From an uncultured Chloroflexia bacterium (GTDB lineage Bacteria; Chloroflexota; Limnocylindria; Limnocylindrales; CSP1-4), in the NCBI GenBank assembly GCA_963713795.1, contig CAVQNC010000009.1:13978-77977 (forward strand): 64,000 nt of DNA, given 5' to 3'. The position numbers and the translations under genes were made by a program. Positions 1-64,000 of the stretch are shown piece by piece (position 1 is the stretch's first letter; every line of letters starts with the position of its first letter). Under the pieces are notes generated by a model, which saw only the letters and a list, made by a program, of their open reading frames with translations, was not told where the DNA came from and searched no databases.

Positions 1-126
1 GCGCGGCGAATGGCAACAGAGCGAGCGCGGCACGCCCTCCGCGGCTTCTGGCCGGGACGGGCGTGCCTGCGATCTTCCCCACGGTGAGTGAGCTCACGCT
101 CGGGCTCCGAGGAGTGGGGGTCGGAG

Positions 127-1311
127 CTACGAGTTGACCACGATCTTCCAGCCGTTGCCAAGCGTGGTCTGAGCGGCCGTGATCTTGTTGATGTCGGTCA
201 CGAGGGTGACGTTCTTGTAGAGGTCCGCGGACGGAAGCTTGGCCGCCAGGTCGGCGGGGATCTTGCCGGCCGTGTTCAACACGTCATAGCGGATCGGGTG
301 GGCGTAACCCTTGAGGAAGAGGAGCTGCGCCGCGTCGCTGTAGATGAGCTCCTGCCAGAGCTTGGCGGCGTTCGGATGAGGAGCCTTGGCGGCGATGATG
401 TCCGCATACGGGCTGGCCAGCGAACCCGAGGCCGGGATGGTTACGGTGATGTTCGGGGCTCCGGCCGCGGTGTCGCGGTCGGCCAGGCCCAGGTAGTCCC
501 ACTTGATGGCGACCTTGACCTCGCCGCTGAGGACGTTGGCGGTGCTGGCGCGAGCCGCGGTCAGGTTGCCGGACTGCTGGAGCTGGTTCATGAAGTCGAT
601 GCCGGGCTGGATGTTGTCGACGCCGCCGCCGTTGCCGACGGCCGCCGACCAGACGGCGAAGAAGGAGTCGTTCGCCTTCGTCGGATCGCCGTCGATGCCG
701 ACCGAGTTCTTCAGGGACGGGTCCAGCAGGTCCTTCCAGTCTTTGATCGTGATCTTCACCGCGTCGGTGTTGATCACGAACGACTGGGCGCCCCAGTAAT
801 TGCAGCACCAGTAGCCGTCGGCGTCCTTGGCCGTGTCGGGGATGTCGGCCCAGTGGGAGTTCTTGTAGGGAGCGGACAGAGCCTGCTGCTTGGCCTGCAC
901 CGCGAACGAGATCCCGACGTCGCCGACGTCCGGCTTGCCGGTGTTCTTGATCGAGTCGAGCTCCTGGCCGGAGCTGTATTCACCCTCGGTTGACGTCCCG
1001 TTGATCGGGATCCCGTAGTCCTGCTTCCAGAGATCGAAGATGCCCTGGTAGTTGACCCACTCGGGCGGGATGCCCGTCTGGTAGATGCTGCCTTCCGCCT
1101 TGGCAGCCGCGATCATGGCGGCCGTCCCGGGCAGGTTGGCCATCGAGGCGGCCGCGGACGGAGATGCGGTCGCTGCACTGCTGCAGGCGGCGACGATCAG
1201 GTTGATCGCCGGCAGGCTGAGTCCCAGAACGGCGAGGCCCTTAAGGAACTGGCGGCGGTCGATCTGACGGGCGGTGAAGGCGCTGCTGAGCTCGTCGATG
1301 CGCGCGAGCAT
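127..1311 (-). CDS. ABC transporter substrate-binding lipoprotein (family-1 SBP, PotD/Fe3+/phosphonate-like), Tat/lipobox signal
   Basis: Long ORF. The internal Met at 1311 is preceded by AAGGAGG (reverse complement of 1325-1335). The N-terminus RRQFLKGLAVLGLSLPAINLIVAAC looks like a twin-arginine signal plus lipobox Cys. The body looks like a periplasmic solute-binding protein. The ORF-track start at 1425 was rejected in favour of the RBS-backed start. Confidence 0.8.
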   Translation of the reverse strand: MLARIDELSSAFTARQIDRRQFLKGLAVLGLSLPAINLIVAACSSAATASPSAAASMANLPGTAAMIAAAKAEGSIYQTGIPPEWVNYQGIFDLWKQDYGIPINGTSTEGEYSSGQELDSIKNTGKPDVGDVGISFAVQAKQQALSAPYKNSHWADIPDTAKDADGYWCCNYWGAQSFVINTDAVKITIKDWKDLLDPSLKNSVGIDGDPTKANDSFFAVWSAAVGNGGGVDNIQPGIDFMNQLQQSGNLTAARASTANVLSGEVKVAIKWDYLGLADRDTAAGAPNITVTIPASGSLASPYADIIAAKAPHPNAAKLWQELIYSDAAQLLFLKGYAHPIRYDVLNTAGKIPADLAAKLPSADLYKNVTLVTDINKITAAQTTLGNGWKIVVNS

Positions 1312-1475
1312 TGGGTCGTTCGCCACGAGGATCCTCCTTAGACTCGGTTGGTTTCGGTCTGAGTCATCGCACCGGGTCGCGTTCGAGCGGCCTAGATCCA
1401 GAACAGCCATCAGGCGATTGGGCAACCGCTCTCCCGCGGCGGACCATCGCTAGACTCTTCACTGCCTGTTAGGCC

Positions 1476-1495
1476 GGTGTTAACGAGCGGTGAAC
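1476..1495 (-). promoter_or_regulatory. PHO-box-like pair of 11-nt direct repeats (GTTCACCGCTC GTTAACACCGG on the minus strand)
   Basis: Read directly from the sequence. It lies in the divergent intergenic region between the SBP gene and the PiT transporter gene. The GTTCACC core and 11-nt phasing match my recollection of actinobacterial PhoP boxes. Confidence 0.25.
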
Positions 1496-1622
1496 GTCTT
1501 CCGCAGTCGGGGGCCTGCCGCCCTCCACGCCCGTCCGGCGGCGCGTCGCAGGTGCCGACCTGATAGCCTCTCAACGGCAGCGGCGCAGCCGCGACTCCAC
1601 CCGAATCTGAGGACGTATCGGC

Positions 1623-2636
1623 TTGTCTACGGGCACTCTGCTGGGGCTGATCGCGATATTCGCGCTGGCCGTGACGTTCGACTACATCAACGGCTTCCAC
1701 GACACAGCCAACGCCATCGCCACTTCGGTCGCCACCAGGGCGCTCAAGCCCGAGTACGCGATCCTCATGTCGGCCACAGCCAACTTCGTGGGCGCGCTGG
1801 TCTTCGGGACGGCCGTTGCGACCACGATCGGCTCCGGCGTGGTCCAGGACAGCATGATCCTTGGAGATGGGGCCACGGTCCTCGTCGCGGCGCTCGTCGG
1901 GGCAATCGCCTGGGACCTGATCACCTGGCGGCTGTCGATCCCGAGCTCCAGCAGCCACGCCCTGATCGGAGGCCTGATCGGCGCCGCCTGGGCCGCGGCG
2001 GGGTCGGGCGCTGTTCAGTGGAGCCAGTTCGCCGCCAAGGTTCTACTGCCGCTATTCTCCTCGCCGATCCTCGGCCTGGTGATCGGCTTCGGGTTCATGG
2101 TCGTGATCTTGAACGTGTTCGTTCGCGCGGATCCCCACCACATGAACGACCGTTTCCGGAAGCTGCAGATCTTCTCGGCCGCCTACATGGCCCTCGCCCA
2201 CGGGTCCAACGACGCGCAGAAGACCATGGGCATCATGACCCTGGCGCTCTTCAGCGCCAATGTCATCCCGGACAAGACCGTGCCGGTCTGGGTCATCCTC
2301 ATGGCGGCCACGGCAATGTCGCTGGGAACCGCCGCGGGCGGGTGGCGCATCATGAAGACCATGGGCCAGCGTGTGGTGAAGCTGGACCCCGTTCACGGCT
2401 TCGCGGCGGAGACCACCGCCGCCTCGATCATCGTGGTCGCTTCTCATTTCGGGATGCCGGTCTCGACGACGCACGTGATCTCCACGGCGATAATGGGCGT
2501 CGGCACCAGCGACCGTATAAAGGCCGTTCGCTGGGGAATCGCGAGGGGCATCGTCACGGCCTGGATCCTGACTATCCCGTGCTCGGCGGCGATTGCCGGA
2601 GCGATCTATCTCATCCTCCACGGCGTCGGCGTCTGA
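1623..2636 (+). CDS. pit: Inorganic phosphate transporter, PiT family
   Basis: N-terminal FDYINGFHDTANAIATSV and C-terminal SNDAQKTMG/STTHV motifs are typical of the duplicated PiT signature. The protein is polytopic and hydrophobic. TTG start. Confidence 0.9.
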   Translation: MSTGTLLGLIAIFALAVTFDYINGFHDTANAIATSVATRALKPEYAILMSATANFVGALVFGTAVATTIGSGVVQDSMILGDGATVLVAALVGAIAWDLITWRLSIPSSSSHALIGGLIGAAWAAAGSGAVQWSQFAAKVLLPLFSSPILGLVIGFGFMVVILNVFVRADPHHMNDRFRKLQIFSAAYMALAHGSNDAQKTMGIMTLALFSANVIPDKTVPVWVILMAATAMSLGTAAGGWRIMKTMGQRVVKLDPVHGFAAETTAASIIVVASHFGMPVSTTHVISTAIMGVGTSDRIKAVRWGIARGIVTAWILTIPCSAAIAGAIYLILHGVGV

Positions 2637-2649
2637 CGCGGCACCGCTC

Positions 2650-3348
2650 TCAGTCGGCCTCGGGGCGCCTCAGGACATAACCGACGCCACGGACCGTCTC
2701 CAGGTACGTGGGATTGGCCGGATCGGCCTCGATCTGGGCGCGCAGCCAGTGGACGTGGACGTCCACGGTTCGCGTCTCGCCGGCGTAGTCGTAACCCCAG
2801 ACATGCTCCAGGAGCTGGTCGCGGGTGAAGACGTGGCCGGCATTGCGGATCAAGAACAGAAGCAGCTCGAAGGCCTTCGGCTTGACCGGGAGAACCTCGC
2901 CGCCGCGCAGAAGGCGGCGCCCGGCCAGGTCGACCCTGACCATGCCCAGGTCGACCGTCTCCGGTTCCGGGGCCTGCGCCTGCGTCTCGGAGCGGCGAAG
3001 CAGGGCGTGGATGCGGGCGAGCAGCTCACGGAAGCTGAACGGCTTGGTGACGTAGTCGTCCGCGCCCAGCTCCAGGCCGACGATCTTGTCGACTTCCGCG
3101 CTCTTGGCCGTGAGCATCAGTATCGGCACGCCCAATTCCGCCCTGATGACCCGGCAGACCTCGGTCCCGGATATCTCCGGCAACATCAGGTCGAGCAGGA
3201 TCAGGTCGGGGTGATGGCGCCGGAAGGCTTCCACAGCCTCGCGGCCGTCGGCGGCCTGGACCACGGCGAAGCCTTCCTGCTCCAGGCTCTCGGCCAGCGT
3301 CTCGCGCAGAGTTCGTTCGTCGTCCACGACCAGGATCGTTCGAGCCAT
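2650..3348 (-). CDS. OmpR/PhoB-family response regulator (REC + winged helix), no adjacent kinase
   Basis: ILVVDDE...LILLDLMLP...TAK...DDYVTKPF receiver motifs plus a C-terminal trans_reg_C-like domain (VDVHVHWLR). It lies 13 bp downstream of gltX on the same strand. Confidence 0.9.
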   Translation of the reverse strand: MARTILVVDDERTLRETLAESLEQEGFAVVQAADGREAVEAFRRHHPDLILLDLMLPEISGTEVCRVIRAELGVPILMLTAKSAEVDKIVGLELGADDYVTKPFSFRELLARIHALLRRSETQAQAPEPETVDLGMVRVDLAGRRLLRGGEVLPVKPKAFELLLFLIRNAGHVFTRDQLLEHVWGYDYAGETRTVDVHVHWLRAQIEADPANPTYLETVRGVGYVLRRPEAD

Positions 3349-3361
3349 CCCGGCTTGCCTC

Positions 3362-4870
3362 CTACGGGTTCGGTTCCGCCTGACCGGCGAGCTTCCCGAT
3401 AGCCCGATCGAGTCGGGCCAGCGTCCGCTCGCGGCCGAGAGCCACCATCGTGTCGAAGAGCGGCGGCGTGGCCGTCCGGCCGGTGACGGCGACGCGGATG
3501 GCCATGAAGAGATCGCCCGCCTTCCAGCCCCGGTCCTCGACCAGGCGCCGCAGCGGCGCCTCCAGGTCGTGGGCGCTCCAGGAGGTCGTGGCGGCCTCGG
3601 CGATCGTCGAGCGAGCGGCAGTCAGGGCGGCCGCGGTCGTTGGCGCATCCCAGCGCTTCGGCACGATCAGGGCCGCATCCGGGTCCACGTTCTCGACGAA
3701 CAGGAATCCGATCAACTCCCCCACCGCCGCCAGGGTCGGCAGCCGTTCCTGGACCACCGGCAGCAAGGCCAGCATCTCGTCGTCCGAGGGCAGCCGGTCG
3801 ATCCGACCCGCCTCGAGTTCGGCCGCGAGGAATGGGCGCAGCCTCTCTATCAGATCCGGCGCGGCAAGGCGCCGGATCCACTGGCCGTTGAGCCATTCGA
3901 GGCGTTCGCGGTCGAAGACGGCGCCCGCCCGGTTGACCGTCGACAGCTCGAAGCGCTCCACCAGTTCGGCCTGCGACAGGACCTCCTCCTCCGTGCCGGT
4001 CGACCAGCCGAGGAAGGCCAGATAGTTGACGAAGGCCTCAGGGATGAAACCGTCGGCCCGATAGTCGGCGACGGCGGTCCTGCTCTTGCGCTTGCTCATC
4101 TTCGTCCGGTCGGGGTTGAGGATCAGCGGCAGGTGGGCGAACGTCGGGACCGGAGATCCCATGGCCTCGAAGAGGAGGATGTGCTTCGGTGTGTTGGAGA
4201 GGTGGTCCTCGCCGCGTATGACGTGGCTGATCGCCATGGCGGCGTCGTCCACGGCCACGGTGAAGTGATACAGGGGCGTGCCGTCGGACCGGACGATCAC
4301 GAGGTCACCACCCAGGACGTCGGTATCGATCTCCACGCGGCCACGGACCATGTCGTCGAAGGCGATCACGCGGCCGGCCGGGATCCGGAAGCGGACCACG
4401 GGTTTGCGGCCCTCCGCCTCGAAGGCGGCCCGCTGCGCGGCCGTGAGGTGGGCGCAGCGCCCGTTGTACCGCGGTGTCGCGCGGGCGGCCTCCTGGCGCT
4501 TGCGTTCGGCCTCGAGCTCCGTGGGCGTGCAGTAGCAGCGATAGGCCTTGTCCTCGGCCAGCAGTCTGGCCGCGGCCTCCGCGTAGCGTGGCAGGCGCTC
4601 CATCTGGCGATAGGGGCCGTATGCCCCACGTTCGGGCTCGTTGCCGGCGGCCGGTCCTTCGTCCCAGCGGATCCCCAGCCAGTGGAGACCCTCGAGGATG
4701 TCGAGTTCGAAGGCCTCGGTGGAGCGAGCCTGGTCGGTGTCTTCCAGGCGGAAGATGAAGGTCCCGCCCGTGTGGCGAGCGAACAGGAAGTTGAAGAGCG
4801 CGGTCCGCGCGGTCCCCAGGTGCAGCGGCCCCGTTGGGCTGGGCGCGATTCGAACGCGGACGTCGGTCAT
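3362..4870 (-). CDS. gltX: Glutamate--tRNA ligase
   Basis: Class-I HIGH-type motif (PSPTGPLHLGTART) and KMSKS motif (KMSKRK). Full-length collinear GluRS architecture. Confidence 0.95.
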   Translation of the reverse strand: MTDVRVRIAPSPTGPLHLGTARTALFNFLFARHTGGTFIFRLEDTDQARSTEAFELDILEGLHWLGIRWDEGPAAGNEPERGAYGPYRQMERLPRYAEAAARLLAEDKAYRCYCTPTELEAERKRQEAARATPRYNGRCAHLTAAQRAAFEAEGRKPVVRFRIPAGRVIAFDDMVRGRVEIDTDVLGGDLVIVRSDGTPLYHFTVAVDDAAMAISHVIRGEDHLSNTPKHILLFEAMGSPVPTFAHLPLILNPDRTKMSKRKSRTAVADYRADGFIPEAFVNYLAFLGWSTGTEEEVLSQAELVERFELSTVNRAGAVFDRERLEWLNGQWIRRLAAPDLIERLRPFLAAELEAGRIDRLPSDDEMLALLPVVQERLPTLAAVGELIGFLFVENVDPDAALIVPKRWDAPTTAAALTAARSTIAEAATTSWSAHDLEAPLRRLVEDRGWKAGDLFMAIRVAVTGRTATPPLFDTMVALGRERTLARLDRAIGKLAGQAEPNP

Positions 4871-4990
4871 AGGCTAAGTGTACGGGCAGATCGCCGCTCG
4901 GCCCGGCCGCCGAGTCGCGATCGCGGTCCGACGGCCGGCAGTTCGAGCCGGCGGCCGCCGGCGCAGATACGAGCCGGCCCGGCGATCGAT

Positions 4991-6073
4991 CTAGAGCAGC
5001 TCGCCTACCGGCGCCAGCTCGAAGTCGGCGACGGCCTCGCCGGCAAGCTCCCCGCGCGGGTCCAGGGCGATCGGGCGGTGATATCGGCCCAGGGCGCGCA
5101 GCGCGGCGGGGTTCAGCGCGCCGACCTGGCGGAGCGTCTCCACGGAGGCCGCCGAGGTTGCGCGGTCGAAGCCGCCACCGTCCTCGATCTTGATCGCCAC
5201 GCCCCCGGCCGTGGCGCGGCCGTCTCCCGGCAGCAGGGCGAAGGCACGCAGGCCTTCCGCTCCGCCCTTGGCCAGGATGCGGCCCGGCGCCGCCTTCATG
5301 ACCGAAGTGTCGAGCCTGTCGCGGCTGCCGGCGACCATCTCGGGGTTGACCATCATCGCGTCCCGGATCCGGCAGAGCGCATCGGCCAGGCTGGAGCGCG
5401 CGTCCTCGGCCGGAATAGCCGTGGGATCGGCCAGCATCGCGTAGGCTCGCGCGATCTCGTGCAGCGGGAAGGCATACGTCGGCACGCCGCACGCGTCTGT
5501 CGACGTAACCAGCCGGTCCGCGGCCGTCGAGTAGGCCCTGGCGACGGTTTCCGCATACACGCGCTGGACGGGATGATCGGGCCTCCAGTACTCCTCGAAC
5601 GGCCAGTCCTTGAGCCGGCACAGCAGCAGCATCGAAGCATGCTGGCCCGAGCACATGTGGCGGAGAGCCCCCGGCTTCTCGCCGTCGCGCGCCAGCCGAG
5701 CCGCCGTCAGAGCGTCCAGAGGCGCTCCTTCGGAACCGCAGCCGAGAAAGTGCTGAGAGACGCCGGCCCGACGGAAGACGGCCTGCAGCGTCCGGACGTG
5801 AAGGTCCTCACCCGAATGAGAGCCGGCCATCACGGCCAGCTCGGCATCCGAGAGGTCGAACGCCTCAACGCCGCCGGCCTCGATGAGGGCGACGAGCCCG
5901 AAAGGCTTCACGGCCGAGCGAAGGTTCACCAGGGTATCTGGATCGCCGAGGGCCCGGCGGGTTGCCCCGTCGATCCCCACCTCGACGATGGACCCGCGGT
6001 GGCGGGCCTCCACCACCGCGCCGCGCATCTGGCGGACCAGGACCGGCGTGTTCCGATGTGACTCCGGAGCCAC
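4991..6073 (-). CDS. Asparaginase-II family protein (PF06089-like)
   Basis: PVLV..RG..VE.RHRG, RSAVKP, GSHSGE and CSGQHASMLL motifs. The start was chosen at a GTG (6073) just upstream of the conserved TPVLV block. An ATG at 6028 is the alternative. The upstream 80 aa of the ORF are low-complexity. Confidence 0.75.
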   Translation of the reverse strand: MAPESHRNTPVLVRQMRGAVVEARHRGSIVEVGIDGATRRALGDPDTLVNLRSAVKPFGLVALIEAGGVEAFDLSDAELAVMAGSHSGEDLHVRTLQAVFRRAGVSQHFLGCGSEGAPLDALTAARLARDGEKPGALRHMCSGQHASMLLLCRLKDWPFEEYWRPDHPVQRVYAETVARAYSTAADRLVTSTDACGVPTYAFPLHEIARAYAMLADPTAIPAEDARSSLADALCRIRDAMMVNPEMVAGSRDRLDTSVMKAAPGRILAKGGAEGLRAFALLPGDGRATAGGVAIKIEDGGGFDRATSAASVETLRQVGALNPAALRALGRYHRPIALDPRGELAGEAVADFELAPVGELL

Positions 6074-6527
6074 GGCCGGCGACCTGGAGCCGCGGACGTT
6101 CTTGACCGCGGCCAACCGGCGCGGCGCAGCGGCCGGATCGGGCGGCGTCGTGACGGGCTGCCGTCGCGTGGATGGTTGATACAGGGATGATCCAGATGAG
6201 GCCGAGGCGGGGCTATCGAGCGACCGGCCAGCCTTCGACGACGCCGGCTTCGATGCCGCCGGACCCCAGACGGACGCGTCGCCGGGATCCGAACCGGTGC
6301 GCGACGGCAAGACTCATCCTCCAACCTGGGCCTCGATCAGACGACCGGGCGGGCCGTGAGCCCGTTCGGCAAGCTCCTTCCGAGCATACTCCGGAGCACG
6401 CCAGTCGGGCACGATGGTCTGTCATGGTCCCCGCGCCCCGTGACCGTCCGATCGCACGGTCCCGGCGGTTTCGGGCAAGTGTGCCCGGCCGGCGGCCGAT
6501 GAACCAGCAATCGGTCTCGAGCCGAGG

Positions 6528-7733
6528 CTACAGCTCCGGCGCCGGCGGCGGTGCGGCAGGCGCCTTGAACTGACTCTTGGCTTCGGCTTCGGCGGCGGCC
6601 CGGGCGGCTTCGGCTTCGGCGGCGGCCCGGGCGGCTTCGGCTTCGGCGGCGGCCCGGGCGGCTTCGGCTTCGGCGGCGGCCCGGGCGGCTTCGGCTTCGG
6701 CGGCGGCCCGGGCGGCTCGCTCCGCGTTGCCGGCAGCGCGACGGGCGGCCAGCGCGACCCAGTTCCGGTGGATCGCCGTCGCCACTCCCTGGGCCGAGAG
6801 GGCCGCGACGATCAGCGCCATGAGCGCGACCAGGATCAGCTGCTCAGCGTTGAGCGAGCCGTACACCTGGGCATCGCGCCAGGTGAACGCGACGGCGAAG
6901 CGAGCCACGGCCCACAACCCGAGCGCGACCAGATACCGGCGCCAGCCGGTCAGAAAGCGCCAGTCCCGCCTGGGGGCCAGCCCAGGCCTCGCGAGCGACC
7001 CCCAGCGTCGGACTCTTAGGCGCAGGAGGAAGGGCACGACGACGACGGCGATGGCGGCGGCGAGGACGAGGCTGCCCTCCATCAGTTGGGACGGCATCGC
7101 CGGGAAGGTCGGGTTCAGGCTGCCCCAGTCCCCCGAGTGAACGTAGCTCGTGGCCCAGGACGCGGACGAATATGCGCCCTGGCCTTCTCCGCCGAGCGCC
7201 GTCGCCAGCTTGCCCAAGCCGAGCCCGAGCAGCACGGGAACGCTTGCCACGCCCAGCCACCTGCCGACGGGAGCGGCCAGCAGCCGGGCCACGGCGGCGC
7301 CCGTGAACGTTCCCAGGATGACCGCCAGGGTCAGGCCGAACGCTCCCTGGGTCGGATCCGCGATCGCCTGTTGATTGGCCCGGTAGTAGTCGAGGTGCAG
7401 CAGGACGTAGTCCAGTCGTCCTCCGACGATCGCGCCCGGCACGACGCCGAAGGCGATCAGGATCAGGTCGTCGCGGCGGAGCCTGGGAAGCGCGGCCCGC
7501 GATTCGTCGTCTGCCGCTGCCGCACCGGCACCCGGCCGCGCCGAGAGGAACGCCGCGAGCAACAGGACGAGGAGAACAAGACCCGCCAGGGCCAGTGTCT
7601 CCAGGCGTATGGACAAGCCGAAGACGGCGGTCGAGGGATTGAAGTCGAGGCGAATCGTGGCTGGCACTCGGCGAGTGTACCGGCAGCGGCGCCTGCGAGT
7701 CGGACGGCCAAGTTGATGTCGGCTGGCCGACAT
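6528..7733 (-). CDS. Divergent Lgt-family (prolipoprotein diacylglyceryl transferase-like) membrane protein with C-terminal (AAEAEAARA)n tail
   Basis: GGRLDYVLLHLDYY and MPSQLMEGS resemble the Lgt GARLGYVL and HPSQLYE blocks. The GRxGNxxNxE catalytic block is degenerate (GKLATALGGEGQG). Start is uncertain (ATG 7733 or GTG 7667). Confidence 0.6.
   Translation of the reverse strand: MSASRHQLGRPTRRRRCRYTRRVPATIRLDFNPSTAVFGLSIRLETLALAGLVLLVLLLAAFLSARPGAGAAAADDESRAALPRLRRDDLILIAFGVVPGAIVGGRLDYVLLHLDYYRANQQAIADPTQGAFGLTLAVILGTFTGAAVARLLAAPVGRWLGVASVPVLLGLGLGKLATALGGEGQGAYSSASWATSYVHSGDWGSLNPTFPAMPSQLMEGSLVLAAAIAVVVVPFLLRLRVRRWGSLARPGLAPRRDWRFLTGWRRYLVALGLWAVARFAVAFTWRDAQVYGSLNAEQLILVALMALIVAALSAQGVATAIHRNWVALAARRAAGNAERAARAAAEAEAARAAAEAEAARAAAEAEAARAAAEAEAARAAAEAEAKSQFKAPAAPPPAPEL
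6580..6714. repeat. Perfect 27-bp tandem repeat x5 (gcttcggcttcggcggcggcccgggcg), in-frame within the CDS
   Basis: Counted base by base: units at 6580, 6607, 6634, 6661 and 6688, with zero mismatches. A degenerate partial unit follows. It encodes AAEAEAARA x5 on the minus strand. Confidence 0.97.
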
Positions 7734-8046
7734 ATCTCGTGTCGCGTGGTTGCTCTTCCGGCCCGCGGTCCCGTGGCTACATACGTACATCGGATGAGAC
7801 CTGGACAACCCGGGCGCTCGCCGTGCTAAACGGGGGATTTGCCCGATGTGCGGCTACAACCGCCACCGAGGGGGATCGGACGGGCGAAAGGCGCTGGTCC
7901 CGGAATACCGGGGGGCCGGGACCGGCGCCTCAAAGCTTGACTGGGCCAGGGAAGCCCCGGCAGGACGGGACCGCCGGGGCTTTCCTATTGTCTGGTCGGC
8001 CGGACGGCGTCCGGACGCGGCGCAGGAGCGCGAACGCTCCGACTGA

Positions 8047-9036
<990 letters not shown>

Positions 9037-9190
9037 TTACGATCGCGGCCCGGTCGGTCTTCCATGATTGCCGACCTTGGGCCGGATGTTAGCCGGGAGT
9101 CCTCGGGTTGGAAACCGGAGGACTACCCCCATACACGCAGGCGCCGGATGGTGAGACACGCGGAGCACCGGACCCGCCGCCCGCGGCTGA

Positions 9191-11020
9191 TCACGCGGCC
9201 GCCAGGGCCGCCTTCATCTGGGCGAGCCGGGCCGCCAGCTCGGCCGGAAGCCTCGTGCCGAACCTGGCGTAGTGCTCTTCGATCGCGGCCGCTTCGTTCA
9301 CCCAGGCCTCCGGCTCGACGGCAAACAGACCCGACATGTCGGCCGCGCCGATATCGAGTCCGGTGGTGTCGATGGCGCCTGGCGCCGGCAGGTATCCGAT
9401 CGGCGTCGAGACGGCGTCGTCCTCGCCCGAGCACCGCCCGAAGATCCACTCGATGACGCGGCTGTTCTCGCCGAAGCCGGGCCACAGGAAGCGGCCGTCC
9501 GCGCCCTTTCGGAACCAGTTGACGAGGTATATGCGCGGCAGCCGGGCCCCGGCCCGCCGGCCGATCTCGAGCCAATGAGCCCAGTAGTCGGCCATGTTGT
9601 AACCGCAGAACGGCAGCATCGCGAACGGATCGAAGCGCAGCTTGCCGATCGTACCGAAAGCGGCCGCCGTCATCTCCGAGCTCATGATGGAGCCGAGGAA
9701 GACGCCGTGCTCCCAGTCGAAGCCCTCGCGGACGAGGGGAACCGTCGAGGCGCGACGGCCCCCGAACATGATCGCGTCGATCGGAACGCCGGCTGGATCC
9801 TCCCAGTTGGGTGCGATGGCCGGATCCTGACCGGCGGGCGCGGTGAAGCGGGCGTTGGCGTGCGCCGCGGGCTTGTCCCCACCCGGAGCCCAATCGTTGC
9901 CGGTCCAGTCGACCAGGTGGGCTGGAGCTTCCCGGGTGAGGCCCTCCCACCACACGTCGCCGTCGTCGGTCAGGGCGCAGTTGGTGTAGATGCAGTTGGC
10001 ATAGAGGGTCCGGATCGCGTTGGCGTTCGTGGACATGCTCGTGCCGGGTGCAACCCCGAAGAAGCCGGCCTCGGGGTTGATGGCGTAGAGCCGGCCGTCG
10101 TCCCGGAACTTCATCCAGCAGATGTCGTCGCCGATCGTCTCTACCTTCCAGCCGGGGATCGTCGGCTCGAGCATGGCCAGGTTGGTCTTGCCGCAGGCGG
10201 ACGGAAAGGCTCCGGCCATGTGCTTGACCTCGCCCGAGGGCGAGGTGACCTTGATGATCAGCATGTGCTCGGCCAGCCAGCCCTCGTCCCGAGCGATGAC
10301 CGAGGCGATGCGGAGCGCGTAGCACTTCTTGCCCAGGAGGGCGTTGCCGCCGTAGCCGGAACCGTACGACCAGATCTCGCGGGTCTCGGGGAAATGGACG
10401 ATGTACTTGGTCTCCGGGTCGCAGGGCCACGGGACGTCCCGCTCTCCGGGTGCGAGTGGATTGCCGACGCTGTGGATCGCGGGTACGAAGTCGCCGCTCT
10501 TGACGATCTCGGCGAGGGCGGCCTCGCCCATTCGAGTCATGATCCGCATGTTGACGACGACGTAAGGCGAGTCCGTGATCTCGATCCCGAGACGCCCGAT
10601 CGGTGAGCCGACCGGGCCCATCGAGAACGGGATGACGTACATCGTCCGGCCTCGCATCGAACCTTCGAAGAGGCCGTTGAGGGTCGCGCGCATCTCGGCC
10701 GGATCGCGCCAGTTGTTGGTTGGCCCGGCATCAGCCTCCTTCTCGGAGCAGATGAAGGTTCGATCTTCTACGCGCGCCACGTCGGACGGGTCCGAGCGGG
10801 CCAGAAAGCTGTTCGGCCGGAGATCGGGGTTGAGCCGGATGAAGGTTCCCGCGTCCACGAGTTGCCGGCACAGGCGGCTGTTCTCGGCCTCGGATCCGTC
10901 ACACCAGTAGACGGCGTCCGGTGTCGTCAGGGCCGCGACCTCGTTCACCCAGCGAACGATTGGATGCTCCGCAGGGAGACCCTGCGGCCGCCCTTCCACC
11001 CTGGCACCGATCGTAGTCAC
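9191..11020 (-). CDS. pckG: Phosphoenolpyruvate carboxykinase (GTP)
   Basis: 609 aa. [13 protein letters not shown] kinase-1a motif, GDDICWM, and GTP-PEPCK-specific collinear blocks. Confidence 0.95.
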
Positions 11021-11391
11021 CGCGTTCTCCTAGCTGTCCCGTGGCGGCGCCCGCGCGGGACGGGGCGGGAGCCACTTCGGGCTTGTGCCAGCCGGCCCGG
11101 CGGGTCGACATCACCTGTCGACATTATGTCCAGAGTTGCGACGGTATTCGGGGACTGGGGAATTGTACGGACAGGGCGGACTGGCGCGCAAACGGGCGGA
11201 TCGAAGGGGTCCCGCCTCGTGCCCGGGTAGGCCGATGCCGGCCTCGCTGGCGCTCCTCCATGGGGCGGTAGTCGGCCGGGATTCGATCCTGGGCCGGAAG
11301 AATCTCGCCGAGACGAGCCGCTGACGCGAGAAGGTCCTCGAGTCCGGGCTCGGAGCCCGCGGGCCCGGAAGTCCGTACGACGCGCCGCAGA

Positions 11392-12318
11392 CTAGGTAGC
11401 CGGTGCCGGCTCCGCCGGTTCGGCGGGCTGGGCAGCCGTCGCGACCAGGTCGTCGGGAGGAACGTCGCCGGGGGCGTCCGGGGCGGCGTCGGGGTGGTGA
11501 CGAACCCACCAGTGCCGGAGGAGGATGGCAACGATCGCCGCGGCCGCCGCACTCAATCCTACGATCTGGGCGGTGGCCAAACCAAAGAAGGTCCAGTTCC
11601 AGCCGCTTCGGAGGGTCTCGAGGAGGCTACGCTCCACCCCATACCAGACGAGGTAAAGCAGGCCGACGTCGCCGGCGATGAGCAGGCGGCCTCGTGCCGT
11701 AAAGCGGCGCCACAGGAAGAGCAGCACGGCGACGCCGAGCAGACTCAGCATGGACTCGTAGAAGAAGAGCGGGATGAAGTGGGCGTCAACCGGGGTCGTC
11801 CCACCCTGCGCCGGGCAGGCGTACTCGGCCACGCGGTACTGGCACTGGATGGCGATGCCCCAGGGCAGTGTCGTCGGCGGGCCGTACAACTCCTGGTTCA
11901 TGAAGTTGCCCCATCGGCCGACGGCCTGGGCCAGGAGAACCGCCGGGACGACGATGTCGGCCCAACGCCAGAACGAGACGCGGTAGTGACGGGCCAGCCA
12001 GATGATGGCGAGCAGCCCGGTGAAGACGCCTCCGTAGATGCCCAGCCCGCTGTACGGCGGCAGGAAGATCTGGGCGAGGTTGTTCTGGTAGTAGGCCCAC
12101 TGGTCGATCACGTGGTAGGCCCGCCCGCCGATCAGCGCCGCGACAGCGACGACGATCAGGCTGTCGACGATGATGTCGGTGCGCTCGCCGCGTCTGCGGG
12201 CTTCTCGGAACAGCAGCCATGTCGCGGCGAGAATCGCGGCCACGTAGCCGATCCCGTACCACCGGATCTCGAGCGGGCCGAAGGCGAGGGCAACCGGGTT
12301 GGGCGTGAAATCGATCAT
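11392..12318 (-). CDS. lgt: Prolipoprotein diacylglyceryl transferase
   Basis: Start MIDFTPNPVALAFGPLEIRWYGIGY (ATG 12318), GGRAYHV, and the GRWGNFMNQELYG catalytic block. Pro/Ala/Asp-rich C-terminal tail. Confidence 0.9.
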   Translation of the reverse strand: MIDFTPNPVALAFGPLEIRWYGIGYVAAILAATWLLFREARRRGERTDIIVDSLIVVAVAALIGGRAYHVIDQWAYYQNNLAQIFLPPYSGLGIYGGVFTGLLAIIWLARHYRVSFWRWADIVVPAVLLAQAVGRWGNFMNQELYGPPTTLPWGIAIQCQYRVAEYACPAQGGTTPVDAHFIPLFFYESMLSLLGVAVLLFLWRRFTARGRLLIAGDVGLLYLVWYGVERSLLETLRSGWNWTFFGLATAQIVGLSAAAAAIVAILLRHWWVRHHPDAAPDAPGDVPPDDLVATAAQPAEPAEPAPAT

Positions 12319-12476
12319 GGTTGGACAGTGTACCGGGCGGCGCCGTTCGGCTCGCGCGTCTGCCTCGCTGCCTATACTGGGCAGGACGCCCAGCCGCCTC
12401 CATACCACATGCGCGGACGGCAGGCGCCGCGTCGTGTGAGATCTCGACGACAACCGCCCCACGGAAGGGCCGCGAA

Positions 12477-12797
12477 ATGCCGTACTACTTCTTCTTCGGA
12501 CTCCTCGGTCTTGTCATCGGCGGGGTGCTGACCTGGTTCTTCCTGGCCGACCACCCCTTCGAGTCGCTGGAGACGCCGGGCGGGCCGGTCGATCTCCTCG
12601 AGGCCGGCCTGCTGGCCAAAGAGGTGGCGGCGGACGGCATCGTGCTCGACGAAGCGACGATCGTCCGTCTGCTGAACCTCCACGGCGCCTATGTCGACGG
12701 CAAGATCCGCGAGGCCCAGGCGGCGGCCGAGACCGAACGCATCGAGGCCGAGCGGGCGCAGGCACGCCAGGAGCTGACCGGCAAGGACCCCGGCTGA
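12477..12797 (+). CDS. Small membrane-anchored hypothetical protein (1 TM + charged helical tail)
   Basis: ATG at 12477 preceded by GGAAGG. MPYYFFFGLLGLVIGGVLTWFFL is a TM segment. No family recognised. Confidence 0.5.
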   Translation: MPYYFFFGLLGLVIGGVLTWFFLADHPFESLETPGGPVDLLEAGLLAKEVAADGIVLDEATIVRLLNLHGAYVDGKIREAQAAAETERIEAERAQARQELTGKDPG

Positions 12798-12858
12798 GGC
12801 TCCCGGTCCGGCCGGGACGGGCGATGGGGCCATCGTCGCGGCCGAACCGGTCGCCGGA

Positions 12859-13635
12859 CTAGGCCACCGTTCCCGAGTGCAGGGCCACGGAGCCGAGCGC
12901 CAGTCGCTTGAAGGTGACCTCCCGCAGGCCCACTCGCCGCATCGTCGCCGCGATCTCATCGGCCGCGGGAAAGCCGCGCAGGGAGCTCGGCAGATAGGCG
13001 TAGGCGGCGCGGCGGCGGAAGATGGCCCCGATGAGCGGCGCCGTCACTCGGAAGAGGCCGACGTAGGCCCGGCCCAGGAACCTCGGCCGCGGCACCGACA
13101 GCTCCAGGCAGACGACCCGTCCCCCACTCCGTACGGCTCGGGCCAGCTCGCGGAATCCATCTTCGAAGCTGGCCAGATTGCGCAGGCCGAAGGCGATCGC
13201 GGCGGCGTCGAACGACCCGTCCTCGAACGGCAGGGCCAGCGCGTTTCCGAGGACGAACTCGATCCCGGGCATCTCGCCGAAAGCACCCCTTGCCTGGTCC
13301 AGCATCGCCGGCGAGAGATCGACACCGACCACCCGGCCCTCCGGCCCGACCTCGGCGGCCAGCGCCGCGGTCAGCTTGCCGGTGCCGCAGGCAACGTCCA
13401 GGGCCGACCCGCCGCGCGAAAGGCGAGCGGCGCGGACGGCCGCCCGCCGCCACCGGCCGTCCATGCCCGCCGTCATGAGCGTGTTCATGCGATCGTAGAC
13501 GGGCGCGATGGAGTCGAACATCGACGTGACGCTCGGCTCGGGCACGGTATTGCCCGGCCGGCTGGCACCCCGGGCCGATGCCACTGTTGGCGCCGCGCCG
13601 GCCGCGGCCGGGCCGGGTTCCCGGCGATCGGTCAC
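12859..13635 (-). CDS. ubiE: Demethylmenaquinone/ubiquinone methyltransferase (UbiE/MenG family)
   Basis: FDSIAPVYDRMN and LDVACGTGKLT SAM motifs. The GTG start overlaps the Lrp stop (GTGA at 13632-13635). Confidence 0.85.
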   Translation of the reverse strand: MTDRREPGPAAAGAAPTVASARGASRPGNTVPEPSVTSMFDSIAPVYDRMNTLMTAGMDGRWRRAAVRAARLSRGGSALDVACGTGKLTAALAAEVGPEGRVVGVDLSPAMLDQARGAFGEMPGIEFVLGNALALPFEDGSFDAAAIAFGLRNLASFEDGFRELARAVRSGGRVVCLELSVPRPRFLGRAYVGLFRVTAPLIGAIFRRRAAYAYLPSSLRGFPAADEIAATMRRVGLREVTFKRLALGSVALHSGTVA

Positions 13636-14132
13636 GAGTTGGACGAGCCCGGCAGAGCCTCGGGCTCCCGGGGAATGCGGATCGGACGCCTTTCGAAGGC
13701 GCTAGAAAAGACGACCTGAGTCTCGGTCGTGAAGACGTGCCCGACCTGCTGGATCGAGTGAAGGACGCGCTCCAGGTGCCGGGTGTCCGTCGCCCGAACC
13801 TTCAGCAGGTAGTCCGACTCACCCGCCAGGTGATGGCACTCCTCGATCTCGTCGATGCCGACGAAATCGCCCGTCATGTCCGTGGCGATCGTGCCCGGCA
13901 CCTGCTTGATGAAGATGAACGCCAGCACTCCGTAGCCCAGGAGGGTCGGGTCGACCTGTGCGGAGTAGCCGCGAATGACGCCTCGCGCCTCGAGTTTCTT
14001 GACCCTCTCGTGGGCGGATGGCCCGCTCATCCCGACCGTCTGGCCGACCTCCGCGTAGGACTCGCGCCCGTCGCGTTGGAGCAGTTCCAGGATGCGAGCG
14101 TCCGTCTCGTCGATGCGTTCGATAGAGCCCAT
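13632..14132 (-). CDS. Lrp/AsnC-family transcriptional regulator
   Basis: N-terminal HTH (DARILELLQRDGRESYAEVGQTVGMSGPSAHERVKKLE) plus a C-terminal RAM/AsnC_trans_reg-like domain. Confidence 0.9.
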   Translation of the reverse strand: MGSIERIDETDARILELLQRDGRESYAEVGQTVGMSGPSAHERVKKLEARGVIRGYSAQVDPTLLGYGVLAFIFIKQVPGTIATDMTGDFVGIDEIEECHHLAGESDYLLKVRATDTRHLERVLHSIQQVGHVFTTETQVVFSSAFERRPIRIPREPEALPGSSNS

Positions 14133-14261
14133 CTCGTCTGTGTCCTCGCCCCGATCCGAGGCCTCCCGAAGCCTCCTGTCCAGCCTAGCCGATCCCCGCC
14201 GAATCGACAGGGAATCGGACTGCGACCGCCGCGCCAGATCCGCCGGCCGGTTCGGGCACGA

Positions 14262-14588
14262 CTACCAGCCGTAGCCTCGACCTCGGGCCGTAGCGCCGAG
14301 AGATCCGGCCGGGAGATGGGCCTCCAGGCAGGTGACGCCTTTCGCGCCGACAACCGCGTCGTGGAGGACGTGGGCCGGCAGATCGAGCCGCTCGCCGGCG
14401 GCGAGCACGAATCCGACACCGTAGCCGACCAGGCCGAACGTGATCGAGCCTGCGACGGCCACCACGACCTTGTCGTAGTCGTGGACGTGTTGCTCGTAGC
14501 GTTCACCCGGGAGATTCGACCAGGCGGAGGTGGTGAGACCCTCTGCCAGCAACCTCGCCTCAACGCTGGCTCGATCGACTCGGCTCAT
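14262..14588 (-). CDS. Cupin-domain protein
   Basis: ATG at 14588 with a G-rich RBS. 109 aa with HVHDYDKVVVAVAG...F and LPAHVLH, consistent with a small cupin barrel. Confidence 0.55.
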   Translation of the reverse strand: MSRVDRASVEARLLAEGLTTSAWSNLPGERYEQHVHDYDKVVVAVAGSITFGLVGYGVGFVLAAGERLDLPAHVLHDAVVGAKGVTCLEAHLPAGSLGATARGRGYGW

Positions 14589-14940
14589 CTCGGTTCTTTT
14601 CCCCCTTGCCGGAGTCTCCAGGTTGGACGCCCTGACGACTGTCCCGGGACCGAAGACCGGTGCGCCGGCCCTTCTCCGGCCCCGGCATGTTGACTTGATC
14701 CCTCTCCAGCGTGACCCGGTCGGAAACCGGCGGAAGGTCGGGCGCAGCCTTCCTCCAGGCCACGTCCGCCGCGGCGCCGCGCGCGTCGGTCCCCGTTGCC
14801 ACGACCGCGAATATCGCCAGGCCAACCGCGGCGGCCGCGAGCGTGGCGATCTCGCGGGTTGCGTGTAGCGAGAAGAAGAGCAGGGCCCACAGGGGAATCC
14901 CGACGAGGGTCGCCCCGATCAGGCCCTTCAGTCGCTGCAA
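14560..14940 (-). CDS. Hypothetical small membrane protein (2 predicted TM)
   Basis: Hydrophobic N-terminal half (LIGATLVGIPLWALLFF..., AAAAVGLAIFAVVA). It overlaps the cupin start by 29 nt. No homology recognised. Confidence 0.4.
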   Translation of the reverse strand: MQRLKGLIGATLVGIPLWALLFFSLHATREIATLAAAAVGLAIFAVVATGTDARGAAADVAWRKAAPDLPPVSDRVTLERDQVNMPGPEKGRRTGLRSRDSRQGVQPGDSGKGEKNRDEPSRSSQR

Positions 14941-15158
14941 CGAACTCCTCGCAGACCTGGCTGGTCACGCCGCACGGAAGCCCATCCGAACGTGACACGG
15001 GTGCCGAACCATCGGCTGGACGAACCGGCCCGGCAACACGAATCAGGAGGTTCCACCACGGCGCTCGAGCCTGCCCGTGCATCGTACCGCTACACTCGGG
15101 GCGTGTGCATCGGTTCCGATCCGTTCGACCCTGCCGGTCCTCCACGCGGGCCGGGACG

Positions 15159-16175
15159 ATGAAGCCGCTCCGACATCTCTCCGCCGCCGAAGTCGCATTC
15201 GCGATGCCGCCACTCGGCGAGCGACTCGGCCTGGCCGAGCGGACCCTGCGAGCCCTGGGTCGCGAAGCCGATCTGCCGCCCAAGATCGGGGTTCATCCGC
15301 GACAACCCGGGTCGCTGGCGCAGGCCATGCCGGCGCTGCTTCGCGGAGGGGCCCCCGACGGCTCGGCGGACCTCCTCGGCGCCAAGTGGATCACGGGCTT
15401 TCCGGCCAACCCGGGTCTCGGTCTGCCGGCGTACCAGGCCATCGTCTTGCTCAACGACCCGGTCACGGGCGAGCCGCTGGCGGTGATGGACGCGGCCGCG
15501 ATCACGGCAGGCCGAACGGCCGCCGTCAGCGGGACGGCCATCCGCCACTTCCTGCCCGGGGGCGCGGGGCCGGATGGGGCGCCGGCCCGCGTGGCCGTAC
15601 TCGGAGCGGGGGCGCAAGCCCGCAGCCACCTGCCCATGATCGGGCATCTGCTGCCCGGCTGCCTGGTGCGGCTGACCGACGTCGACGCGGCTCGGGCCGC
15701 GACGCTGGCCGACGAGGCGGCGGCGGTCGAAGGGGTCGCTTCGGCGGAAGCTGTCTCGAGCGTACGCGGCGCCGTCGAGTCGGCCGACGTCGTCGTCTCG
15801 GTCATCTCCTTCGGCCCCGACCGGCAGGCCCTGGATCCGGCCTGGCTGGGGCCCGAGACTCTATTCGTGGCCGTCGACTACGACATGCAGGCTCCGGCCG
15901 CCCTGGCGCGCGAAGCCTTCTTCGCCGTGGACGATCGGGCGCAGTTCATCGCCACTCGCGCCGGTCCGGTCTTCGCCGGCTACCCGGACCCGGACGTGAC
16001 TCTCGGCGAGCTGCTGCGCGGAGACTCGCCGGTCGGGGCAGCCTCGGGTCGCGGACGCCCGAGCGGCCGCGTCCTCGTCTCGCACCTGGGCGTCGGCCTA
16101 GCGGACGTCGTCTTTGCTTCGGCCGTGCTGGAGCGAGCGGAGCGTCTCGGCCTTGGGCGGATCCTGCCGAGCTGA
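15159..16175 (+). CDS. Ornithine cyclodeaminase / mu-crystallin family protein
   Basis: ATG at 15159. AITAGRTAAVSG and VAVLGAGAQARSH Rossmann block typical of the OCD/mu-crystallin family. Confidence 0.8.
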   Translation: MKPLRHLSAAEVAFAMPPLGERLGLAERTLRALGREADLPPKIGVHPRQPGSLAQAMPALLRGGAPDGSADLLGAKWITGFPANPGLGLPAYQAIVLLNDPVTGEPLAVMDAAAITAGRTAAVSGTAIRHFLPGGAGPDGAPARVAVLGAGAQARSHLPMIGHLLPGCLVRLTDVDAARAATLADEAAAVEGVASAEAVSSVRGAVESADVVVSVISFGPDRQALDPAWLGPETLFVAVDYDMQAPAALAREAFFAVDDRAQFIATRAGPVFAGYPDPDVTLGELLRGDSPVGAASGRGRPSGRVLVSHLGVGLADVVFASAVLERAERLGLGRILPS

Positions 16176-16208
16176 GGCAGCGGCGGGAAGCTGAGATGGA
16201 ACGAGGGC

Positions 16209-16559
16209 CTAGCGGTTCACCGCGAGCGGACCCTCGGGTACCTCGATCAGGACGCGGCCGCCCTCGACCACGACCGGATAGACCACGAGCGGCCAGTCCG
16301 CGGGCGGATCGAGCACGTCGCCGTCGAGCAGCGAGAAGCGGGACAGGTGGAGCATGCACATGACCGTGTCGCCGATCAGCGTGCCCCGGTCCAGTTCGAA
16401 GTACTCGTGCGAGCAGACTCCCTGGGTCGCGTGGAACCGGCCGTCGAGATTGATCACCAGCACCACTTCGCCGGCCGCGTCGCACAGCTTCATCGTGCCG
16501 GGCGGAACCTCGTCCGCGGCGCAGAGGTCGATACGCTGCGGTCCCGCGGCGCCCCTCAT
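16209..16559 (-). CDS. Rieske [2Fe-2S] ferredoxin-like protein (suf-associated)
   Basis: CSH...(17 aa)...CMLH Rieske ligand motif. It lies 7 bp downstream of sufD. Confidence 0.85.
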   Translation of the reverse strand: MRGAAGPQRIDLCAADEVPPGTMKLCDAAGEVVLVINLDGRFHATQGVCSHEYFELDRGTLIGDTVMCMLHLSRFSLLDGDVLDPPADWPLVVYPVVVEGGRVLIEVPEGPLAVNR

Positions 16560-16566
16560 CTCGACC

Positions 16567-18000
16567 TCAGGCCACCGCGCCCGCGGCCGGCCGAGCCACT
16601 ACCCTCGCGTCCCATTTCGCCTCGAGCAGCTCACGCAGCCGCTCCCTGGCCAATTCGAGCGGTACGCGGGCGACCACCGGCTCCAGGTAGCCCAAGACTA
16701 TGGCCCGCCGCGCCTCCTCGGGCTCGAGGCCGCGGCTCTCCAGGTAGAAGAGCTGGGTCTCGTCGATCGGGCCGACCGAGCTGGCGTGGGCCACCCGGCG
16801 GCAGTCCGGCTGGTCGATCTCCAGGCTGGGGATGGCCACGGAGCGGGCCTGCCGCGACAGCAGCATCCCGAACTCGCCGAGGTAGCTGTCGGTCCCATGA
16901 GCCGTGTGCTCGATCGTGGCAAGTCCCTTCATGTAGACCCGCGAGCGATCGGCCAGGGCGCCCTTGGAGAGCAGGTTGCCGGTCGTGTCCCGGCCGACGT
17001 GCCGCGTGTACGAGGTCAGGTCGAAGAGCTGGTCGGCCGAGCCGAAGACGATCTCGGCCTGCTCGACCGCGGAGCCGTCGCCCTCGAGGCGGTTGTCGAT
17101 TCGACTGCGGACCACCCGGCAGCCGAGCTGCGCCAGCGCCCAGTGCACCGTCGCCCCGCGGCCGAGGACGGCCGAGCGGTGCTGGAAGGCGATCTGCCTC
17201 AGCGAGAAATCCTGCAGGCCGGCGAACGCCAGCGTGGACCCCGCCCCGATCTGGACTTCGGTCGTGCCGGCGAAGAAAGCCTGGGCCTCGGTCGCGGCCG
17301 GATTGGATTCGTCCGCCGCGACCTGCTCCTCGACGACCGAGACTTCCGCGTCCTCGCCGATGGAGATGACCGTTCGAGTCAGGAGGGCGGTATCGGGCGC
17401 GCCGACGGACCAGCGCAAGACGATCGGCCGCTCGAGACGCACGCCGTCCGGGACGTGGAGGAGCAACCCACCGGACCACAGGGCACGCGTCATCTGGGCG
17501 AGCTTGTCGTTCTCGGGCAGGGCGCAGCCGCCCTCGAGGAGCCGGCGCATGAACTCCGGGTCGCGCAGGCGCAGGCCCCCGAGTGTCTCCAGGATCACGC
17601 CGGCGGAGCGGGCCTCATCGGAGAGGACCAGGGCCTCGACACGGTTCTCGCCGATCTCCGCATAGGCCGCCGCCCCTTCGGGAAGCAGCTTCGCGTCGGC
17701 AGCGCGCGGGGCCACCGAGGCGGGACCAGCGTAGGGCCGCGCGGCGGCAAGCCCGGCGTTGCGCAGGTCGACGTACGTGGTGTATAGCGGGTTCGTCTCG
17801 ATGGGGAGCGACTCGAAGGCGCCCAGCCCCTCCAGTCGATCGGCCAGCAGCCAATCGGCGTCGCCGGCGGCAGCGGAGACGCCACGAACAGTGCCCTCGT
17901 CCACGAACGAGAGAGTCAGATCCGAGGGGCCCTGTCGAGCGGGCGCGGCCTGTCGAGCCGGCTCGGCGACTGCCTCCACGGTTTCTGGTCGAGCCGTCAT
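16567..18000 (-). CDS. sufD: Fe-S cluster assembly protein SufD
   Basis: SufBD-fold C-terminal half ([17 protein letters not shown]...SLEIDQPDC...[21 protein letters not shown]). ATGA overlap with sufB (17997-18000). Confidence 0.9.
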
Positions 18001-19397
18001 CCGAGCGCACCCTCCATCTCGAGCTTCACCAGCCTGTTGAACTCGATGGCGTACTCCATCGGGAGTTCCTTCGTGAAGACCTCCAGGAAGCCCTGGACGA
18101 CCAGGTTGGTGGCTTCGTTCTCGGTCAGGCCGCGGCTCATCAGGTAGAAGACCTGGTCCTGGCTGATCTTGCCGACCGTGGCCTCGTGGGTCATCGTGGT
18201 GTCGTCTTCCTGGATGTCGATGTACGGGTACGTGTCGGAGCGGCTGCCCTCGTCCAGGAGCAGCGCGTCACACCGGACGCTGGCCACGACGCCCGTCGCC
18301 CCCGGCACGACCTTGAGCTGGCCTCGATAGGTGGTCCGGCCGCCATCCTTGGAGATCGACTTGCTGATGATCCGGCTGCGCGTGTTGGGGGCGAGGTGGA
18401 TCGCCTTGGCGCCGGTGTCCTGGTGCTGTCCCTTGCCGGCAACGGCCACCGAGATGACCTCGGCCGTGGCGCCCTCCCCGCGCAGATAGATGCTCGGGTA
18501 CTTCATCGTCAGGCGAGAACCGGTGTTCGCGTCGATCCACTCGACGGTAGCGTGGGCGTGGGCGTGGGCACGCTTGGTGACGAGGTTGTAGACGTCGTTC
18601 GACCAGTTCTGGATCGTGGTGTAGCGGACCTTCGAGCCCGGCAGGGCAATGACTTCGACGACCGCGGCGTGGAGCGCGTCGGTGGTGTAGATCGGGGCCG
18701 TGCAACCCTCTATGTAGTGGACCTTGGCCCCCTCGTCGACGATGATCAGCGTCCGCTCGAACTGCCCGGTGTTCTCGGCGTTGATGCGGAAGTAGGCCTG
18801 CAGCGGCAGCGGGACCTCGACGCCCTTGGGGACGTAGACGAACGACCCGCCCGACCAGACGGCGCTGTTCAGCGCGGCGAACTTGTTGTCCTCGGGCGGA
18901 ACGACCGTGGCGAAGTACTTCTTGAACAGCTCCGGGTACTCCCTGAGTCCCTGGTCGGTGCCCATGAAGACGACGCCGATCTTCGAGAGTTCCTCGCGGA
19001 CGCTGTGGTAAACGACCTCGGAGTCGTACTGAGCGCCGACGCCGGCCAGGAACTTCCGCTCCGCCTCCGGTATCCCGAGGCGCTCGAAGGTCTTCTTGAT
19101 CTTGTCCGGGACGTCGTCCCAGGACTTCTCCTCGCCCTCGGAGGGCTTGCGGTAGTAGACGATCTTGTCGAGGTCGATCGTGAACAGGTCGCCGCCCCAC
19201 GTCGGCATCGGCCGCGACAGGTAGTGCTCGTAGGCACGCAGGCGGAAGTTGAGCATCCACGCCGGCTCGCCCTTGAACCGGCTGATTGCCTCGACGGTGC
19301 CGCGGGTAAGGCCGTGGCCGGTCTGCTCGAGGTAGTCGACGTCGTCGTGAAAACCGAACTTGTACTCGCTGGAGACGATTTCCCGGCTGGTGACCAT
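17997..19397 (-). CDS. sufB: Fe-S cluster assembly protein SufB
   Basis: 466 aa, highly conserved SufB blocks ([24 protein letters not shown]). AAGGAG RBS. Confidence 0.95.
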
Positions 19398-19414
19398 CGG
19401 GCTCCTTGAACGAG

Positions 19415-19450
19415 GCGGCGGTCCCGCGGAGGGGGACGCCGGACCGCCGC
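19415..19450 (-). promoter_or_regulatory. Perfect 10-bp-stem hairpin in the sufB 5' leader
   Basis: GCGGCGGTCC (19415-19424) pairs with GGACCGCCGC (19441-19450), with a 16-nt loop. It sits immediately upstream of the sufB RBS. Confidence 0.5.
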
Positions 19451-19462
19451 TGAGTGTCCTTC

Positions 19463-19489
19463 TAATTCCGACTCATATTATCGGGATTA
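19463..19489 (-). promoter_or_regulatory. AT-rich inverted repeat TAATTCCGA-N9-TCGGGATTA upstream of sufB (candidate operator/promoter)
   Basis: 8/9 matching arms read from the sequence. This is the only AT-rich patch in the 260-bp suf upstream region. The minus strand contains TAATAT (-10-like). Confidence 0.4.
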
Positions 19490-19658
19490 CTGGGGGCGGC
19501 GTCAATCGCGTGGAGTTGACGCCGGGCCGCCGCCACGAGGCCGCGAACTCGGCCCCGACCTGCCGCCGCCGCGCGACGTTGTCCGCCGACGGTCTTCGTC
19601 CATTCCCACGACACCGCCCCATCCAATCTGGCCGTGATATTCTGCCGCCTGCCGGCGG

Positions 19659-20468
19659 TTGACGCCTCCGCTCACGTCCGCGTCAACCCTGGAATCTCGG
19701 ACGCCCGCGGGTTCCGTCGTTGCGGCCCCAGGCCCCAGCCGCGAAGTCCGCAGGTTCACCGTCACGACCGCGAGCCCCGGTCAGACCCGGCCGGGCGCGC
19801 GGGCCAGAGCGCAGGTCGAGCCCCGGGCGGCCCGACCGACGAGGATCTATTTGAAGCCATTCTCACCCGCGGCAGTCCTGGCCATGACGGCGGCCTTCAT
19901 CCTGGTCGTCGACGCCGTCATCGTCATCGTGCCGAACGCGCTGGCCGCTCCGGCTGGATCGCCCTCGCCGTCCGTCGCCTTCTCGCCGGATCAGGGCGCT
20001 CGGATCGCCCTGGCTTCACCGACGGTCTTGCCGGCAGATCCGACGCCGGGTCCGGCGACCGAAGCGAACGCCTACATCCCGTTATTCCCGCCCGGGCCGG
20101 AGTCGGCGACGCCGACGCCCGCTTCGACTCCTGCTCCGACCGCCAGGCCGAAGAAGACGCCGGCTCCCACTCCGAGGGATACGGTCTGGAACGCTCGCAT
20201 ATACGTCAAGAACCGCGTGGGCGCGAAGGGCTACGACTGCATCAACGCCGTCTGGACGGTTGAATCGAAGTGGAACCCTCGTGCCGGCACGCCCACGGGC
20301 GCGTACGGCATCCCGCAGGCTTTCCCGGGCACCAGGATGGCCGCCTTCGGGTCGAACTGGCGCTACAGCCCGCTGACCCAGGTCAAATGGGGCCTCTGGT
20401 ACGTCACGACCAGGTACGGCTCGGCCTGCGCGGCCTACACCTTCTGGAAGGCCAACGGCTGGTATTGA
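19659..20468 (+). CDS. Secreted/membrane-anchored protein with C-terminal lytic-transglycosylase-like domain
   Basis: C-terminal W.VESKWNPRA....GAYGIPQAFPG..MA..G..W...PLTQVKWGLWYV..RYGS.C.AY.FW...GWY block, as in actinobacterial SLT-like cell-wall hydrolase domains. Hydrophobic anchor plus Pro/Ala/Thr linker. The true start is uncertain (possibly an internal Met at 19884). Confidence 0.65.
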   Translation: MTPPLTSASTLESRTPAGSVVAAPGPSREVRRFTVTTASPGQTRPGARARAQVEPRAARPTRIYLKPFSPAAVLAMTAAFILVVDAVIVIVPNALAAPAGSPSPSVAFSPDQGARIALASPTVLPADPTPGPATEANAYIPLFPPGPESATPTPASTPAPTARPKKTPAPTPRDTVWNARIYVKNRVGAKGYDCINAVWTVESKWNPRAGTPTGAYGIPQAFPGTRMAAFGSNWRYSPLTQVKWGLWYVTTRYGSACAAYTFWKANGWY

Positions 20469-20669
20469 ACCGGCGGGGCACGCTCCGGCATGCGCCCGCC
20501 GGGCGCCGGCGAGGCTGGAAGGCGGCCAGGGCCCGCACCATGAGGGCCCAAACCGGCCCGAAATGAGCCTCATCGGCGCGACTCTGGACCGGGTCCCGAA
20601 GCTGTGGCAGGCTGATTTCCAGCATCCGCGCCGGTAGCCGCGGTGACTCGGCAGCAAGGGGACCGCATC

Positions 20670-22814
<2,145 letters not shown>

Positions 22815-22820
22815 CCCGGC

Positions 22821-22840
22821 CCGGCGGTCACGACCGCCGG
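22821..22840 (+). terminator. GC hairpin just after the glgX stop
   Basis: CCGGCGGTC-AC-GACCGCCGG, perfect 9-nt arms (effective 8-bp stem with a 4-nt loop). No U-tract. Confidence 0.35.
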
Positions 22841-22892
22841 CGGCGACCAGCCCCGCCGCGCCGCGCCGCCGCGAACCCGCCACAATCCCACA

Positions 22893-24227
22893 ATGCTCGA
22901 TCAGATCAGCCTGGCGACGGCACGGCGCTTTCTGGCCATCCGCCACCTGCTGGCGCCTCCGCGCGCTTTGCCCGCCGCGACGGAGAGCGTCCTGGCCGTA
23001 GTGGACCGGCTGGGCTCGCTCCAGTTCGACCCGCTCGAGGTGGCCGGCCGCAACCACGACCTCGTCCTGGCGGCCCGGATCGGCGGCTACCATCGCGAGC
23101 TCACCGACGAACTCCTCTACGGCCGCCGCCTGCTATTCGAGGCCTACAACAAGTCGCTCAACCTGCTGCCGACACGCGAGCTGCCCTACTACCGGATCAC
23201 ATGGACACAACTGGGGGCCGGCATGGCGGGCGGGCTGCTGGCCGAACAGGCCGGCCTTGCGGAGAAGCTGCTGGCGACGATAGCGGCCGAGGGTCCCAGG
23301 AGTTCGGCCGACTTCGAGCGGTCCGGGGCGATCGCCTGGTGGTGGGGGCCGACGTCGGCCGTTCGAGCGGTGCTCGAGGCGCTGTCTGTCTCCGGTCGCC
23401 TTGGGCTGGCGCGACGCGAGGGCAACCGCCGCTACTACGACCTGATCGAGCGACTCTTCCCATCCGACCTTTTGGCCGTCCGCGTCCCGGAACGCGAGCA
23501 GCTGCGCCACAAGCTCCTTTCGCGTTTCCGCGCCCACGGCCTGCTCGGGGCGTCCGGAGGCGGCGAACTCTGGCTAGGCATCGGACCGGCCGCGCTGCGG
23601 ACCGAGCTTCGAGCCGAACTCGTGGATCGAGGCGAGATCGTGCCCGTCGTGGTCGAGGGTCTGCGCGGCCGGCGCTTCGTCGTGGCGGACGAGATGCCGC
23701 TGCTCGCCCAGGCGGAACGGGAGATCGCGGCCGAGGCGTCGGGGGCCGTCTCTCGCCCGGGAGACGGCCCCGCGGGCGCCGCCTTCCTGCCTCCGCTCGA
23801 CCCGATGATGTGGGACCGCGAGGCTCTCGGACCGCTCTACGACTTCGATTACCGCTGGGAGGTCTACACGCCCGCGGCCAAACGCCGCTGGGGTTATTAC
23901 GTCCTGCCGATCCTATTCGGCGATCGGCTGGTCGGTCGCATCGAACCGCGCATCGACCGCCCGGCCAAGGCCGTGCGAATCCTGGGCCTGGCCTGGGAGT
24001 CCGGCTTCGACCCGATGGAGGCGCCGGGGTTCGTCGCCGCGTTCTCGGCGGCTCTCAACTCGTACCTGGCCTTCGGCAGTGCCGGGAAACTGCTGGCATC
24101 GCCGGAACCCGTGAATCGACCCCTCTTCCGTGCCCTGGCCCGCGAAGTGCCCGTCGGTCGCCCCCGTGAAGCGTCGCGATCGCCCCGGGCCCGTGTGGCC
24201 GCGGACCGGCGATACGCTAGCAAGTAG
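22893..24227 (+). CDS. YcaQ/AlkZ-like winged-helix protein (DUF1006 family, putative crosslink DNA glycosylase)
   Basis: N-terminal LGSLQFDPLEV..RNHDLVL..R and C-terminal RWGYYVLPILFGDRLVGRIEPRIDR blocks characteristic of the family. Confidence 0.75.
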   Translation: MLDQISLATARRFLAIRHLLAPPRALPAATESVLAVVDRLGSLQFDPLEVAGRNHDLVLAARIGGYHRELTDELLYGRRLLFEAYNKSLNLLPTRELPYYRITWTQLGAGMAGGLLAEQAGLAEKLLATIAAEGPRSSADFERSGAIAWWWGPTSAVRAVLEALSVSGRLGLARREGNRRYYDLIERLFPSDLLAVRVPEREQLRHKLLSRFRAHGLLGASGGGELWLGIGPAALRTELRAELVDRGEIVPVVVEGLRGRRFVVADEMPLLAQAEREIAAEASGAVSRPGDGPAGAAFLPPLDPMMWDREALGPLYDFDYRWEVYTPAAKRRWGYYVLPILFGDRLVGRIEPRIDRPAKAVRILGLAWESGFDPMEAPGFVAAFSAALNSYLAFGSAGKLLASPEPVNRPLFRALAREVPVGRPREASRSPRARVAADRRYASK

Positions 24228-24427
24228 GTCCGGACCGGCCGGCATGGTCCGATCGGGCCGGTCCGTAAGGGTCCGGCCGATGACGTTGCCGGGCCGCGGG
24301 TGGGACCCGGCCGCCGTCGGGCCGGTCCGAGGTAATGTTCGGATACTCAGTTTGGTCACAGCCCGGCGCCGCCTGCCCGCGGTTTCCATGGCACGGTCGG
24401 TCGGGCGATCACGGGAAGGAGGCTTGG

Positions 24428-24901
24428 ATGAAGCCCATCGCGGTCGGCAGCGACGACGCCGGTTTCGAGCTCAAGGAGGAGTTGAGGCGTCACCTCGAGG
24501 CGCAGGGCTACGAGGTCACCGACTACGGCTGCCACTCCGCGGAACCGGTTGACTACCCGGACGTAGCCATCGAGGTCGCGACCGCCGTCGCGGCCGGCCG
24601 CCATGACCGCGCTGTCCTCGTCTGCGGCACCGGCATCGGCATGGCCATCGCCGCCAACAAAGTCCCGGGCGTCTACGCGGCCAACGCCCACGACCCCTAC
24701 TCAGCCGCGCGGGCCCGAATGTCGAACAACGCCCAGGTGCTCTCCCTGGGGGCGCGGGTGGTCGGAACGGAGCTGGCCAGGACTCTCGTCGACGTGTGGC
24801 TCAAGGCCGAGTTCGCCGGCGGCGGGTCCCTGCGCAAGGTTCAGAAGATCCAGGCGGCCGAGCGGCACCCGGAGGCTCTCTCGCCGGAGGATTCGCGGTG
24901 A
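24428..24901 (+). CDS. rpiB: Ribose-5-phosphate isomerase B family (RpiB/LacAB) sugar-phosphate isomerase
   Basis: ATG at 24428 after GGAAGGAGG. MKPIAVGSDDAGFELKE, VLVCGTGIGMAIAANK (catalytic Cys), NAQVLSLGARV. Confidence 0.9.
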   Translation: MKPIAVGSDDAGFELKEELRRHLEAQGYEVTDYGCHSAEPVDYPDVAIEVATAVAAGRHDRAVLVCGTGIGMAIAANKVPGVYAANAHDPYSAARARMSNNAQVLSLGARVVGTELARTLVDVWLKAEFAGGGSLRKVQKIQAAERHPEALSPEDSR

Positions 24902-25647
24902 AGCGCCCGTTGATCGGCACGAGCTGGAAGATGAACCTGGCGCCCAGCAAGACCGTCGAGTACTGCGCCGCGCTCAGGCCGCTGGTCGAGGCGATCGACG
25001 ATCGCACGCTCTTCGTGCTGCCGTCCTACCCATCGCTGTCCGCGGCCGGCCGCGTCCTCGCCGGCAGCAACGTTGCCTGGGGCGCTCAGGACGTTCACCC
25101 GGCCGAAGAGGGCCCCCATACCGGCGACGTTTCCGCCTCGATGCTCGCGGACCTGGGTTGCACCTTCGTAGAGGTCGGCCATCACGAACGTCGCCGCGAT
25201 CACCACGAGGACGACGACCTGATCGCCGCGAAGGTCTCCGCCATCCAACGCTGGGGCATGACCGCCATCCTGTGCGTCGGCGAGGTGTCCAGGACCACGC
25301 CCGAGGCGGCCGAGGAGCACGTCCTGGGCCAGCTGCGCTTCGTCAACCGCTTCGATCCCGCGAAACTGATCGTCGCCTACGAGCCGGCCTGGGCCATCGG
25401 CGCGGGATCCGAGCGCGCGCCGGCGGCGTGGATAGGGACGATCCACGGGGCGATCCACCGGCGTTTGTCGGACCTCGCGGCCGGGGGGGACGAAGTCCCG
25501 GTGATCTACGGCGGCAGCGTCGACGCCGCGGGCGCCGGCGCGGTCCTCGCCTGTCCCGGCGTGGATGGGCTCTTCGTGGGCCGCTACGCGCTCACCCCCC
25601 AGGGTTTCGCGGAGATTGCCGGAACTCCAATTCGGCCCAACGCCTGA
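24898..25647 (+). CDS. Triosephosphate-isomerase-family paralog (non-canonical)
   Basis: The GTG start overlaps the rpiB stop (GTGA). SWKMN replaces canonical NWK(L/M)N, GHHERR replaces GHSERR, AYEPAWAIGAG retains the catalytic Glu, and GRYAL replaces GGASL. Confidence 0.85.
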   Translation: MKRPLIGTSWKMNLAPSKTVEYCAALRPLVEAIDDRTLFVLPSYPSLSAAGRVLAGSNVAWGAQDVHPAEEGPHTGDVSASMLADLGCTFVEVGHHERRRDHHEDDDLIAAKVSAIQRWGMTAILCVGEVSRTTPEAAEEHVLGQLRFVNRFDPAKLIVAYEPAWAIGAGSERAPAAWIGTIHGAIHRRLSDLAAGGDEVPVIYGGSVDAAGAGAVLACPGVDGLFVGRYALTPQGFAEIAGTPIRPNA

Positions 25648-25987
25648 AGCGCGCTGCGCTCGGCATCCAGCGCTCGAGATCGGGCCGCCGGGGTGGCCGC
25701 CAGGTTCTGGCGCGAGCCCGGCTACGGCGTGTCGGCCCGCGAACGCGCGCCGCCCGCGGGCGTCCGCCGGGTCACGTCGGCGCTGCCGGCGCCTGGCAAG
25801 GTCTTGACTTCGCTGGCACAATCTTTCCGTATCAGGCCAGGCCGAGGCCGGGTGGATACCACCCAGGTTTCACGCGGGCCGCCGTCGCGTCGTCTTGCTC
25901 ACACCGGGTCGGCACCCGACGGCAGCCGCCGCGAGACACCAATTGCCCTCGCCGCACGGCGGGCGTGGGCCGCATGCAGGTGACCGG

Positions 25988-27070
25988 ATGATGAAGATCC
26001 TGGTTGTCGGGGACTCCTACTGCCGCTGGCGAGCGCTCGGCGCGTCGATCGATCGCCTGGCCGAGAGCCACGAAGTCACCTGCTTCGACCTGGTCGACGA
26101 GCCCGGCTGGCGCCCGACGACGCCCTCCGAGCTCAAGATCCGCGAGCTGCTGGGGAGCCCGCGCCAGGTCATCGAGCGGCTCGACGGGCACGAAGTGCTG
26201 ATAGTCCAGGGCGCGCCGGTGACCGACGCGGTCATGGACGCGAGCCCTGGCCTCAAGCTCGTGTGCGTCGCCCGCGGCGGTCCAGTGAACGTCGACATCG
26301 CCGCGGCCACGGATCGGGGCATCGCCGTCGTCACGACTCCAGGCAAGAACGCCCAGGCCGTCGCGGAGCTGACCATCGCCTTCATGGTGATGCTCGCTCG
26401 GCGCCTGCCGGAAGTCACGCGCTTCCTGGAGGGAGGGGGCGAGCTGGCCCGCGACAACTACGAAGGGGCGAAGTGGATGGGCCACGACCTGGACGGGCAC
26501 GTCCTGGGCCTGATCGGCTATGGGCAGGTTGGCCATCGCGTCGCCGGGATCGCCAGGGCGATGGGGATGCGGGTCGTCGTCTTCGATCCGTTCGTTCCGG
26601 CCGCCCGCATCGAGGCCGACGGCGCCGAGCCGGTCGGGCTTGACACTCTGCTCACGACCGCCGACTACGTCTCGATCCACGCCCGCGCGACGGCCGACAA
26701 CAAGGGCCTGCTGGGGCGCGCCCAGATCGAGCGCATGAAGCAGGGCGCCTGCCTGATCAACACCGCCCGTGACACGCTCGTCGACGAGGACGCCGTCTAC
26801 GATGCGCTCCGCTCCGGACACCTCGGCGGAGGGGCCTTCGACGTGGTGCGCCTGCCGGACCTGTCGATACCGCCGGAACTCGGCCGCCGCCACCGGCTCT
26901 TCGACGCCCCGAACGTGGTCCTCGCCACTCACATCGGCGGCGCCACTTACGAGACGATGGGCCATGGCGGCGAAATGGCCGCCGCCGAGATCGGCCGGCT
27001 GGCGGCCGGCGAGCCGTTCGTGAACCTGGCCAACCCGGCCGTGCTTGGGAAGGTGGGGAACCATGCCTGA
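25988..27070 (+). CDS. D-isomer-specific 2-hydroxyacid dehydrogenase family protein
   Basis: GLIGYGQVGHRVA NAD motif, ARD...VDEDA...THIGG (Arg/Glu/His triad pattern). Its stop overlaps the next gene's start by 8 nt. Confidence 0.85.
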   Translation: MMKILVVGDSYCRWRALGASIDRLAESHEVTCFDLVDEPGWRPTTPSELKIRELLGSPRQVIERLDGHEVLIVQGAPVTDAVMDASPGLKLVCVARGGPVNVDIAAATDRGIAVVTTPGKNAQAVAELTIAFMVMLARRLPEVTRFLEGGGELARDNYEGAKWMGHDLDGHVLGLIGYGQVGHRVAGIARAMGMRVVVFDPFVPAARIEADGAEPVGLDTLLTTADYVSIHARATADNKGLLGRAQIERMKQGACLINTARDTLVDEDAVYDALRSGHLGGGAFDVVRLPDLSIPPELGRRHRLFDAPNVVLATHIGGATYETMGHGGEMAAAEIGRLAAGEPFVNLANPAVLGKVGNHA

Positions 27071-28625
27071 TGCGCACGTGATGGCAATCGATCTCGGAAC
27101 GGGCAGCTGCCGCGCCCTGATCTTCGATCGGGACGGCCATCAGGTGGCGATGGCGCAGCGCGAGTGGTCGCACCCGCCACTGCCGGGCGCGCCCGGCTCG
27201 CAGCAGTTCGAGACGGCCCGCAACTGGCCTCTTATCTGCGAGTGCATCCGGGAGGCGCTGGCGAAGAGCGGCCTGGGGGCGGGCGCCATAAAGGGCGTCT
27301 CGAGCACCGCCATGCGCGAGGGCATGGTCCTTTACGACGCTGCGGGCGCCGAGATCTGGGCCTGCCCGAACGTCGACTCTCGCGCCGGCGACGAGGCCGC
27401 CGAGCTCATAGAGGCCGGACAGGCGCGGAAGATCTTCGACACCGGCGGCGACTGGGTCTCGATCACCTCGCCGGCCAGGTTCCTCTGGATCAAGCGGCAC
27501 CAGCCGGACGTCTTCGGCCGCATCGCCCACATGGGCATGCTCAGCGACTGGGTCCTGACGAAGCTGTCGGGCGAGTACGCGACCGACCCGTCGATCGGGG
27601 CAAGCTCCGGCCTGTTCGACCTGGCCAGGGCGGACTGGTCGGCCGAGCTGATCGCGATGATCGGCCTCGACCCGAGCATCTTCCCGCAGGTTCGCCAGCC
27701 CGGCAGCGTGCTCGGCGGAGTGACGGCGAGAGCGGCCGCCGAGACCGGACTCGCCGCCGGGACGCCGGTCGTCGTGGGCGGTGCCGACACTCAGCTCGGA
27801 CTGCTCGGCATCGGCCGGACCACGCCGAAGGCCTTCACGCTCGTGGGCGGCAGTTTCTGGCAGAGCACGGTATTGGTCGACAGGCCACTCATCGACCCGG
27901 AAGCGCGCCTCCGCTCTCTCTGCCATGTCCTGCCCGGCCAGTGGATGGTCGAGGGCATCGGCTTCTACTGCGGCCTGACTCTACGCTGGTTCCGCGACGC
28001 CTTCTGCGACCTCGAGAAGGCCTGCGCCGCCGAGCGCGGCGTGGATCCGTTCGTGGTCATGGAAGAGGAGGCTGCCTCCGTCCCGCCGGGCTCCAACGGC
28101 GTCCTGCCTATCTTCGGCAACATCATGAACGCCAAGCGCTGGGTTCAGGCCTCGCCGTCGTTCGTCCAGTTCGACATCGACAACCCGAGCACCTCGGGCC
28201 GCAAAGAATGTATCCGGGCCATCGAGGAGAGCGCCGCCTACATAGCCCTCGGGCACCTCCGGATCATCGAGAGCCTGACCGGCTACAGGTTCGACGAGAT
28301 CGTCTTCACCGGCGGCGGCTCGAAGGGCCAGCTCTGGCCGCAGGTCATCGCCGACGTACTTGGCGTCGCCGTCAAGGTGCCCCAGGTCAAGGAATCGACC
28401 GCCCTGGGGGCCGCGCTCTGCGCCGGACTCGGCGCCGGCCTGTACACGGACCTTGCCTCGACGGCCGCCCAGGTCGTCCGCTTCGAGCGCACCTTCCAGC
28501 CCGACTCCGCCGCCCACGCCGCCTACGCGAGCCTCTTCGAACAGTGGCAGACCGTTTACGGCCGATTCCTGGAAATGGGCGACGCGGGCCTGCTCCGCCC
28601 GCTCTGGAAGCCCGCCGGAGCCTGA
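27063..28625 (+). CDS. lsrK: FGGY-family kinase, autoinducer-2 kinase (LsrK)-like
   Basis: Collinear with my recollection of enterobacterial LsrK along the whole length (MAIDLGTGSCRALIFD, AQREW.H, NW.L.CEC.R.AL, SMREGMVLYD..G.EIWAC.NVD.RA, GTPVVVGG.D.QLG.LG.G, GLT.RWFRDAFC, F.GGGSKG.LW.QI.ADV.G..V..P.VKE.TALG.A, LWKPAG at the C-terminus). Confidence 0.8.
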   Translation: MPDAHVMAIDLGTGSCRALIFDRDGHQVAMAQREWSHPPLPGAPGSQQFETARNWPLICECIREALAKSGLGAGAIKGVSSTAMREGMVLYDAAGAEIWACPNVDSRAGDEAAELIEAGQARKIFDTGGDWVSITSPARFLWIKRHQPDVFGRIAHMGMLSDWVLTKLSGEYATDPSIGASSGLFDLARADWSAELIAMIGLDPSIFPQVRQPGSVLGGVTARAAAETGLAAGTPVVVGGADTQLGLLGIGRTTPKAFTLVGGSFWQSTVLVDRPLIDPEARLRSLCHVLPGQWMVEGIGFYCGLTLRWFRDAFCDLEKACAAERGVDPFVVMEEEAASVPPGSNGVLPIFGNIMNAKRWVQASPSFVQFDIDNPSTSGRKECIRAIEESAAYIALGHLRIIESLTGYRFDEIVFTGGGSKGQLWPQVIADVLGVAVKVPQVKESTALGAALCAGLGAGLYTDLASTAAQVVRFERTFQPDSAAHAAYASLFEQWQTVYGRFLEMGDAGLLRPLWKPAGA

Positions 28626-28703
28626 GGCGGCTGGACACCCCGCCAACCCCACCACAGCGAGCAATCGCCGGTCCCGTCCAGGGACGGCAGAAAGAGGAGC
28701 CAG

Positions 28704-29600
28704 ATGCCAGAAGCCGACTTCACCGAGGAGAAGAACTTCCACGAAGACATCCCGCAGCGCAACAGCGCCTTCTTCCTGAAGGGCGCCGGCGCCTACGACT
28801 GGGGCATGCAGAACCGGCTGGCCCGCGTCTTCAACCCGGACAGCGGCAAGACCGTCATGCTGGCCATCGACCACGGCTACTTCCAGGGCCCGACGACGGG
28901 GCTGGAGCGCGTCGACGTCAACATCCTGCCGCTCGTCCCCTACACGGACGCTCTCTTCTGCACCCGCGGCATCCTGCGCAGCGTCGTCCCGGCGGCCACC
29001 CGGACGCCGAGCGTGCTGCGGGCCAGCGGCGGCCCCTCGATCCTCAAGGAGCTCTCCAACGAGGAGATCGCCATGGATCTCGAGGATGCGGTCCGCCTGA
29101 ACAGCTGCGGGGTAGGCGTCCAGGTCTTCGTCGGCGGTGAGTACGAGACCCAGACGATCCACAACATGACCCGTCTGGTCGACGCCGGGTATCGCGTCGG
29201 GCTGCCCGTCCTGGGCGTTACGGCCGTCGGCAAGGACATGGTGCGCGACGCCAAATACTTCCGCCTTGCGACCCGGATCTGCGCCGAACTGGGCGCCCAG
29301 ATGGTCAAGACCTACTACGTCCCCGAGGGCTTCGAGACGGTCACCGCCTCCTGCCCTGTGCCGATCGTCATGGCCGGCGGGAAGAAGCTGCCCGAGCTGG
29401 AAGCCCTGACGATGGCCTACCGCGCCGTCCAGGAGGGCGCCGCGGGCGTGGACATGGGCCGGAACATCTTCCAGAGCGAGTCGCCGATCGCAATGATCCA
29501 GGCCGTCCGCAAGGTCGTCCACGAGGCCATGAAGCCCGAGCATGCGCTCGAGCTGTTCAAGACGCTCAAGTCCGAGTTCAAGCAGCCCGTCGGAGCCTGA
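28704..29600 (+). CDS. lsrF: Class-I aldolase-fold enzyme, LsrF (3-hydroxy-5-phosphonooxypentane-2,4-dione thiolase)-like
   Basis: Long blocks identical to my recollection of E. coli LsrF: [58 protein letters not shown] (Schiff-base Lys context), [25 protein letters not shown]. Confidence 0.85.
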
Positions 29601-29609
29601 GGACCGGCC

Positions 29610-30338
29610 GTGGCTACCACCGCACACCTGCCGTTCCTCGACGGCCGCGCGCACCTGACGATCGGCATCAATACGGCGGACCTGGCCAACCTGGGCGCCG
29701 CCGTCAACATTCTCGAGGATGCCCGGGCCGAGATGATCCACATCGACGTCATGGACGGCGTTTTCTGCCCCGCCACGACGGTCGGCCCGCCATTCATCAA
29801 GGCCATTCGCACGCCGCTTCTCAAGGACGCCCACCTGATGATCGTCGACCCTGTCGAGAAGGTGGCCGATTACGTCGCCGCCGGCGCGGACGTCATCACT
29901 TTCCATGTCGAGTCGACCCGGCATCCGCACCGGGTCCTGCAGGTCCTGGGCAAGGCGGAGAACGTCAACGACCCCGCTCGCGGGATCATTCGCGGCGTGG
30001 CCATCAATCCCGGGACGCCGGTCTCGGCGCTCGAGCCGCTCCTCGACGAGCTCGAATACGTGGTCATCCTGGCCGTCAATCCGGGCTGGGGTGGCCAGAA
30101 GTTCATCGAATCAACCGGACGACGGCTGGCCGGAGCCGCCCAGCTCATCCGTCGCTCCGGCCGCCCGATCCTGCTCGGCGTCGACGGCGGCATCACGAAG
30201 GACAACATCGCCCGGGTGGCCGCCATGGGGCCCAACCTGATCGTCACGGGCAGCGCCGTCTTCGACGGCAAGACTCCGGCCGAGAACGCCCGCTTCATGC
30301 TCGACCAGGTCCAGGGCGGAAACGCGATCACCCCGTAG
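29610..30338 (+). CDS. rpe: Ribulose-phosphate 3-epimerase family protein (Rpe/LsrE-like, divergent)
   Basis: IHIDVMDG, DAHLM, VNPGWGGQKF, VDGGI blocks. MDGVFCPATT replaces the canonical MD.H(F/Y)VPNLT. GTG start 9 nt after the lsrF-like stop. Confidence 0.8.
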   Translation: MATTAHLPFLDGRAHLTIGINTADLANLGAAVNILEDARAEMIHIDVMDGVFCPATTVGPPFIKAIRTPLLKDAHLMIVDPVEKVADYVAAGADVITFHVESTRHPHRVLQVLGKAENVNDPARGIIRGVAINPGTPVSALEPLLDELEYVVILAVNPGWGGQKFIESTGRRLAGAAQLIRRSGRPILLGVDGGITKDNIARVAAMGPNLIVTGSAVFDGKTPAENARFMLDQVQGGNAITP

Positions 30339-30356
30339 CCCACGAAGTCCGGATAT

Positions 30357-30393
30357 GGAAGGACGGGGCCCGGCTGTCGGACCCCGTCCTTCC
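30357..30393. terminator. Bidirectional hairpin between convergent rpe-like and SDR genes
   Basis: GGAAGGACGGGG (30357-30368) pairs with CCCCGTCCTTCC (30382-30393). Perfect 12-bp stem with a 13-nt loop. Confidence 0.6.
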
Positions 30394-30443
30394 TGTCAGG
30401 CTCGCTCCGGCGGCCCGTTCGCGGCCGTCCTCGCGGCCGCCGG

Positions 30444-31214
30444 TCAGAGCTCGGCGTTGACGATAAATCCCCCGTCGACGAGAAGCGTGGCGCAGGTCAC
30501 GTAGGTCGCGTCGTCGGAGAGAAGATAGGTGATCGCGCCCGCCATCTCCTCCGGCTCACCGGGGCGGTGGATGGCGATCCGGTCGACGTAGTACTTCCAG
30601 ACCTCGGGCGCCGCGTCGAACATGGGCGCGCTCATGTTGGTCTTGATCCAGCCCGGCTCGACGGCGTTGACCCGGATCCCGTGCTCTCCCAGGTTGCAGC
30701 CGAGAGCCTTGGCCAGCATCGAGATGGCGCCCTTGGTGCCGCAGTATGCGGTCTGGTAGGGCGCACCAACGTGGGCCGAGATCGAGCTGGTGCAGCAGAT
30801 GGCGCCGCCGTGGCCCTCCTTGATCATCTGCTTGGCGCCCTCCGTGCAGACCACCCAGGTCCCGCGGACGTTGGTCTCCATGAGGTTGTTGAAGTCCTCG
30901 AGGCTCGTCTCGTCCCACTTCATGAAGGGGTTGATTGCCGCGTTGGAGACGACGTAGTCGAGCCGGCCGCCGCGCTCGGCGACCTCGTGGACCATGCGGA
31001 TGACCTGCTCCGGGTCGCGCATGTCGGCCACGACGGGAAAGCCGTCTCCGCCTGCCTCCTTGATCCGGCGCATCGTCTCGGTCGGGTCGCCGGTGGGCCG
31101 CTGGTTCACACCCACCAGCGCACCTTCCGCGGCCAGGCGCACCGCCGTCGCCTGCCCGATTCCGTTCGTGGCTCCGGTGACCAGGGCGACCTTGCCGACG
31201 AAACGCTTTTCCAT
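30444..31214 (-). CDS. Short-chain dehydrogenase/reductase (SDR)
   Basis: VTGATNGIG cofactor motif, S...YCGTK catalytic pattern, 256 aa. Confidence 0.9.
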   Translation of the reverse strand: MEKRFVGKVALVTGATNGIGQATAVRLAAEGALVGVNQRPTGDPTETMRRIKEAGGDGFPVVADMRDPEQVIRMVHEVAERGGRLDYVVSNAAINPFMKWDETSLEDFNNLMETNVRGTWVVCTEGAKQMIKEGHGGAICCTSSISAHVGAPYQTAYCGTKGAISMLAKALGCNLGEHGIRVNAVEPGWIKTNMSAPMFDAAPEVWKYYVDRIAIHRPGEPEEMAGAITYLLSDDATYVTCATLLVDGGFIVNAEL

Positions 31215-31284
31215 GGGGATCCTCCGAATGTCTGACCTGTGCCTGGATTTGGCGGGCGCCGCGCGGGGCGCGGCGTGACCGTTG

Positions 31285-32064
31285 TCAGTGCATGCCGCGG
31301 CCGCCCGCGACGATGAGCAGTTCGCCGGTGATGAAGGCGGCCTCGTCCGAGGCCAGAAAGACGGCGGACGCGGCGACGTCGCCCGGCGTGCCCCAGCGCT
31401 TCAGGGCCGTCTCGTCGAGGATTCGCTGCTGCGTAGCCGGGTCGATCTCCTCGACCATGTCGGTCCTGATCCAGCCGGGGCAGATAGCGTTGACCCTGAT
31501 CTGCGGCCCCAGGGCCAGGGCCATCGCCTTCGTCAGGCCGTTCAGGCCGGCCTTCGACACTACGTACTCGGTGAAGCGCATCGCCGACGGGTGGTAGAGG
31601 CCCGAGTTGGACGACATGTTGATGATGGAGCCGGAGCCCTGGCGGATCATCACTGGGGCCACCGCCTTGGAGCAGAGGTAGGCTCCTTTGAGGTTGACGT
31701 CGATCGTCAGATCCCAGTCCTCCTCTGTCGTCTCCAGCACTCCCTTCGGGATCATCACGCCGGCGTTGTTGACCAGGATGTCGACTCGGCCGAAACGATC
31801 GAGCGCCTGATCGACCAGGCGCCTGACGTCCGCGCTACGCGAGACGTCGGCCCCGACGGCGAAGGCTGATCCGCCGACTGCCTCTATGCCGGCGACGACC
31901 GCGGCCGCGTTGTTCGCCCCCTGGCTGAAGTTCACTACCACGGAGGCTCCACTGGCCGCGAACCGCTCGGCGACCGCGCGGCCGATGCCCCGCGACGCGC
32001 CGGTGACTATCGCAACTTTGCCCGCCAGTTGCCCTTCGGCCATCGCCGTCTCCTCGTGATCCAT
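31285..32064 (-). CDS. Short-chain dehydrogenase/reductase (SDR, FabG-like)
   Basis: VTGASRGIG, NNAG, S...YVVSK motifs. The start may be the Met at 32043 instead. Confidence 0.9.
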   Translation of the reverse strand: MDHEETAMAEGQLAGKVAIVTGASRGIGRAVAERFAASGASVVVNFSQGANNAAAVVAGIEAVGGSAFAVGADVSRSADVRRLVDQALDRFGRVDILVNNAGVMIPKGVLETTEEDWDLTIDVNLKGAYLCSKAVAPVMIRQGSGSIINMSSNSGLYHPSAMRFTEYVVSKAGLNGLTKAMALALGPQIRVNAICPGWIRTDMVEEIDPATQQRILDETALKRWGTPGDVAASAVFLASDEAAFITGELLIVAGGRGMH

Positions 32065-32219
32065 TCGCGCTGTTGGACAGATCGAAAGCGCCCCCGGACA
32101 TCGACCCGGACCGCGGCGCCACGAACTCGCCGTGCGGACGCGCCACGGTTGGCGGCAAGCCCCGAGCGGGCCAGGGGCGACCCGATGGGCCCCTGGGCCG
32201 CGCCGAGGTCACCCCGGTT

Positions 32220-32729
32220 CTACTTCGCGGCCGGCGGGTACTGGCGGACCGGCGTCAGTTCGATGGCATGCCCGCTGCCCGACTCCGCAACGAAGTGCGC
32301 ATCGTCCGACGTGTCGAGGTAGTAGAACTCGATGGTGTCGCCGATCCGGCCGCCCATCGACATCTCGTAACCGGCATCGCCGAAGCGCTTCTTGAAGGCG
32401 TCCGACTCTTCCTGACTGTGGCTCATGAGGGCAATGTGCTGGACGCCCTCGCCGTACTTGGCCAAATGCTCCTTGTAGATGGAGTCTCCATCGAGAGGCT
32501 GGATCAGTTCGAAGATCAGACCGGGCTGGACCTCGCACTCAGCCCCGATCATCGAGTAGTCCGCGGGCTTGCCGTGGAGGTGCTGGTGATGGAGCTTCGG
32601 CGGCACGTGCTCGTAGACGTTCCAGGGGCCCCACCCGAACATCTCGTGGTAGGTCTTCATCGCCTTGTCGATGTCGTTGACGACGACCGCGATCTGGCTG
32701 ATCCGGTACGGATGCTCGGGCGCTTTCAT
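32220..32729 (-). CDS. VOC-family (glyoxalase/bleomycin-resistance/dioxygenase fold) protein
   Basis: 169 aa. N-terminal ISQIAVVVNDIDKAMKTYHEMFG and a later GVQHIAL block are typical of paired beta-alpha-beta-beta-beta modules. Confidence 0.7.
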   Translation of the reverse strand: MKAPEHPYRISQIAVVVNDIDKAMKTYHEMFGWGPWNVYEHVPPKLHHQHLHGKPADYSMIGAECEVQPGLIFELIQPLDGDSIYKEHLAKYGEGVQHIALMSHSQEESDAFKKRFGDAGYEMSMGGRIGDTIEFYYLDTSDDAHFVAESGSGHAIELTPVRQYPPAAK

Positions 32730-33002
32730 GGTCTCCTCCAGGTGGTGGTTCCATGGGCCGGACGGCTCGCCACGGCCGCGACCTCGCCTACGCGGGCCAG
32801 GGCCGGCGGCGCGCCATCGATCGGAAAGATTGTGCCACCTGGGTCAAGGTCATGCCATACTGGTTCGCGTCGCGATAAGGTCCAGGGCATCGCATACTCT
32901 CGGTCTTCAAGCGCCAGCCGGTTCGCGTAACCTCGAGCAGCGGAGACGCCGGCCGGTGGGGTCTTCCGCAGAGATAAACCGAAGCCCGATAGGATAGGAG
33001 AC

Positions 33003-33971
33003 ATGGCGACCCGGCACTCTTCACGAGCGACCCCGGCGGCCGGCGGCCGGGTCACGGATCTGCTGGTAGAGGTGGCCCGACGGTTCTACCTCGGGAGCGA
33101 GACCCAGGTCGAGATCGCGCGCGACCTCGGGCTGGATCCGTCGACGGTCTCGCGTTATCTGAAACGCGCCCGCGACGAGGGCGTGGTTCGAGTCGAGATC
33201 AGGCCGCCGCTGCGCCGCAACGTGGACCTGGGCCGGCAGCTCGCCGATGCCTTCGGCCTGTCACGCGTCGTCGTTGCCACGACCGACGAAGAGGGCGATC
33301 TGTCATGCCTGGCGGAGGTCGCGGCAGACTACATCGGAACGCTTCTCCGCAAGGGCATGCGAGTGGGACTCGGCTGGGGTTCCACGCTGTCGGCCACCGT
33401 GGGATGCCTGGAGCCGGGCGCCGTTTCCGACCTCATCATCACCCAGCTGGCCGGTGGCCTGAGCGACCCCGTGCCGGGCATCCAGGGTCATGAACTGGCC
33501 CGGCACCTGGCCAGCCTGTACCCGGGCAGCCTGGTCCATTACCTGCACGCACCGTCGATCGTGGACTCGCCGGCCATCAAGGAGGCGATCCTGAGCGACT
33601 CGTCGGTCCAGGCCGCCCTGGGGTTGGCGGCGAAGAGCGAACTGGCCCTGGTCGGGATCGGCGAGATAAGCCCGGACGCCACTCTCTTGCGGTCATCACA
33701 CATGACACGCACCGATCTCGAGCTCCTGGTTGCCGACGGCGTCGTGGGCAGCATGAACGGACGTTTCTTCGCCCGCGACGGGAAGCCGGCCGGCGACCTC
33801 GACGACCGGACCATCGCCATCGAATGGTCCGAGCTGGAGGCGATTCCGATTGTCGTAGCCGTCGCGGCCGGATCGAGCAAGGTGGACGCGATACTCGGCG
33901 GACTGAAGTCCGGTGCCGTCGACGTCCTGATTACCGACGAAACGACCGCGGCCGCGCTCGCGGAGCGATAG
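33003..33971 (+). CDS. SorC/DeoR-type sugar-binding transcriptional regulator (LsrR/EryD class)
   Basis: N-terminal HTH (VARRFYLGSETQVEIARDLGLDPSTVSRYLKRARDEGVV) plus a C-terminal sugar-phosphate-binding domain ending in VLITDE.TA..L. Confidence 0.85.
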   Translation: MATRHSSRATPAAGGRVTDLLVEVARRFYLGSETQVEIARDLGLDPSTVSRYLKRARDEGVVRVEIRPPLRRNVDLGRQLADAFGLSRVVVATTDEEGDLSCLAEVAADYIGTLLRKGMRVGLGWGSTLSATVGCLEPGAVSDLIITQLAGGLSDPVPGIQGHELARHLASLYPGSLVHYLHAPSIVDSPAIKEAILSDSSVQAALGLAAKSELALVGIGEISPDATLLRSSHMTRTDLELLVADGVVGSMNGRFFARDGKPAGDLDDRTIAIEWSELEAIPIVVAVAAGSSKVDAILGGLKSGAVDVLITDETTAAALAER

Positions 33972-34847
33972 CTAGAGCTGGCCGGCCCGCGAACCCAGGC
34001 CGTGCTGGGCGACCTCCCGCTTCATGAAGGCGAGACCCTGGCGGGCAACCTGCTCCTGGCTGTCGAAGAGCGGGCGCCAGATCTTGGTGGCGGCGGTGAG
34101 GTTCGGCAGCGCATCTCCAAACGACTCGACCGTCAGCCAGCCGTCGTAGCCGATGTCGCGCAGCGCCTCGAAGGTCTCGTCCCAGGCCACGTGGCCGCTT
34201 CCCGGAACGCCGCGGTCGTTCTCCGAGATGTGGACGTAGCCGATCCTCGAACCCGCGGCCTTGATCGCCTCGCCGGGATGCTTCTCCTCGATGTTGGAGT
34301 GGAAGGTGTCCACGTGGATGCGGCAGTTGGGCTGCCCCACGTCGTCGATGAATTGCGACGCCTGGGCCAGAGTGTTGAGGAGATACAGCTCGAATCGGTT
34401 CACGACCTCTTCCGTGAGAATCAGGCCGGACAGGGCCGCGTACTGGGCGACGCTGCGGATGTGGTCGACGCTTCGCTGCCATTCGTCGTCCGTGGGAGCA
34501 CGGCCGCTGAATACGCCAAGGGCGATCTGGTGGGGTCCCGCGAGTACCGTCGCGCCGACGACCTGGCAGCAGTCCACGACCTGCATCATGTGGTCGTAGG
34601 CGTTCCGGCGGATCGCAGGATCGGGGCTGACCGGATCGAACTCCGGGGCTATGACGTGGTTGGCCGTGCGCTCAAGCCCCAGGTCGTCGAGATGCCGGCG
34701 CCAACGCGCCCACTTGGCCGGGTCGAGGTCGAACATGGGTACTTCGACCCCGTCGTAGCCCATCTCCTTGGCAGACTCGAGCACGGGCAGGAGGCTTTCC
34801 TCCATGTCGTCGGCCCAGAGCATCAGGTTTATGCCGTACTTGAGCAT
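33972..34847 (-). CDS. Sugar phosphate isomerase/epimerase (xylose-isomerase-like TIM barrel)
   Basis: MLKYGINLMLW...GYDGVE, HVDTFH, HISENDRG, GYDGWLTVE motifs. Its stop codon abuts the SorC-type gene stop (TAG|CTA at 33969-33974). Confidence 0.85.
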   Translation of the reverse strand: MLKYGINLMLWADDMEESLLPVLESAKEMGYDGVEVPMFDLDPAKWARWRRHLDDLGLERTANHVIAPEFDPVSPDPAIRRNAYDHMMQVVDCCQVVGATVLAGPHQIALGVFSGRAPTDDEWQRSVDHIRSVAQYAALSGLILTEEVVNRFELYLLNTLAQASQFIDDVGQPNCRIHVDTFHSNIEEKHPGEAIKAAGSRIGYVHISENDRGVPGSGHVAWDETFEALRDIGYDGWLTVESFGDALPNLTAATKIWRPLFDSQEQVARQGLAFMKREVAQHGLGSRAGQL

Positions 34848-35224
34848 TCGACCTTCTCCTCCAGTGATGTGGCCGCGTCAGAACTCCATCAAGGTAGTCG
34901 GGATTGACCCGCGAACCATTTCACACGCACGCAGTTCCTGTTGGCCGCCCCTTATCGGGACGACGCCCGAAAGTCACGACGCCGAAGGGCAGTTGTTTGC
35001 GCGAAGACAGGTCAGGCGCTGGCACGCGCCAGGCGGCCGGCGAGCGGGTCGGAACTGCGTGAGTATCGCAGACCCGCTCTTCGGTCGAACAGGTTCGGCT
35101 CACGCCAGCCGTATGACCGATCGGCTCGCCTGTGCCACCATCGGATCCGGAAAGGCGGCCCGGCCGTAAGGGCCGCCTAATCGATGCCTGGCTCCCGGCA
35201 ATTCCGGAGCCTCGGGAGGTCGCC

Positions 35225-36242
35225 ATGGACTATCGATCACTCGGGACCAGCGGGGTCAAGGTTTCGCCGATCTGCCTCGGAACGATGCTGTTCGGGTCCT
35301 ATACCGACGAAGCCGAGGCCGGCCGCATCGTGGGCGCCGCCAGGGAGGCCGGCGTCAACTTCATCGATACAGCGGTCAACTACGCCGGCGGAAAGGGCGA
35401 GGCCATTCTCGGAGAGCTGCTGGCGTCGGACAGGGACCGATGGGTGGTGGCCACGAAGGTCGGCGACCGCACGGGTCCCGGCCCCAACGAGAACGGCTCC
35501 AGTCGGCGCCAGATCCAGGCCGCGATAGAGCGGAGTCTGCGGCGCCTCCGGACGGATCGCGTGGATCTCTACTATCTGCATCGCGACGACACGGCCACGC
35601 CGCTGGCGGAAACGATCCAGGCCATCGGCGACCTCATCCGGGCAGGTAAGGTGCTCTATCTCGGCCTGTCCAACTTCAGCGGCTGGCGGCTGGCAGAGGT
35701 CGTCGGCATCTGCCGGGACCTCGGTGTCCCGCAGCCGGTCGCCCTGCAGCCGTACTACCACGCCCTGAATCGCCAGCCGGAGGTTGAGGTGCTGCCGGCG
35801 GCCGCCCACTTCGGCCTGGGCGTTGTGCCGTACAGCCCCCTGGCACGGGGCATCCTCACCGGCAAGTACAAGCCCGGCGAAGAACCCCCGCCGGGCACCA
35901 GGGCCGGCCGCAACGACTTCGAGATCATGACGAGGGAGTGGCGCGACGATTTACTCCTCATCGCCCAGAAGATCCGCGAACGCGCCGAATTCGAGGGGCA
36001 TGACCAGCGGCCAGTTCGCCTTGAACTGGCTCCTCGGCAACGCGCTGGTGACGGCGGTCCTGGCCGGCCCACGCACTCTCGAGCAATGGACCGACTACCT
36101 GGGCGCCCTCGAACATCCCTTCGATGCCGAGGATGCGGCGTTCATCGACAGCCTCGTGCCGCCCGGCCACGCCTCGAGCCACGGCTACACGGACCCGACC
36201 TATCCGGTCCGGGGCCGCGTGCAGCGAGAGCCCGGGGCCTAG
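35225..36242 (+). pseudogene. Aldo/keto reductase interrupted by a +1 frameshift near 35995-35999
   Basis: Frame 1 (from ATG 35225) gives a clean AKR up to ...IRERAEFEG, then Arg-rich nonsense. The conserved AKR C-terminus (MTSGQFALNWLL...AGPRTLEQ...) continues in the ORF at 36000-36242. Removing one base of the GGGGC at 35995-35999 joins them as AEFEGMTSGQFALNW. Confidence 0.8.
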
Positions 36243-36287
36243 CCGGTTCGGGCTCGAGCACGGCCGCGAACCGCCTCGGCGTGCGTC

Positions 36288-37016
36288 TCATTCGTCGAAG
36301 GTTTCGACTTCGTACGAGGAGAAGCCGTGGTCGACGTAGGTGTTCGCGCAGCCGAAGTTGAACCCGATACCCGGGTTGCCCGACTTGTAGACGTCGTCCG
36401 TCGCGGACAGCACCTCAACGCCGTTGACGTACGACCGGATGACGCTGCCGACGATCGTCGCCTCGACGACGTCTCCATTCTTGACGCCGAATTCCGGGCC
36501 CTGCCGCCTCGCCAGCGAAGTGAAGTCCCGGATCTTCTCGTTCCACCGGACGATTTCCGCATAGGCGCTCCCGGTCTTGAGGCATCTCCAGAACACCTCG
36601 TAACCGGTGCAGCTATGCGGGCCGAGTGAGCTGCGCAGGCGAAGCTCGACCTCCTGGAAGTACTCCTCCGTCTGATTCCGGCTGAAGACCGTGGCTCTGG
36701 CGTGCTGATCCTTTCCCCAGTCGCCGGACAGGAGCGCCGTCGGGTCGTCGTAGTCGCCTTCCGGCATCTCGCCGGCCGCGATCGTGGCCCCGCCGACTGC
36801 CTGTTCGGCCCGGCGTTCCGCGACCGCCATCCTGGTCTTCCCGCCGTGTGCGACGCCGCCTTCGGTGACGACGTCGGCCCAGTCGATGCCGTCCTTCTTC
36901 CCGTTGATCCAGAGCCCGCCTTCAGAGATCGGCTCTTCTTTCCGCTCGAAGTGCGTGCGATAAGACCGCACCGGTCTGCCCTTGAGTTCGGGTACGCCCT
37001 TTGCCTCGGCCGCCAT
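36288..37016 (-). CDS. Hypothetical protein (possible concanavalin/LamG-like jelly roll), no signal peptide
   Basis: ATG at 37016 preceded by AGGAGG. Coding-like composition. The beta-rich C-terminal half (YEVFWRC...EIVRWN...VKNGDVVEATIVG..IRSYVNG.EV..ATDD.Y..GNPGIGF) resembles lectin/glucanase-fold domains. No confident family. Confidence 0.5.
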   Translation of the reverse strand: MAAEAKGVPELKGRPVRSYRTHFERKEEPISEGGLWINGKKDGIDWADVVTEGGVAHGGKTRMAVAERRAEQAVGGATIAAGEMPEGDYDDPTALLSGDWGKDQHARATVFSRNQTEEYFQEVELRLRSSLGPHSCTGYEVFWRCLKTGSAYAEIVRWNEKIRDFTSLARRQGPEFGVKNGDVVEATIVGSVIRSYVNGVEVLSATDDVYKSGNPGIGFNFGCANTYVDHGFSSYEVETFDE

Positions 37017-37125
37017 GGTCTCCTCCTGTTGTGGCCTCCATCCGATCGTCTTGAGTTGCCGGTTCGGCCGTCCCTGCGACAGATGATCGCCGCGGCGGTA
37101 TCCCCGGCCACGGACCGCCCCAAAC

Positions 37126-37485
37126 TCATTCCGGTGTCGGCGGGTCCTCGTACGAGCGTACCGACACGAAAATCCCATCGTGAACGACGACCACGTTCAC
37201 GCCGACGACGTGAAACCGCGTCCCGTGATGATCGATGAGGACGGCGTCGTATTCGAGGGCGCAGCTGTCCGCTGTCCCGGCAAACTCGCGAAGGATCCTC
37301 ACTTCGAGCCCCGGATAGTCACGGGCCGAGTCTTCGTAAGCTCTCCGGATCTCGGCGTGGCCGCGCCGCAGGCCGCCGGCATCCTGGTACGTGCCATCGG
37401 GATGGTAATGGGCCATGACGCCGTCGACGTCCCGACGGCACTCGGCCGCCCAGTACGACTCCGAAACCTCACGTGGCGTGCGCAT
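37126..37485 (-). CDS. SnoaL-like / NTF2-fold protein
   Basis: 119 aa. The Y.AAE..RDVDGVMAHYHPDG.Y pattern is typical of SnoaL_2 domains. Confidence 0.65.
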   Translation of the reverse strand: MRTPREVSESYWAAECRRDVDGVMAHYHPDGTYQDAGGLRRGHAEIRRAYEDSARDYPGLEVRILREFAGTADSCALEYDAVLIDHHGTRFHVVGVNVVVVHDGIFVSVRSYEDPPTPE

Positions 37486-37599
37486 GTGCCTTTGCTCCCT
37501 CCAGCCTCAAACGCAGGCCGGACGCCAGTCGACGCCCGGCCTGGATCTGCTCCCCTTTCCAGTTCGTCCCCTGGGCCTGGGCCTTGAAGGCGGCGACTC

Positions 37600-39093
37600 C
37601 TAGGGCTCCTGGTTGAGTATCGCGAGTTCCTCGACGGTGGCTTCGTGCTCGTTCGCGTACTGGACCGACTTGAGGAGCCACTCCTCGCGGTTCGTCGATC
37701 TGAAGTACACGAGGATGCCGATGCCGGCGATGATCCAGACGATGTTGATCGGCAATGTCCAGAAGAAGATCCCGGTAAGGCTGGGAATGGCCAGCCAGAA
37801 GCTGAGTGCCAGGGCGCCGACGGCAAAGACCGGAATCACGAAGTGCAGGAACCAGTTGAACTCGGATCTCTTGACCCTGAACCAGTACCAGAAGACTCCG
37901 ACAGCGCCGGAACCGTAGATCACGATGACGGCCCATGTCAGGATAGTTGCCGTCCAGTAGTAGGCCTGATCGCCGCCGATCCAGAGACCCACCCCAAAGC
38001 CCCAGAAGATCGAGATGATCGTGGTCGCGATGATCGCGTTGCGGGGTACGTGGTTGTCGACCTTGGCCAGCCACTTCGGCAGGACGCCCGCTCGGGCGTA
38101 GCCGAACAGCAGCCGGTTGGTCACGATCGAGCAAGCCAGGACGCCGCCGAAGCAGCTGTTGCCGAGCACGATCAAGAGGATGATCCAGCCGGGGCCCCAG
38201 AGCCGCTGGGCCAGATCGAAGAACGCACCCACGGGCGCGCCGGCGAAGCCCTTGTCGAACTGCGCGATGCCGTAGCCGTTCACGATGCCGAACGAAGCCA
38301 CGACCATGAATAGCGAGGCGATCACGATCGAGCCTATCACCGCCCACGGAACGTACTTCCGCGGGTTGCGGCTCTCCTCGCCGACGGGCACAGCCGCCTC
38401 GAAGCCCGTGTAGGCCATGATGACCAGCGACACGCCGAAGGCGAGGCCGTTGAGCCCGTAGGCGGGATCGATCGAGGTGAAGGACTGCGTGGTGAAGCCG
38501 CCGGGGCCCGGGCTGAGCAGGCCGCTGATGCCGAAGGCCGTGAGGATGGCGATCTCGATCAGCGCCAGGGCGAGGACGAACCGGCCGGAGATCTTGATGC
38601 CGTTCCAGGTGATCCAGGTCGCGACCCCGAGCATGATCGCTGTCGTGGCCCACCACGGGAAGAAGATGTTCCAGCGGGTCTGCAGCTCGTTCTGGAGCAG
38701 GGTCCCGAAGATCGTGGCGCAGATGCTCGCCGTGATCGGGTCGTACAGCATGTACAGCCACCCGATCAGGAAACCGATGCGTGGGTGCAGCGTCTTGCTG
38801 ACGTAGGTGAAGTAGCTGGCCGCGGCCGGGAACTCACTCGCCAGCGTCGCCAGCGTAATGGCGATCGCGAGGCAGATGACGGCGCCGAAGAGATACGCGA
38901 GGGGCATGTTGTAGCCGACCTGCGCCGCGATGAAGGTTCCGGCGAGGAGCAGCGCGATGCCAGGAGCGATGTGCGTAAAGGACTGCGCGATCACTTGCGG
39001 GAACGAGAGGGCCCCTCCGTGGAGCTCCGTCTCGGCGACCATCACCCCCGTGCCACGTCCCCCAACGGGTGCCGCTTGTGTCTGGACGGCCAT
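37600..39093 (-). CDS. APC-superfamily amino acid permease (copy 1)
   Basis: 497 aa, about 12 TM. Clear paralog of the 44970-46439 gene, with shared blocks (SY(F/Y)TYVS, HPR.GF, GIK.S, GISG.LSPGPGG). Confidence 0.85.
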   Translation of the reverse strand: MAVQTQAAPVGGRGTGVMVAETELHGGALSFPQVIAQSFTHIAPGIALLLAGTFIAAQVGYNMPLAYLFGAVICLAIAITLATLASEFPAAASYFTYVSKTLHPRIGFLIGWLYMLYDPITASICATIFGTLLQNELQTRWNIFFPWWATTAIMLGVATWITWNGIKISGRFVLALALIEIAILTAFGISGLLSPGPGGFTTQSFTSIDPAYGLNGLAFGVSLVIMAYTGFEAAVPVGEESRNPRKYVPWAVIGSIVIASLFMVVASFGIVNGYGIAQFDKGFAGAPVGAFFDLAQRLWGPGWIILLIVLGNSCFGGVLACSIVTNRLLFGYARAGVLPKWLAKVDNHVPRNAIIATTIISIFWGFGVGLWIGGDQAYYWTATILTWAVIVIYGSGAVGVFWYWFRVKRSEFNWFLHFVIPVFAVGALALSFWLAIPSLTGIFFWTLPINIVWIIAGIGILVYFRSTNREEWLLKSVQYANEHEATVEELAILNQEP

Positions 39094-39413
39094 TCCGTAG
39101 AACCTCCTCCCGTCGTGCGCGACCAGGCGCGAATGGGATTCGTTCTTTGTTCGCGCACAGAGAACGAAAGAATTGTAAGTTTCCTACACACAGCGGGTCA
39201 AGGGAGGATTCGGCCCCGGACGGCAATCGAATCCGTCCCGCAACCTTTCCTCCGGGCATGAGTGGTGCGGTTACGGGTCCACGGAACCTGGACCGCACGG
39301 CCCCTCGAGCCGACGCCTCGCGAGCGGGGACAGCGGCTTCCACGACGCAATGGTTTAGTTCCGACTGGCCGAACGCTTGACCGATCCTCTCGGGCCGGTC
39401 GATCGCCGTTTCG

Positions 39414-40601
39414 TCAGCGGCCCTGCTCGAGCATGGTCAGCAGCCCGCCGTGGAGCGGGCCGCGCGGCATGATCGGCCAGATGTCCACTACGCGATCGTT
39501 CTCGACAACGTGGTAGGCGTCGAAGTAGTTGACGGCGAATGGCGTGTAGCCGAGATGGAAGTCGACCACGTCGCCCACCTTGAGCGGGCAGGCGGGGTCG
39601 GCGTCGTAGGTCGCGTGCTCCTCGTCGAACCGGTATGGCTTCAAGTCCTCGAATCCGAAGATACGAGGGTATGAAGGGATGTTGCCGACGTCGGCCGCCC
39701 CAAAGGTCTTCTTTCCCAGGTTGAGGACGACCCGATCCTTGCGCCGGCTGATGACCGTCACCACCGCCGAAGTCGCCTTCTTGAAACTCGGCTCCATCAG
39801 AAAGTGGAAGTCGTCCATGGCCGCGTAGGAGCCCAGCTGGAGCTCGGTTATGCGCGGGTCCGCCCCGGTCCAGAAGGCCGTGGCCGTCCCGGCCGCCGAT
39901 AGGATCGGGCAGGCCACGCCGTTGGCCTCGAGCAGGTCCGCGACCTCGACGAAGTACCGCATCGCCGCGGCCTGCTTCTGATGCCGTTTCTCGTTGTCCA
40001 TCTCCATCGAACAATGGCCCTCGTAGCCCGAGAGCCCTTCCATGATCAGGCCAGGCAGCTCCCGGACGCGCCTGGCGACTGCCAGGGCCTCCTCGGGAGA
40101 ATCGACGCCGGCCCGGTGCATGCCTGTATCGACCTCGACCAGGACCCCGATCGTGGTGCCGGCGTCGACTGCGGCCGCCGACAGCGCCTCGGCATCCCCT
40201 GGGTCATCGACGTTTACGATGACCCGCGCCTCGCGGGCCAGGAGGGCAGCGGCGCGACGCTTCTCCGGAGTGACGAGCTCGTTGGCGATGAGGACGTCGG
40301 CGGCGCCCGCGCGAACCATGACGATCGCCTCCCAGATCGTCGCCGCGCACAGGCCGAAGGCACCGTGCTCGAGCTGCATCCGGGCGATGTGCGGGCTCTT
40401 GTGGTTCTTGACGTGGCCCCTGAGACGGGCATGAAGACCGGGCAGCCGCGACTGCATGTACTCGAGATTAGTTCGCAGGATGTTCTTGTCGACCACCAGG
40501 GCCGGCGTCACCACGTCGTACTTGCTGCCGCCGATGGCGGACCCGTACATTTCGCGAACACGCTGGTGAGCGTCGACGATGAGCGGCGCCGGCTCTCGCA
40601 T
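39414..40601 (-). CDS. D-threonine aldolase / DSD1-like PLP enzyme (alanine-racemase N-terminal fold), paralog 1
   Basis: ATG at 40601 after GGAAGGAG. TPALVVD...LRGHVKNHKSPHIA (PLP-Lys context) plus a C-terminal D-serine-dehydratase-like beta domain. The track ORF extension to 41237 is an artefact. Confidence 0.85.
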   Translation of the reverse strand: MREPAPLIVDAHQRVREMYGSAIGGSKYDVVTPALVVDKNILRTNLEYMQSRLPGLHARLRGHVKNHKSPHIARMQLEHGAFGLCAATIWEAIVMVRAGAADVLIANELVTPEKRRAAALLAREARVIVNVDDPGDAEALSAAAVDAGTTIGVLVEVDTGMHRAGVDSPEEALAVARRVRELPGLIMEGLSGYEGHCSMEMDNEKRHQKQAAAMRYFVEVADLLEANGVACPILSAAGTATAFWTGADPRITELQLGSYAAMDDFHFLMEPSFKKATSAVVTVISRRKDRVVLNLGKKTFGAADVGNIPSYPRIFGFEDLKPYRFDEEHATYDADPACPLKVGDVVDFHLGYTPFAVNYFDAYHVVENDRVVDIWPIMPRGPLHGGLLTMLEQGR

Positions 40602-40660
40602 CCGATTCACTCCTTCCGGCCTCACGGCGGGGCATCTGACGGGACGCGGGTCGCTCGGCC

Positions 40661-41863
40661 CTATTCTCCGCGCTCGAGCATGTCGAGAAGCCAGCGCGAC
40701 TCCGGGCCCCGGGGCATGACCGGCCAGACGTCGGTCACGCGGCCGTTCTCCATCACGTGGTACGCCTCGAAGTACCCGATCGCGTTCGGCGTGTAGTTGC
40801 AGCGGATCTCGAACTTGTCGCCGACCTTGACCGGATCCGACGGATCCACGAGGAAGATCGAATGCTCCTCGTCGAAACGGAAAGGCTTGAGGCCGTCCGG
40901 GGCAAGGACGCCCTGAGACGCGCCGACGGTCTTGTTGCCGGCGTCGAGGACGATCCGGTCGGATCGGCGGCTGATCACCGTGGCGAGAACGGTCACCGCC
41001 CAGCCGAACCTGGGATCCAGGCCGCGGTGGTGTCCGTCCATGGTGGCGTATGACCCGGGCTGGATCTCCGTAATACCCGGGTAGCGCGACGTGATTTCCC
41101 ACGTCCCGGTGCCCGCGGCAGTCACGATCTCGCAAGGGAATCCGTTGGCTCCGAGATGGTCGGCGACGCCCGTCAGGAAGGCCATGGCCACCTTGGCCAT
41201 GGCGCGGCGCTTGGCCTCGTCGAACTCGAGCGAGCAATGGCCTTCATAGCCGGTCAGACCGACGAGCTTGAGCCCGGGCGAAGCCGCGATCTTGCGGGCC
41301 AGGACGAGCGCCTCCTCGGCCGAAGCCACGCCGCAACGATGCATGCCTTCGTCCACGTCGATGAAGACCCCGATCGTGCTTCCGGCGGCCGTCGCGGCCC
41401 TTGAGAGTTCCTCGATCTGGCCCGAGTCGTCGACCGCGACCTTGACGTCAGCCTCGCGGGCGAGCAGAGCCAGGGCGCGAGTCTTCTCCGGGCCCACGAC
41501 TTCGTTGATCACGAAGACGTCGTTGATGCCGGCTCGAGCCATGACGATGGCCTCCCAGACCGTCGCGCAGCCGACGCCGATGGCTCCGTACTCCACCTCC
41601 AGCCGGGCGATGTGGGGGCTCTTGTGAACCTTCACGTGGGCCCGCAACGTCGTCGGAACACCCTGCATGTGCTCGGCCATGAAGCCCAGGTTTGCCTTGA
41701 GGACGCCGAGATCGAGCAGGAGGGCGGGAGTAGTCAGATCGTCGCGGCCCCGGCCCATGGCCGGGGCGTACAGGTCGCGGACCTGCTGATGGCGCGACTT
41801 GATCAAGGACGCCGGCTCCGGCATTTGCTGGCTCTGCACGGTATTCACGTCTTCCTTTTCCAT
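40661..41863 (-). CDS. D-threonine aldolase / DSD1-like PLP enzyme, paralog 2
   Basis: TPALLLD...LRAHVKVHKSPHIA. Collinear with paralog 1 throughout. Start is ATG 41863, with a later Met possible. Confidence 0.85.
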   Translation of the reverse strand: MEKEDVNTVQSQQMPEPASLIKSRHQQVRDLYAPAMGRGRDDLTTPALLLDLGVLKANLGFMAEHMQGVPTTLRAHVKVHKSPHIARLEVEYGAIGVGCATVWEAIVMARAGINDVFVINEVVGPEKTRALALLAREADVKVAVDDSGQIEELSRAATAAGSTIGVFIDVDEGMHRCGVASAEEALVLARKIAASPGLKLVGLTGYEGHCSLEFDEAKRRAMAKVAMAFLTGVADHLGANGFPCEIVTAAGTGTWEITSRYPGITEIQPGSYATMDGHHRGLDPRFGWAVTVLATVISRRSDRIVLDAGNKTVGASQGVLAPDGLKPFRFDEEHSIFLVDPSDPVKVGDKFEIRCNYTPNAIGYFEAYHVMENGRVTDVWPVMPRGPESRWLLDMLERGE

Positions 41864-41895
41864 CGACGGTACTTGACGACAGCTATCTCGGGTAT

Positions 41896-42981
41896 TTACT
41901 GAGAGCTCCCCCGGGCCGTGATGGGCCACTGGTCGACTATCTCGCCGCCGCGAGTGACCCACACGTGGTCGTGGAGGTTGAACGTGGTCCTGATCTGGCC
42001 CGGAGTGAGATCAACCCCGCTGCCCAGTGCGGGCAGCGGATCGTCCATGATCAAGGTCGTGTGCTCGTCGCTGACCATGATTTCCTTCACGGCCAACCCG
42101 ACCGGGATTGGAGCTCCGTATTCCATCCCAACGACGCGTCTGCCGACGTCCGTGACGATTCGGCCGGGGTGGCGGCTGATGACGGTCCCCCTCAGCACCG
42201 CGGCGCATCGGAACGGCAGATCCATGATCAGCAGCTCCGGCTCCATCAGGGCGTATACGCCAGCCTGGATCTCGGTGATCGTCGGGTCGGCCAGCGCTTC
42301 TCTGAGTGTCGACGTGCCGGCAGCCGAAACGACTTCCGGCGGGAAGCCGGCTTCGCGCAACGCCGAGGCCGCTTCCGAAAGGGCTCCGTAGGCGCGCCGG
42401 ATCTTGCCGCTACGCTCCTTGTCGGTTATTCGGAGACGACCTTCATAGCCCATGACCCCGCGCAGGCGGAGACCCGGCAGGCGCTCGATCTTGTGGGCCA
42501 GGGCGATGGCGTCTCGAGGCGATGCCACGCCGCAGCGGTGCAGGAGGATATCCATGTCGATCAGGACCCCGACGGTCACGCCTGCCGCGTCGGCCTCGCG
42601 CGAGAGAACCTCGACGGGTGCGGCGTCGTCGACGGCAACCGAAACCAGGGCCCGGTGGGCCAGAGCGACCAGGCGGGCGATCTTGCGCGGATCCACGACC
42701 TCGTTGGCCACGAAGACGTCCTCGAGCCCTGCGTCGACCATGGCTTCGGCCTCGCCCACCGTGGCGCAGGTGAGACCCGACACGGAAGGGCCCAGCTGGC
42801 GCCTGGCCAGCTCGGGCGTCCGATGAGTCTTGACATGGGGCCGAAGCAGCTTGCCTGTGCCGCGCAGCAAGGTGGCCATTGCGGCGACGTTGGCCTCGAA
42901 GACGCCGAGATCGACGATGAGCGCGGGGGTTGACAGAGATGGTGGGGATTTGGGTTCTATCGGCGACGATGCGGGCGTCAT
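41896..42981 (-). CDS. D-threonine aldolase / DSD1-like PLP enzyme, paralog 3 (more divergent)
   Basis: TPALIVD...LRPHVKTHRTPELA. Same two-domain layout, 361 aa. Confidence 0.8.
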   Translation of the reverse strand: MTPASSPIEPKSPPSLSTPALIVDLGVFEANVAAMATLLRGTGKLLRPHVKTHRTPELARRQLGPSVSGLTCATVGEAEAMVDAGLEDVFVANEVVDPRKIARLVALAHRALVSVAVDDAAPVEVLSREADAAGVTVGVLIDMDILLHRCGVASPRDAIALAHKIERLPGLRLRGVMGYEGRLRITDKERSGKIRRAYGALSEAASALREAGFPPEVVSAAGTSTLREALADPTITEIQAGVYALMEPELLIMDLPFRCAAVLRGTVISRHPGRIVTDVGRRVVGMEYGAPIPVGLAVKEIMVSDEHTTLIMDDPLPALGSGVDLTPGQIRTTFNLHDHVWVTRGGEIVDQWPITARGSSQ

Positions 42982-42994
42982 GACCGTGCCTCTC

Positions 42995-44444
42995 TCAGCC
43001 CGCGGCCAGACGCGAACGAACGTCCGCGTACAGGGCGCCTCTGTGGGTATCGGGCTCGAAGCGCCTGTTCACCGTCACGAGCTCGGCGACGGCTTCGGAC
43101 ACTGAACCGTAGACGCCGGCGCCGACGCCGGCCAGGACCGCGGCCCCGAAAGTGCCGGGTTCGCTCTGGGCCACGACCTCGATCGGGACCCCGCACACGT
43201 CGGCCATGAGCTGGAGCCACCAAGCGTTCCTGGAGCCGCCGCCGGTCGCCCGAACGAGGTTCGTCTCGACGCCTCGTTTCTGAAGCCGCTCCAGGCTCAA
43301 CGAGAAGTTGCAGGCAATGGCCTCCAGGAGAGCCCGGACGATGTCGACCTGCGTAGAAGCCAGGGTCACGCCGGAGAATGTGCCGCCGAAACCGGGCGCG
43401 GCCGAGACATGAGGAAGAGGCGTAAAGGCCGCGTCGGCGAACACGTGGCCGGGCCCGGGGCCCGCGCCGGCCAGACCCTCTTCCAGGTCCGGAATCGAGA
43501 GATGAGCCAGCTCTCGGAACCAGTCGATGACGCTCATCCCATTCGGGTCGGTCGCCAGGACGCCGAACCCGGTCGGACCCGGGTGCGGGAAGACGTTGAA
43601 CCCGTCGTGAACCAGCTCCACCGGCCAGCCGGGCAGAACCGGCACGTTGTAGGAATGCCACGTCCCGCAGGCCAGGGCGATGACCCCCGGGTCGACGGCC
43701 CCGGACCCGACCGAGGCGGCGTAGGTGTCGTAGGCGCCGGTCACGACGAGTGTGTCCAAGGGGAGGTCGAACTCCATGGCCGCTTCTCGCAGGATCGTCG
43801 CGATGGGCGTCCCATTGGGCTGGACCTCAGGCAGCCACTTCGGATCGATGCCGGTCTCGGCGATGCGTTCCGGCGACCAGTCGCCCGTGGCGACGTCGTA
43901 GGTCGCCCACGTGCCGGCGTCACTCCAATCGACGACCGGCCGGCCGGTCAACAGGAGCGAGTAGAACTCGTGCCAGTTCATGAACCAGCGGGCCCTGGCG
44001 GCGACTCCGGGGTTCGTCCGCCGCCACCACAGAGCCCGGTTGATCGGATCCATGCGCCGCGGCACATGACCTGTCAGGCGGAACCAGTCCTCCGGCGACC
44101 GGCGCCCGGCCGTCTCGGCGGCCACGTCGTCTCCCCTGATGTCGGGCGTCATCAAGCAGACGCCGAGCGGGGTGCCGTCCTCGGATACCGGAAACACCTC
44201 ACGGCCGGACGAGCTGAACGAGATGGCGACCGGCGGGTCGTTCTTGACGCGCATGTCGGCAGTCACCGCCCCCAGGGCGGCCCTGAACGCATCCCGCGAA
44301 TTCGAAGACGTTCACTTCCCAATGACCGGGCTCGGGCCGGTAACCCGGCACCGCCCGGGCCGCCTGCGCCAGCATCGTGCCGTTCGTCGCGTATGCGACG
44401 ACCTTGATCGCGCTCGTACCCAGGTCTATCCCGATGAGGCTCAT
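42995..44444 (-). pseudogene. FGGY-family carbohydrate kinase (xylulokinase-like) with a frameshift near 44288-44303
   Basis: The N-terminal 49 aa (MSLIGIDLGTSAIKVVAY...GHWEVNVFEF) are in the 44199-44444 ORF. The rest (RDAFRAALGAVTADM...AISFSSSGRE...) is in the 42995-44266 frame. Deleting one base in GAATTCGCGGGATG (minus strand) restores FEFRDAFRAALGAV. Confidence 0.8.
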
Positions 44445-44504
44445 CCTTGTGGCTCCTGCAGGCGCACTCGCGCATCCGGCCGCGCCGACGATCCGTTGGC
44501 GCGG

Positions 44505-44774
44505 TCACTCGAGACCGGAGATGTCCTCGCCGGGCTGGCCGATGATGCCGATCGTGGAGAAGATCGGCGTCTCGGTCTCGTTCCCCACCAGGATCTTCAG
44601 CAGGACCCCCGCGGCGGGCGCCTCGACGTCGAGCGAGATCTTCTCGGTCTCGATCTGGACGATCGATTCGCCCTTGTCGACCGTGTCACCGACGGCCTTG
44701 AGCCATTGCTTGACGGTACCTGTCTCAAGATCCTGGCCGGCCTGCGGCATGACCACCTTCACAGCCATGTTCAA
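44505..44774 (-). CDS. Free-standing lipoyl/biotinyl-attachment domain protein (89 aa)
   Basis: VVMPQAGQDLETGTVKQWLKAVGDTVDKGESIVQIETEKISLDVEAPAAGVL matches the E2 lipoyl-domain pattern, with the target Lys in ETEK. No catalytic or subunit-binding domain follows. Confidence 0.85.
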   Translation of the reverse strand: MNMAVKVVMPQAGQDLETGTVKQWLKAVGDTVDKGESIVQIETEKISLDVEAPAAGVLLKILVGNETETPIFSTIGIIGQPGEDISGLE

Positions 44775-44969
44775 CCTCCATGAACGCGCCTAGCCTACAA
44801 GTGGCGTTTTGACGAACCCGCCGTCGTCAGGCCGATCGGTCGGCAAACGCCAGGGCGCCCACCGAGCCGTCCGACGACGAAGGAGGCGGATCCGGGCGGT
44901 GGACCGCACCGACGGCCACGGCGACGCGGCCGTCGGTGCTGCCACGAACGCTATTCGTCCGCCAGGCGG

Positions 44970-46439
44970 CTAGGCCTCGCTGATGGCTTCGCCCGCGTTG
45001 AGGAGCCACTCCTCCTTCCCTCGTGCGCGCATCCAGAAGAGGATGGCGATGCCCAGGACGAACCAGATGACATCGATGATCGGCGCGAGGTTATAGGGCG
45101 ACCCCGGCGCCGAGCCGTACCCGGCCGGCGGGAAGAACGTGAACCAGATGGCCAGGATCAGGACTATCGACGAGAAGAGCGGGAAGACCAGGTGGAGGAG
45201 CCAGTTGAACTCCGCCCGGTGCTCGCCCCGGTAGAACATGAAGACGCCGAGGTTGGCCATCAGGTACACGAAGGTAACGGCGATGACCAGGATCAGGCCA
45301 TCGATGAGGTAGAACGACACGTCCGGACCGTAGATGAACCCGACCGTAAGCGCGGACACGAGCGAGAGCGCCATCTGCATCAGGATCGCGTTGGTCGGCG
45401 ACTTGTACTTCGGGTCGACCTTGGCGAGGATCTTCGGGAACGAGCCGCTGCGGGCCATGCCGTACCACATGCGGCTGCTCACGTTGGCAGTGGCGAGGCA
45501 GACCGCGAACACGCTGTTGATGAAGGCGACGAGCAGGACCCACCAGAGCGCGCCCCAGAGGTGATGGGCGAGCACGAGGGCCGGCAGCTCGGAGCTGGCG
45601 GTAACGGCCGAGACGTCGTTGACGCCGAAGCCAGTGATCAACCCGTAGAAGACGATTACGAGGAACACCCCGATCAGGACGATCGAGAGGATCACCGAGA
45701 GCGGGACGTTGCGCTTGGGATTGGTAGTTTCCTCGGCGAGGGGCGCGGCGCCCTCCCAGCCCGTCAACGCCTGGACGTTGAAGATGATGGCCAGGGCGAA
45801 CCCGGCCGCGCTGCCGATGTTGGCGGGATTGAACGGAGCGAGCGAAACACCGCCCGGGCCGGGGCTCAGGATGCCGGAGATGCCGAGGGCGAACACGATC
45901 AGCATCTCGAGGCCGCCGGTGATCACCATGAACTCGGCCGAGAGCTTGATCCCGCGATGCTGCACGTAGGCGACGAACGGCGCACCGACCACGATGCACA
46001 CCCACCACAGCCACGGCACGTTGATGTTCCAGTTGTCCTTCAGCTCACCCTGCAGGATGAAACCGAGGAACCCGTAGATCGCGCCGCCGCAGAGCGGCGA
46101 GTAGAAGATGTACATCCAGGCCGTCATGAAGCCGGCCCGTGGATGGATGGACCGGCTCACGTATGTGTAGTACGAGCCTGCGGACGGCAGGTACTTCGCG
46201 AACTGGATGAGGGTGCTGCCCAGCATCAACACGAGCAGGAAGCCCAGGAAGTAGGCCAGAGGCGCAGTTATGCCGGCGTACCCGACGACCACGGCCGTGT
46301 AGAAGAAGGCGGCGATGGCGGGCGAGATGTGGGTGATCGCCTGCATCGTGGCGCCGAGGAGCCCGATTGCGTCCTTTTCGAGATCCCTGTGTAGAGCGCC
46401 ACTACTCGGGGCCCCCGACTCAGTGGCAACGTTGGTCAT
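44970..46439 (-). CDS. APC-superfamily amino acid permease (copy 2)
   Basis: 489 aa, polytopic, paralog of the 37600-39093 gene. Confidence 0.85.
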   Translation of the reverse strand: MTNVATESGAPSSGALHRDLEKDAIGLLGATMQAITHISPAIAAFFYTAVVVGYAGITAPLAYFLGFLLVLMLGSTLIQFAKYLPSAGSYYTYVSRSIHPRAGFMTAWMYIFYSPLCGGAIYGFLGFILQGELKDNWNINVPWLWWVCIVVGAPFVAYVQHRGIKLSAEFMVITGGLEMLIVFALGISGILSPGPGGVSLAPFNPANIGSAAGFALAIIFNVQALTGWEGAAPLAEETTNPKRNVPLSVILSIVLIGVFLVIVFYGLITGFGVNDVSAVTASSELPALVLAHHLWGALWWVLLVAFINSVFAVCLATANVSSRMWYGMARSGSFPKILAKVDPKYKSPTNAILMQMALSLVSALTVGFIYGPDVSFYLIDGLILVIAVTFVYLMANLGVFMFYRGEHRAEFNWLLHLVFPLFSSIVLILAIWFTFFPPAGYGSAPGSPYNLAPIIDVIWFVLGIAILFWMRARGKEEWLLNAGEAISEA

Positions 46440-46810
46440 GTCTCTGCTCCTTCACCAGTTGACCTTGAGATTCCGGTCACTCGCGACGGTAGACGCCTGC
46501 CTGGGTTCGCCGCGCTGCCGCGCGGCTGTCGGACCATTGCCCTGATGTTTCAGCGGACCGCGACCCCCCTCCTGACACGATTTGGACTGCGTCGGCCCGT
46601 AACAAACGATCACCCCGGGTCGATCCTGCTCCGCAGAGCCGGACCCTGCCCTCAGTTCCGCCGCCGTCTCGACGATCCTCCTTCCAGTCGGGGAAGTCGG
46701 CGGTTGGCCGTCGGCCGCTCCTTCCTCCGTTCCGAAACGCGGTCCTGCTTTCCGTTTCGAAACACAGAACAACAAGACTCTAGCGTGGCTAGTCAAGCCT
46801 CCGCAGCCCA

Positions 46811-47818
46811 GTGCGGGAGCGGGATGCGGCCGCAAGCGCCTGGCTGGACGGCCGACCGATCGACCGGTATCATTCTGTTGTGTTTCAGATTCGCGAACGC
46901 CATCGCGCGCGTGCCGTCGACGATCTCGTCCCCGTGCTCGCGCGCCAGTTCCTGATCGCCCCCGAGCCACCCTCGCGGCTCGCGACGGTGCGGGAGCTGG
47001 CTCGCCAGCACGGCTCCAGTCTCTCGTCGATCCACTTCGCGATCAGCCGCCTGGTCGACGCGGGCGCGGTCGACATAGAGATGCGGGGTCGGCTCGGAGC
47101 CTTCCTCGTGGGACGCTCGGTCGGGCGGTTGTGGGCCCTCGCGGAAAACGGCAGGCCGCTCGTCGTGGCTCTCCCGCTCGCTTCCTCGCTTCGCTACGAG
47201 GGACTCGCGACGGCGCTGAAGCAGACCCTGTCCCGCGCCGACCTCGAAGTCTTCCTCATCTTCGTCCGGGGATCCCGTAAGCGCCTCCAGGCGGTCCGGG
47301 AGGGGCGATGCCACCTGGCCGCGATGTCGAGCTTCGCTGCCTCGGAACTGTGCGGCCCGGAAGACTCAGTTCTGATCGAGCTCCCTGCCCTCACTTACAA
47401 CACCGGGCACCGCGTCTTCTACACCGCCGCCGCCGCGGACCAGGATCCGCGGACCGTCATCATCGACCGCGATTCGGCGGATCAGCAGCTCCTGTCCACG
47501 CTCGAATTCAACGGGGCGAACGTCCGGCTCGTCGGGGCCATGGGCGTCCAGATAGCCCGGCTGCTGGCCGAGGGTCATGGCGACGCCGCCGTGTGGACTA
47601 TCGACGAGATGCGAGTCCGGTGGCCCGACGGGGTGCTCGACCGGCCGCTATCCCAATCCGTCCGCGACCAGGTCGGCGATCGAGACACTCGCGCGGCGCT
47701 TGTGGGCCAGGCCTCCGACGCGGCTGTGCTTGGCGCAATCACGGCCTCCATCGACCCTGAAGAGGTGGAGCGGATCCAGCTCGACGTGATGAACCTTCGG
47801 GTCGTACCCGAATACTGA
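46811..47818 (+). CDS. YhfZ-like regulator (GntR-type wHTH + periplasmic-binding-protein-like C-terminal domain)
   Basis: ATVRELARQHGSSLSSIHFAISRLVDAGAVDIEMRGRLGAFLV parallels my recollection of E. coli YhfZ (...LGAIELETRGRNGTFI). A long non-HTH C-terminal domain follows. The start could be the GTG at 46880. Confidence 0.6.
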   Translation: MRERDAAASAWLDGRPIDRYHSVVFQIRERHRARAVDDLVPVLARQFLIAPEPPSRLATVRELARQHGSSLSSIHFAISRLVDAGAVDIEMRGRLGAFLVGRSVGRLWALAENGRPLVVALPLASSLRYEGLATALKQTLSRADLEVFLIFVRGSRKRLQAVREGRCHLAAMSSFAASELCGPEDSVLIELPALTYNTGHRVFYTAAAADQDPRTVIIDRDSADQQLLSTLEFNGANVRLVGAMGVQIARLLAEGHGDAAVWTIDEMRVRWPDGVLDRPLSQSVRDQVGDRDTRAALVGQASDAAVLGAITASIDPEEVERIQLDVMNLRVVPEY

Positions 47819-47851
47819 CCGACTCTTGGGCGCAAGGAGAACATTCCGAAG

Positions 47852-48814
47852 ATGAGCCAGATGGGCGCGAACCTGCTCCTGTCGATGTACGAGACGGCGA
47901 CAACCATCCGCAAGTTCGAACAGAAGGCCATCGAGCAATACCGCGTGGGCAACATCCGTGGGTACTTTCATCCGTACCTGGGCGAGGAAGGGATAGCCGT
48001 CGGCGCGATCGCGGCCCTCGAGCCGGATGACTACATCGTCAGCACCCATCGCGGCCACGGACACGCGATTGCGAAGGGGCTCGAACCCAGGCAGATGATG
48101 GCCGAGCTGTTCGGCAAGGAGACCGGGTACTGCCGCGGACGGGGCGGATCGATGCACGTTGCGAGCCGATCGGTCCGAAGCCTTGGAGCGAACGGGATCG
48201 TCGGCGGCGGGCTGGCCATCGCCGACGGTGCCGCGATGGCGATCAAGCAGCGGGGCGAGTCGCAGGTCGTCGTAGCGTTCTGCAGCGACGGCTCATCGGC
48301 CAACGGCATCTGGCACGAATCGCTCAACCTGGCAGCCATCTGGGATCTGCCGGTCATCTTCGTCCTCGAGAACAACCAGTACGCCGTCTCGACCCCGATT
48401 CGGGACTCCGCTCGCGTAGACCATCTTTCCGAGCGGGCTGCCGGCTACGGTATGCCCGGCCTGACCGTGGACGGCAACGACGCCGCCATCGTCTACGGTG
48501 CGATGCAGGAACCCCTGCGCCGGGCACGGGCAGGCGAAGGTCCGACTCTGCTCGAGTGCATGACCTATCGCCACGGCGGCCACCATGTCAACGACCCGGG
48601 GCTCTACCTGCCCGCCGACGAACTGAAGCGCTGGAAGGAGCACGACCCCTTGATCGTCCTGCGCCAGCGCCTGGCTCTGGCCGGGGTCGAGGAAGCCTCC
48701 GTCACGGCCGTGGACGAGCGCGTCGAACGACTCATGGACGAGGCGGTCGCGTTTGCGGAGGCCAGCCCCAATCCGTCGCTCGACGAGTTCTGCGCCGAGG
48801 TCGCGATGCTGTAG
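47852..48814 (+). CDS. Thiamine-diphosphate-dependent dehydrogenase E1 component, alpha subunit (PdhA/AcoA-like)
   Basis: STHRGHGHAIAKG, GRGGSMH, GDGSSANG...NLAAIWDLPVIFVLENNQYAVST TPP motif. AAGGAGAA RBS. Confidence 0.9.
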   Translation: MSQMGANLLLSMYETATTIRKFEQKAIEQYRVGNIRGYFHPYLGEEGIAVGAIAALEPDDYIVSTHRGHGHAIAKGLEPRQMMAELFGKETGYCRGRGGSMHVASRSVRSLGANGIVGGGLAIADGAAMAIKQRGESQVVVAFCSDGSSANGIWHESLNLAAIWDLPVIFVLENNQYAVSTPIRDSARVDHLSERAAGYGMPGLTVDGNDAAIVYGAMQEPLRRARAGEGPTLLECMTYRHGGHHVNDPGLYLPADELKRWKEHDPLIVLRQRLALAGVEEASVTAVDERVERLMDEAVAFAEASPNPSLDEFCAEVAML

Positions 48815-48896
48815 CTCTGGACGAGCCCAAACAGCACAATTCGACGGACGACGAAACCCCAGCCGGCTCAGCCGAGCCGAGAAGGAAGTTGGGACG

Positions 48897-49883
48897 ATGA
48901 AGTACCGCGAGGCCCTCCGGGCCGCCCTCAACGAAGAGATGGAACGGGACGAGTCGGTGTTCTGCATCGGCGAGGGGATCGGCGAACGCGGGGGCTCGTA
49001 CAAGGTCACCGAGGGGCTCCTTGCTGAGTTCGGCCCCGGCCGAGTCATCGACACGCCCTTGAGCGAGGCTGGTTTCGTCGGCATTGGCGTCGGAGCGGCG
49101 ATCGCGGGCCGGCGCCCGGTCGTCGAGATCCTGTTCATCGACTTCCTGCTGCAGACGATGGACCAGGTGGTCAACCAGGCCGCGAAATACCGCTTCATGT
49201 CGGGCGGCGAGGGCCGAGTCCCCCTGGTGATCCGCACGCAGGGAGGGACCGGCAATTCGCTGGCCGGCCAGCATTCTCAGAGCCTGGAGGCCCTCTACTA
49301 TCACGTGCCCGGGCTGAAGGTCGTAATGCCGTCGACGCCCGCCGATGCCAAAGGGTTGCTGAAGTCGGCCATTCGCGACGATGACCCGGTCATATTCATC
49401 GAGCACAAGCTGCTCTACATGACCGACGGCGAAGTTCCCGAGGCGGATTACTCCATCCCGCTCGGCAAGGCCGACATCAAGCGTGCCGGCACCGACCTCA
49501 CCCTGGTGGCCTGGTCGCACATGGTCCTCAAGAGCCTGCAGGCGGCCGAGGAACTTGCCAAAGAGGGCATCTCCGTCGAGGTCGTCGACCTGCGGACGCT
49601 CGTGCCCATGGATGTCCCCTGCCTGCTCGACTCGGTGAGGCGGACGGGGCGGCTCGTCATCGCCCAGGAGGCCATCAAGCGCGGCGGCGTTGGCAGCGAT
49701 GTCGCCGCCATCGTCGCCGAGCAGGCGTTCGACGCGCTTCGCGCCCCGATCGTTCGGGTAGCGGGGATGAACACCACGATCCCATTCAACCTGGCCCTCG
49801 AAAAGGCTGCCGTCCCGCAGGTCGCCGACATCGTGGCCGGCGTCAGGTCGGTGGTCGGGGCAGGCACAGCGAGCCGCGCGTGA
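48897..49883 (+). CDS. E1 component, beta subunit (PdhB/AcoB-like)
   Basis: MKYREALRAALNEEMERDESVFCIGEGIG, DTPLSEAGFVG, and a transketolase C-terminal-like domain. Confidence 0.9.
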   Translation: MKYREALRAALNEEMERDESVFCIGEGIGERGGSYKVTEGLLAEFGPGRVIDTPLSEAGFVGIGVGAAIAGRRPVVEILFIDFLLQTMDQVVNQAAKYRFMSGGEGRVPLVIRTQGGTGNSLAGQHSQSLEALYYHVPGLKVVMPSTPADAKGLLKSAIRDDDPVIFIEHKLLYMTDGEVPEADYSIPLGKADIKRAGTDLTLVAWSHMVLKSLQAAEELAKEGISVEVVDLRTLVPMDVPCLLDSVRRTGRLVIAQEAIKRGGVGSDVAAIVAEQAFDALRAPIVRVAGMNTTIPFNLALEKAAVPQVADIVAGVRSVVGAGTASRA

Positions 49884-51064
49884 GCGGGTCGGAACTGGTC
49901 GCGACTTACCTGGCGGAGCTGCCGGCCGAAGGGACGGAGGCAGCCGCCGAGGCCTTCGCGACCGGGCAGAGCATCGGGACATGGGTGCCGGTCCCTGGCA
50001 TCAGCGAGGAAATGCGGCGCCTCCACGGGGCCAGGGTCGTCGAGGTGACCCGCGATCGTCCGGCCGAAGAACTCGGCGGCGAGGCGAACGGCGACCTCTG
50101 GGTACTGAGGGTGGCCTTCCCAACGCCCAACTTCGGGGCTCAGTTCCCGATGATGCTGACCACCCTCGTCGGCAACGACCCGTCGACGTCTTTGACCGTC
50201 CGGCTGGTCGACATAGACCTGCCCGAAGCGTTCCGGGCCGAATTCCCCGGTCCGCAGATGGGGGTGGACGGCTGGCGCAGCCTGACCGGCGTGTGGGACC
50301 GGCCCTTGCTCCTGAACATGATCAAACCGTGCACGGGGTATTCGCCGAGCGCAGGGGCGGACCTGCTCGAGCAGCCGGCGCGGGGCGGCGCGGACCTGAT
50401 AAAGGATGACGAGCTCCTGGGCGACGCCCCGTTCAACCGCGTCGCCGAGCGCTCTCGCATATACCGCGAGCGCCTGGAACGAGTCGCCGAAGAGACAGGT
50501 CACCGGGCCCGGTACATCTGCAACGTGACCGACCGAGCGAGCCGGCTCATCGACACCGCCCGGGCGGCGGTCGACGGCGGCGCGGACGCGCTGATGGTGA
50601 ATGCCCTTGCCGTCGGGTTGGACCCGTTTCAGGCGCTCGTGGAAAGCAAGCCTGGAGTGCCCATCCTGGTCCACACCGCCACATCCGACGTCATGACGGG
50701 CGCAACCAGCTCGGGAATCGGACAGGCGCTGATCTTCGGCAAGTTCCTGCGTCTTGCCGGAGCGGATGCCGTCTTCACCACGACGCCCTTCGCCCGCCGC
50801 CCGCCCTCCGGACTCGTATATGAGAAAACTCTTCAGTGGATGAGGGAGCCGAGCGGGACTCACAAACCGACCATGCCGATGCTCGCCGGAGGCGTGACCG
50901 GCTCGATGATCGGATCCCTGGTCCGGCAGTCCGGCGTCGACGTCATGCTGGGGATCGGCGGCGGGATCCAGGGCCATCCGCGGGGCGCCGAAGCAGGAGC
51001 TCGAGCTGTTCGGGCCGCGATCGACGAAGCGATGCTCTCGATGGAAGCCGGCGCGCATGGCTGA
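49880..51064 (+). CDS. RuBisCO large-subunit-like protein (form IV RLP, MtnW/YkrW-like architecture)
   Basis: ATGQSIGTW, FPMMLTTLVGN, RPLLLNMIKPCTG, GGADLIKDDE, PILVHTA, GKFLRLAGAD, GIGGGIQGHPRG are collinear with RuBisCO/RLP blocks. The GTG start overlaps the E1-beta stop (GTGA). The stop overlaps the E2 start (ATGGCTGA). Confidence 0.88.
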   Translation: MSGSELVATYLAELPAEGTEAAAEAFATGQSIGTWVPVPGISEEMRRLHGARVVEVTRDRPAEELGGEANGDLWVLRVAFPTPNFGAQFPMMLTTLVGNDPSTSLTVRLVDIDLPEAFRAEFPGPQMGVDGWRSLTGVWDRPLLLNMIKPCTGYSPSAGADLLEQPARGGADLIKDDELLGDAPFNRVAERSRIYRERLERVAEETGHRARYICNVTDRASRLIDTARAAVDGGADALMVNALAVGLDPFQALVESKPGVPILVHTATSDVMTGATSSGIGQALIFGKFLRLAGADAVFTTTPFARRPPSGLVYEKTLQWMREPSGTHKPTMPMLAGGVTGSMIGSLVRQSGVDVMLGIGGGIQGHPRGAEAGARAVRAAIDEAMLSMEAGAHG

Positions 51065-51788
51065 ACAGCGATCCGGCCCGCCCGGTGCCGCGGCTCCTCG
51101 CCGCCTCGAGCAATCGAAGATGCGGCTCGCCGTCGGGCGGCAGATGGCGACGAGCAAGCAGACGGTGCCCCATTTCTACGTCAGCACCGAGATCGTGATG
51201 GATTCCGTGCTGGATCTGGCGCGCCGCATGTCCGTCGCACCGGCCGCACCGCGTGTCTCGGTCACCGCCTGCCTGGTCAGGGCACTCACGCAAGCCCTTG
51301 TCGCGATGCCCGCCTTGAATGCGACCTTGACGCCGGACGGGTACGTTGCCGGGGAGAGCGTCAATGTCGGCATCGCGATCGCGCTGGAGGGCGGTCTCCT
51401 GGCGCCGGCGATGCTCGACTGTCAGGACATGGACTTGATCCAGACGGCGGCAGCGCTCGACGACCTCGTCGCTCGTGCGCGCAACGGCCGTCTCCGGGCT
51501 CCGGAGATGGGCTCCTCGACGTTCACGCTTTCGAACCTCGGCATGTTCGACGTCACCACCTTCTCGGCCATCGTGATTCCGCCGCAGGTGGCGATTCTCG
51601 CGGTCGGCCGAGCCGTTCCCCGCCCGATCGTGGTCGAAGGAGCAGTCGAGATCCGATCGGTCATGACGGCCACTCTGTCGGCCGACCACAGACTCATCGA
51701 CGGGGCCGACGCAGCTCGGTTCCTGGGGGAGTTCAAGTCTCGGCTGAACGATCTGGCGCGCTCGGAAGAGATGTTTCGGACGTCCTGA
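51057..51788 (+). CDS. 2-oxoacid dehydrogenase acyltransferase (E2), catalytic domain only
   Basis: 243 aa that begin directly at the catalytic-domain entry (KMRLAVGRQMATSKQTVPHFYVSTE). The DHRLIDG active-site motif is present. There is no lipoyl or peripheral-subunit-binding domain. Confidence 0.88.
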   Translation: MAEQRSGPPGAAAPRRLEQSKMRLAVGRQMATSKQTVPHFYVSTEIVMDSVLDLARRMSVAPAAPRVSVTACLVRALTQALVAMPALNATLTPDGYVAGESVNVGIAIALEGGLLAPAMLDCQDMDLIQTAAALDDLVARARNGRLRAPEMGSSTFTLSNLGMFDVTTFSAIVIPPQVAILAVGRAVPRPIVVEGAVEIRSVMTATLSADHRLIDGADAARFLGEFKSRLNDLARSEEMFRTS

Positions 51789-52105
51789 GAGGAGGTCGAG
51801 ACGGGCCCTTCGCATTGATCGCGATCCACCTGCGCAGATACGTGCAATGTCATGCAACATCTTGACGCGGCGGCGTACCGGTACCTATCCTCTGTTCTCG
51901 GACGCCGATAGACCGCTTCGCCGATCCGGTCGAGATGGCCGGGCCGATCCTCTACGTCTGCTTCGAAGACGCCACGTTCCAGACGGGCGGCCTCAAGGTC
52001 GATGACGGCGGTGATTCGGTCAGGCTGCCGGTACGCGGCGCGCTGGACGAGCCGTTGGTCCCGGGCAGAGTCCGCTGGTCCAGGCCAGCCCCAGGAGGCC
52101 AAGTC

Positions 52106-53062
52106 ATGGCAATCGCTCAAGGCCCGAAGGTCACTCTCGCCGAGTTCGACCGCATCTTCGAATCGGTCAAGAACTGGGGCAAGTGGGGTCCCGACGACCA
52201 GCTCGGAACGCTGAACTACATCACCCGCGACAAGGTCCGGCAGGCCGCCGGTCTGGTGAAGTCGGGTCGCCGGGTCTCGATGGAGATTCCCATCAACAAG
52301 GCGGCGGGACCGGACAACCCGAACCAGGCCTTCCACTACGTCACCCAGAGCCACGACATCGACATCGGATCCAGCGGCCTCACCTTCGCTCTCGACTTCC
52401 TGGGCATGGCCTGCCACGGCGACTGCCACACTCACATCGACGCGCTCTGCCACATCGCCTACAAGGGCCAGACGTACAACGGCAAACCCGCCCTCGAGGT
52501 GATGACCAGCAAGGGAGCCACGTCCCTCGACATAACCAGCTACGGCAACGGTCTGGTGGGCCGCGGCGTCCTCCTGGACATCCCGCGGCTGCGGGGCGTC
52601 AAATGGCTCGAGCCGGGAGAGGCGGTCCGCCGAGAGGAGCTGGAGGCGTGCGAGAAGAGCATCGGCCTCGAACTCGGCGAGGGCGACATCCTCGTCTACC
52701 GGACCGGCCACCACCGGCGCCGGCTCGAACTCGGAGCGTGGAGCAACGACCCGCCGCCGGCCGGTGAAGGCAAGGCCGGCCTGCACGTCGACACCATCCC
52801 CTGGATGCACGAACGCAGGATCGCCGCCTTCCTGCCGGACGGCGACGGCGAAGCTGTACCGAGCGTCGTCGAGGGTATGACCTATCCCATCCATCCGCTC
52901 CAGATCACGGCGATGGGCATGCTCGCCTCCGACAGCCTCCAGTTCGAGGACCTGGCTCGGGCCTGCGAGGAGGAGGGCCGCTGGGAGTTCATGGTCGTGG
53001 GCCTGCCCCTGCGCCTCCCGGGCGGCACAGGCTCGCCCTGGAACCCGATCGCCATCTTCTGA
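52106..53062 (+). CDS. Cyclase-family protein (kynurenine-formamidase-like fold)
   Basis: ATG at 52106 after AGGAGG. WG.DDQLGTLNYIT, CHGDCHTHIDALCH (His-rich metal motif), GVLLDIPR, GDILVYRTG. Confidence 0.75.
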   Translation: MAIAQGPKVTLAEFDRIFESVKNWGKWGPDDQLGTLNYITRDKVRQAAGLVKSGRRVSMEIPINKAAGPDNPNQAFHYVTQSHDIDIGSSGLTFALDFLGMACHGDCHTHIDALCHIAYKGQTYNGKPALEVMTSKGATSLDITSYGNGLVGRGVLLDIPRLRGVKWLEPGEAVRREELEACEKSIGLELGEGDILVYRTGHHRRRLELGAWSNDPPPAGEGKAGLHVDTIPWMHERRIAAFLPDGDGEAVPSVVEGMTYPIHPLQITAMGMLASDSLQFEDLARACEEEGRWEFMVVGLPLRLPGGTGSPWNPIAIF

Positions 53063-53319
53063 TGGAGGCAGCGCGGGAGTCCCGCCCGAAGCGACGGAGG
53101 AGGACGCCTGACACGAACACGGCTTGATTCCGGGTCTTGCCGAGAGCCGACTGGTACCGCGCCGGAGAGTCGGTCGAGGAGCGGCCCGCGACGGTCGATG
53201 AAATCGAAGCCCTGAAGGGCGAGTGTCTACCCGCCGCCGGGCGACGGGTAGACACAGAAAGTCCAACGCTCGAGCACGTTGCCAGCGACCCGCTCGAGCC
53301 CTTCCGCGGAGGTGTAACC

Positions 53320-54438
53320 ATGCCTGAGCTGTTCGGACGCTCCTACTCTCGGTCGGATCTCCTGCGTCACGTCGGCAGGCTCGAGCAGGTGGCCGGCGTC
53401 CGGCTGGTCACCCTGGACGACAGCCTCGGCCGTGGCGTGCGGGTGATCGAGTTCCGGACCGGCTCGGGCTTCTCCTTCGACGTCGTCGTCGATCGCTGCT
53501 TCGACATCGGCCGGTGCGAGATCGGAGGCCGCCCCCTCAACTGGCAGTCGAACGCGGGGATCGTGGGGCCGTGGTACTACGAAAACGACGAATGGGGCTG
53601 GTTCCGAGCCTGGGGCGGCGGCATGGTCGTGACCTGCGGCCTCGATCACACCCTCCTGTCGGGTGAGGACGACGCCAGCGACTTTCACCAGACTCATATC
53701 TTCAAGACGGTCTCGTACGGCCTCCACGGTCGCGTGGGCGGGCTGCCGGCCCGGCTCGTCGGCTACGGCGAGCGCTGGGACGGCGACGAGTGCGTCCTCT
53801 GGGCCGAGGGCGAAGTGCTCCAGTCGGCGATCTTCGGCGAGCATCTGCTGCTGCGCCGCCGGATCGAGGCACGCGTAGGAGAGTCGCACTTCACGATCCA
53901 CGACGAGGTCGAGAACGTCGGCCACAGCCGCGTCTCGCACATGCTGCTCTACCACTGCAACGCGGGATTCCCGGTGGTGGACGATGGGTCCAGGCTCCTC
54001 GTCCCCTCGCTCAAGACGACCACGGACTACGACGTGACGCCCGAGCTGATGGCCAGCTACCGGACGCTCACCGGACCGATCAAGGACTACAGCGAGAAGT
54101 GCTTCGAGCACGAACTGGTGGCCGAGAAGGACGGCAAGGTTCCGGTCGCGGTCGTGAACGAGAAGCTCGGATTGGGCGTCTACCAGGTCTTCCGGATCGG
54201 TCAGCTGCCTCACCACACGGTCTGGCGGATGATGGGCGAAGACACCTACGCCCTGGCCATGGAGCCGGGCACCAACCGCGACGCCGGCCGCTGGGACGCC
54301 AAGGAGCGCGGCGAGCTGCTCCACATGGAACCCGGCGAGATCCGCCCGTACGACCTGGAGATCGGCGCCCTGGTGGGCGACAAGGCGATAGCAGGATTCG
54401 AGAGCCGTGTAGAGCGGCTCGCACACGCACAGGGGTAG
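53320..54438 (+). CDS. Aldose-1-epimerase-fold protein (DUF4432-like)
   Basis: ATG at 53320 after GGAGGTG. GRGVRVIEFRTGSGF.F.V..DR..DI, GLHGR, LLYHCN.GFP blocks as in the DUF4432/mutarotase-like superfamily. Confidence 0.65.
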   Translation: MPELFGRSYSRSDLLRHVGRLEQVAGVRLVTLDDSLGRGVRVIEFRTGSGFSFDVVVDRCFDIGRCEIGGRPLNWQSNAGIVGPWYYENDEWGWFRAWGGGMVVTCGLDHTLLSGEDDASDFHQTHIFKTVSYGLHGRVGGLPARLVGYGERWDGDECVLWAEGEVLQSAIFGEHLLLRRRIEARVGESHFTIHDEVENVGHSRVSHMLLYHCNAGFPVVDDGSRLLVPSLKTTTDYDVTPELMASYRTLTGPIKDYSEKCFEHELVAEKDGKVPVAVVNEKLGLGVYQVFRIGQLPHHTVWRMMGEDTYALAMEPGTNRDAGRWDAKERGELLHMEPGEIRPYDLEIGALVGDKAIAGFESRVERLAHAQG

Positions 54439-54619
54439 AGGGCCGCGCTCATTTCGGCTCGCCCGCCTCCGCGATACTCGAAAACTGAAAAGGCGCCTAG
54501 ACTTGCCCCGCCCAGTCTGCCCTTGACTACGGCGGGGCGGCGGGTCGGAGCACCAGGTGTCCCACGGGCTTCTGCATCGCGGCGGCGAACCCGCGGGGTC
54601 GTCGATCATTCGCGACCCC

Positions 54620-54877
54620 ATGCGCCCGCGGCGCGTCTTCGACGCGGCGGAGATCGAGCGCGGCTGGCACGTCGTCGACATCGACGGCGAGGCCGTGGGC
54701 AAGGTGGCGGGGCTGGAAGGCGATTTCCTGGTCGTGGCGCGCCGTTTCGGCCATTCGCGTCTGTACGTTCCCCGGCTCGGATTGAGAGAGGTCACGGAGG
54801 GCACGGTCACGCTCAACCTCACGGCCGACCAGATCGAAGGCAGCCGCTGGTCCGAGAGGCCTCGCCGGGAGAGTTGA
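54620..54877 (+). CDS. Small PRC-barrel/DUF2171-like hypothetical protein
   Basis: The DIDGEAVGKVAGLEGDFLVV.....HSRLYVP...L.EV..GTVTLN pattern resembles DUF2171. The start was taken at the internal Met. Confidence 0.4.
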   Translation: MRPRRVFDAAEIERGWHVVDIDGEAVGKVAGLEGDFLVVARRFGHSRLYVPRLGLREVTEGTVTLNLTADQIEGSRWSERPRRES

Positions 54878-54974
54878 CCGTCCCACGCACCGGCCCGCGT
54901 GAAACCGCGGGCCGCGATGAGCGACCGCGGAGTGAAAAATGCTCTGTGTCAGGAATCCATGGAAGGAGTTGGAG

Positions 54975-55418
54975 ATGGCCGCGGTTCGACGCGCCACGGT
55001 GAGCTGGAAGGGCGATCTCAATACCGGCAGCGGCCGCCTCGATGCGGCCACCAGCGGGGCCTTTTCGGCCCTACCGGTAACATGGGGCTCCAGGATCGAA
55101 GCGGCCGACGGCCGGACGAGCCCCGAAGAACTGCTGGCCGCCGCCCACGCCAGTTGCTTCTCGATGGCATTCTCAGCGGACCTGGGCAGGGCCGGCTCGC
55201 CGCCGGACAGCCTGGATGTCACCTCCGAGATCACCTTCGACAGGGTCGACGGAAAGTGGACGGTGGTTTCCGGCAAGCTGACCGTTCGCGGCCGGGTGCC
55301 CGGCCTCGATGAGGAACGTTTCCGGACGCTCGCTGAGGCCGCCAAGGACGGCTGCCCGATATCGCGGGCGCTCCAGGGCAACGTAACCCTCAGCGTCGAG
55401 GCGTCGCTGGAGCGATAG
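54975..55418 (+). CDS. osmC: OsmC-family peroxiredoxin
   Basis: ATG at 54975 after GGAAGGAG. TSPEELLAAAHASCFSMAF and AKDGCPISRAL carry the two conserved Cys contexts. Confidence 0.85.
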   Translation: MAAVRRATVSWKGDLNTGSGRLDAATSGAFSALPVTWGSRIEAADGRTSPEELLAAAHASCFSMAFSADLGRAGSPPDSLDVTSEITFDRVDGKWTVVSGKLTVRGRVPGLDEERFRTLAEAAKDGCPISRALQGNVTLSVEASLER

Positions 55419-55517
55419 CCCTCACGAACGGGCGCAACCGGCGTCGCCCCTCGGCAGATCCAACGTTCTCGGCGGGCCGGCCTACCCCCGGCCGCCTCGC
55501 CCTGCTACTCTCCTGGC

Positions 55518-56063
55518 ATGAGCAGACAGGACCCGCCCAAAGCCGTCCGCATAGACAGCTGGGGATTCGACGCGAGCTGGCCGCGGAGCCGGCCCGGCGT
55601 GCCAATCCTGGGCCTCTTCCTCATCGTCCTCGGGCTGCTCCTGGTCGTCGGACAGCTCTCGAGCCAGGCTCAGATCGGTGCGTCGGCCTTCTTCCTCGCC
55701 GTCGCCGTGGTCCTCGTCGTCATCGGCGTCCGCCGGCACAGCGGCCTGGCCCTCTACGCCGGTGTATTCATCCTGGCGCTGACCGCCTCGGACCTGCTAC
55801 ACAGCCTGGGTTACGTCCAGGGCGCCGGCTGGGGCACGTTGTTCCTCGGCCTCGGGGTGATGGCGATCGCCCTGTTACGCTCCGCGCCCGGTCGCCGCAT
55901 CGGCTGGGCCCTCGGCATCGGCGCGTTGCTGGCGCTGTGGGGCGGCAGCGAAGTGGCGGCTTCGTACGCCAACATCTCCACGGACGGGCTCATCGGGCCG
56001 CTGCTGATCGTGCTCCTCGGCGTCTACGTCCTGACTCGCGGCTGGAGCCACGGCCGCCGCTGA
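55518..56063 (+). CDS. Hypothetical integral membrane protein (about 5 TM)
   Basis: Repeated hydrophobic segments. No family recognised. Confidence 0.55.
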   Translation: MSRQDPPKAVRIDSWGFDASWPRSRPGVPILGLFLIVLGLLLVVGQLSSQAQIGASAFFLAVAVVLVVIGVRRHSGLALYAGVFILALTASDLLHSLGYVQGAGWGTLFLGLGVMAIALLRSAPGRRIGWALGIGALLALWGGSEVAASYANISTDGLIGPLLIVLLGVYVLTRGWSHGRR

Positions 56064-56100
56064 GGGACATCGGGGGACGGCCGCCGGCGAGGGGACGGCC

Positions 56101-57366
56101 TCAGGCGACCTGGCGCGATCCCGAAGGCGAAGACTCCCCGTCGTCCGCCGCGGCGACTGCCCCGCGGCCCTCGGCGGCCTCGAAGACCGCGCGGTTCCCG
56201 CCACCAGGCGCCATCGGGGATTTCTCGCCCGCCGGGGCGTCAGTGACGGCACGCGGCTCCAGGCCCGGCAGGATCGCAAGCCTGGCATGGAGCGCCTCGG
56301 TCGCGGATGGCGGGATGTGGGAGCCGCCGTTCAGAGTGCGCTCCAGGGCGGGATCGAGCGGTCGCAGACGGCCCGCTTCGTCGACGACCTGCTCGAAGAC
56401 GGCCACGATCTCCGGGTCGAACTGCGTGCCCGAATGCGCGCGAAGCTCAGCCCAGGCTCTTTCATGCGGCATGGCCGGCCGGTAGATGCGATCGCTGGTC
56501 ATGGCGTTGAAAGCATCGGCCACGGCGATGATCCGTCCACCCAGCGGTATGGCGGCGCCGACCAGGGCGTCCGGATAACCACGGCCGTCCCATCGTTCGT
56601 GGTGATGGCGGACGGTCTGGGCGATCTCGGCCATCGCCTCATGGACCTCGAGTATCGCGGCGCCGATCTCGCTGTGCCGGCGCATCTCGGCCATCTCGGA
56701 GTCGGTGAGCCGGCCGGGCTTGAGCAGTATCGCGTCGGCGATCCCGATCTTCCCGATGTCGTGCAGGTACCCGCCGATGCGGATGGTCATCTGCTGCCGC
56801 TCGTCGAGGCCGAGAACCGCGGCCATGCGCTCGGAAAGGATGCCCAGCTGGCGGCAGTGTTCGCCCGTCTCCAGGTTGCGGGCCTCGATCGCGGTCGAGA
56901 GAGTCAGCGCGATCGAGTCCAGGACCGGGCTCATGTAGCGATACTGCAAAGCCTCGTAGCGCATCTGGGTCGCGGAGAGGGCGCGCTGAACCTCGGCCAG
57001 CAACTCCGTGCCGGTGAAGGGCTTGACGAGCATCCCCGACGCGCCCTCACGCAGCGCCTGGATCGCCGTGTCGACCGTCCCGTTCCCGGAGACGACCACC
57101 ACCGGGATCTCTGGCTGCTTCTCGCGCAGGCCACGCATCAGTGTCAGGCCATCCATGAGCGGCATGTGGATGTCGGTGATGACGACATCGAAGCCGCCCC
57201 CCGCGAAGATGGCGCCGGCGGCGATCGGGTCGCCGCAGGTCACCGCCTCGAAGCCCTGGTTCTCAAGGAGGCGGTTGAGCAACTTCAGGATGATCGGCTC
57301 GTCGTCCACACACAGGACGCGCGGACGAGCGCGGCCCGATCGCGACGGCCGAAGATCCCAGGTCAC
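56101..57366 (-). CDS. Response regulator with HD-GYP phosphodiesterase output domain
   Basis: The GTG start overlaps the kinase stop (GTGA at 57363-57366). REC motifs (CVDDE, VVITDIHMP, VKPF). HD-GYP motifs (YLHDIGKIG, HHERWDGRGYP). Confidence 0.88.
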   Translation of the reverse strand: MTWDLRPSRSGRARPRVLCVDDEPIILKLLNRLLENQGFEAVTCGDPIAAGAIFAGGGFDVVITDIHMPLMDGLTLMRGLREKQPEIPVVVVSGNGTVDTAIQALREGASGMLVKPFTGTELLAEVQRALSATQMRYEALQYRYMSPVLDSIALTLSTAIEARNLETGEHCRQLGILSERMAAVLGLDERQQMTIRIGGYLHDIGKIGIADAILLKPGRLTDSEMAEMRRHSEIGAAILEVHEAMAEIAQTVRHHHERWDGRGYPDALVGAAIPLGGRIIAVADAFNAMTSDRIYRPAMPHERAWAELRAHSGTQFDPEIVAVFEQVVDEAGRLRPLDPALERTLNGGSHIPPSATEALHARLAILPGLEPRAVTDAPAGEKSPMAPGGGNRAVFEAAEGRGAVAAADDGESSPSGSRQVA

Positions 57367-59057
57367 GCGGCGGCCCTCCCATCGGAGGACCGGTCCCGGG
57401 CGTCGGCCAGGACTGCGCACCGCTCACCCTCAGACGACCTGGCCCGATCGGCATCTCCGCCCGGGCGTGCGAACGGCTCCAGGGCCGTGGAGTCGGTCCC
57501 CGCGCCGAATGCCGAGCCGTCCAGCGAAGACCAGGATCGTGGCAGCCAGACGGTGAACGTCGATCCGTGGCCGGGCGCGCTTTCCACTTCTATCGTGCCT
57601 CCGTGGTTCTCGATTATCTGGAGGCTGACCGAGAGGCCCAGCCCGATGCGGCCGATGCTGCCGGTCCGCGCCGAAAAGAACGGCGTGAAGATGCGGCCCA
57701 GAGTCTCATCGTCCATGCCGATGCCGTCGTCCGACACCACCACGCCGACGCGTCCCGATTCCTCGGCCGTCGTGACGTGGAGCCGTCCGCCACGCGGCAT
57801 GGCGTCGATGGCGTTGTTGAAGAGGCTCAGCAGGACCTGCCCGAGGGCGTCGGCATCCATCTCCACGCAGGCAAGATCAACGTAGTCCGCAGCGATCCCG
57901 ACGTCGGCATCCGACGCCCGGGAGCGGACGAGTTCCAGCGTCGATCGAACCAGGTCGTTCAGGTCGGTCAGGATCCTCTGCGGCTGGCGCGGCTCGGCAA
58001 ACTCGAGCAGAGCCCTGATGATGGAGCGGGCGCGGACCGCCTGGTCGCGTATCACCGCCGCCTCGTCATGACGCTCGTCGTCCTGGGACAACCCATCCAT
58101 GAGCAGCTCGGCATAGCCGAGGATCCCCGTCAGGGGATTGTTGACCTCACGGGCGACGGCCGCGGCAAGTTCGCCCATCGCGCCGAGCCTGGAGGCCTGG
58201 ACCAACTGCCGCTGAGCCCGCTGGGCCTCGACGAACTGAAGGCGGACGCGCGCCAGCAGGGCGTTGGTCTCGACGGCCACGCCGATCTGATTGGCGACGA
58301 ACCGGGTCAGGCCCACGAAGCCGGGCTCCAGGATCCTCGCGTCGCGATGGTCGAGCACGTGAAGCGAGCCCAGATCCCGACCGCGGCGGTCCAGTATCCG
58401 GATCGAGAGGCCCGCTTCGATCGGCACGTCGGCGCCGGCCATCTCCTCCCGCGGCACCGCAACGCCGACGTTGCGGCCTCCGGCGCTGTAGGACGCGACC
58501 GGGGCGGCCTCTCCCAGGCCTCCATGAGGCGCCCAGATCGGATGGCGGCTGCCCACGACCGAGGCCGCGAAGGGGCCATGAGCGGCGGCGACCGTAGCCT
58601 CCTCCTCGCCGTCTCCGAGAACAAGGAACGAAGTGGCGCCGTCGGGCGTGAGGGCCTTCAGGACGCTCAGGTACCCGGCCTGCCCGTCCCCGGTCAGGGC
58701 GAGACTCCCGGCCGCCTTCAGGACGCGGGCCAGCTCGTCGGCGCTCGAGCGCTGAGCGAGCTCGGCGGCCGTGGCCCGATCGACGGCCACCCTGGCGCGC
58801 GCTTCGGACGCCCGCAGGTCGCGCAGCCCCGACGCCAGCAGCCCGGCGACCAGGATGAGACCGGCCATGAGTGACCCGACCAAGAGCCGGCTTCCGAAGC
58901 CGGAGGCTTCCTCGAGCGCGAACAGCCCCAGGGCGATCGCCAGCGGGACGGCGGCGAGAGCGGCGACCCGGGCCCCGAATCCGGAGACAGCCGGAGTCCC
59001 TCCGCGGTTGAGCGAAGGGTCGGCGGGCAGGCCCTGCTCCCTATTGGCTGCGACCAT
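57363..59057 (-). CDS. Membrane sensor histidine-kinase-like protein (2 TM + GAF-like + HisKA/HATPase), H-box His replaced by Arg
   Basis: The HATPase N/G boxes are intact (NAIDAM, DDGIGM, GLGLS). The dimerisation/H-box reads AAAVAREVNNPL where AHE(I/L/V)NNPL is expected. The Arg codon CGT is at 58149-58151 (minus strand). Confidence 0.85.
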   Translation of the reverse strand: MVAANREQGLPADPSLNRGGTPAVSGFGARVAALAAVPLAIALGLFALEEASGFGSRLLVGSLMAGLILVAGLLASGLRDLRASEARARVAVDRATAAELAQRSSADELARVLKAAGSLALTGDGQAGYLSVLKALTPDGATSFLVLGDGEEEATVAAAHGPFAASVVGSRHPIWAPHGGLGEAAPVASYSAGGRNVGVAVPREEMAGADVPIEAGLSIRILDRRGRDLGSLHVLDHRDARILEPGFVGLTRFVANQIGVAVETNALLARVRLQFVEAQRAQRQLVQASRLGAMGELAAAVAREVNNPLTGILGYAELLMDGLSQDDERHDEAAVIRDQAVRARSIIRALLEFAEPRQPQRILTDLNDLVRSTLELVRSRASDADVGIAADYVDLACVEMDADALGQVLLSLFNNAIDAMPRGGRLHVTTAEESGRVGVVVSDDGIGMDDETLGRIFTPFFSARTGSIGRIGLGLSVSLQIIENHGGTIEVESAPGHGSTFTVWLPRSWSSLDGSAFGAGTDSTALEPFARPGGDADRARSSEGERCAVLADARDRSSDGRAAA

Positions 59058-59251
59058 GCGCGAACCCTACGGGTTGGCGCCGGCAACCGCCTCACCAACA
59101 TGGGCGATTGTTACTGGCCCGGACGGCGTAGGAGCCGCCCAACACGATCCCGCCGCCGGACGGCAGGATCGACCTCCGGCCTCGCGATCCTCGAGCTTCG
59201 GGGAGCGCGTCACGACCGGCGCGATGACGAGGGTGCGGAAGCGGCTGGGCC

Positions 59252-59923
59252 TCAGGCCGTTCGCTCGGATGATCGCGCGCGAAGGTCGGCCACCGCCGCC
59301 GGCAAGCCGGCCGGAGCGGCGATCAGCAGTTCGAGGAGCGCGTAAGCCTCACGGCGGGCATCTTCGATCGATATCGAGCCGGTCTCCATCGCTCGAACCG
59401 CAAAGCCGTCGATGAGAGTCACGAACGCCGAGGCGATCGAATCGGCATCGATCCAGCCCGGCAGCTCGCCCCGAACCAGCGCTTCCTGGAGCACGAAGCG
59501 GGAGAAGGCGACCATCTCGGTCCGCCGGTCTCGGAGGATCTGGCGCAGGTCGGGCGACTCTTCGGCGACCATCCAGGCATGGGCCCGGACGCTGCGCTCG
59601 TTGACGCCGGAAACGGCCGAGTCGACGGCAAAGTCGATTGCCGCCCGCAGGCGATCGGTGACGGGGCCGAGTTCGGCCATGCGGAGCCGCAGATCGGCCT
59701 TCTGCCGGTCGACCTCGCAGGCGCAGGCGACCAGAAAGAGCTCCTCCTTGTTCTTGAAGTACGTGTACACGGCCCCGACGGACAGGCCGCTGGCGCGGAC
59801 CACGTCCTGGACGGTGGCTCGTTGATAGCCCATCTCGCCGAAAACGTCTACGGCGGCGTCGACGATGCGCTGGCGCACCGCCTGTTCATGGGCAACCGTT
59901 ACACGTGGCATCGTCGACCTCAA
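59252..59923 (-). CDS. TetR-family transcriptional regulator
   Basis: N-terminal HTH (FGEMGYQRATVQDVVRASGLSVGAVYTYFKNKEELF). Divergent from the MMPL gene. Confidence 0.9.
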   Translation of the reverse strand: MRSTMPRVTVAHEQAVRQRIVDAAVDVFGEMGYQRATVQDVVRASGLSVGAVYTYFKNKEELFLVACACEVDRQKADLRLRMAELGPVTDRLRAAIDFAVDSAVSGVNERSVRAHAWMVAEESPDLRQILRDRRTEMVAFSRFVLQEALVRGELPGWIDADSIASAFVTLIDGFAVRAMETGSISIEDARREAYALLELLIAAPAGLPAAVADLRARSSERTA

Positions 59924-60153
59924 AACGAACCGTCGTTCACCGAATAGTAGCGCGCCCGTCCAGCGCCGCGGAAGCGTACTACGAAACGGGTAGTTGACAA
60001 AAGGAATGGAGAATTCCTATTCTCCTTGCGCCGGAACGATCTCCGGCGCGGTTCGGCCGACCGTCCATCTCGGATAGGGCATTCGGGGCTTTCCGCCCCA
60101 GGCACGCGGGGCTTTCGACCCGGCTTGCCTCGCAACTCACCAAAGGGACGGTC

Positions 60154-62604
60154 ATGTTTGCGCGTTGGGGGAGATTCGTCTATCGGCGCAGGCGCTGGGT
60201 CGCGACACTCGCGTTGCTTGTCGCCGGCCTGTCGTTCGGCTTCGCGGGACGGGCTTCGTCCGTTCTCTCGACCGGCGGCTGGTACGACCCGAGCTCCGAG
60301 TCGCAGCAGGTGGCGGCGCGGCTGGCGACCGACTTCGGCCAGGGCGGCAGCACCGTCGTGGTCCTCTTCCAGGCCAGGGGCCGCACCGACGCCGCCTCGC
60401 CGGCTTTCCAGGACAAGGTGTCCACTGCTCTGGACCGGGTCAGGACCGACTCGAGGGTCGGCGCCGTCGTCGGCTACGCCCAGACCGGCGCATCTCAGTT
60501 CGTAAGCAAGGCCGGGGACGCCACGTACGTGCTGCTCGAGCTGGACATGACCGCGGACCAGGCCATCAACGCGGTCGACGGCATCGGCTCGGAGATCGCG
60601 ACCCCGCCCGGGATGAGCGTTCAGATCACCGGCAGCGCCGCCTTGAGCGCGGCGATGTCCGCGCAATCGGAGAGCGACCTGAGCCGGGCCGAGACGATCT
60701 CCCTGCCCATCGCCCTGGTGATCCTCCTGCTGGTCTTCGGATCGCTGGTCGCGGCGGGGTTGCCGCTCTTCGTGGCCGGGCTGACCATCCCGACCACCCT
60801 GGCCATCGTCTGGGTACTGGCCCAGCGGATCACGATGAGCGTCTTCGTGTCGAGCGTCGTGACGATGCTCGGCCTGGCGCTGGCAATCGACTACTCACTC
60901 TTCATGGTCAGCCGCTTCCGCGAGGAACTGGCCTGCGGCGCGACCGTGGAGGAGGCAATCGAGCGGACCGTCGCCACGAGCGGCAAGGCCGTCGCCTTCT
61001 CAGGATCGGCCGTCGCCATCGGCCTGTCGGGCCTGCTGCTCTTCCGCGCACCCACCATCAGCTCCATGGGCATCGGGGGCGCCCTCATCGCCATATGCTC
61101 GGTGGCGTACGCGCTGACGTTCCTGCCGGCGGCGCTCTCGATCCTCGGCCCACGGGTCGAGAGGCTGCGCATCCCGAACCCATTCAGCCGGCCGACCGCG
61201 GCCGCCGGAGCGACTTCACAGTCGACATCGATCTCCACGCCCGCTTCGTCCAGCTCGACCCCACCGGTCGAGGCCGATCAAAGCAGCCCGGCGAAGCCAA
61301 GGGGACGCTGGGAGAGACTGGCGGAGGCCGTGATGGCCCGGCCGGTCGCCGTGCTCGTTCCGATCCTCGTACTTCTCCTCGCGCTCGGCCTGCCGTTCCT
61401 GGGTGCAACCCAGGGCGTCCCCGGCGCCAACGTGCTGCCCGCGGGCATCGAGGCGCGGACCGCCTGGGACACCATCGAGACGCAGTTCCCCGCCGGCGAA
61501 ACCAGCCCCATCGATGTCCTCGTGACCGTGGCGGGCGATCCTCTGTCGAGCCGGAACGCCGCCGCCCTGACCGCCTACTCGGCCCGACTCGCCGCCCTCT
61601 CGGGCGTGAGCATGGTCGAGGGGCCGTTCTCCCTCGCCGCAACGAGCGGCCAGCCGCTTCCGAGTTCGGCCGTGGCGGCGGCTCTCGCGGCCCCGGCGTC
61701 CTCGCGTCCGGCCGCCCTGAACAGCCTGCTGGCCTCGACCATCCGCGGCTCGACGGTCCACCTCCAGGTCATCAGCCCGCTGGCCGGAACCCAGGCCGCC
61801 CAGGCCCTCGTCCAGACCGTCCGCAACCTCGCTCCCGGCCCCGGCCTGTCCGTGGCCGTGGGCGGCACCGACGCCTCGGCCCTGGACTTCCTCAACGCCC
61901 AGAACGAGCAGATGCCGCTGGCGATCGGCTTCATCCTCGTCGCCATGGCCCTGATGCTGATGCTCCAGTTCGGTTCGGTGGTGCTGCCGGTCAAGGCCGT
62001 CCTGATGACGCTGCTGTCGTTGACGGCCAGCTTCGGGGCGCTCGTCTGGATCTTCCAGGACGGCCACCTGAGCGGCCTTCTTGGCTTCACGTCGCCCGGT
62101 TATACCGTCGCGACCATCCCCATCCTGATGTTCGCCGTCATCTTCGGCCTCTCGATGGACTACGAAGTCCTGCTTCTGTCACGCATCCAGGAGTCGTATC
62201 GAAAGACCGGGGACACGCGCCGGGCGGTGGCGGAAGGCCTGTCGCGCTCCGGTCGCGTGATCACCGGGGCCGCGCTGATCATGGTCACGGTCTTCGCCGC
62301 CTTCGGCCTGGCCGACATGATCGTCATCAAGAGCCTCGGCATCGGCATGGCCATCGCGGTCCTGCTCGACGCCACGATCATTCGGGCCCTGCTCGTCCCG
62401 GCCACGATGCGGCTACTCGGCCGCTGGGCCTGGTGGGCACCTGCCCGTCTCTCCCGAGTCACGCACCGCCTCGGGTTCAACCACGTGGCCACGGACTACG
62501 AGTGCGACTCGCCGGAACCAGAGACGCGACCGGAACCACCGGAGCCGGGCACGGTGGGACGACCCGGACGCCTCGCGGGACCGCCCGCCGCCGCGGCCGG
62601 ATAG
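60154..62604 (+). CDS. MMPL-family (RND superfamily) transporter
   Basis: 816 aa with two 6-TM bundles, each preceded by a soluble loop. Typical MMPL N-terminus (WGRFVYRRRRWV) and DYE/DYSLF motifs. Confidence 0.9.
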   Translation: MFARWGRFVYRRRRWVATLALLVAGLSFGFAGRASSVLSTGGWYDPSSESQQVAARLATDFGQGGSTVVVLFQARGRTDAASPAFQDKVSTALDRVRTDSRVGAVVGYAQTGASQFVSKAGDATYVLLELDMTADQAINAVDGIGSEIATPPGMSVQITGSAALSAAMSAQSESDLSRAETISLPIALVILLLVFGSLVAAGLPLFVAGLTIPTTLAIVWVLAQRITMSVFVSSVVTMLGLALAIDYSLFMVSRFREELACGATVEEAIERTVATSGKAVAFSGSAVAIGLSGLLLFRAPTISSMGIGGALIAICSVAYALTFLPAALSILGPRVERLRIPNPFSRPTAAAGATSQSTSISTPASSSSTPPVEADQSSPAKPRGRWERLAEAVMARPVAVLVPILVLLLALGLPFLGATQGVPGANVLPAGIEARTAWDTIETQFPAGETSPIDVLVTVAGDPLSSRNAAALTAYSARLAALSGVSMVEGPFSLAATSGQPLPSSAVAAALAAPASSRPAALNSLLASTIRGSTVHLQVISPLAGTQAAQALVQTVRNLAPGPGLSVAVGGTDASALDFLNAQNEQMPLAIGFILVAMALMLMLQFGSVVLPVKAVLMTLLSLTASFGALVWIFQDGHLSGLLGFTSPGYTVATIPILMFAVIFGLSMDYEVLLLSRIQESYRKTGDTRRAVAEGLSRSGRVITGAALIMVTVFAAFGLADMIVIKSLGIGMAIAVLLDATIIRALLVPATMRLLGRWAWWAPARLSRVTHRLGFNHVATDYECDSPEPETRPEPPEPGTVGRPGRLAGPPAAAAG

Positions 62605-62630
62605 TCGTTTCAGATCGTCCCTCGCGAAAG

Positions 62631-62657
62631 CGGCGGCCACGTGAGGCGTGGCCGCCG
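62631..62657. terminator. Hairpin between convergent MMPL and aminotransferase genes
   Basis: CGGCGGCCACG-TGAGG-CGTGGCCGCCG. Perfect 11-bp stem with a 5-nt loop. Confidence 0.55.
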
Positions 62658-62704
62658 GTTCCCTGCCACCGGCGGCCGGAGTTGCCGCCAGGTCGGCGGG
62701 GTCC

Positions 62705-64000
62705 TCAGCCGGTTACCTCGGCGCAGGCCCGTTCGACCGCGTCTCCCACGATCCCCGCACAGCGCTGAAGCTCCGCCTCGGTGATCACGAACGGCGGCCC
62801 GAGCAGGATGGTGTCGCCGTTCATGCCGTCGGCGTTGCCGGTGCCGTGGTACATCAGCAGTCCGGCGGCCCGGGCGTGGGCCATGACCGCCTCGATCAAC
62901 CGCGCCGATCGCGGGAAGGGCCGGCACGTGGCGCGATCGGCCACCAGCTCCAGACCGACCATCAAGCCGCGGCCCCGGATCTCGCCGACGTTCGGATGAT
63001 CTGCCAGCCGGTTCGCCAGCAGAACCTTCAACCGCTCGCCCCTGGCCGCGCTCGCCTCGACGAGGTTCTCCGTCTCGAGGATGCGGAGCACTTCCGCTGC
63101 CGCGGCGGCCCCGACCGGGGAGTGGCTGTACGTGAACCCGTGGACGAAACCGCCGCCCTTCGTGACCGTCTCGTATACGGCGCCGCTCGCCACGGCCAGA
63201 CCGAACGGGAAGTAGCCCCCGGCGGCGCCCTTGGCCGCGGCCATGACGTCCGGCCGCACGCCCCAGTGGTCGACCCCGAACCAGCGTCCGGTCCGCCCGA
63301 AACCTGTCATGACCTCGTCGGCGACGAGCAGCACGCCGTGGCGCCGGCAGACCTCGGCGACGGCGGGCCAGTACCCGTCAGGAGGGACGACCGCGCCGAG
63401 CGTGGCGCCGACGATCGGCTCCGCCACGAAAGCGGCCACTCTCCCCCGCCCCGCTGCGGCGATGGCCGACTCCAGGTCGGCGACCAGCCGGTCCACGTCT
63501 CCGAGGGCGTGGGCGGCGGCCTCTCCAGCCCTGTAGGCATATGCGGCGCTTACGTGCTCGAAGCGCCCGAGCCACGGCTCGTACGGCCCGCGGAGCGGCT
63601 TCCGGCCGGAGAGATCCAGCGCCCCCAGCGAGTTTCCGTGGTAGCTCCCCCAGCGGGCGATGACGACCGTCCGGTCGGGTTCGCGGCGGGCCAGGTGGTA
63701 AGACCGGACAAGCTTCAGGCAGCTCTCGATCGCCTCGGACCCGCCGCTGACCGGATAGAGGGCCGGCTCGTCCAGCGGCAGATGTCGACCGACCGCACGG
63801 GCGTAGGCCTCGAGCGGCTCGCTGGTGAAGGTCGTCCCGTGGACGTATGTGAAGAGGCCGGCCTGGCGCGCCATTGCGTCGACTACCGACTGCCGCCCGT
63901 GGCCCACGTTGACGACGATGGCGCCGCCGGCGGCGTCGAGATACGAGCGGCCTTCGGTATCCCAGATCGTGCAGCCCTCGGCGCGGGCGGCCACGGGCAA
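62705..64000 (-). CDS. Class-III (omega-type) PLP aminotransferase, N-terminus beyond the window edge
   Basis: VNVGHGR, YHGNS, DEVMTGFGRTG, AAKG.AGGY blocks. The ORF is open at 64000. Confidence 0.88.
   Translation of the reverse strand: MPVAARAEGCTIWDTEGRSYLDAAGGAIVVNVGHGRQSVVDAMARQAGLFTYVHGTTFTSEPLEAYARAVGRHLPLDEPALYPVSGGSEAIESCLKLVRSYHLARREPDRTVVIARWGSYHGNSLGALDLSGRKPLRGPYEPWLGRFEHVSAAYAYRAGEAAAHALGDVDRLVADLESAIAAAGRGRVAAFVAEPIVGATLGAVVPPDGYWPAVAEVCRRHGVLLVADEVMTGFGRTGRWFGVDHWGVRPDVMAAAKGAAGGYFPFGLAVASGAVYETVTKGGGFVHGFTYSHSPVGAAAAAEVLRILETENLVEASAARGERLKVLLANRLADHPNVGEIRGRGLMVGLELVADRATCRPFPRSARLIEAVMAHARAAGLLMYHGTGNADGMNGDTILLGPPFVITEAELQRCAGIVGDAVERACAEVTG

Follow-up and report, generated by a model that had tools for sequence, protein, structure and literature searches.

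A RuBisCO-like protein gene joined to a TPP/lipoyl acyl-transfer operon in one clade of soil and freshwater bacteria

In the 64,000-nt stretch of DNA analysed here (the window), the gene of a form-IV RuBisCO-like protein (RLP) lies between the genes of E1-beta and of an E2 acyltransferase reduced to its catalytic core (Table 1). The link between RLP and E1 is real but clade-specific. Going by its residues, the protein appears to be catalytically intact and neither a methionine-salvage enolase nor a carboxylase. A conserved operon joining an RLP to a TPP/lipoyl acyl-transfer system is undescribed in the searchable literature, where we found no paper linking the two, and the first-pass annotation's statement that no RLP was known in such an operon holds within that scope. 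We tentatively propose that the RLP may feed a keto-phosphate to E1.

Table 1. Genes of the island discussed in the text, by position in the window.
Feature	Position	Strand	Remarks
RpiB	24335-24901	+	usual RLP-family partner, 24 kb away here
TIM paralogue	24796-25647	+	usual RLP-family partner, 24 kb away here
2-hydroxyacid dehydrogenase/LsrK/LsrF/RPE-like unit	25895-30338	+	recurs beside E1/lipoyl locus in relatives
LsrK	27045-28625	+	NF008187, 624 vs cut-off 528
LsrF	28704-29600	+	NF006081, 498 vs cut-off 297
RPE-like protein	29610-30338	+	
Two SDR oxidoreductases	30444-32064	-	orthologues in relatives, 84% and 79% identity
Three tandem fold-type-III PLP enzymes, D-Ser dehydratase / D-Thr aldolase family	39417-42981 (41896-42981, 40661-41962, 39417-40640)	-	PF01168, PF14031
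FGGY sugar kinase no. 1, XylB-like	42983-44456	-	below all equivalog cut-offs
Free-standing lipoyl carrier, 89 aa	44505-44774	-	PF00364; Lys in ...IETEKISLD...
APC-family amino-acid permease	44970-46439	-	PF00324, PF13520; divergent from E1 operon; conserved position
YhfZ-type GntR-family regulator	46811-47818	+	PF14503, PF14502
E1-alpha, TPP-dependent dehydrogenase, pyruvate/acetoin-dehydrogenase type	47852-48814	+	PF00676, E 4.7e-82
E1-beta	48894-49883	+	PF02779, PF02780; stop overlaps RLP start
RLP, form IV, 394 aa	49880-51064	+	GTG start; PF00016, PF02788
E2 acyltransferase, catalytic core only	51057-51788	+	PF00198 only; start overlaps RLP stop by 8 nt
Cyclase-family metal hydrolase-like protein	51935-53062	+	PF04199
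DUF4432 protein	53137-54438	+	PF14486, E 5.8e-92; recurs in related loci

In terms of domains, the RLP matches PF00016 (catalytic barrel, E 5.9e-35) and PF02788 (N-terminal domain, E 1.1e-6), and 99 RuBisCO or RLP sequences in the PDB match it. The GTG start is credible, since it is the first start codon in the ORF and homologues align from about residue 3. GC3 of the ORF is 0.83, ordinary for genes of this 68% GC window. Its start overlaps the E1-beta stop by 4 nt (GTGA, 49880-49883), and its stop overlaps the E2 start at 51057-51064 (ATGGCTGA). The first-pass annotation had placed a form-IV RLP of this length between E1-beta and a catalytic-only E2, with overlaps at both junctions; the ORF and Pfam matches agree, and both overlaps are seen in the sequence. 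No terminator-like site was detected between E1-alpha and E2. In relatives, the gaps at the RLP junctions range from -8 to +60 nt, always tightly packed, with overlap not universal. The overlapping junctions, the lack of a terminator-like site and the tight packing in relatives count for coexpression.

As for the dehydrogenase, its parts resemble the acetoin (AcoA/AcoB/AcoC/AcoL) and pyruvate dehydrogenase (PDH) systems: a heterodimeric TPP-dependent E1, a lipoyl carrier and a PF00198 acyltransferase with the DHRxxDG motif. E1-alpha has human PDH E1-alpha as its best solved match (203 bits), and its relatives, in more than 120 database clusters at least 79% identical, carry either acoA or pdhA as JGI names. 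The E1-beta ORF opens at 48753, with ATG 48894 as the likely start, and scores 416 bits on NF006667 (cut-off 321). In translation, E1 keeps the TPP motif (...SDG...ENN...) and the active-site His residues. By Pfam, E2 has neither a lipoyl domain nor an E3-binding domain, and it keeps the catalytic motif as DHRLIDG when aligned to the human PDC E2 core (3b8k).

The 89-aa lipoyl protein, which the first-pass annotation missed, matches the lipoyl domains of AcoC, SucB and PDH E2 and keeps the lipoyl Lys; on this evidence it is the predicted supplier of the lipoyl arm absent from the core E2. The two genes are 6 kb apart on opposite strands, and orthologues of the carrier are found in nearly all related loci. 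Such a split of E2 into a lipoyl protein and a core-only acyltransferase differs from the Aco and PDH systems, as do the RLP gene between E1-beta and E2 and the E1-alpha score on the PDH equivalog TIGR03182 (337 bits, cut-off 394). A further difference is that no E3 (Pyr_redox-type ORF) was found among the scanned ORFs of the 64-kb window; E3 is often encoded elsewhere in the genome.

The window's RLP clade comes from soil and freshwater bacteria. Within it, E1-alpha and E1-beta lie upstream on the same strand in all 17 loci with upstream sequence, that is in 14 of 14 assessable clusters at 90% identity, and the adjacency is thus not unique to one genome. Seven operons (L087, L088, L093, L094, L097, L098, L100) have the order lipoyl carrier, E1-alpha, E1-beta, RLP, TIM; an E2 core follows in L088 and L098, and in L087 also, truncated. 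Overlaps of 4 nt occur at the junctions of E1-beta, RLP, TIM and the next gene in L087 and L088. A second RLP-E1 arrangement is actinobacterial (L065, L070, L125, L127).

The claim that coexpression is obligatory goes too far, as about 90% of the RLP loci sampled outside the window's clade have no E1. Furthermore, the same E1 subfamily (E1-alpha 81-83% identical) was without RLP and without core E2 over 9-10 kb in seven of eight look-ups seeded with E1, which makes the RLP an accessory to a broader locus of E1 and lipoyl carrier. The E1 subfamily is equally conserved in loci lacking an RLP, so E1 needs no RLP to obtain its substrate. Among the sampled loci of this E1 subfamily, the core E2 is found only beside an RLP.

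The usual neighbours of the RLP family are sugar kinases or PTS, a TIM paralogue and RpiB, and also class I/II aldolases; the sister clade has a HisC-type transaminase as neighbour. Enzymes of the HisC type convert amino-alcohol phosphates into 2-keto-1-phosphates and back. These neighbours count for a sugar-phosphate chemistry of the RLP. Within the RLP operons of the window's clade, RpiB is usually missing and E1-alpha/beta stand in its place. The pair of TIM paralogue and RpiB that accompanies most family RLPs recalls the erythritol/threitol isomerases (EryH/TpiA2 with EryI/RpiB; LerI/DerI), from which the RpiB differs in scoring 151-156 bits on the DerI model, below the cut-off of 240. The TIM paralogue of the window falls short of every TIM equivalog cut-off and shares 47% identity with the TIM next to the RLP in L001.

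Other genes of the island also recur. The YhfZ-type regulator gene (187 bits on NF041241, below the cut-off of 260) precedes E1-alpha by 33 nt in the same orientation and is kept in related loci, and the PF04199 cyclase recurs together with DUF4432 in L001, L006, L007, L091 and L101. In relatives, orthologues of the two SDRs lie on either side of the lipoyl gene and between E1-beta and RLP. The FGGY kinase gene has one frameshift near 44301-44305: by tblastn with the L006/L005 orthologues, residues 18-69 are in frame -3 and residues 68-505 in frame -1. For the PLP enzymes, the nearest NCBIfam model is BhcC (198 bits, cut-off 690). A sugar-isomerase-fold protein has a weak match to 2-oxo-tetronate isomerase.

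In terms of the active site, the two blocks reported by the first-pass annotation are present in the RLP translation, as GGADLIKDDE (residues 169-178) and, within GIGGGIQGHP (residues 358-367), GGGIQGHP. The carbamylatable Lys and the Mg ligands are kept as K175 (nt 50402-50404), D177 and E178, equivalent to RuBisCO K201, D203 and E204. IKPC at residues 148-151 confirms that the equivalent of RuBisCO K175 is retained and that of K177 is Cys (Cys151, nt 50330-50332). Lys149-Pro-Cys151, KDDE and His265 form a signature found in 86 of 86 subfamily members, together with Asn99 in 85-86 of the 86, and the equivalents of RuBisCO K175, K201, D203, E204, H294, G380/381 and G403/404 are likewise invariant in 86/86. 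Mapped by motif, the substitutions are E60G, T173M, K177C, R295T, H298S, H327F and S379A, with an altered K334 loop. Across the family, the changes R295 to T, H298 to S and H327 to F/L have removed the second-phosphate site, a loss to be expected with a monophosphate substrate.

We infer a pathway in which the RLP would be a feeder of E1, lipoyl carrier and E2 and not an obligatory E1 partner; taken whole, it is a tentative proposal, closer to doubt than to confidence. The carbamylated-Lys/Mg2+ site would deprotonate a carbon beside a carbonyl, as RuBisCO does in its first step, with the invariant Cys151 as candidate second acid/base. The substrate would be a mono-phosphorylated keto-sugar or diketone, for example a ketose-1-phosphate or a phospho-pentanedione-like compound, and the outcome an epimerised sugar or a moved carbonyl. 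The FGGY kinase would make the phosphorylated substrate. From it the RLP would form the phosphate of an alpha-hydroxy-ketone or alpha-dicarbonyl; the most specific candidate is a C5 methyl-ketone of 1-deoxy-pentulose or pentodiulose-5-phosphate type. The acetoin/pyruvate-dehydrogenase-like E1-alpha/beta would then cleave this product with TPP, the acyl group (acetyl or glycolyl) would pass to the free-standing lipoyl carrier and on to CoA through the core-only E2, and the TIM paralogue would handle the remaining triose phosphate. The RLP, with E2 or TIM, would thus be an add-on feeder module of the wider E1/lipoyl-carrier locus.

That an RLP feeds a keto-phosphate to E1 is chemically plausible. 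MtnW acts on a 2,3-diketone phosphate, and PDH-type E1 variants can reportedly make 1-deoxy-xylulose-5-phosphate. A mechanistic precedent is the Rhodospirillum rubrum RLP (DeepYkr; PDB 3qfw), the isomerase of 5-methylthioribulose-1-P to 1-methylthioxylulose-5-P, where migration of a ketose-1-phosphate carbonyl gives a 1-substituted xylulose-5-phosphate; it is far more distant from the window's RLP (117 bits vs 237 for MtnW), and its gene context is another one. The LsrK and LsrF orthologues of the island, at equivalog level, lend some indirect support to keto-phosphate chemistry of RLP and E1. The Lsr pathway (LsrK kinase, LsrG isomerase, LsrF thiolase) takes phosphorylated 2,3- and 2,4-pentanediones to acetyl-CoA and DHAP, LsrK and LsrF acting by way of phospho-pentanedione, and its substrates belong to the class of compounds that we propose for the pair of RLP and E1. 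The likeness of that pair to Lsr is one of chemical class alone, and the island has no ORF for an ABM-type LsrG or the LsrACDB ABC transporter, its only small conserved ORF being SnoaL_2. That most family RLPs have no E1 nearby counts against the RLP feeding E1.

In its most far-reaching form, the feeder proposal would make RLP and the split E1/lipoyl-carrier/E2 system a previously unknown oxidative C-C cleavage route from a phospho-alpha-hydroxy-ketone or alpha-dicarbonyl to acyl-lipoate. E1 would split, for example, a 1-deoxy-pentulose or pentodiulose-5-phosphate, giving acetyl- or glycolyl-CoA and triose phosphate or 3-phosphoglycerate. We consider this form doubtful. If true, it would add a new RLP reaction and, for lipoyl-dependent E1, a substrate class that is neither 2-oxoacid nor acetoin.

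The genes may instead serve parallel branches of one regulon, their adjacency reflecting co-regulation and not consecutive reactions, which we judge somewhat unlikely while giving it serious weight. E1, lipoyl carrier and E2 would then be an ordinary pyruvate- or 2-oxobutyrate-type dehydrogenase, fed with the keto acid that the PLP enzymes release from an amino-acid-like compound taken up by the cell, and the RLP, FGGY kinase, TIM and aldolase would handle a sugar-phosphate moiety separately. E1 and E2 are by sequence most similar to PDH components, which speaks for this arrangement and against the RLP feeding E1. The lipoyl-carrier gene belongs to the same minus-strand string as the permease, FGGY kinase and PLP enzymes, and E1, lipoyl carrier, permease and PLP enzymes are kept in RLP-less loci; this divergent operon, with its permease and three D-amino-acid-type PLP enzymes, could give E1 an ordinary 2-oxoacid, a further point against the feeder proposal. 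On the other hand, the sequenced flanks of the seven L087-L100 operons named above show neither permease nor PLP enzyme; the neighbours there are SorC regulator, alcohol dehydrogenase, ComB-like and PEP_hydrolase-like genes. The confinement of the core E2 to RLP loci and the E1-alpha score under the PDH equivalog cut-off also argue against separate branches.

An RLP acting on a phosphorylated keto-acid, whose alpha-keto isomer E1 would oxidise as a genuine 2-oxoacid dehydrogenase, is improbable. The RLP could convert a 3-oxo-acid into a 2-oxo-acid phosphate, such as 3-oxo-tetronate-4-P into 2-oxo-3-hydroxy-4-phosphobutanoate, or decarboxylate a beta-keto acid as in the apiose pathway, TIM taking the resulting DHAP. 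Two extra Arg residues, R198 and R306, are present in RLPs of the E1-linked clade and absent from the rest of the family, R306/R307 aligning with the RuBisCO loop 6 region; they hint that the substrate is not a neutral methyl ketone but bears a further anionic group, for example a carboxylate. The SDRs, the 2-hydroxyacid dehydrogenase and the weak 2-oxo-tetronate isomerase match would also fit. The apiose-pathway RLPs (OiaC/OiaX) resemble the present one in lying in a sugar-catabolic operon downstream of a kinase step, and their product goes on to tetrose-phosphate isomerases that resemble TIM and RpiB, partners of the kind also seen in the window's RLP family; we know of no E1/E2 in apiose pathways. 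However, the RLP scores only 154.7 bits on the OiaX model NF042437 (cut-off 700), and its family has FGGY or PTS as kinase, the window's being FGGY and not of the DUF1537 type used by known acid-sugar pathways. That RpiB is often the partner in other parts of the family points to neutral sugar phosphates. A precedent for keto-acid chemistry is provided by RLPs that decarboxylate or transcarboxylate 3-oxo-isoapionate-4-phosphate, as cited in PMC6302742.

The RLP belongs to a large, uncharacterised subfamily with matches in at least 528 species of Chloroflexota, Actinomycetota and Bacillota, including cultured gut Clostridia. Many homologues carry the automatic JGI name MtnW, 2,3-diketo-5-methylthiopentyl-1-phosphate enolase, and the best solved relatives are indeed the MtnW/YkrW enzymes of B. 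subtilis (2zvi, E 5e-69) and G. kaustophilus (2oek, E 7e-66), which share the fold, the KDDE site, the K175 and H294 equivalents, a single phosphate site and the loss of the second one. That identity is nonetheless effectively refuted and has very little probability left: identity is only 35-36%, and the MtnW equivalogs TIGR03332 and NF007095 give 248 and 270 bits, under cut-offs of 513.6 and 409. The RuBisCO N123 position, Asn99 in the RLP, is Lys in both MtnW sequences compared; this Lys98 (Geobacillus numbering) is reportedly the catalytic general base of the G. kaustophilus enzyme, as Imker and colleagues are said to have found in 2007, and it is replaced by Asn in 85-86 of 86 family members. 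The K177 position is Val or Met in MtnW and invariant Cys here. Neither the window nor the 170 related loci that were screened with reference proteins yielded an mtn gene (mtnK/A/B/X/D), and the conserved neighbours are sugar-phosphate enzymes, E1 and E2. Identity, equivalog scores and active-site columns thus agree with the earlier assignment to form IV and place the RLP outside bona fide MtnW. Compared with MtnW, the RLP subfamily also retains more of the RuBisCO enolisation apparatus (the Asn123 and Lys175 equivalents).

A CO2-fixing RuBisCO (forms I-III) has practically no chance: the large-subunit fold and the KDDE carbamate/Mg site are kept, but eight of the active-site positions checked by motif are changed, among them K177, R295, H298, H327 and S379 with the K334 loop altered, and the Pfam scan of window ORFs found neither rbcS nor prk, as the first-pass annotation had reported.

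Lastly, in terms of significance, even the conservative reading corrects a widespread annotation error, since this RLP subfamily is routinely mis-annotated as MtnW. To our knowledge, the RLP reactions described so far are few (enolase, isomerase, decarboxylase/transcarboxylase, oxygenase), and every addition to them has shed light on the evolution of RuBisCO chemistry. The RLP, E1-alpha/beta, 89-aa lipoyl carrier and core E2 form a tractable gene set for biochemical assignment. If RLP and E1 act in sequence, phosphorylated sugars or diketones would join the substrates of lipoyl-dependent E1, with a new sugar-to-acyl-CoA route, and the pairing may mark an unknown path from sugar phosphates to acyl-CoA.

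The gene for the form-IV RuBisCO-like protein (RLP), with RuBisCO large-subunit catalytic and N-terminal domains by ORF calling and Pfam, follows directly on E1-alpha and E1-beta, the subunits of a TPP-dependent dehydrogenase, and precedes an E2 consisting only of the 2-oxoacid-dehydrogenase acyltransferase core. Both RLP junctions overlap, as the first-pass annotation had read them. Direct reading of the sequence gives GTGA at 49880-49883, a 4-nt overlap with E1-beta, and ATGGCTGA at 51057-51064, an 8-nt overlap with E2, and no terminator-like sites were found between E1-alpha and E2. A free-standing lipoyl-domain protein, overlooked in the earlier reading, is encoded on the opposite strand, and together with the core-only E2 it makes up a split E2. 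No rbcS, prk, mtn or E3 gene turned up when virtually every plausible ORF of the window was scanned with Pfam, which agrees with the earlier statement that small subunit and phosphoribulokinase genes are missing.

Features of the RLP operon and of the surrounding island, in window positions
Feature	Position	Strand	Remarks
RpiB	24335-24901		listed ORF overlaps that of the TIM paralogue by about 105 nt
TIM paralogue	24796-25647		
LsrK	27045-28625		equivalog, 624 bits vs cut-off 528
LsrF (3-hydroxy-5-phosphonooxypentane-2,4-dione thiolase)	28704-29600		equivalog, 498 bits vs cut-off 297
Two SDRs	30444-32064	-	counterparts lie inside E1/RLP and lipoyl operons of relatives
Conserved ~235-aa protein and SnoaL_2/DUF4440 protein	36288-37485	-	first protein has no Pfam match
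APC permease	37600-39093	-	adjoins PLP enzymes
Three tandem D-Ser dehydratase / D-Thr aldolase paralogues	39417-42981	-	fold-type III PLP enzymes
FGGY kinase no. 1	42983-44456	-	adjoins lipoyl-carrier gene; one frameshift near 44301-44305
Lipoyl-domain protein	44505-44774	-	free-standing, 89 aa (Pfam)
E1-alpha	47852-48814	+	5' of RLP (Pfam)
E1-beta	48894 (likely start)-49883 (stop)	+	directly 5' of RLP (Pfam)
RLP	49880-51064	+	394 aa
Core E2	51057-51788	+	243 aa, 3' of RLP (Pfam)

The RLP was placed by PDB bit-score ranking, two sequences of MtnW (the DK-MTP-1-P enolase) and NCBIfam models. Among solved proteins it comes closest to the methionine-salvage enolases of B. subtilis (E 5e-69) and G. 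kaustophilus (E 7e-66), followed by the Chlorobium RLP, R. palustris RLP2 and form III, with the R. rubrum RLP much more distant. Identity to the two MtnW sequences is 35-36%. The MtnW equivalog models give 270 and 248 bits against cut-offs of 409 and 514, and the apiose-pathway OiaX model gives 155 bits against 700.

Classical active-site positions were mapped by motif and checked in an alignment of the two MtnW sequences with 86 members of the family, here the subfamily marked by Asn99 and Lys149-Pro-Cys151. All motifs quoted in the first-pass annotation were found (IKPC at residues 148-151, GGADLIKDDE at 169-178, GGGIQGHP at 360-367). Invariant across the family are the equivalents of T65/W66, N123 (Asn99), K175 (Lys149), K201/D203/E204 (Lys175, Asp177, Glu178), H294 (His265), G380/G381 and G403/G404, and also a Cys (Cys151) at the K177 position. 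The E60 position is Gly in most members and the S379 position is Ala or Gly, while the residues for the second phosphate of RuBP are gone (R295 to T, H298 to S, H327 to F/L). In contrast, MtnW has Lys at the N123 column, its catalytic base, and Val or Met at the Cys column; the RLP family retains more of the RuBisCO enolisation apparatus than MtnW does. With its catalytic residues kept and its second-phosphate site lost, the family is, judged from the alignment, a distinct and catalytically intact subfamily for a monophosphate substrate.

A bona fide MtnW is excluded, in keeping with the separate role first proposed for this RLP, by scores below the HMM cut-offs, Asn in place of Lys98, a context free of mtn genes and an identity of 35%. 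The automatic name “2,3-diketo-5-methylthiopentyl-1-phosphate enolase” on many homologues is thus a mis-annotation. A carboxylase is rejected by the active-site substitutions and the absence of prk and rbcS.

As for the link with E1, a neighbour-joining tree puts the E1-linked RLPs (the window and loci L001, L003-L007, L087 and L088 from other genomes and metagenomes) in one clade, sister to an aminotransferase clade. Residues R198, A242, A283, R306 and W320 are specific to it. Of the RLPs that score 520 bits or more (about 64% identity upwards) and have no less than 2.2 kb of sequence on their upstream side, 17/17 have E1-alpha and E1-beta within 4 kb upstream on the same strand; four further clade RLPs, which show no E1, lack upstream sequence. 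After collapsing at 90% identity into 19 clusters, all 14 assessable ones have both E1 genes, so the adjacency recurs well beyond this genome and is not a one-off. Outside the window's clade, E1 was rare, being present in 1/16 and 5/93 loci with upstream sequence. The E1/E2 link is conserved, and only within one clade.

Five gene orders were found. YhfZ-E1a-E1b-RLP-E2-cyclase is shared by the window, L089 and L091, and three others carry an SDR: E1a-E1b-SDR-RLP-E2-HAD-aldolase-HAD, E1a-E1b-SDR-RLP-TIM and E1a-E1b-SDR-RLP-DUF4432-cyclase. The last, lipoyl-E1a-E1b-RLP-TIM, has 4-nt overlaps at the junctions from E1b through RLP and TIM to the next gene, with an E2 core following in L088 and L098 and truncated in L087. 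Intergenic distances are tight everywhere (-8 to +60 nt), and overlaps are not universal. In the window, the two SDRs found within relatives' operons are 79% and 84% identical to their counterparts and stand 13-17 kb further upstream, which indicates that its direct E1b-RLP junction is a local rearrangement in this genome.

Some further arrangements were considered as E1-RLP links. The actinobacterial order E1-E2 / GntR / HAD-aldolase-(TIM)-RLP (L065, L070, L125, L127) has an E1 of fused or distant type; L070 and L065, with a GlpK-like kinase beside the RLP and a fused, distantly related E1, lend weak support. The Christensenellaceae locus L026 was rejected as an independent link, since it looks like an ordinary acetoin-dehydrogenase operon: E1a-E1b-E2(PSBD+core) is followed by an ORF with a lipoyl domain at its start, which is cut short by the end of the locus, and TPR, SorC and XylB genes stand between this string and the RLP. 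RpiB is missing from 23/23 RLP operons of the window's clade. Mutual exclusion is not used as evidence that E1 replaces RpiB, because L003 and the RLP-less E1 loci carry both genes.

Seen from its own side, E1-alpha shows much stronger conservation than the RLP: more than 120 database clusters reach at least 79% identity, among them loci with an RLP of just 59% identity and one cluster labelled Coriobacteriia. Exact-sequence look-ups of E1-alpha gave neither RLP nor core E2 within 9-10 kb in 7 of 8 cases (L084-L086, L169-L172); only L087/L088 had an RLP, so E1 is not always accompanied by one. The RLP-less loci read aldolase-HAD-YhfZ-APC permease-(DUF4432)-SDR-lipoyl carrier-FGGY-PLP enzyme, then E1a-E1b / SDR-(RpiB-TIM) / 2-hydroxyacid dehydrogenase-FGGY-DeoC-family protein. 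E1-alpha is 81-83% identical to that of the window whether the RLP is present or not, which makes E1 and the lipoyl carrier the core of a locus that is found widely. To this locus the RLP is an accessory module, and a core E2, a TIM paralogue or both always come with it. The obligatory co-expression first suggested fits the transcription unit of this genome and does not extend to the biology of the family. Most loci of this E1-alpha subfamily have a free lipoyl carrier and neither core E2 nor RLP nearby.

The operon closes a single catabolic island at 24.3-54.4 kb of the window. It runs from RpiB, the TIM paralogue, a 2-hydroxyacid dehydrogenase, LsrK and LsrF, through an RPE-like protein, two SDRs, a glyoxalase-fold protein, a SorC regulator, a sugar-isomerase-fold protein and an aldo-keto reductase, to the pair of a conserved protein of no Pfam family and a SnoaL_2 protein. 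Next come an APC permease, the three PLP enzymes, the frameshifted FGGY kinase no. 1, the lipoyl carrier, a second APC permease and finally YhfZ-E1a-E1b-RLP-E2-cyclase-DUF4432. The true start of TIM is probably downstream of the listed one, because its Pfam match begins at residue 38.

The LsrK/LsrF unit (25895-30338) is flanked by the 2-hydroxyacid dehydrogenase and the RPE-like gene. Dehydrogenase-LsrK-LsrF also adjoins the E1/lipoyl locus of L001, L004 and L084 (LsrK/LsrF 66-73% identical) and, by gene-family order, in L169-L171; L105 has only the dehydrogenase and an LsrK-like kinase, at a contig end. No ABM-fold LsrG or Lsr transporter was found in the island. LsrK and LsrF lead phosphorylated 2,3- and 2,4-pentanediones to DHAP and acetyl-CoA. 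These phospho-pentanediones, the diketone substrate of MtnW and 1-deoxy-xylulose-5-phosphate are all C5 methyl-ketone phosphates.

The PLP enzymes and the permease suggest an amino-acid-like substrate, possibly D-configured or polyhydroxylated. Relatives have one to three PLP copies (L005-L007, L111). FGGY kinase no. 1, with orthologue residues 18-69 in frame -3 and 68-505 in frame -1, is either a pseudogene or the product of an assembly indel; comparable fragmentation is seen in several related long-read MAG loci (L084-L086). The ~235-aa protein is 62-70% identical in L004, L005, L084 and L085, and 62-68% over partial alignments in L086; its pair with SnoaL_2 recurs in E1/lipoyl loci. The FGGY kinase is replaced in L087/L088 and L003 by UPF0261 and PEP_hydrolase-like or PPDK_N/PEP-utiliser-like proteins, and L087, L088 and L026 have an extra ComB-like 2-phospho-acid phosphatase. 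These proteins may provide another means of phosphorylation and reflect a by-product of the 2-phospho-acid type.

Across the whole family, scanning a single genome from each species for the motifs NMIKPCTG and DL[IV]KDDEL confirmed at least 528 RLP relatives. Neighbours were screened in 80 loci from genomes, 80 from metagenomes and those from exact-protein look-ups, with reference proteins taken from Pfam-annotated neighbours; the commonest partners are the TIM paralogue, RpiB and an FGGY kinase. One Chloroflexota clade, the sister clade, has GntR-(APC permease)-aminotransferase-FGGY-RLP-TIM-RpiB (L002, L008-L013, L027, L028, L031, L036, L061, L110, L120, L128, L129, L131). Its aminotransferase passes the HisC equivalog cut-off (283 vs 276.6). 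HisC-type enzymes interconvert amino-alcohol phosphates and 2-keto-1-phosphates, and the operon suggests amino-polyol catabolism via a 2-keto-1-phosphate. In basal Chloroflexota a DhnA/LsrF-family aldolase adjoins the RLP, and in actinomycetes a class II aldolase and a HAD phosphatase are often near. The CH2OP-CO-CHOH head group, at which RuBisCO deprotonates RuBP, is also what aldolases, TIM and the HisC-type enzyme work on, and from these neighbours we infer that the family probably acts on ketose-1-phosphate-like substrates.

In terms of mechanism, the active site points to abstraction of a proton beside a carbonyl: its carbamate/Mg site is intact, it keeps the equivalents of N123, K175 and H294, and it has a single phosphate site. 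The RLP would abstract this proton from a monophosphate keto-sugar or diketone, leading to epimerisation or carbonyl migration, with the invariant Cys151 as a plausible second acid/base. Precedents are the 1,3-isomerisation carried out by the R. rubrum RLP and, in RuBisCO itself, misprotonation of the enediol to xylulose bisphosphate (PMC9833046). E1 could then split the product of the RLP, an alpha-hydroxy-ketone or alpha-dicarbonyl phosphate, in the way that acetoin dehydrogenase acts on acetoin. The free lipoyl carrier would take up the acyl group and hand it on to CoA in loci that have a core E2, and the TIM paralogue would receive the triose phosphate. We put forward this coupling of RLP and E1 tentatively. 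Its most specific version, in which 1-deoxy-pentulose or pentodiulose-5-phosphate would give acetyl-CoA and glyceraldehyde-3-P or 3-phosphoglycerate, would fit the LsrK/LsrF neighbours as a C5 methyl-ketone route.

The main rival, somewhat less likely than the coupling, is a scheme in which E1/E2 oxidises a 2-oxoacid that the PLP enzymes derive from an amino-acid-like compound taken up by the cell, with the RLP in a separate sugar-phosphate branch. RLP-less E1 loci and the PDH-like E1/E2 sequences favour it; operons of the L087 type, which combine E1-RLP-TIM (with an E2 core in L088 and L098) without permease or PLP enzyme, argue against it. Action of the RLP on a keto-acid phosphate is improbable; a hint of it comes from Arg residues peculiar to the E1-linked clade, namely R198 and, in the region of loop 6, R306/R307. 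The coupling of RLP and E1 is itself a proposal and, as far as the sequences indicate, looser than the first-pass annotation supposed.

Four kinds of RLP reaction are known, namely simple proton abstraction (enolase), isomerisation, decarboxylation and oxygenation (PMC10176493), and a transcarboxylase/hydrolase reaction of apiose-pathway RLPs is cited in PMC6302742. Our full-text search, of incomplete coverage so that an earlier description is possible, found no paper on this subfamily or on an RLP with E1, lipoyl or acetoin-type systems, and the novelty first claimed stands to that extent. The operon type is real and conserved and, as far as that search reached, undescribed.

Lastly, Bacillota have the operon PTS (EIIC-GAT, EIIA-2, EI)-RpiB-TIM-RLP, including cultured Enterocloster, Clostridium, Muricomes and Caproiciproducens. 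Cultured organisms with an RLP of the family, among them Enterocloster lavalensis, Muricomes intestini, Caproiciproducens galactitolivorans and Cnuibacter, thus came to light, and none with the E1-linked operon did. The RLP is carried by cultured gut or anaerobic Clostridia (L015, L021, L032, L054, L062, L067). Enterocloster lavalensis (L021) has the full order; L015 and L032 were compared over the RpiB-TIM-RLP core, which they share with it, and the gene order of L054, L062 and L067 is unlike that of L021. These cultured Clostridia are a tractable system for finding the substrate of the RLP family.
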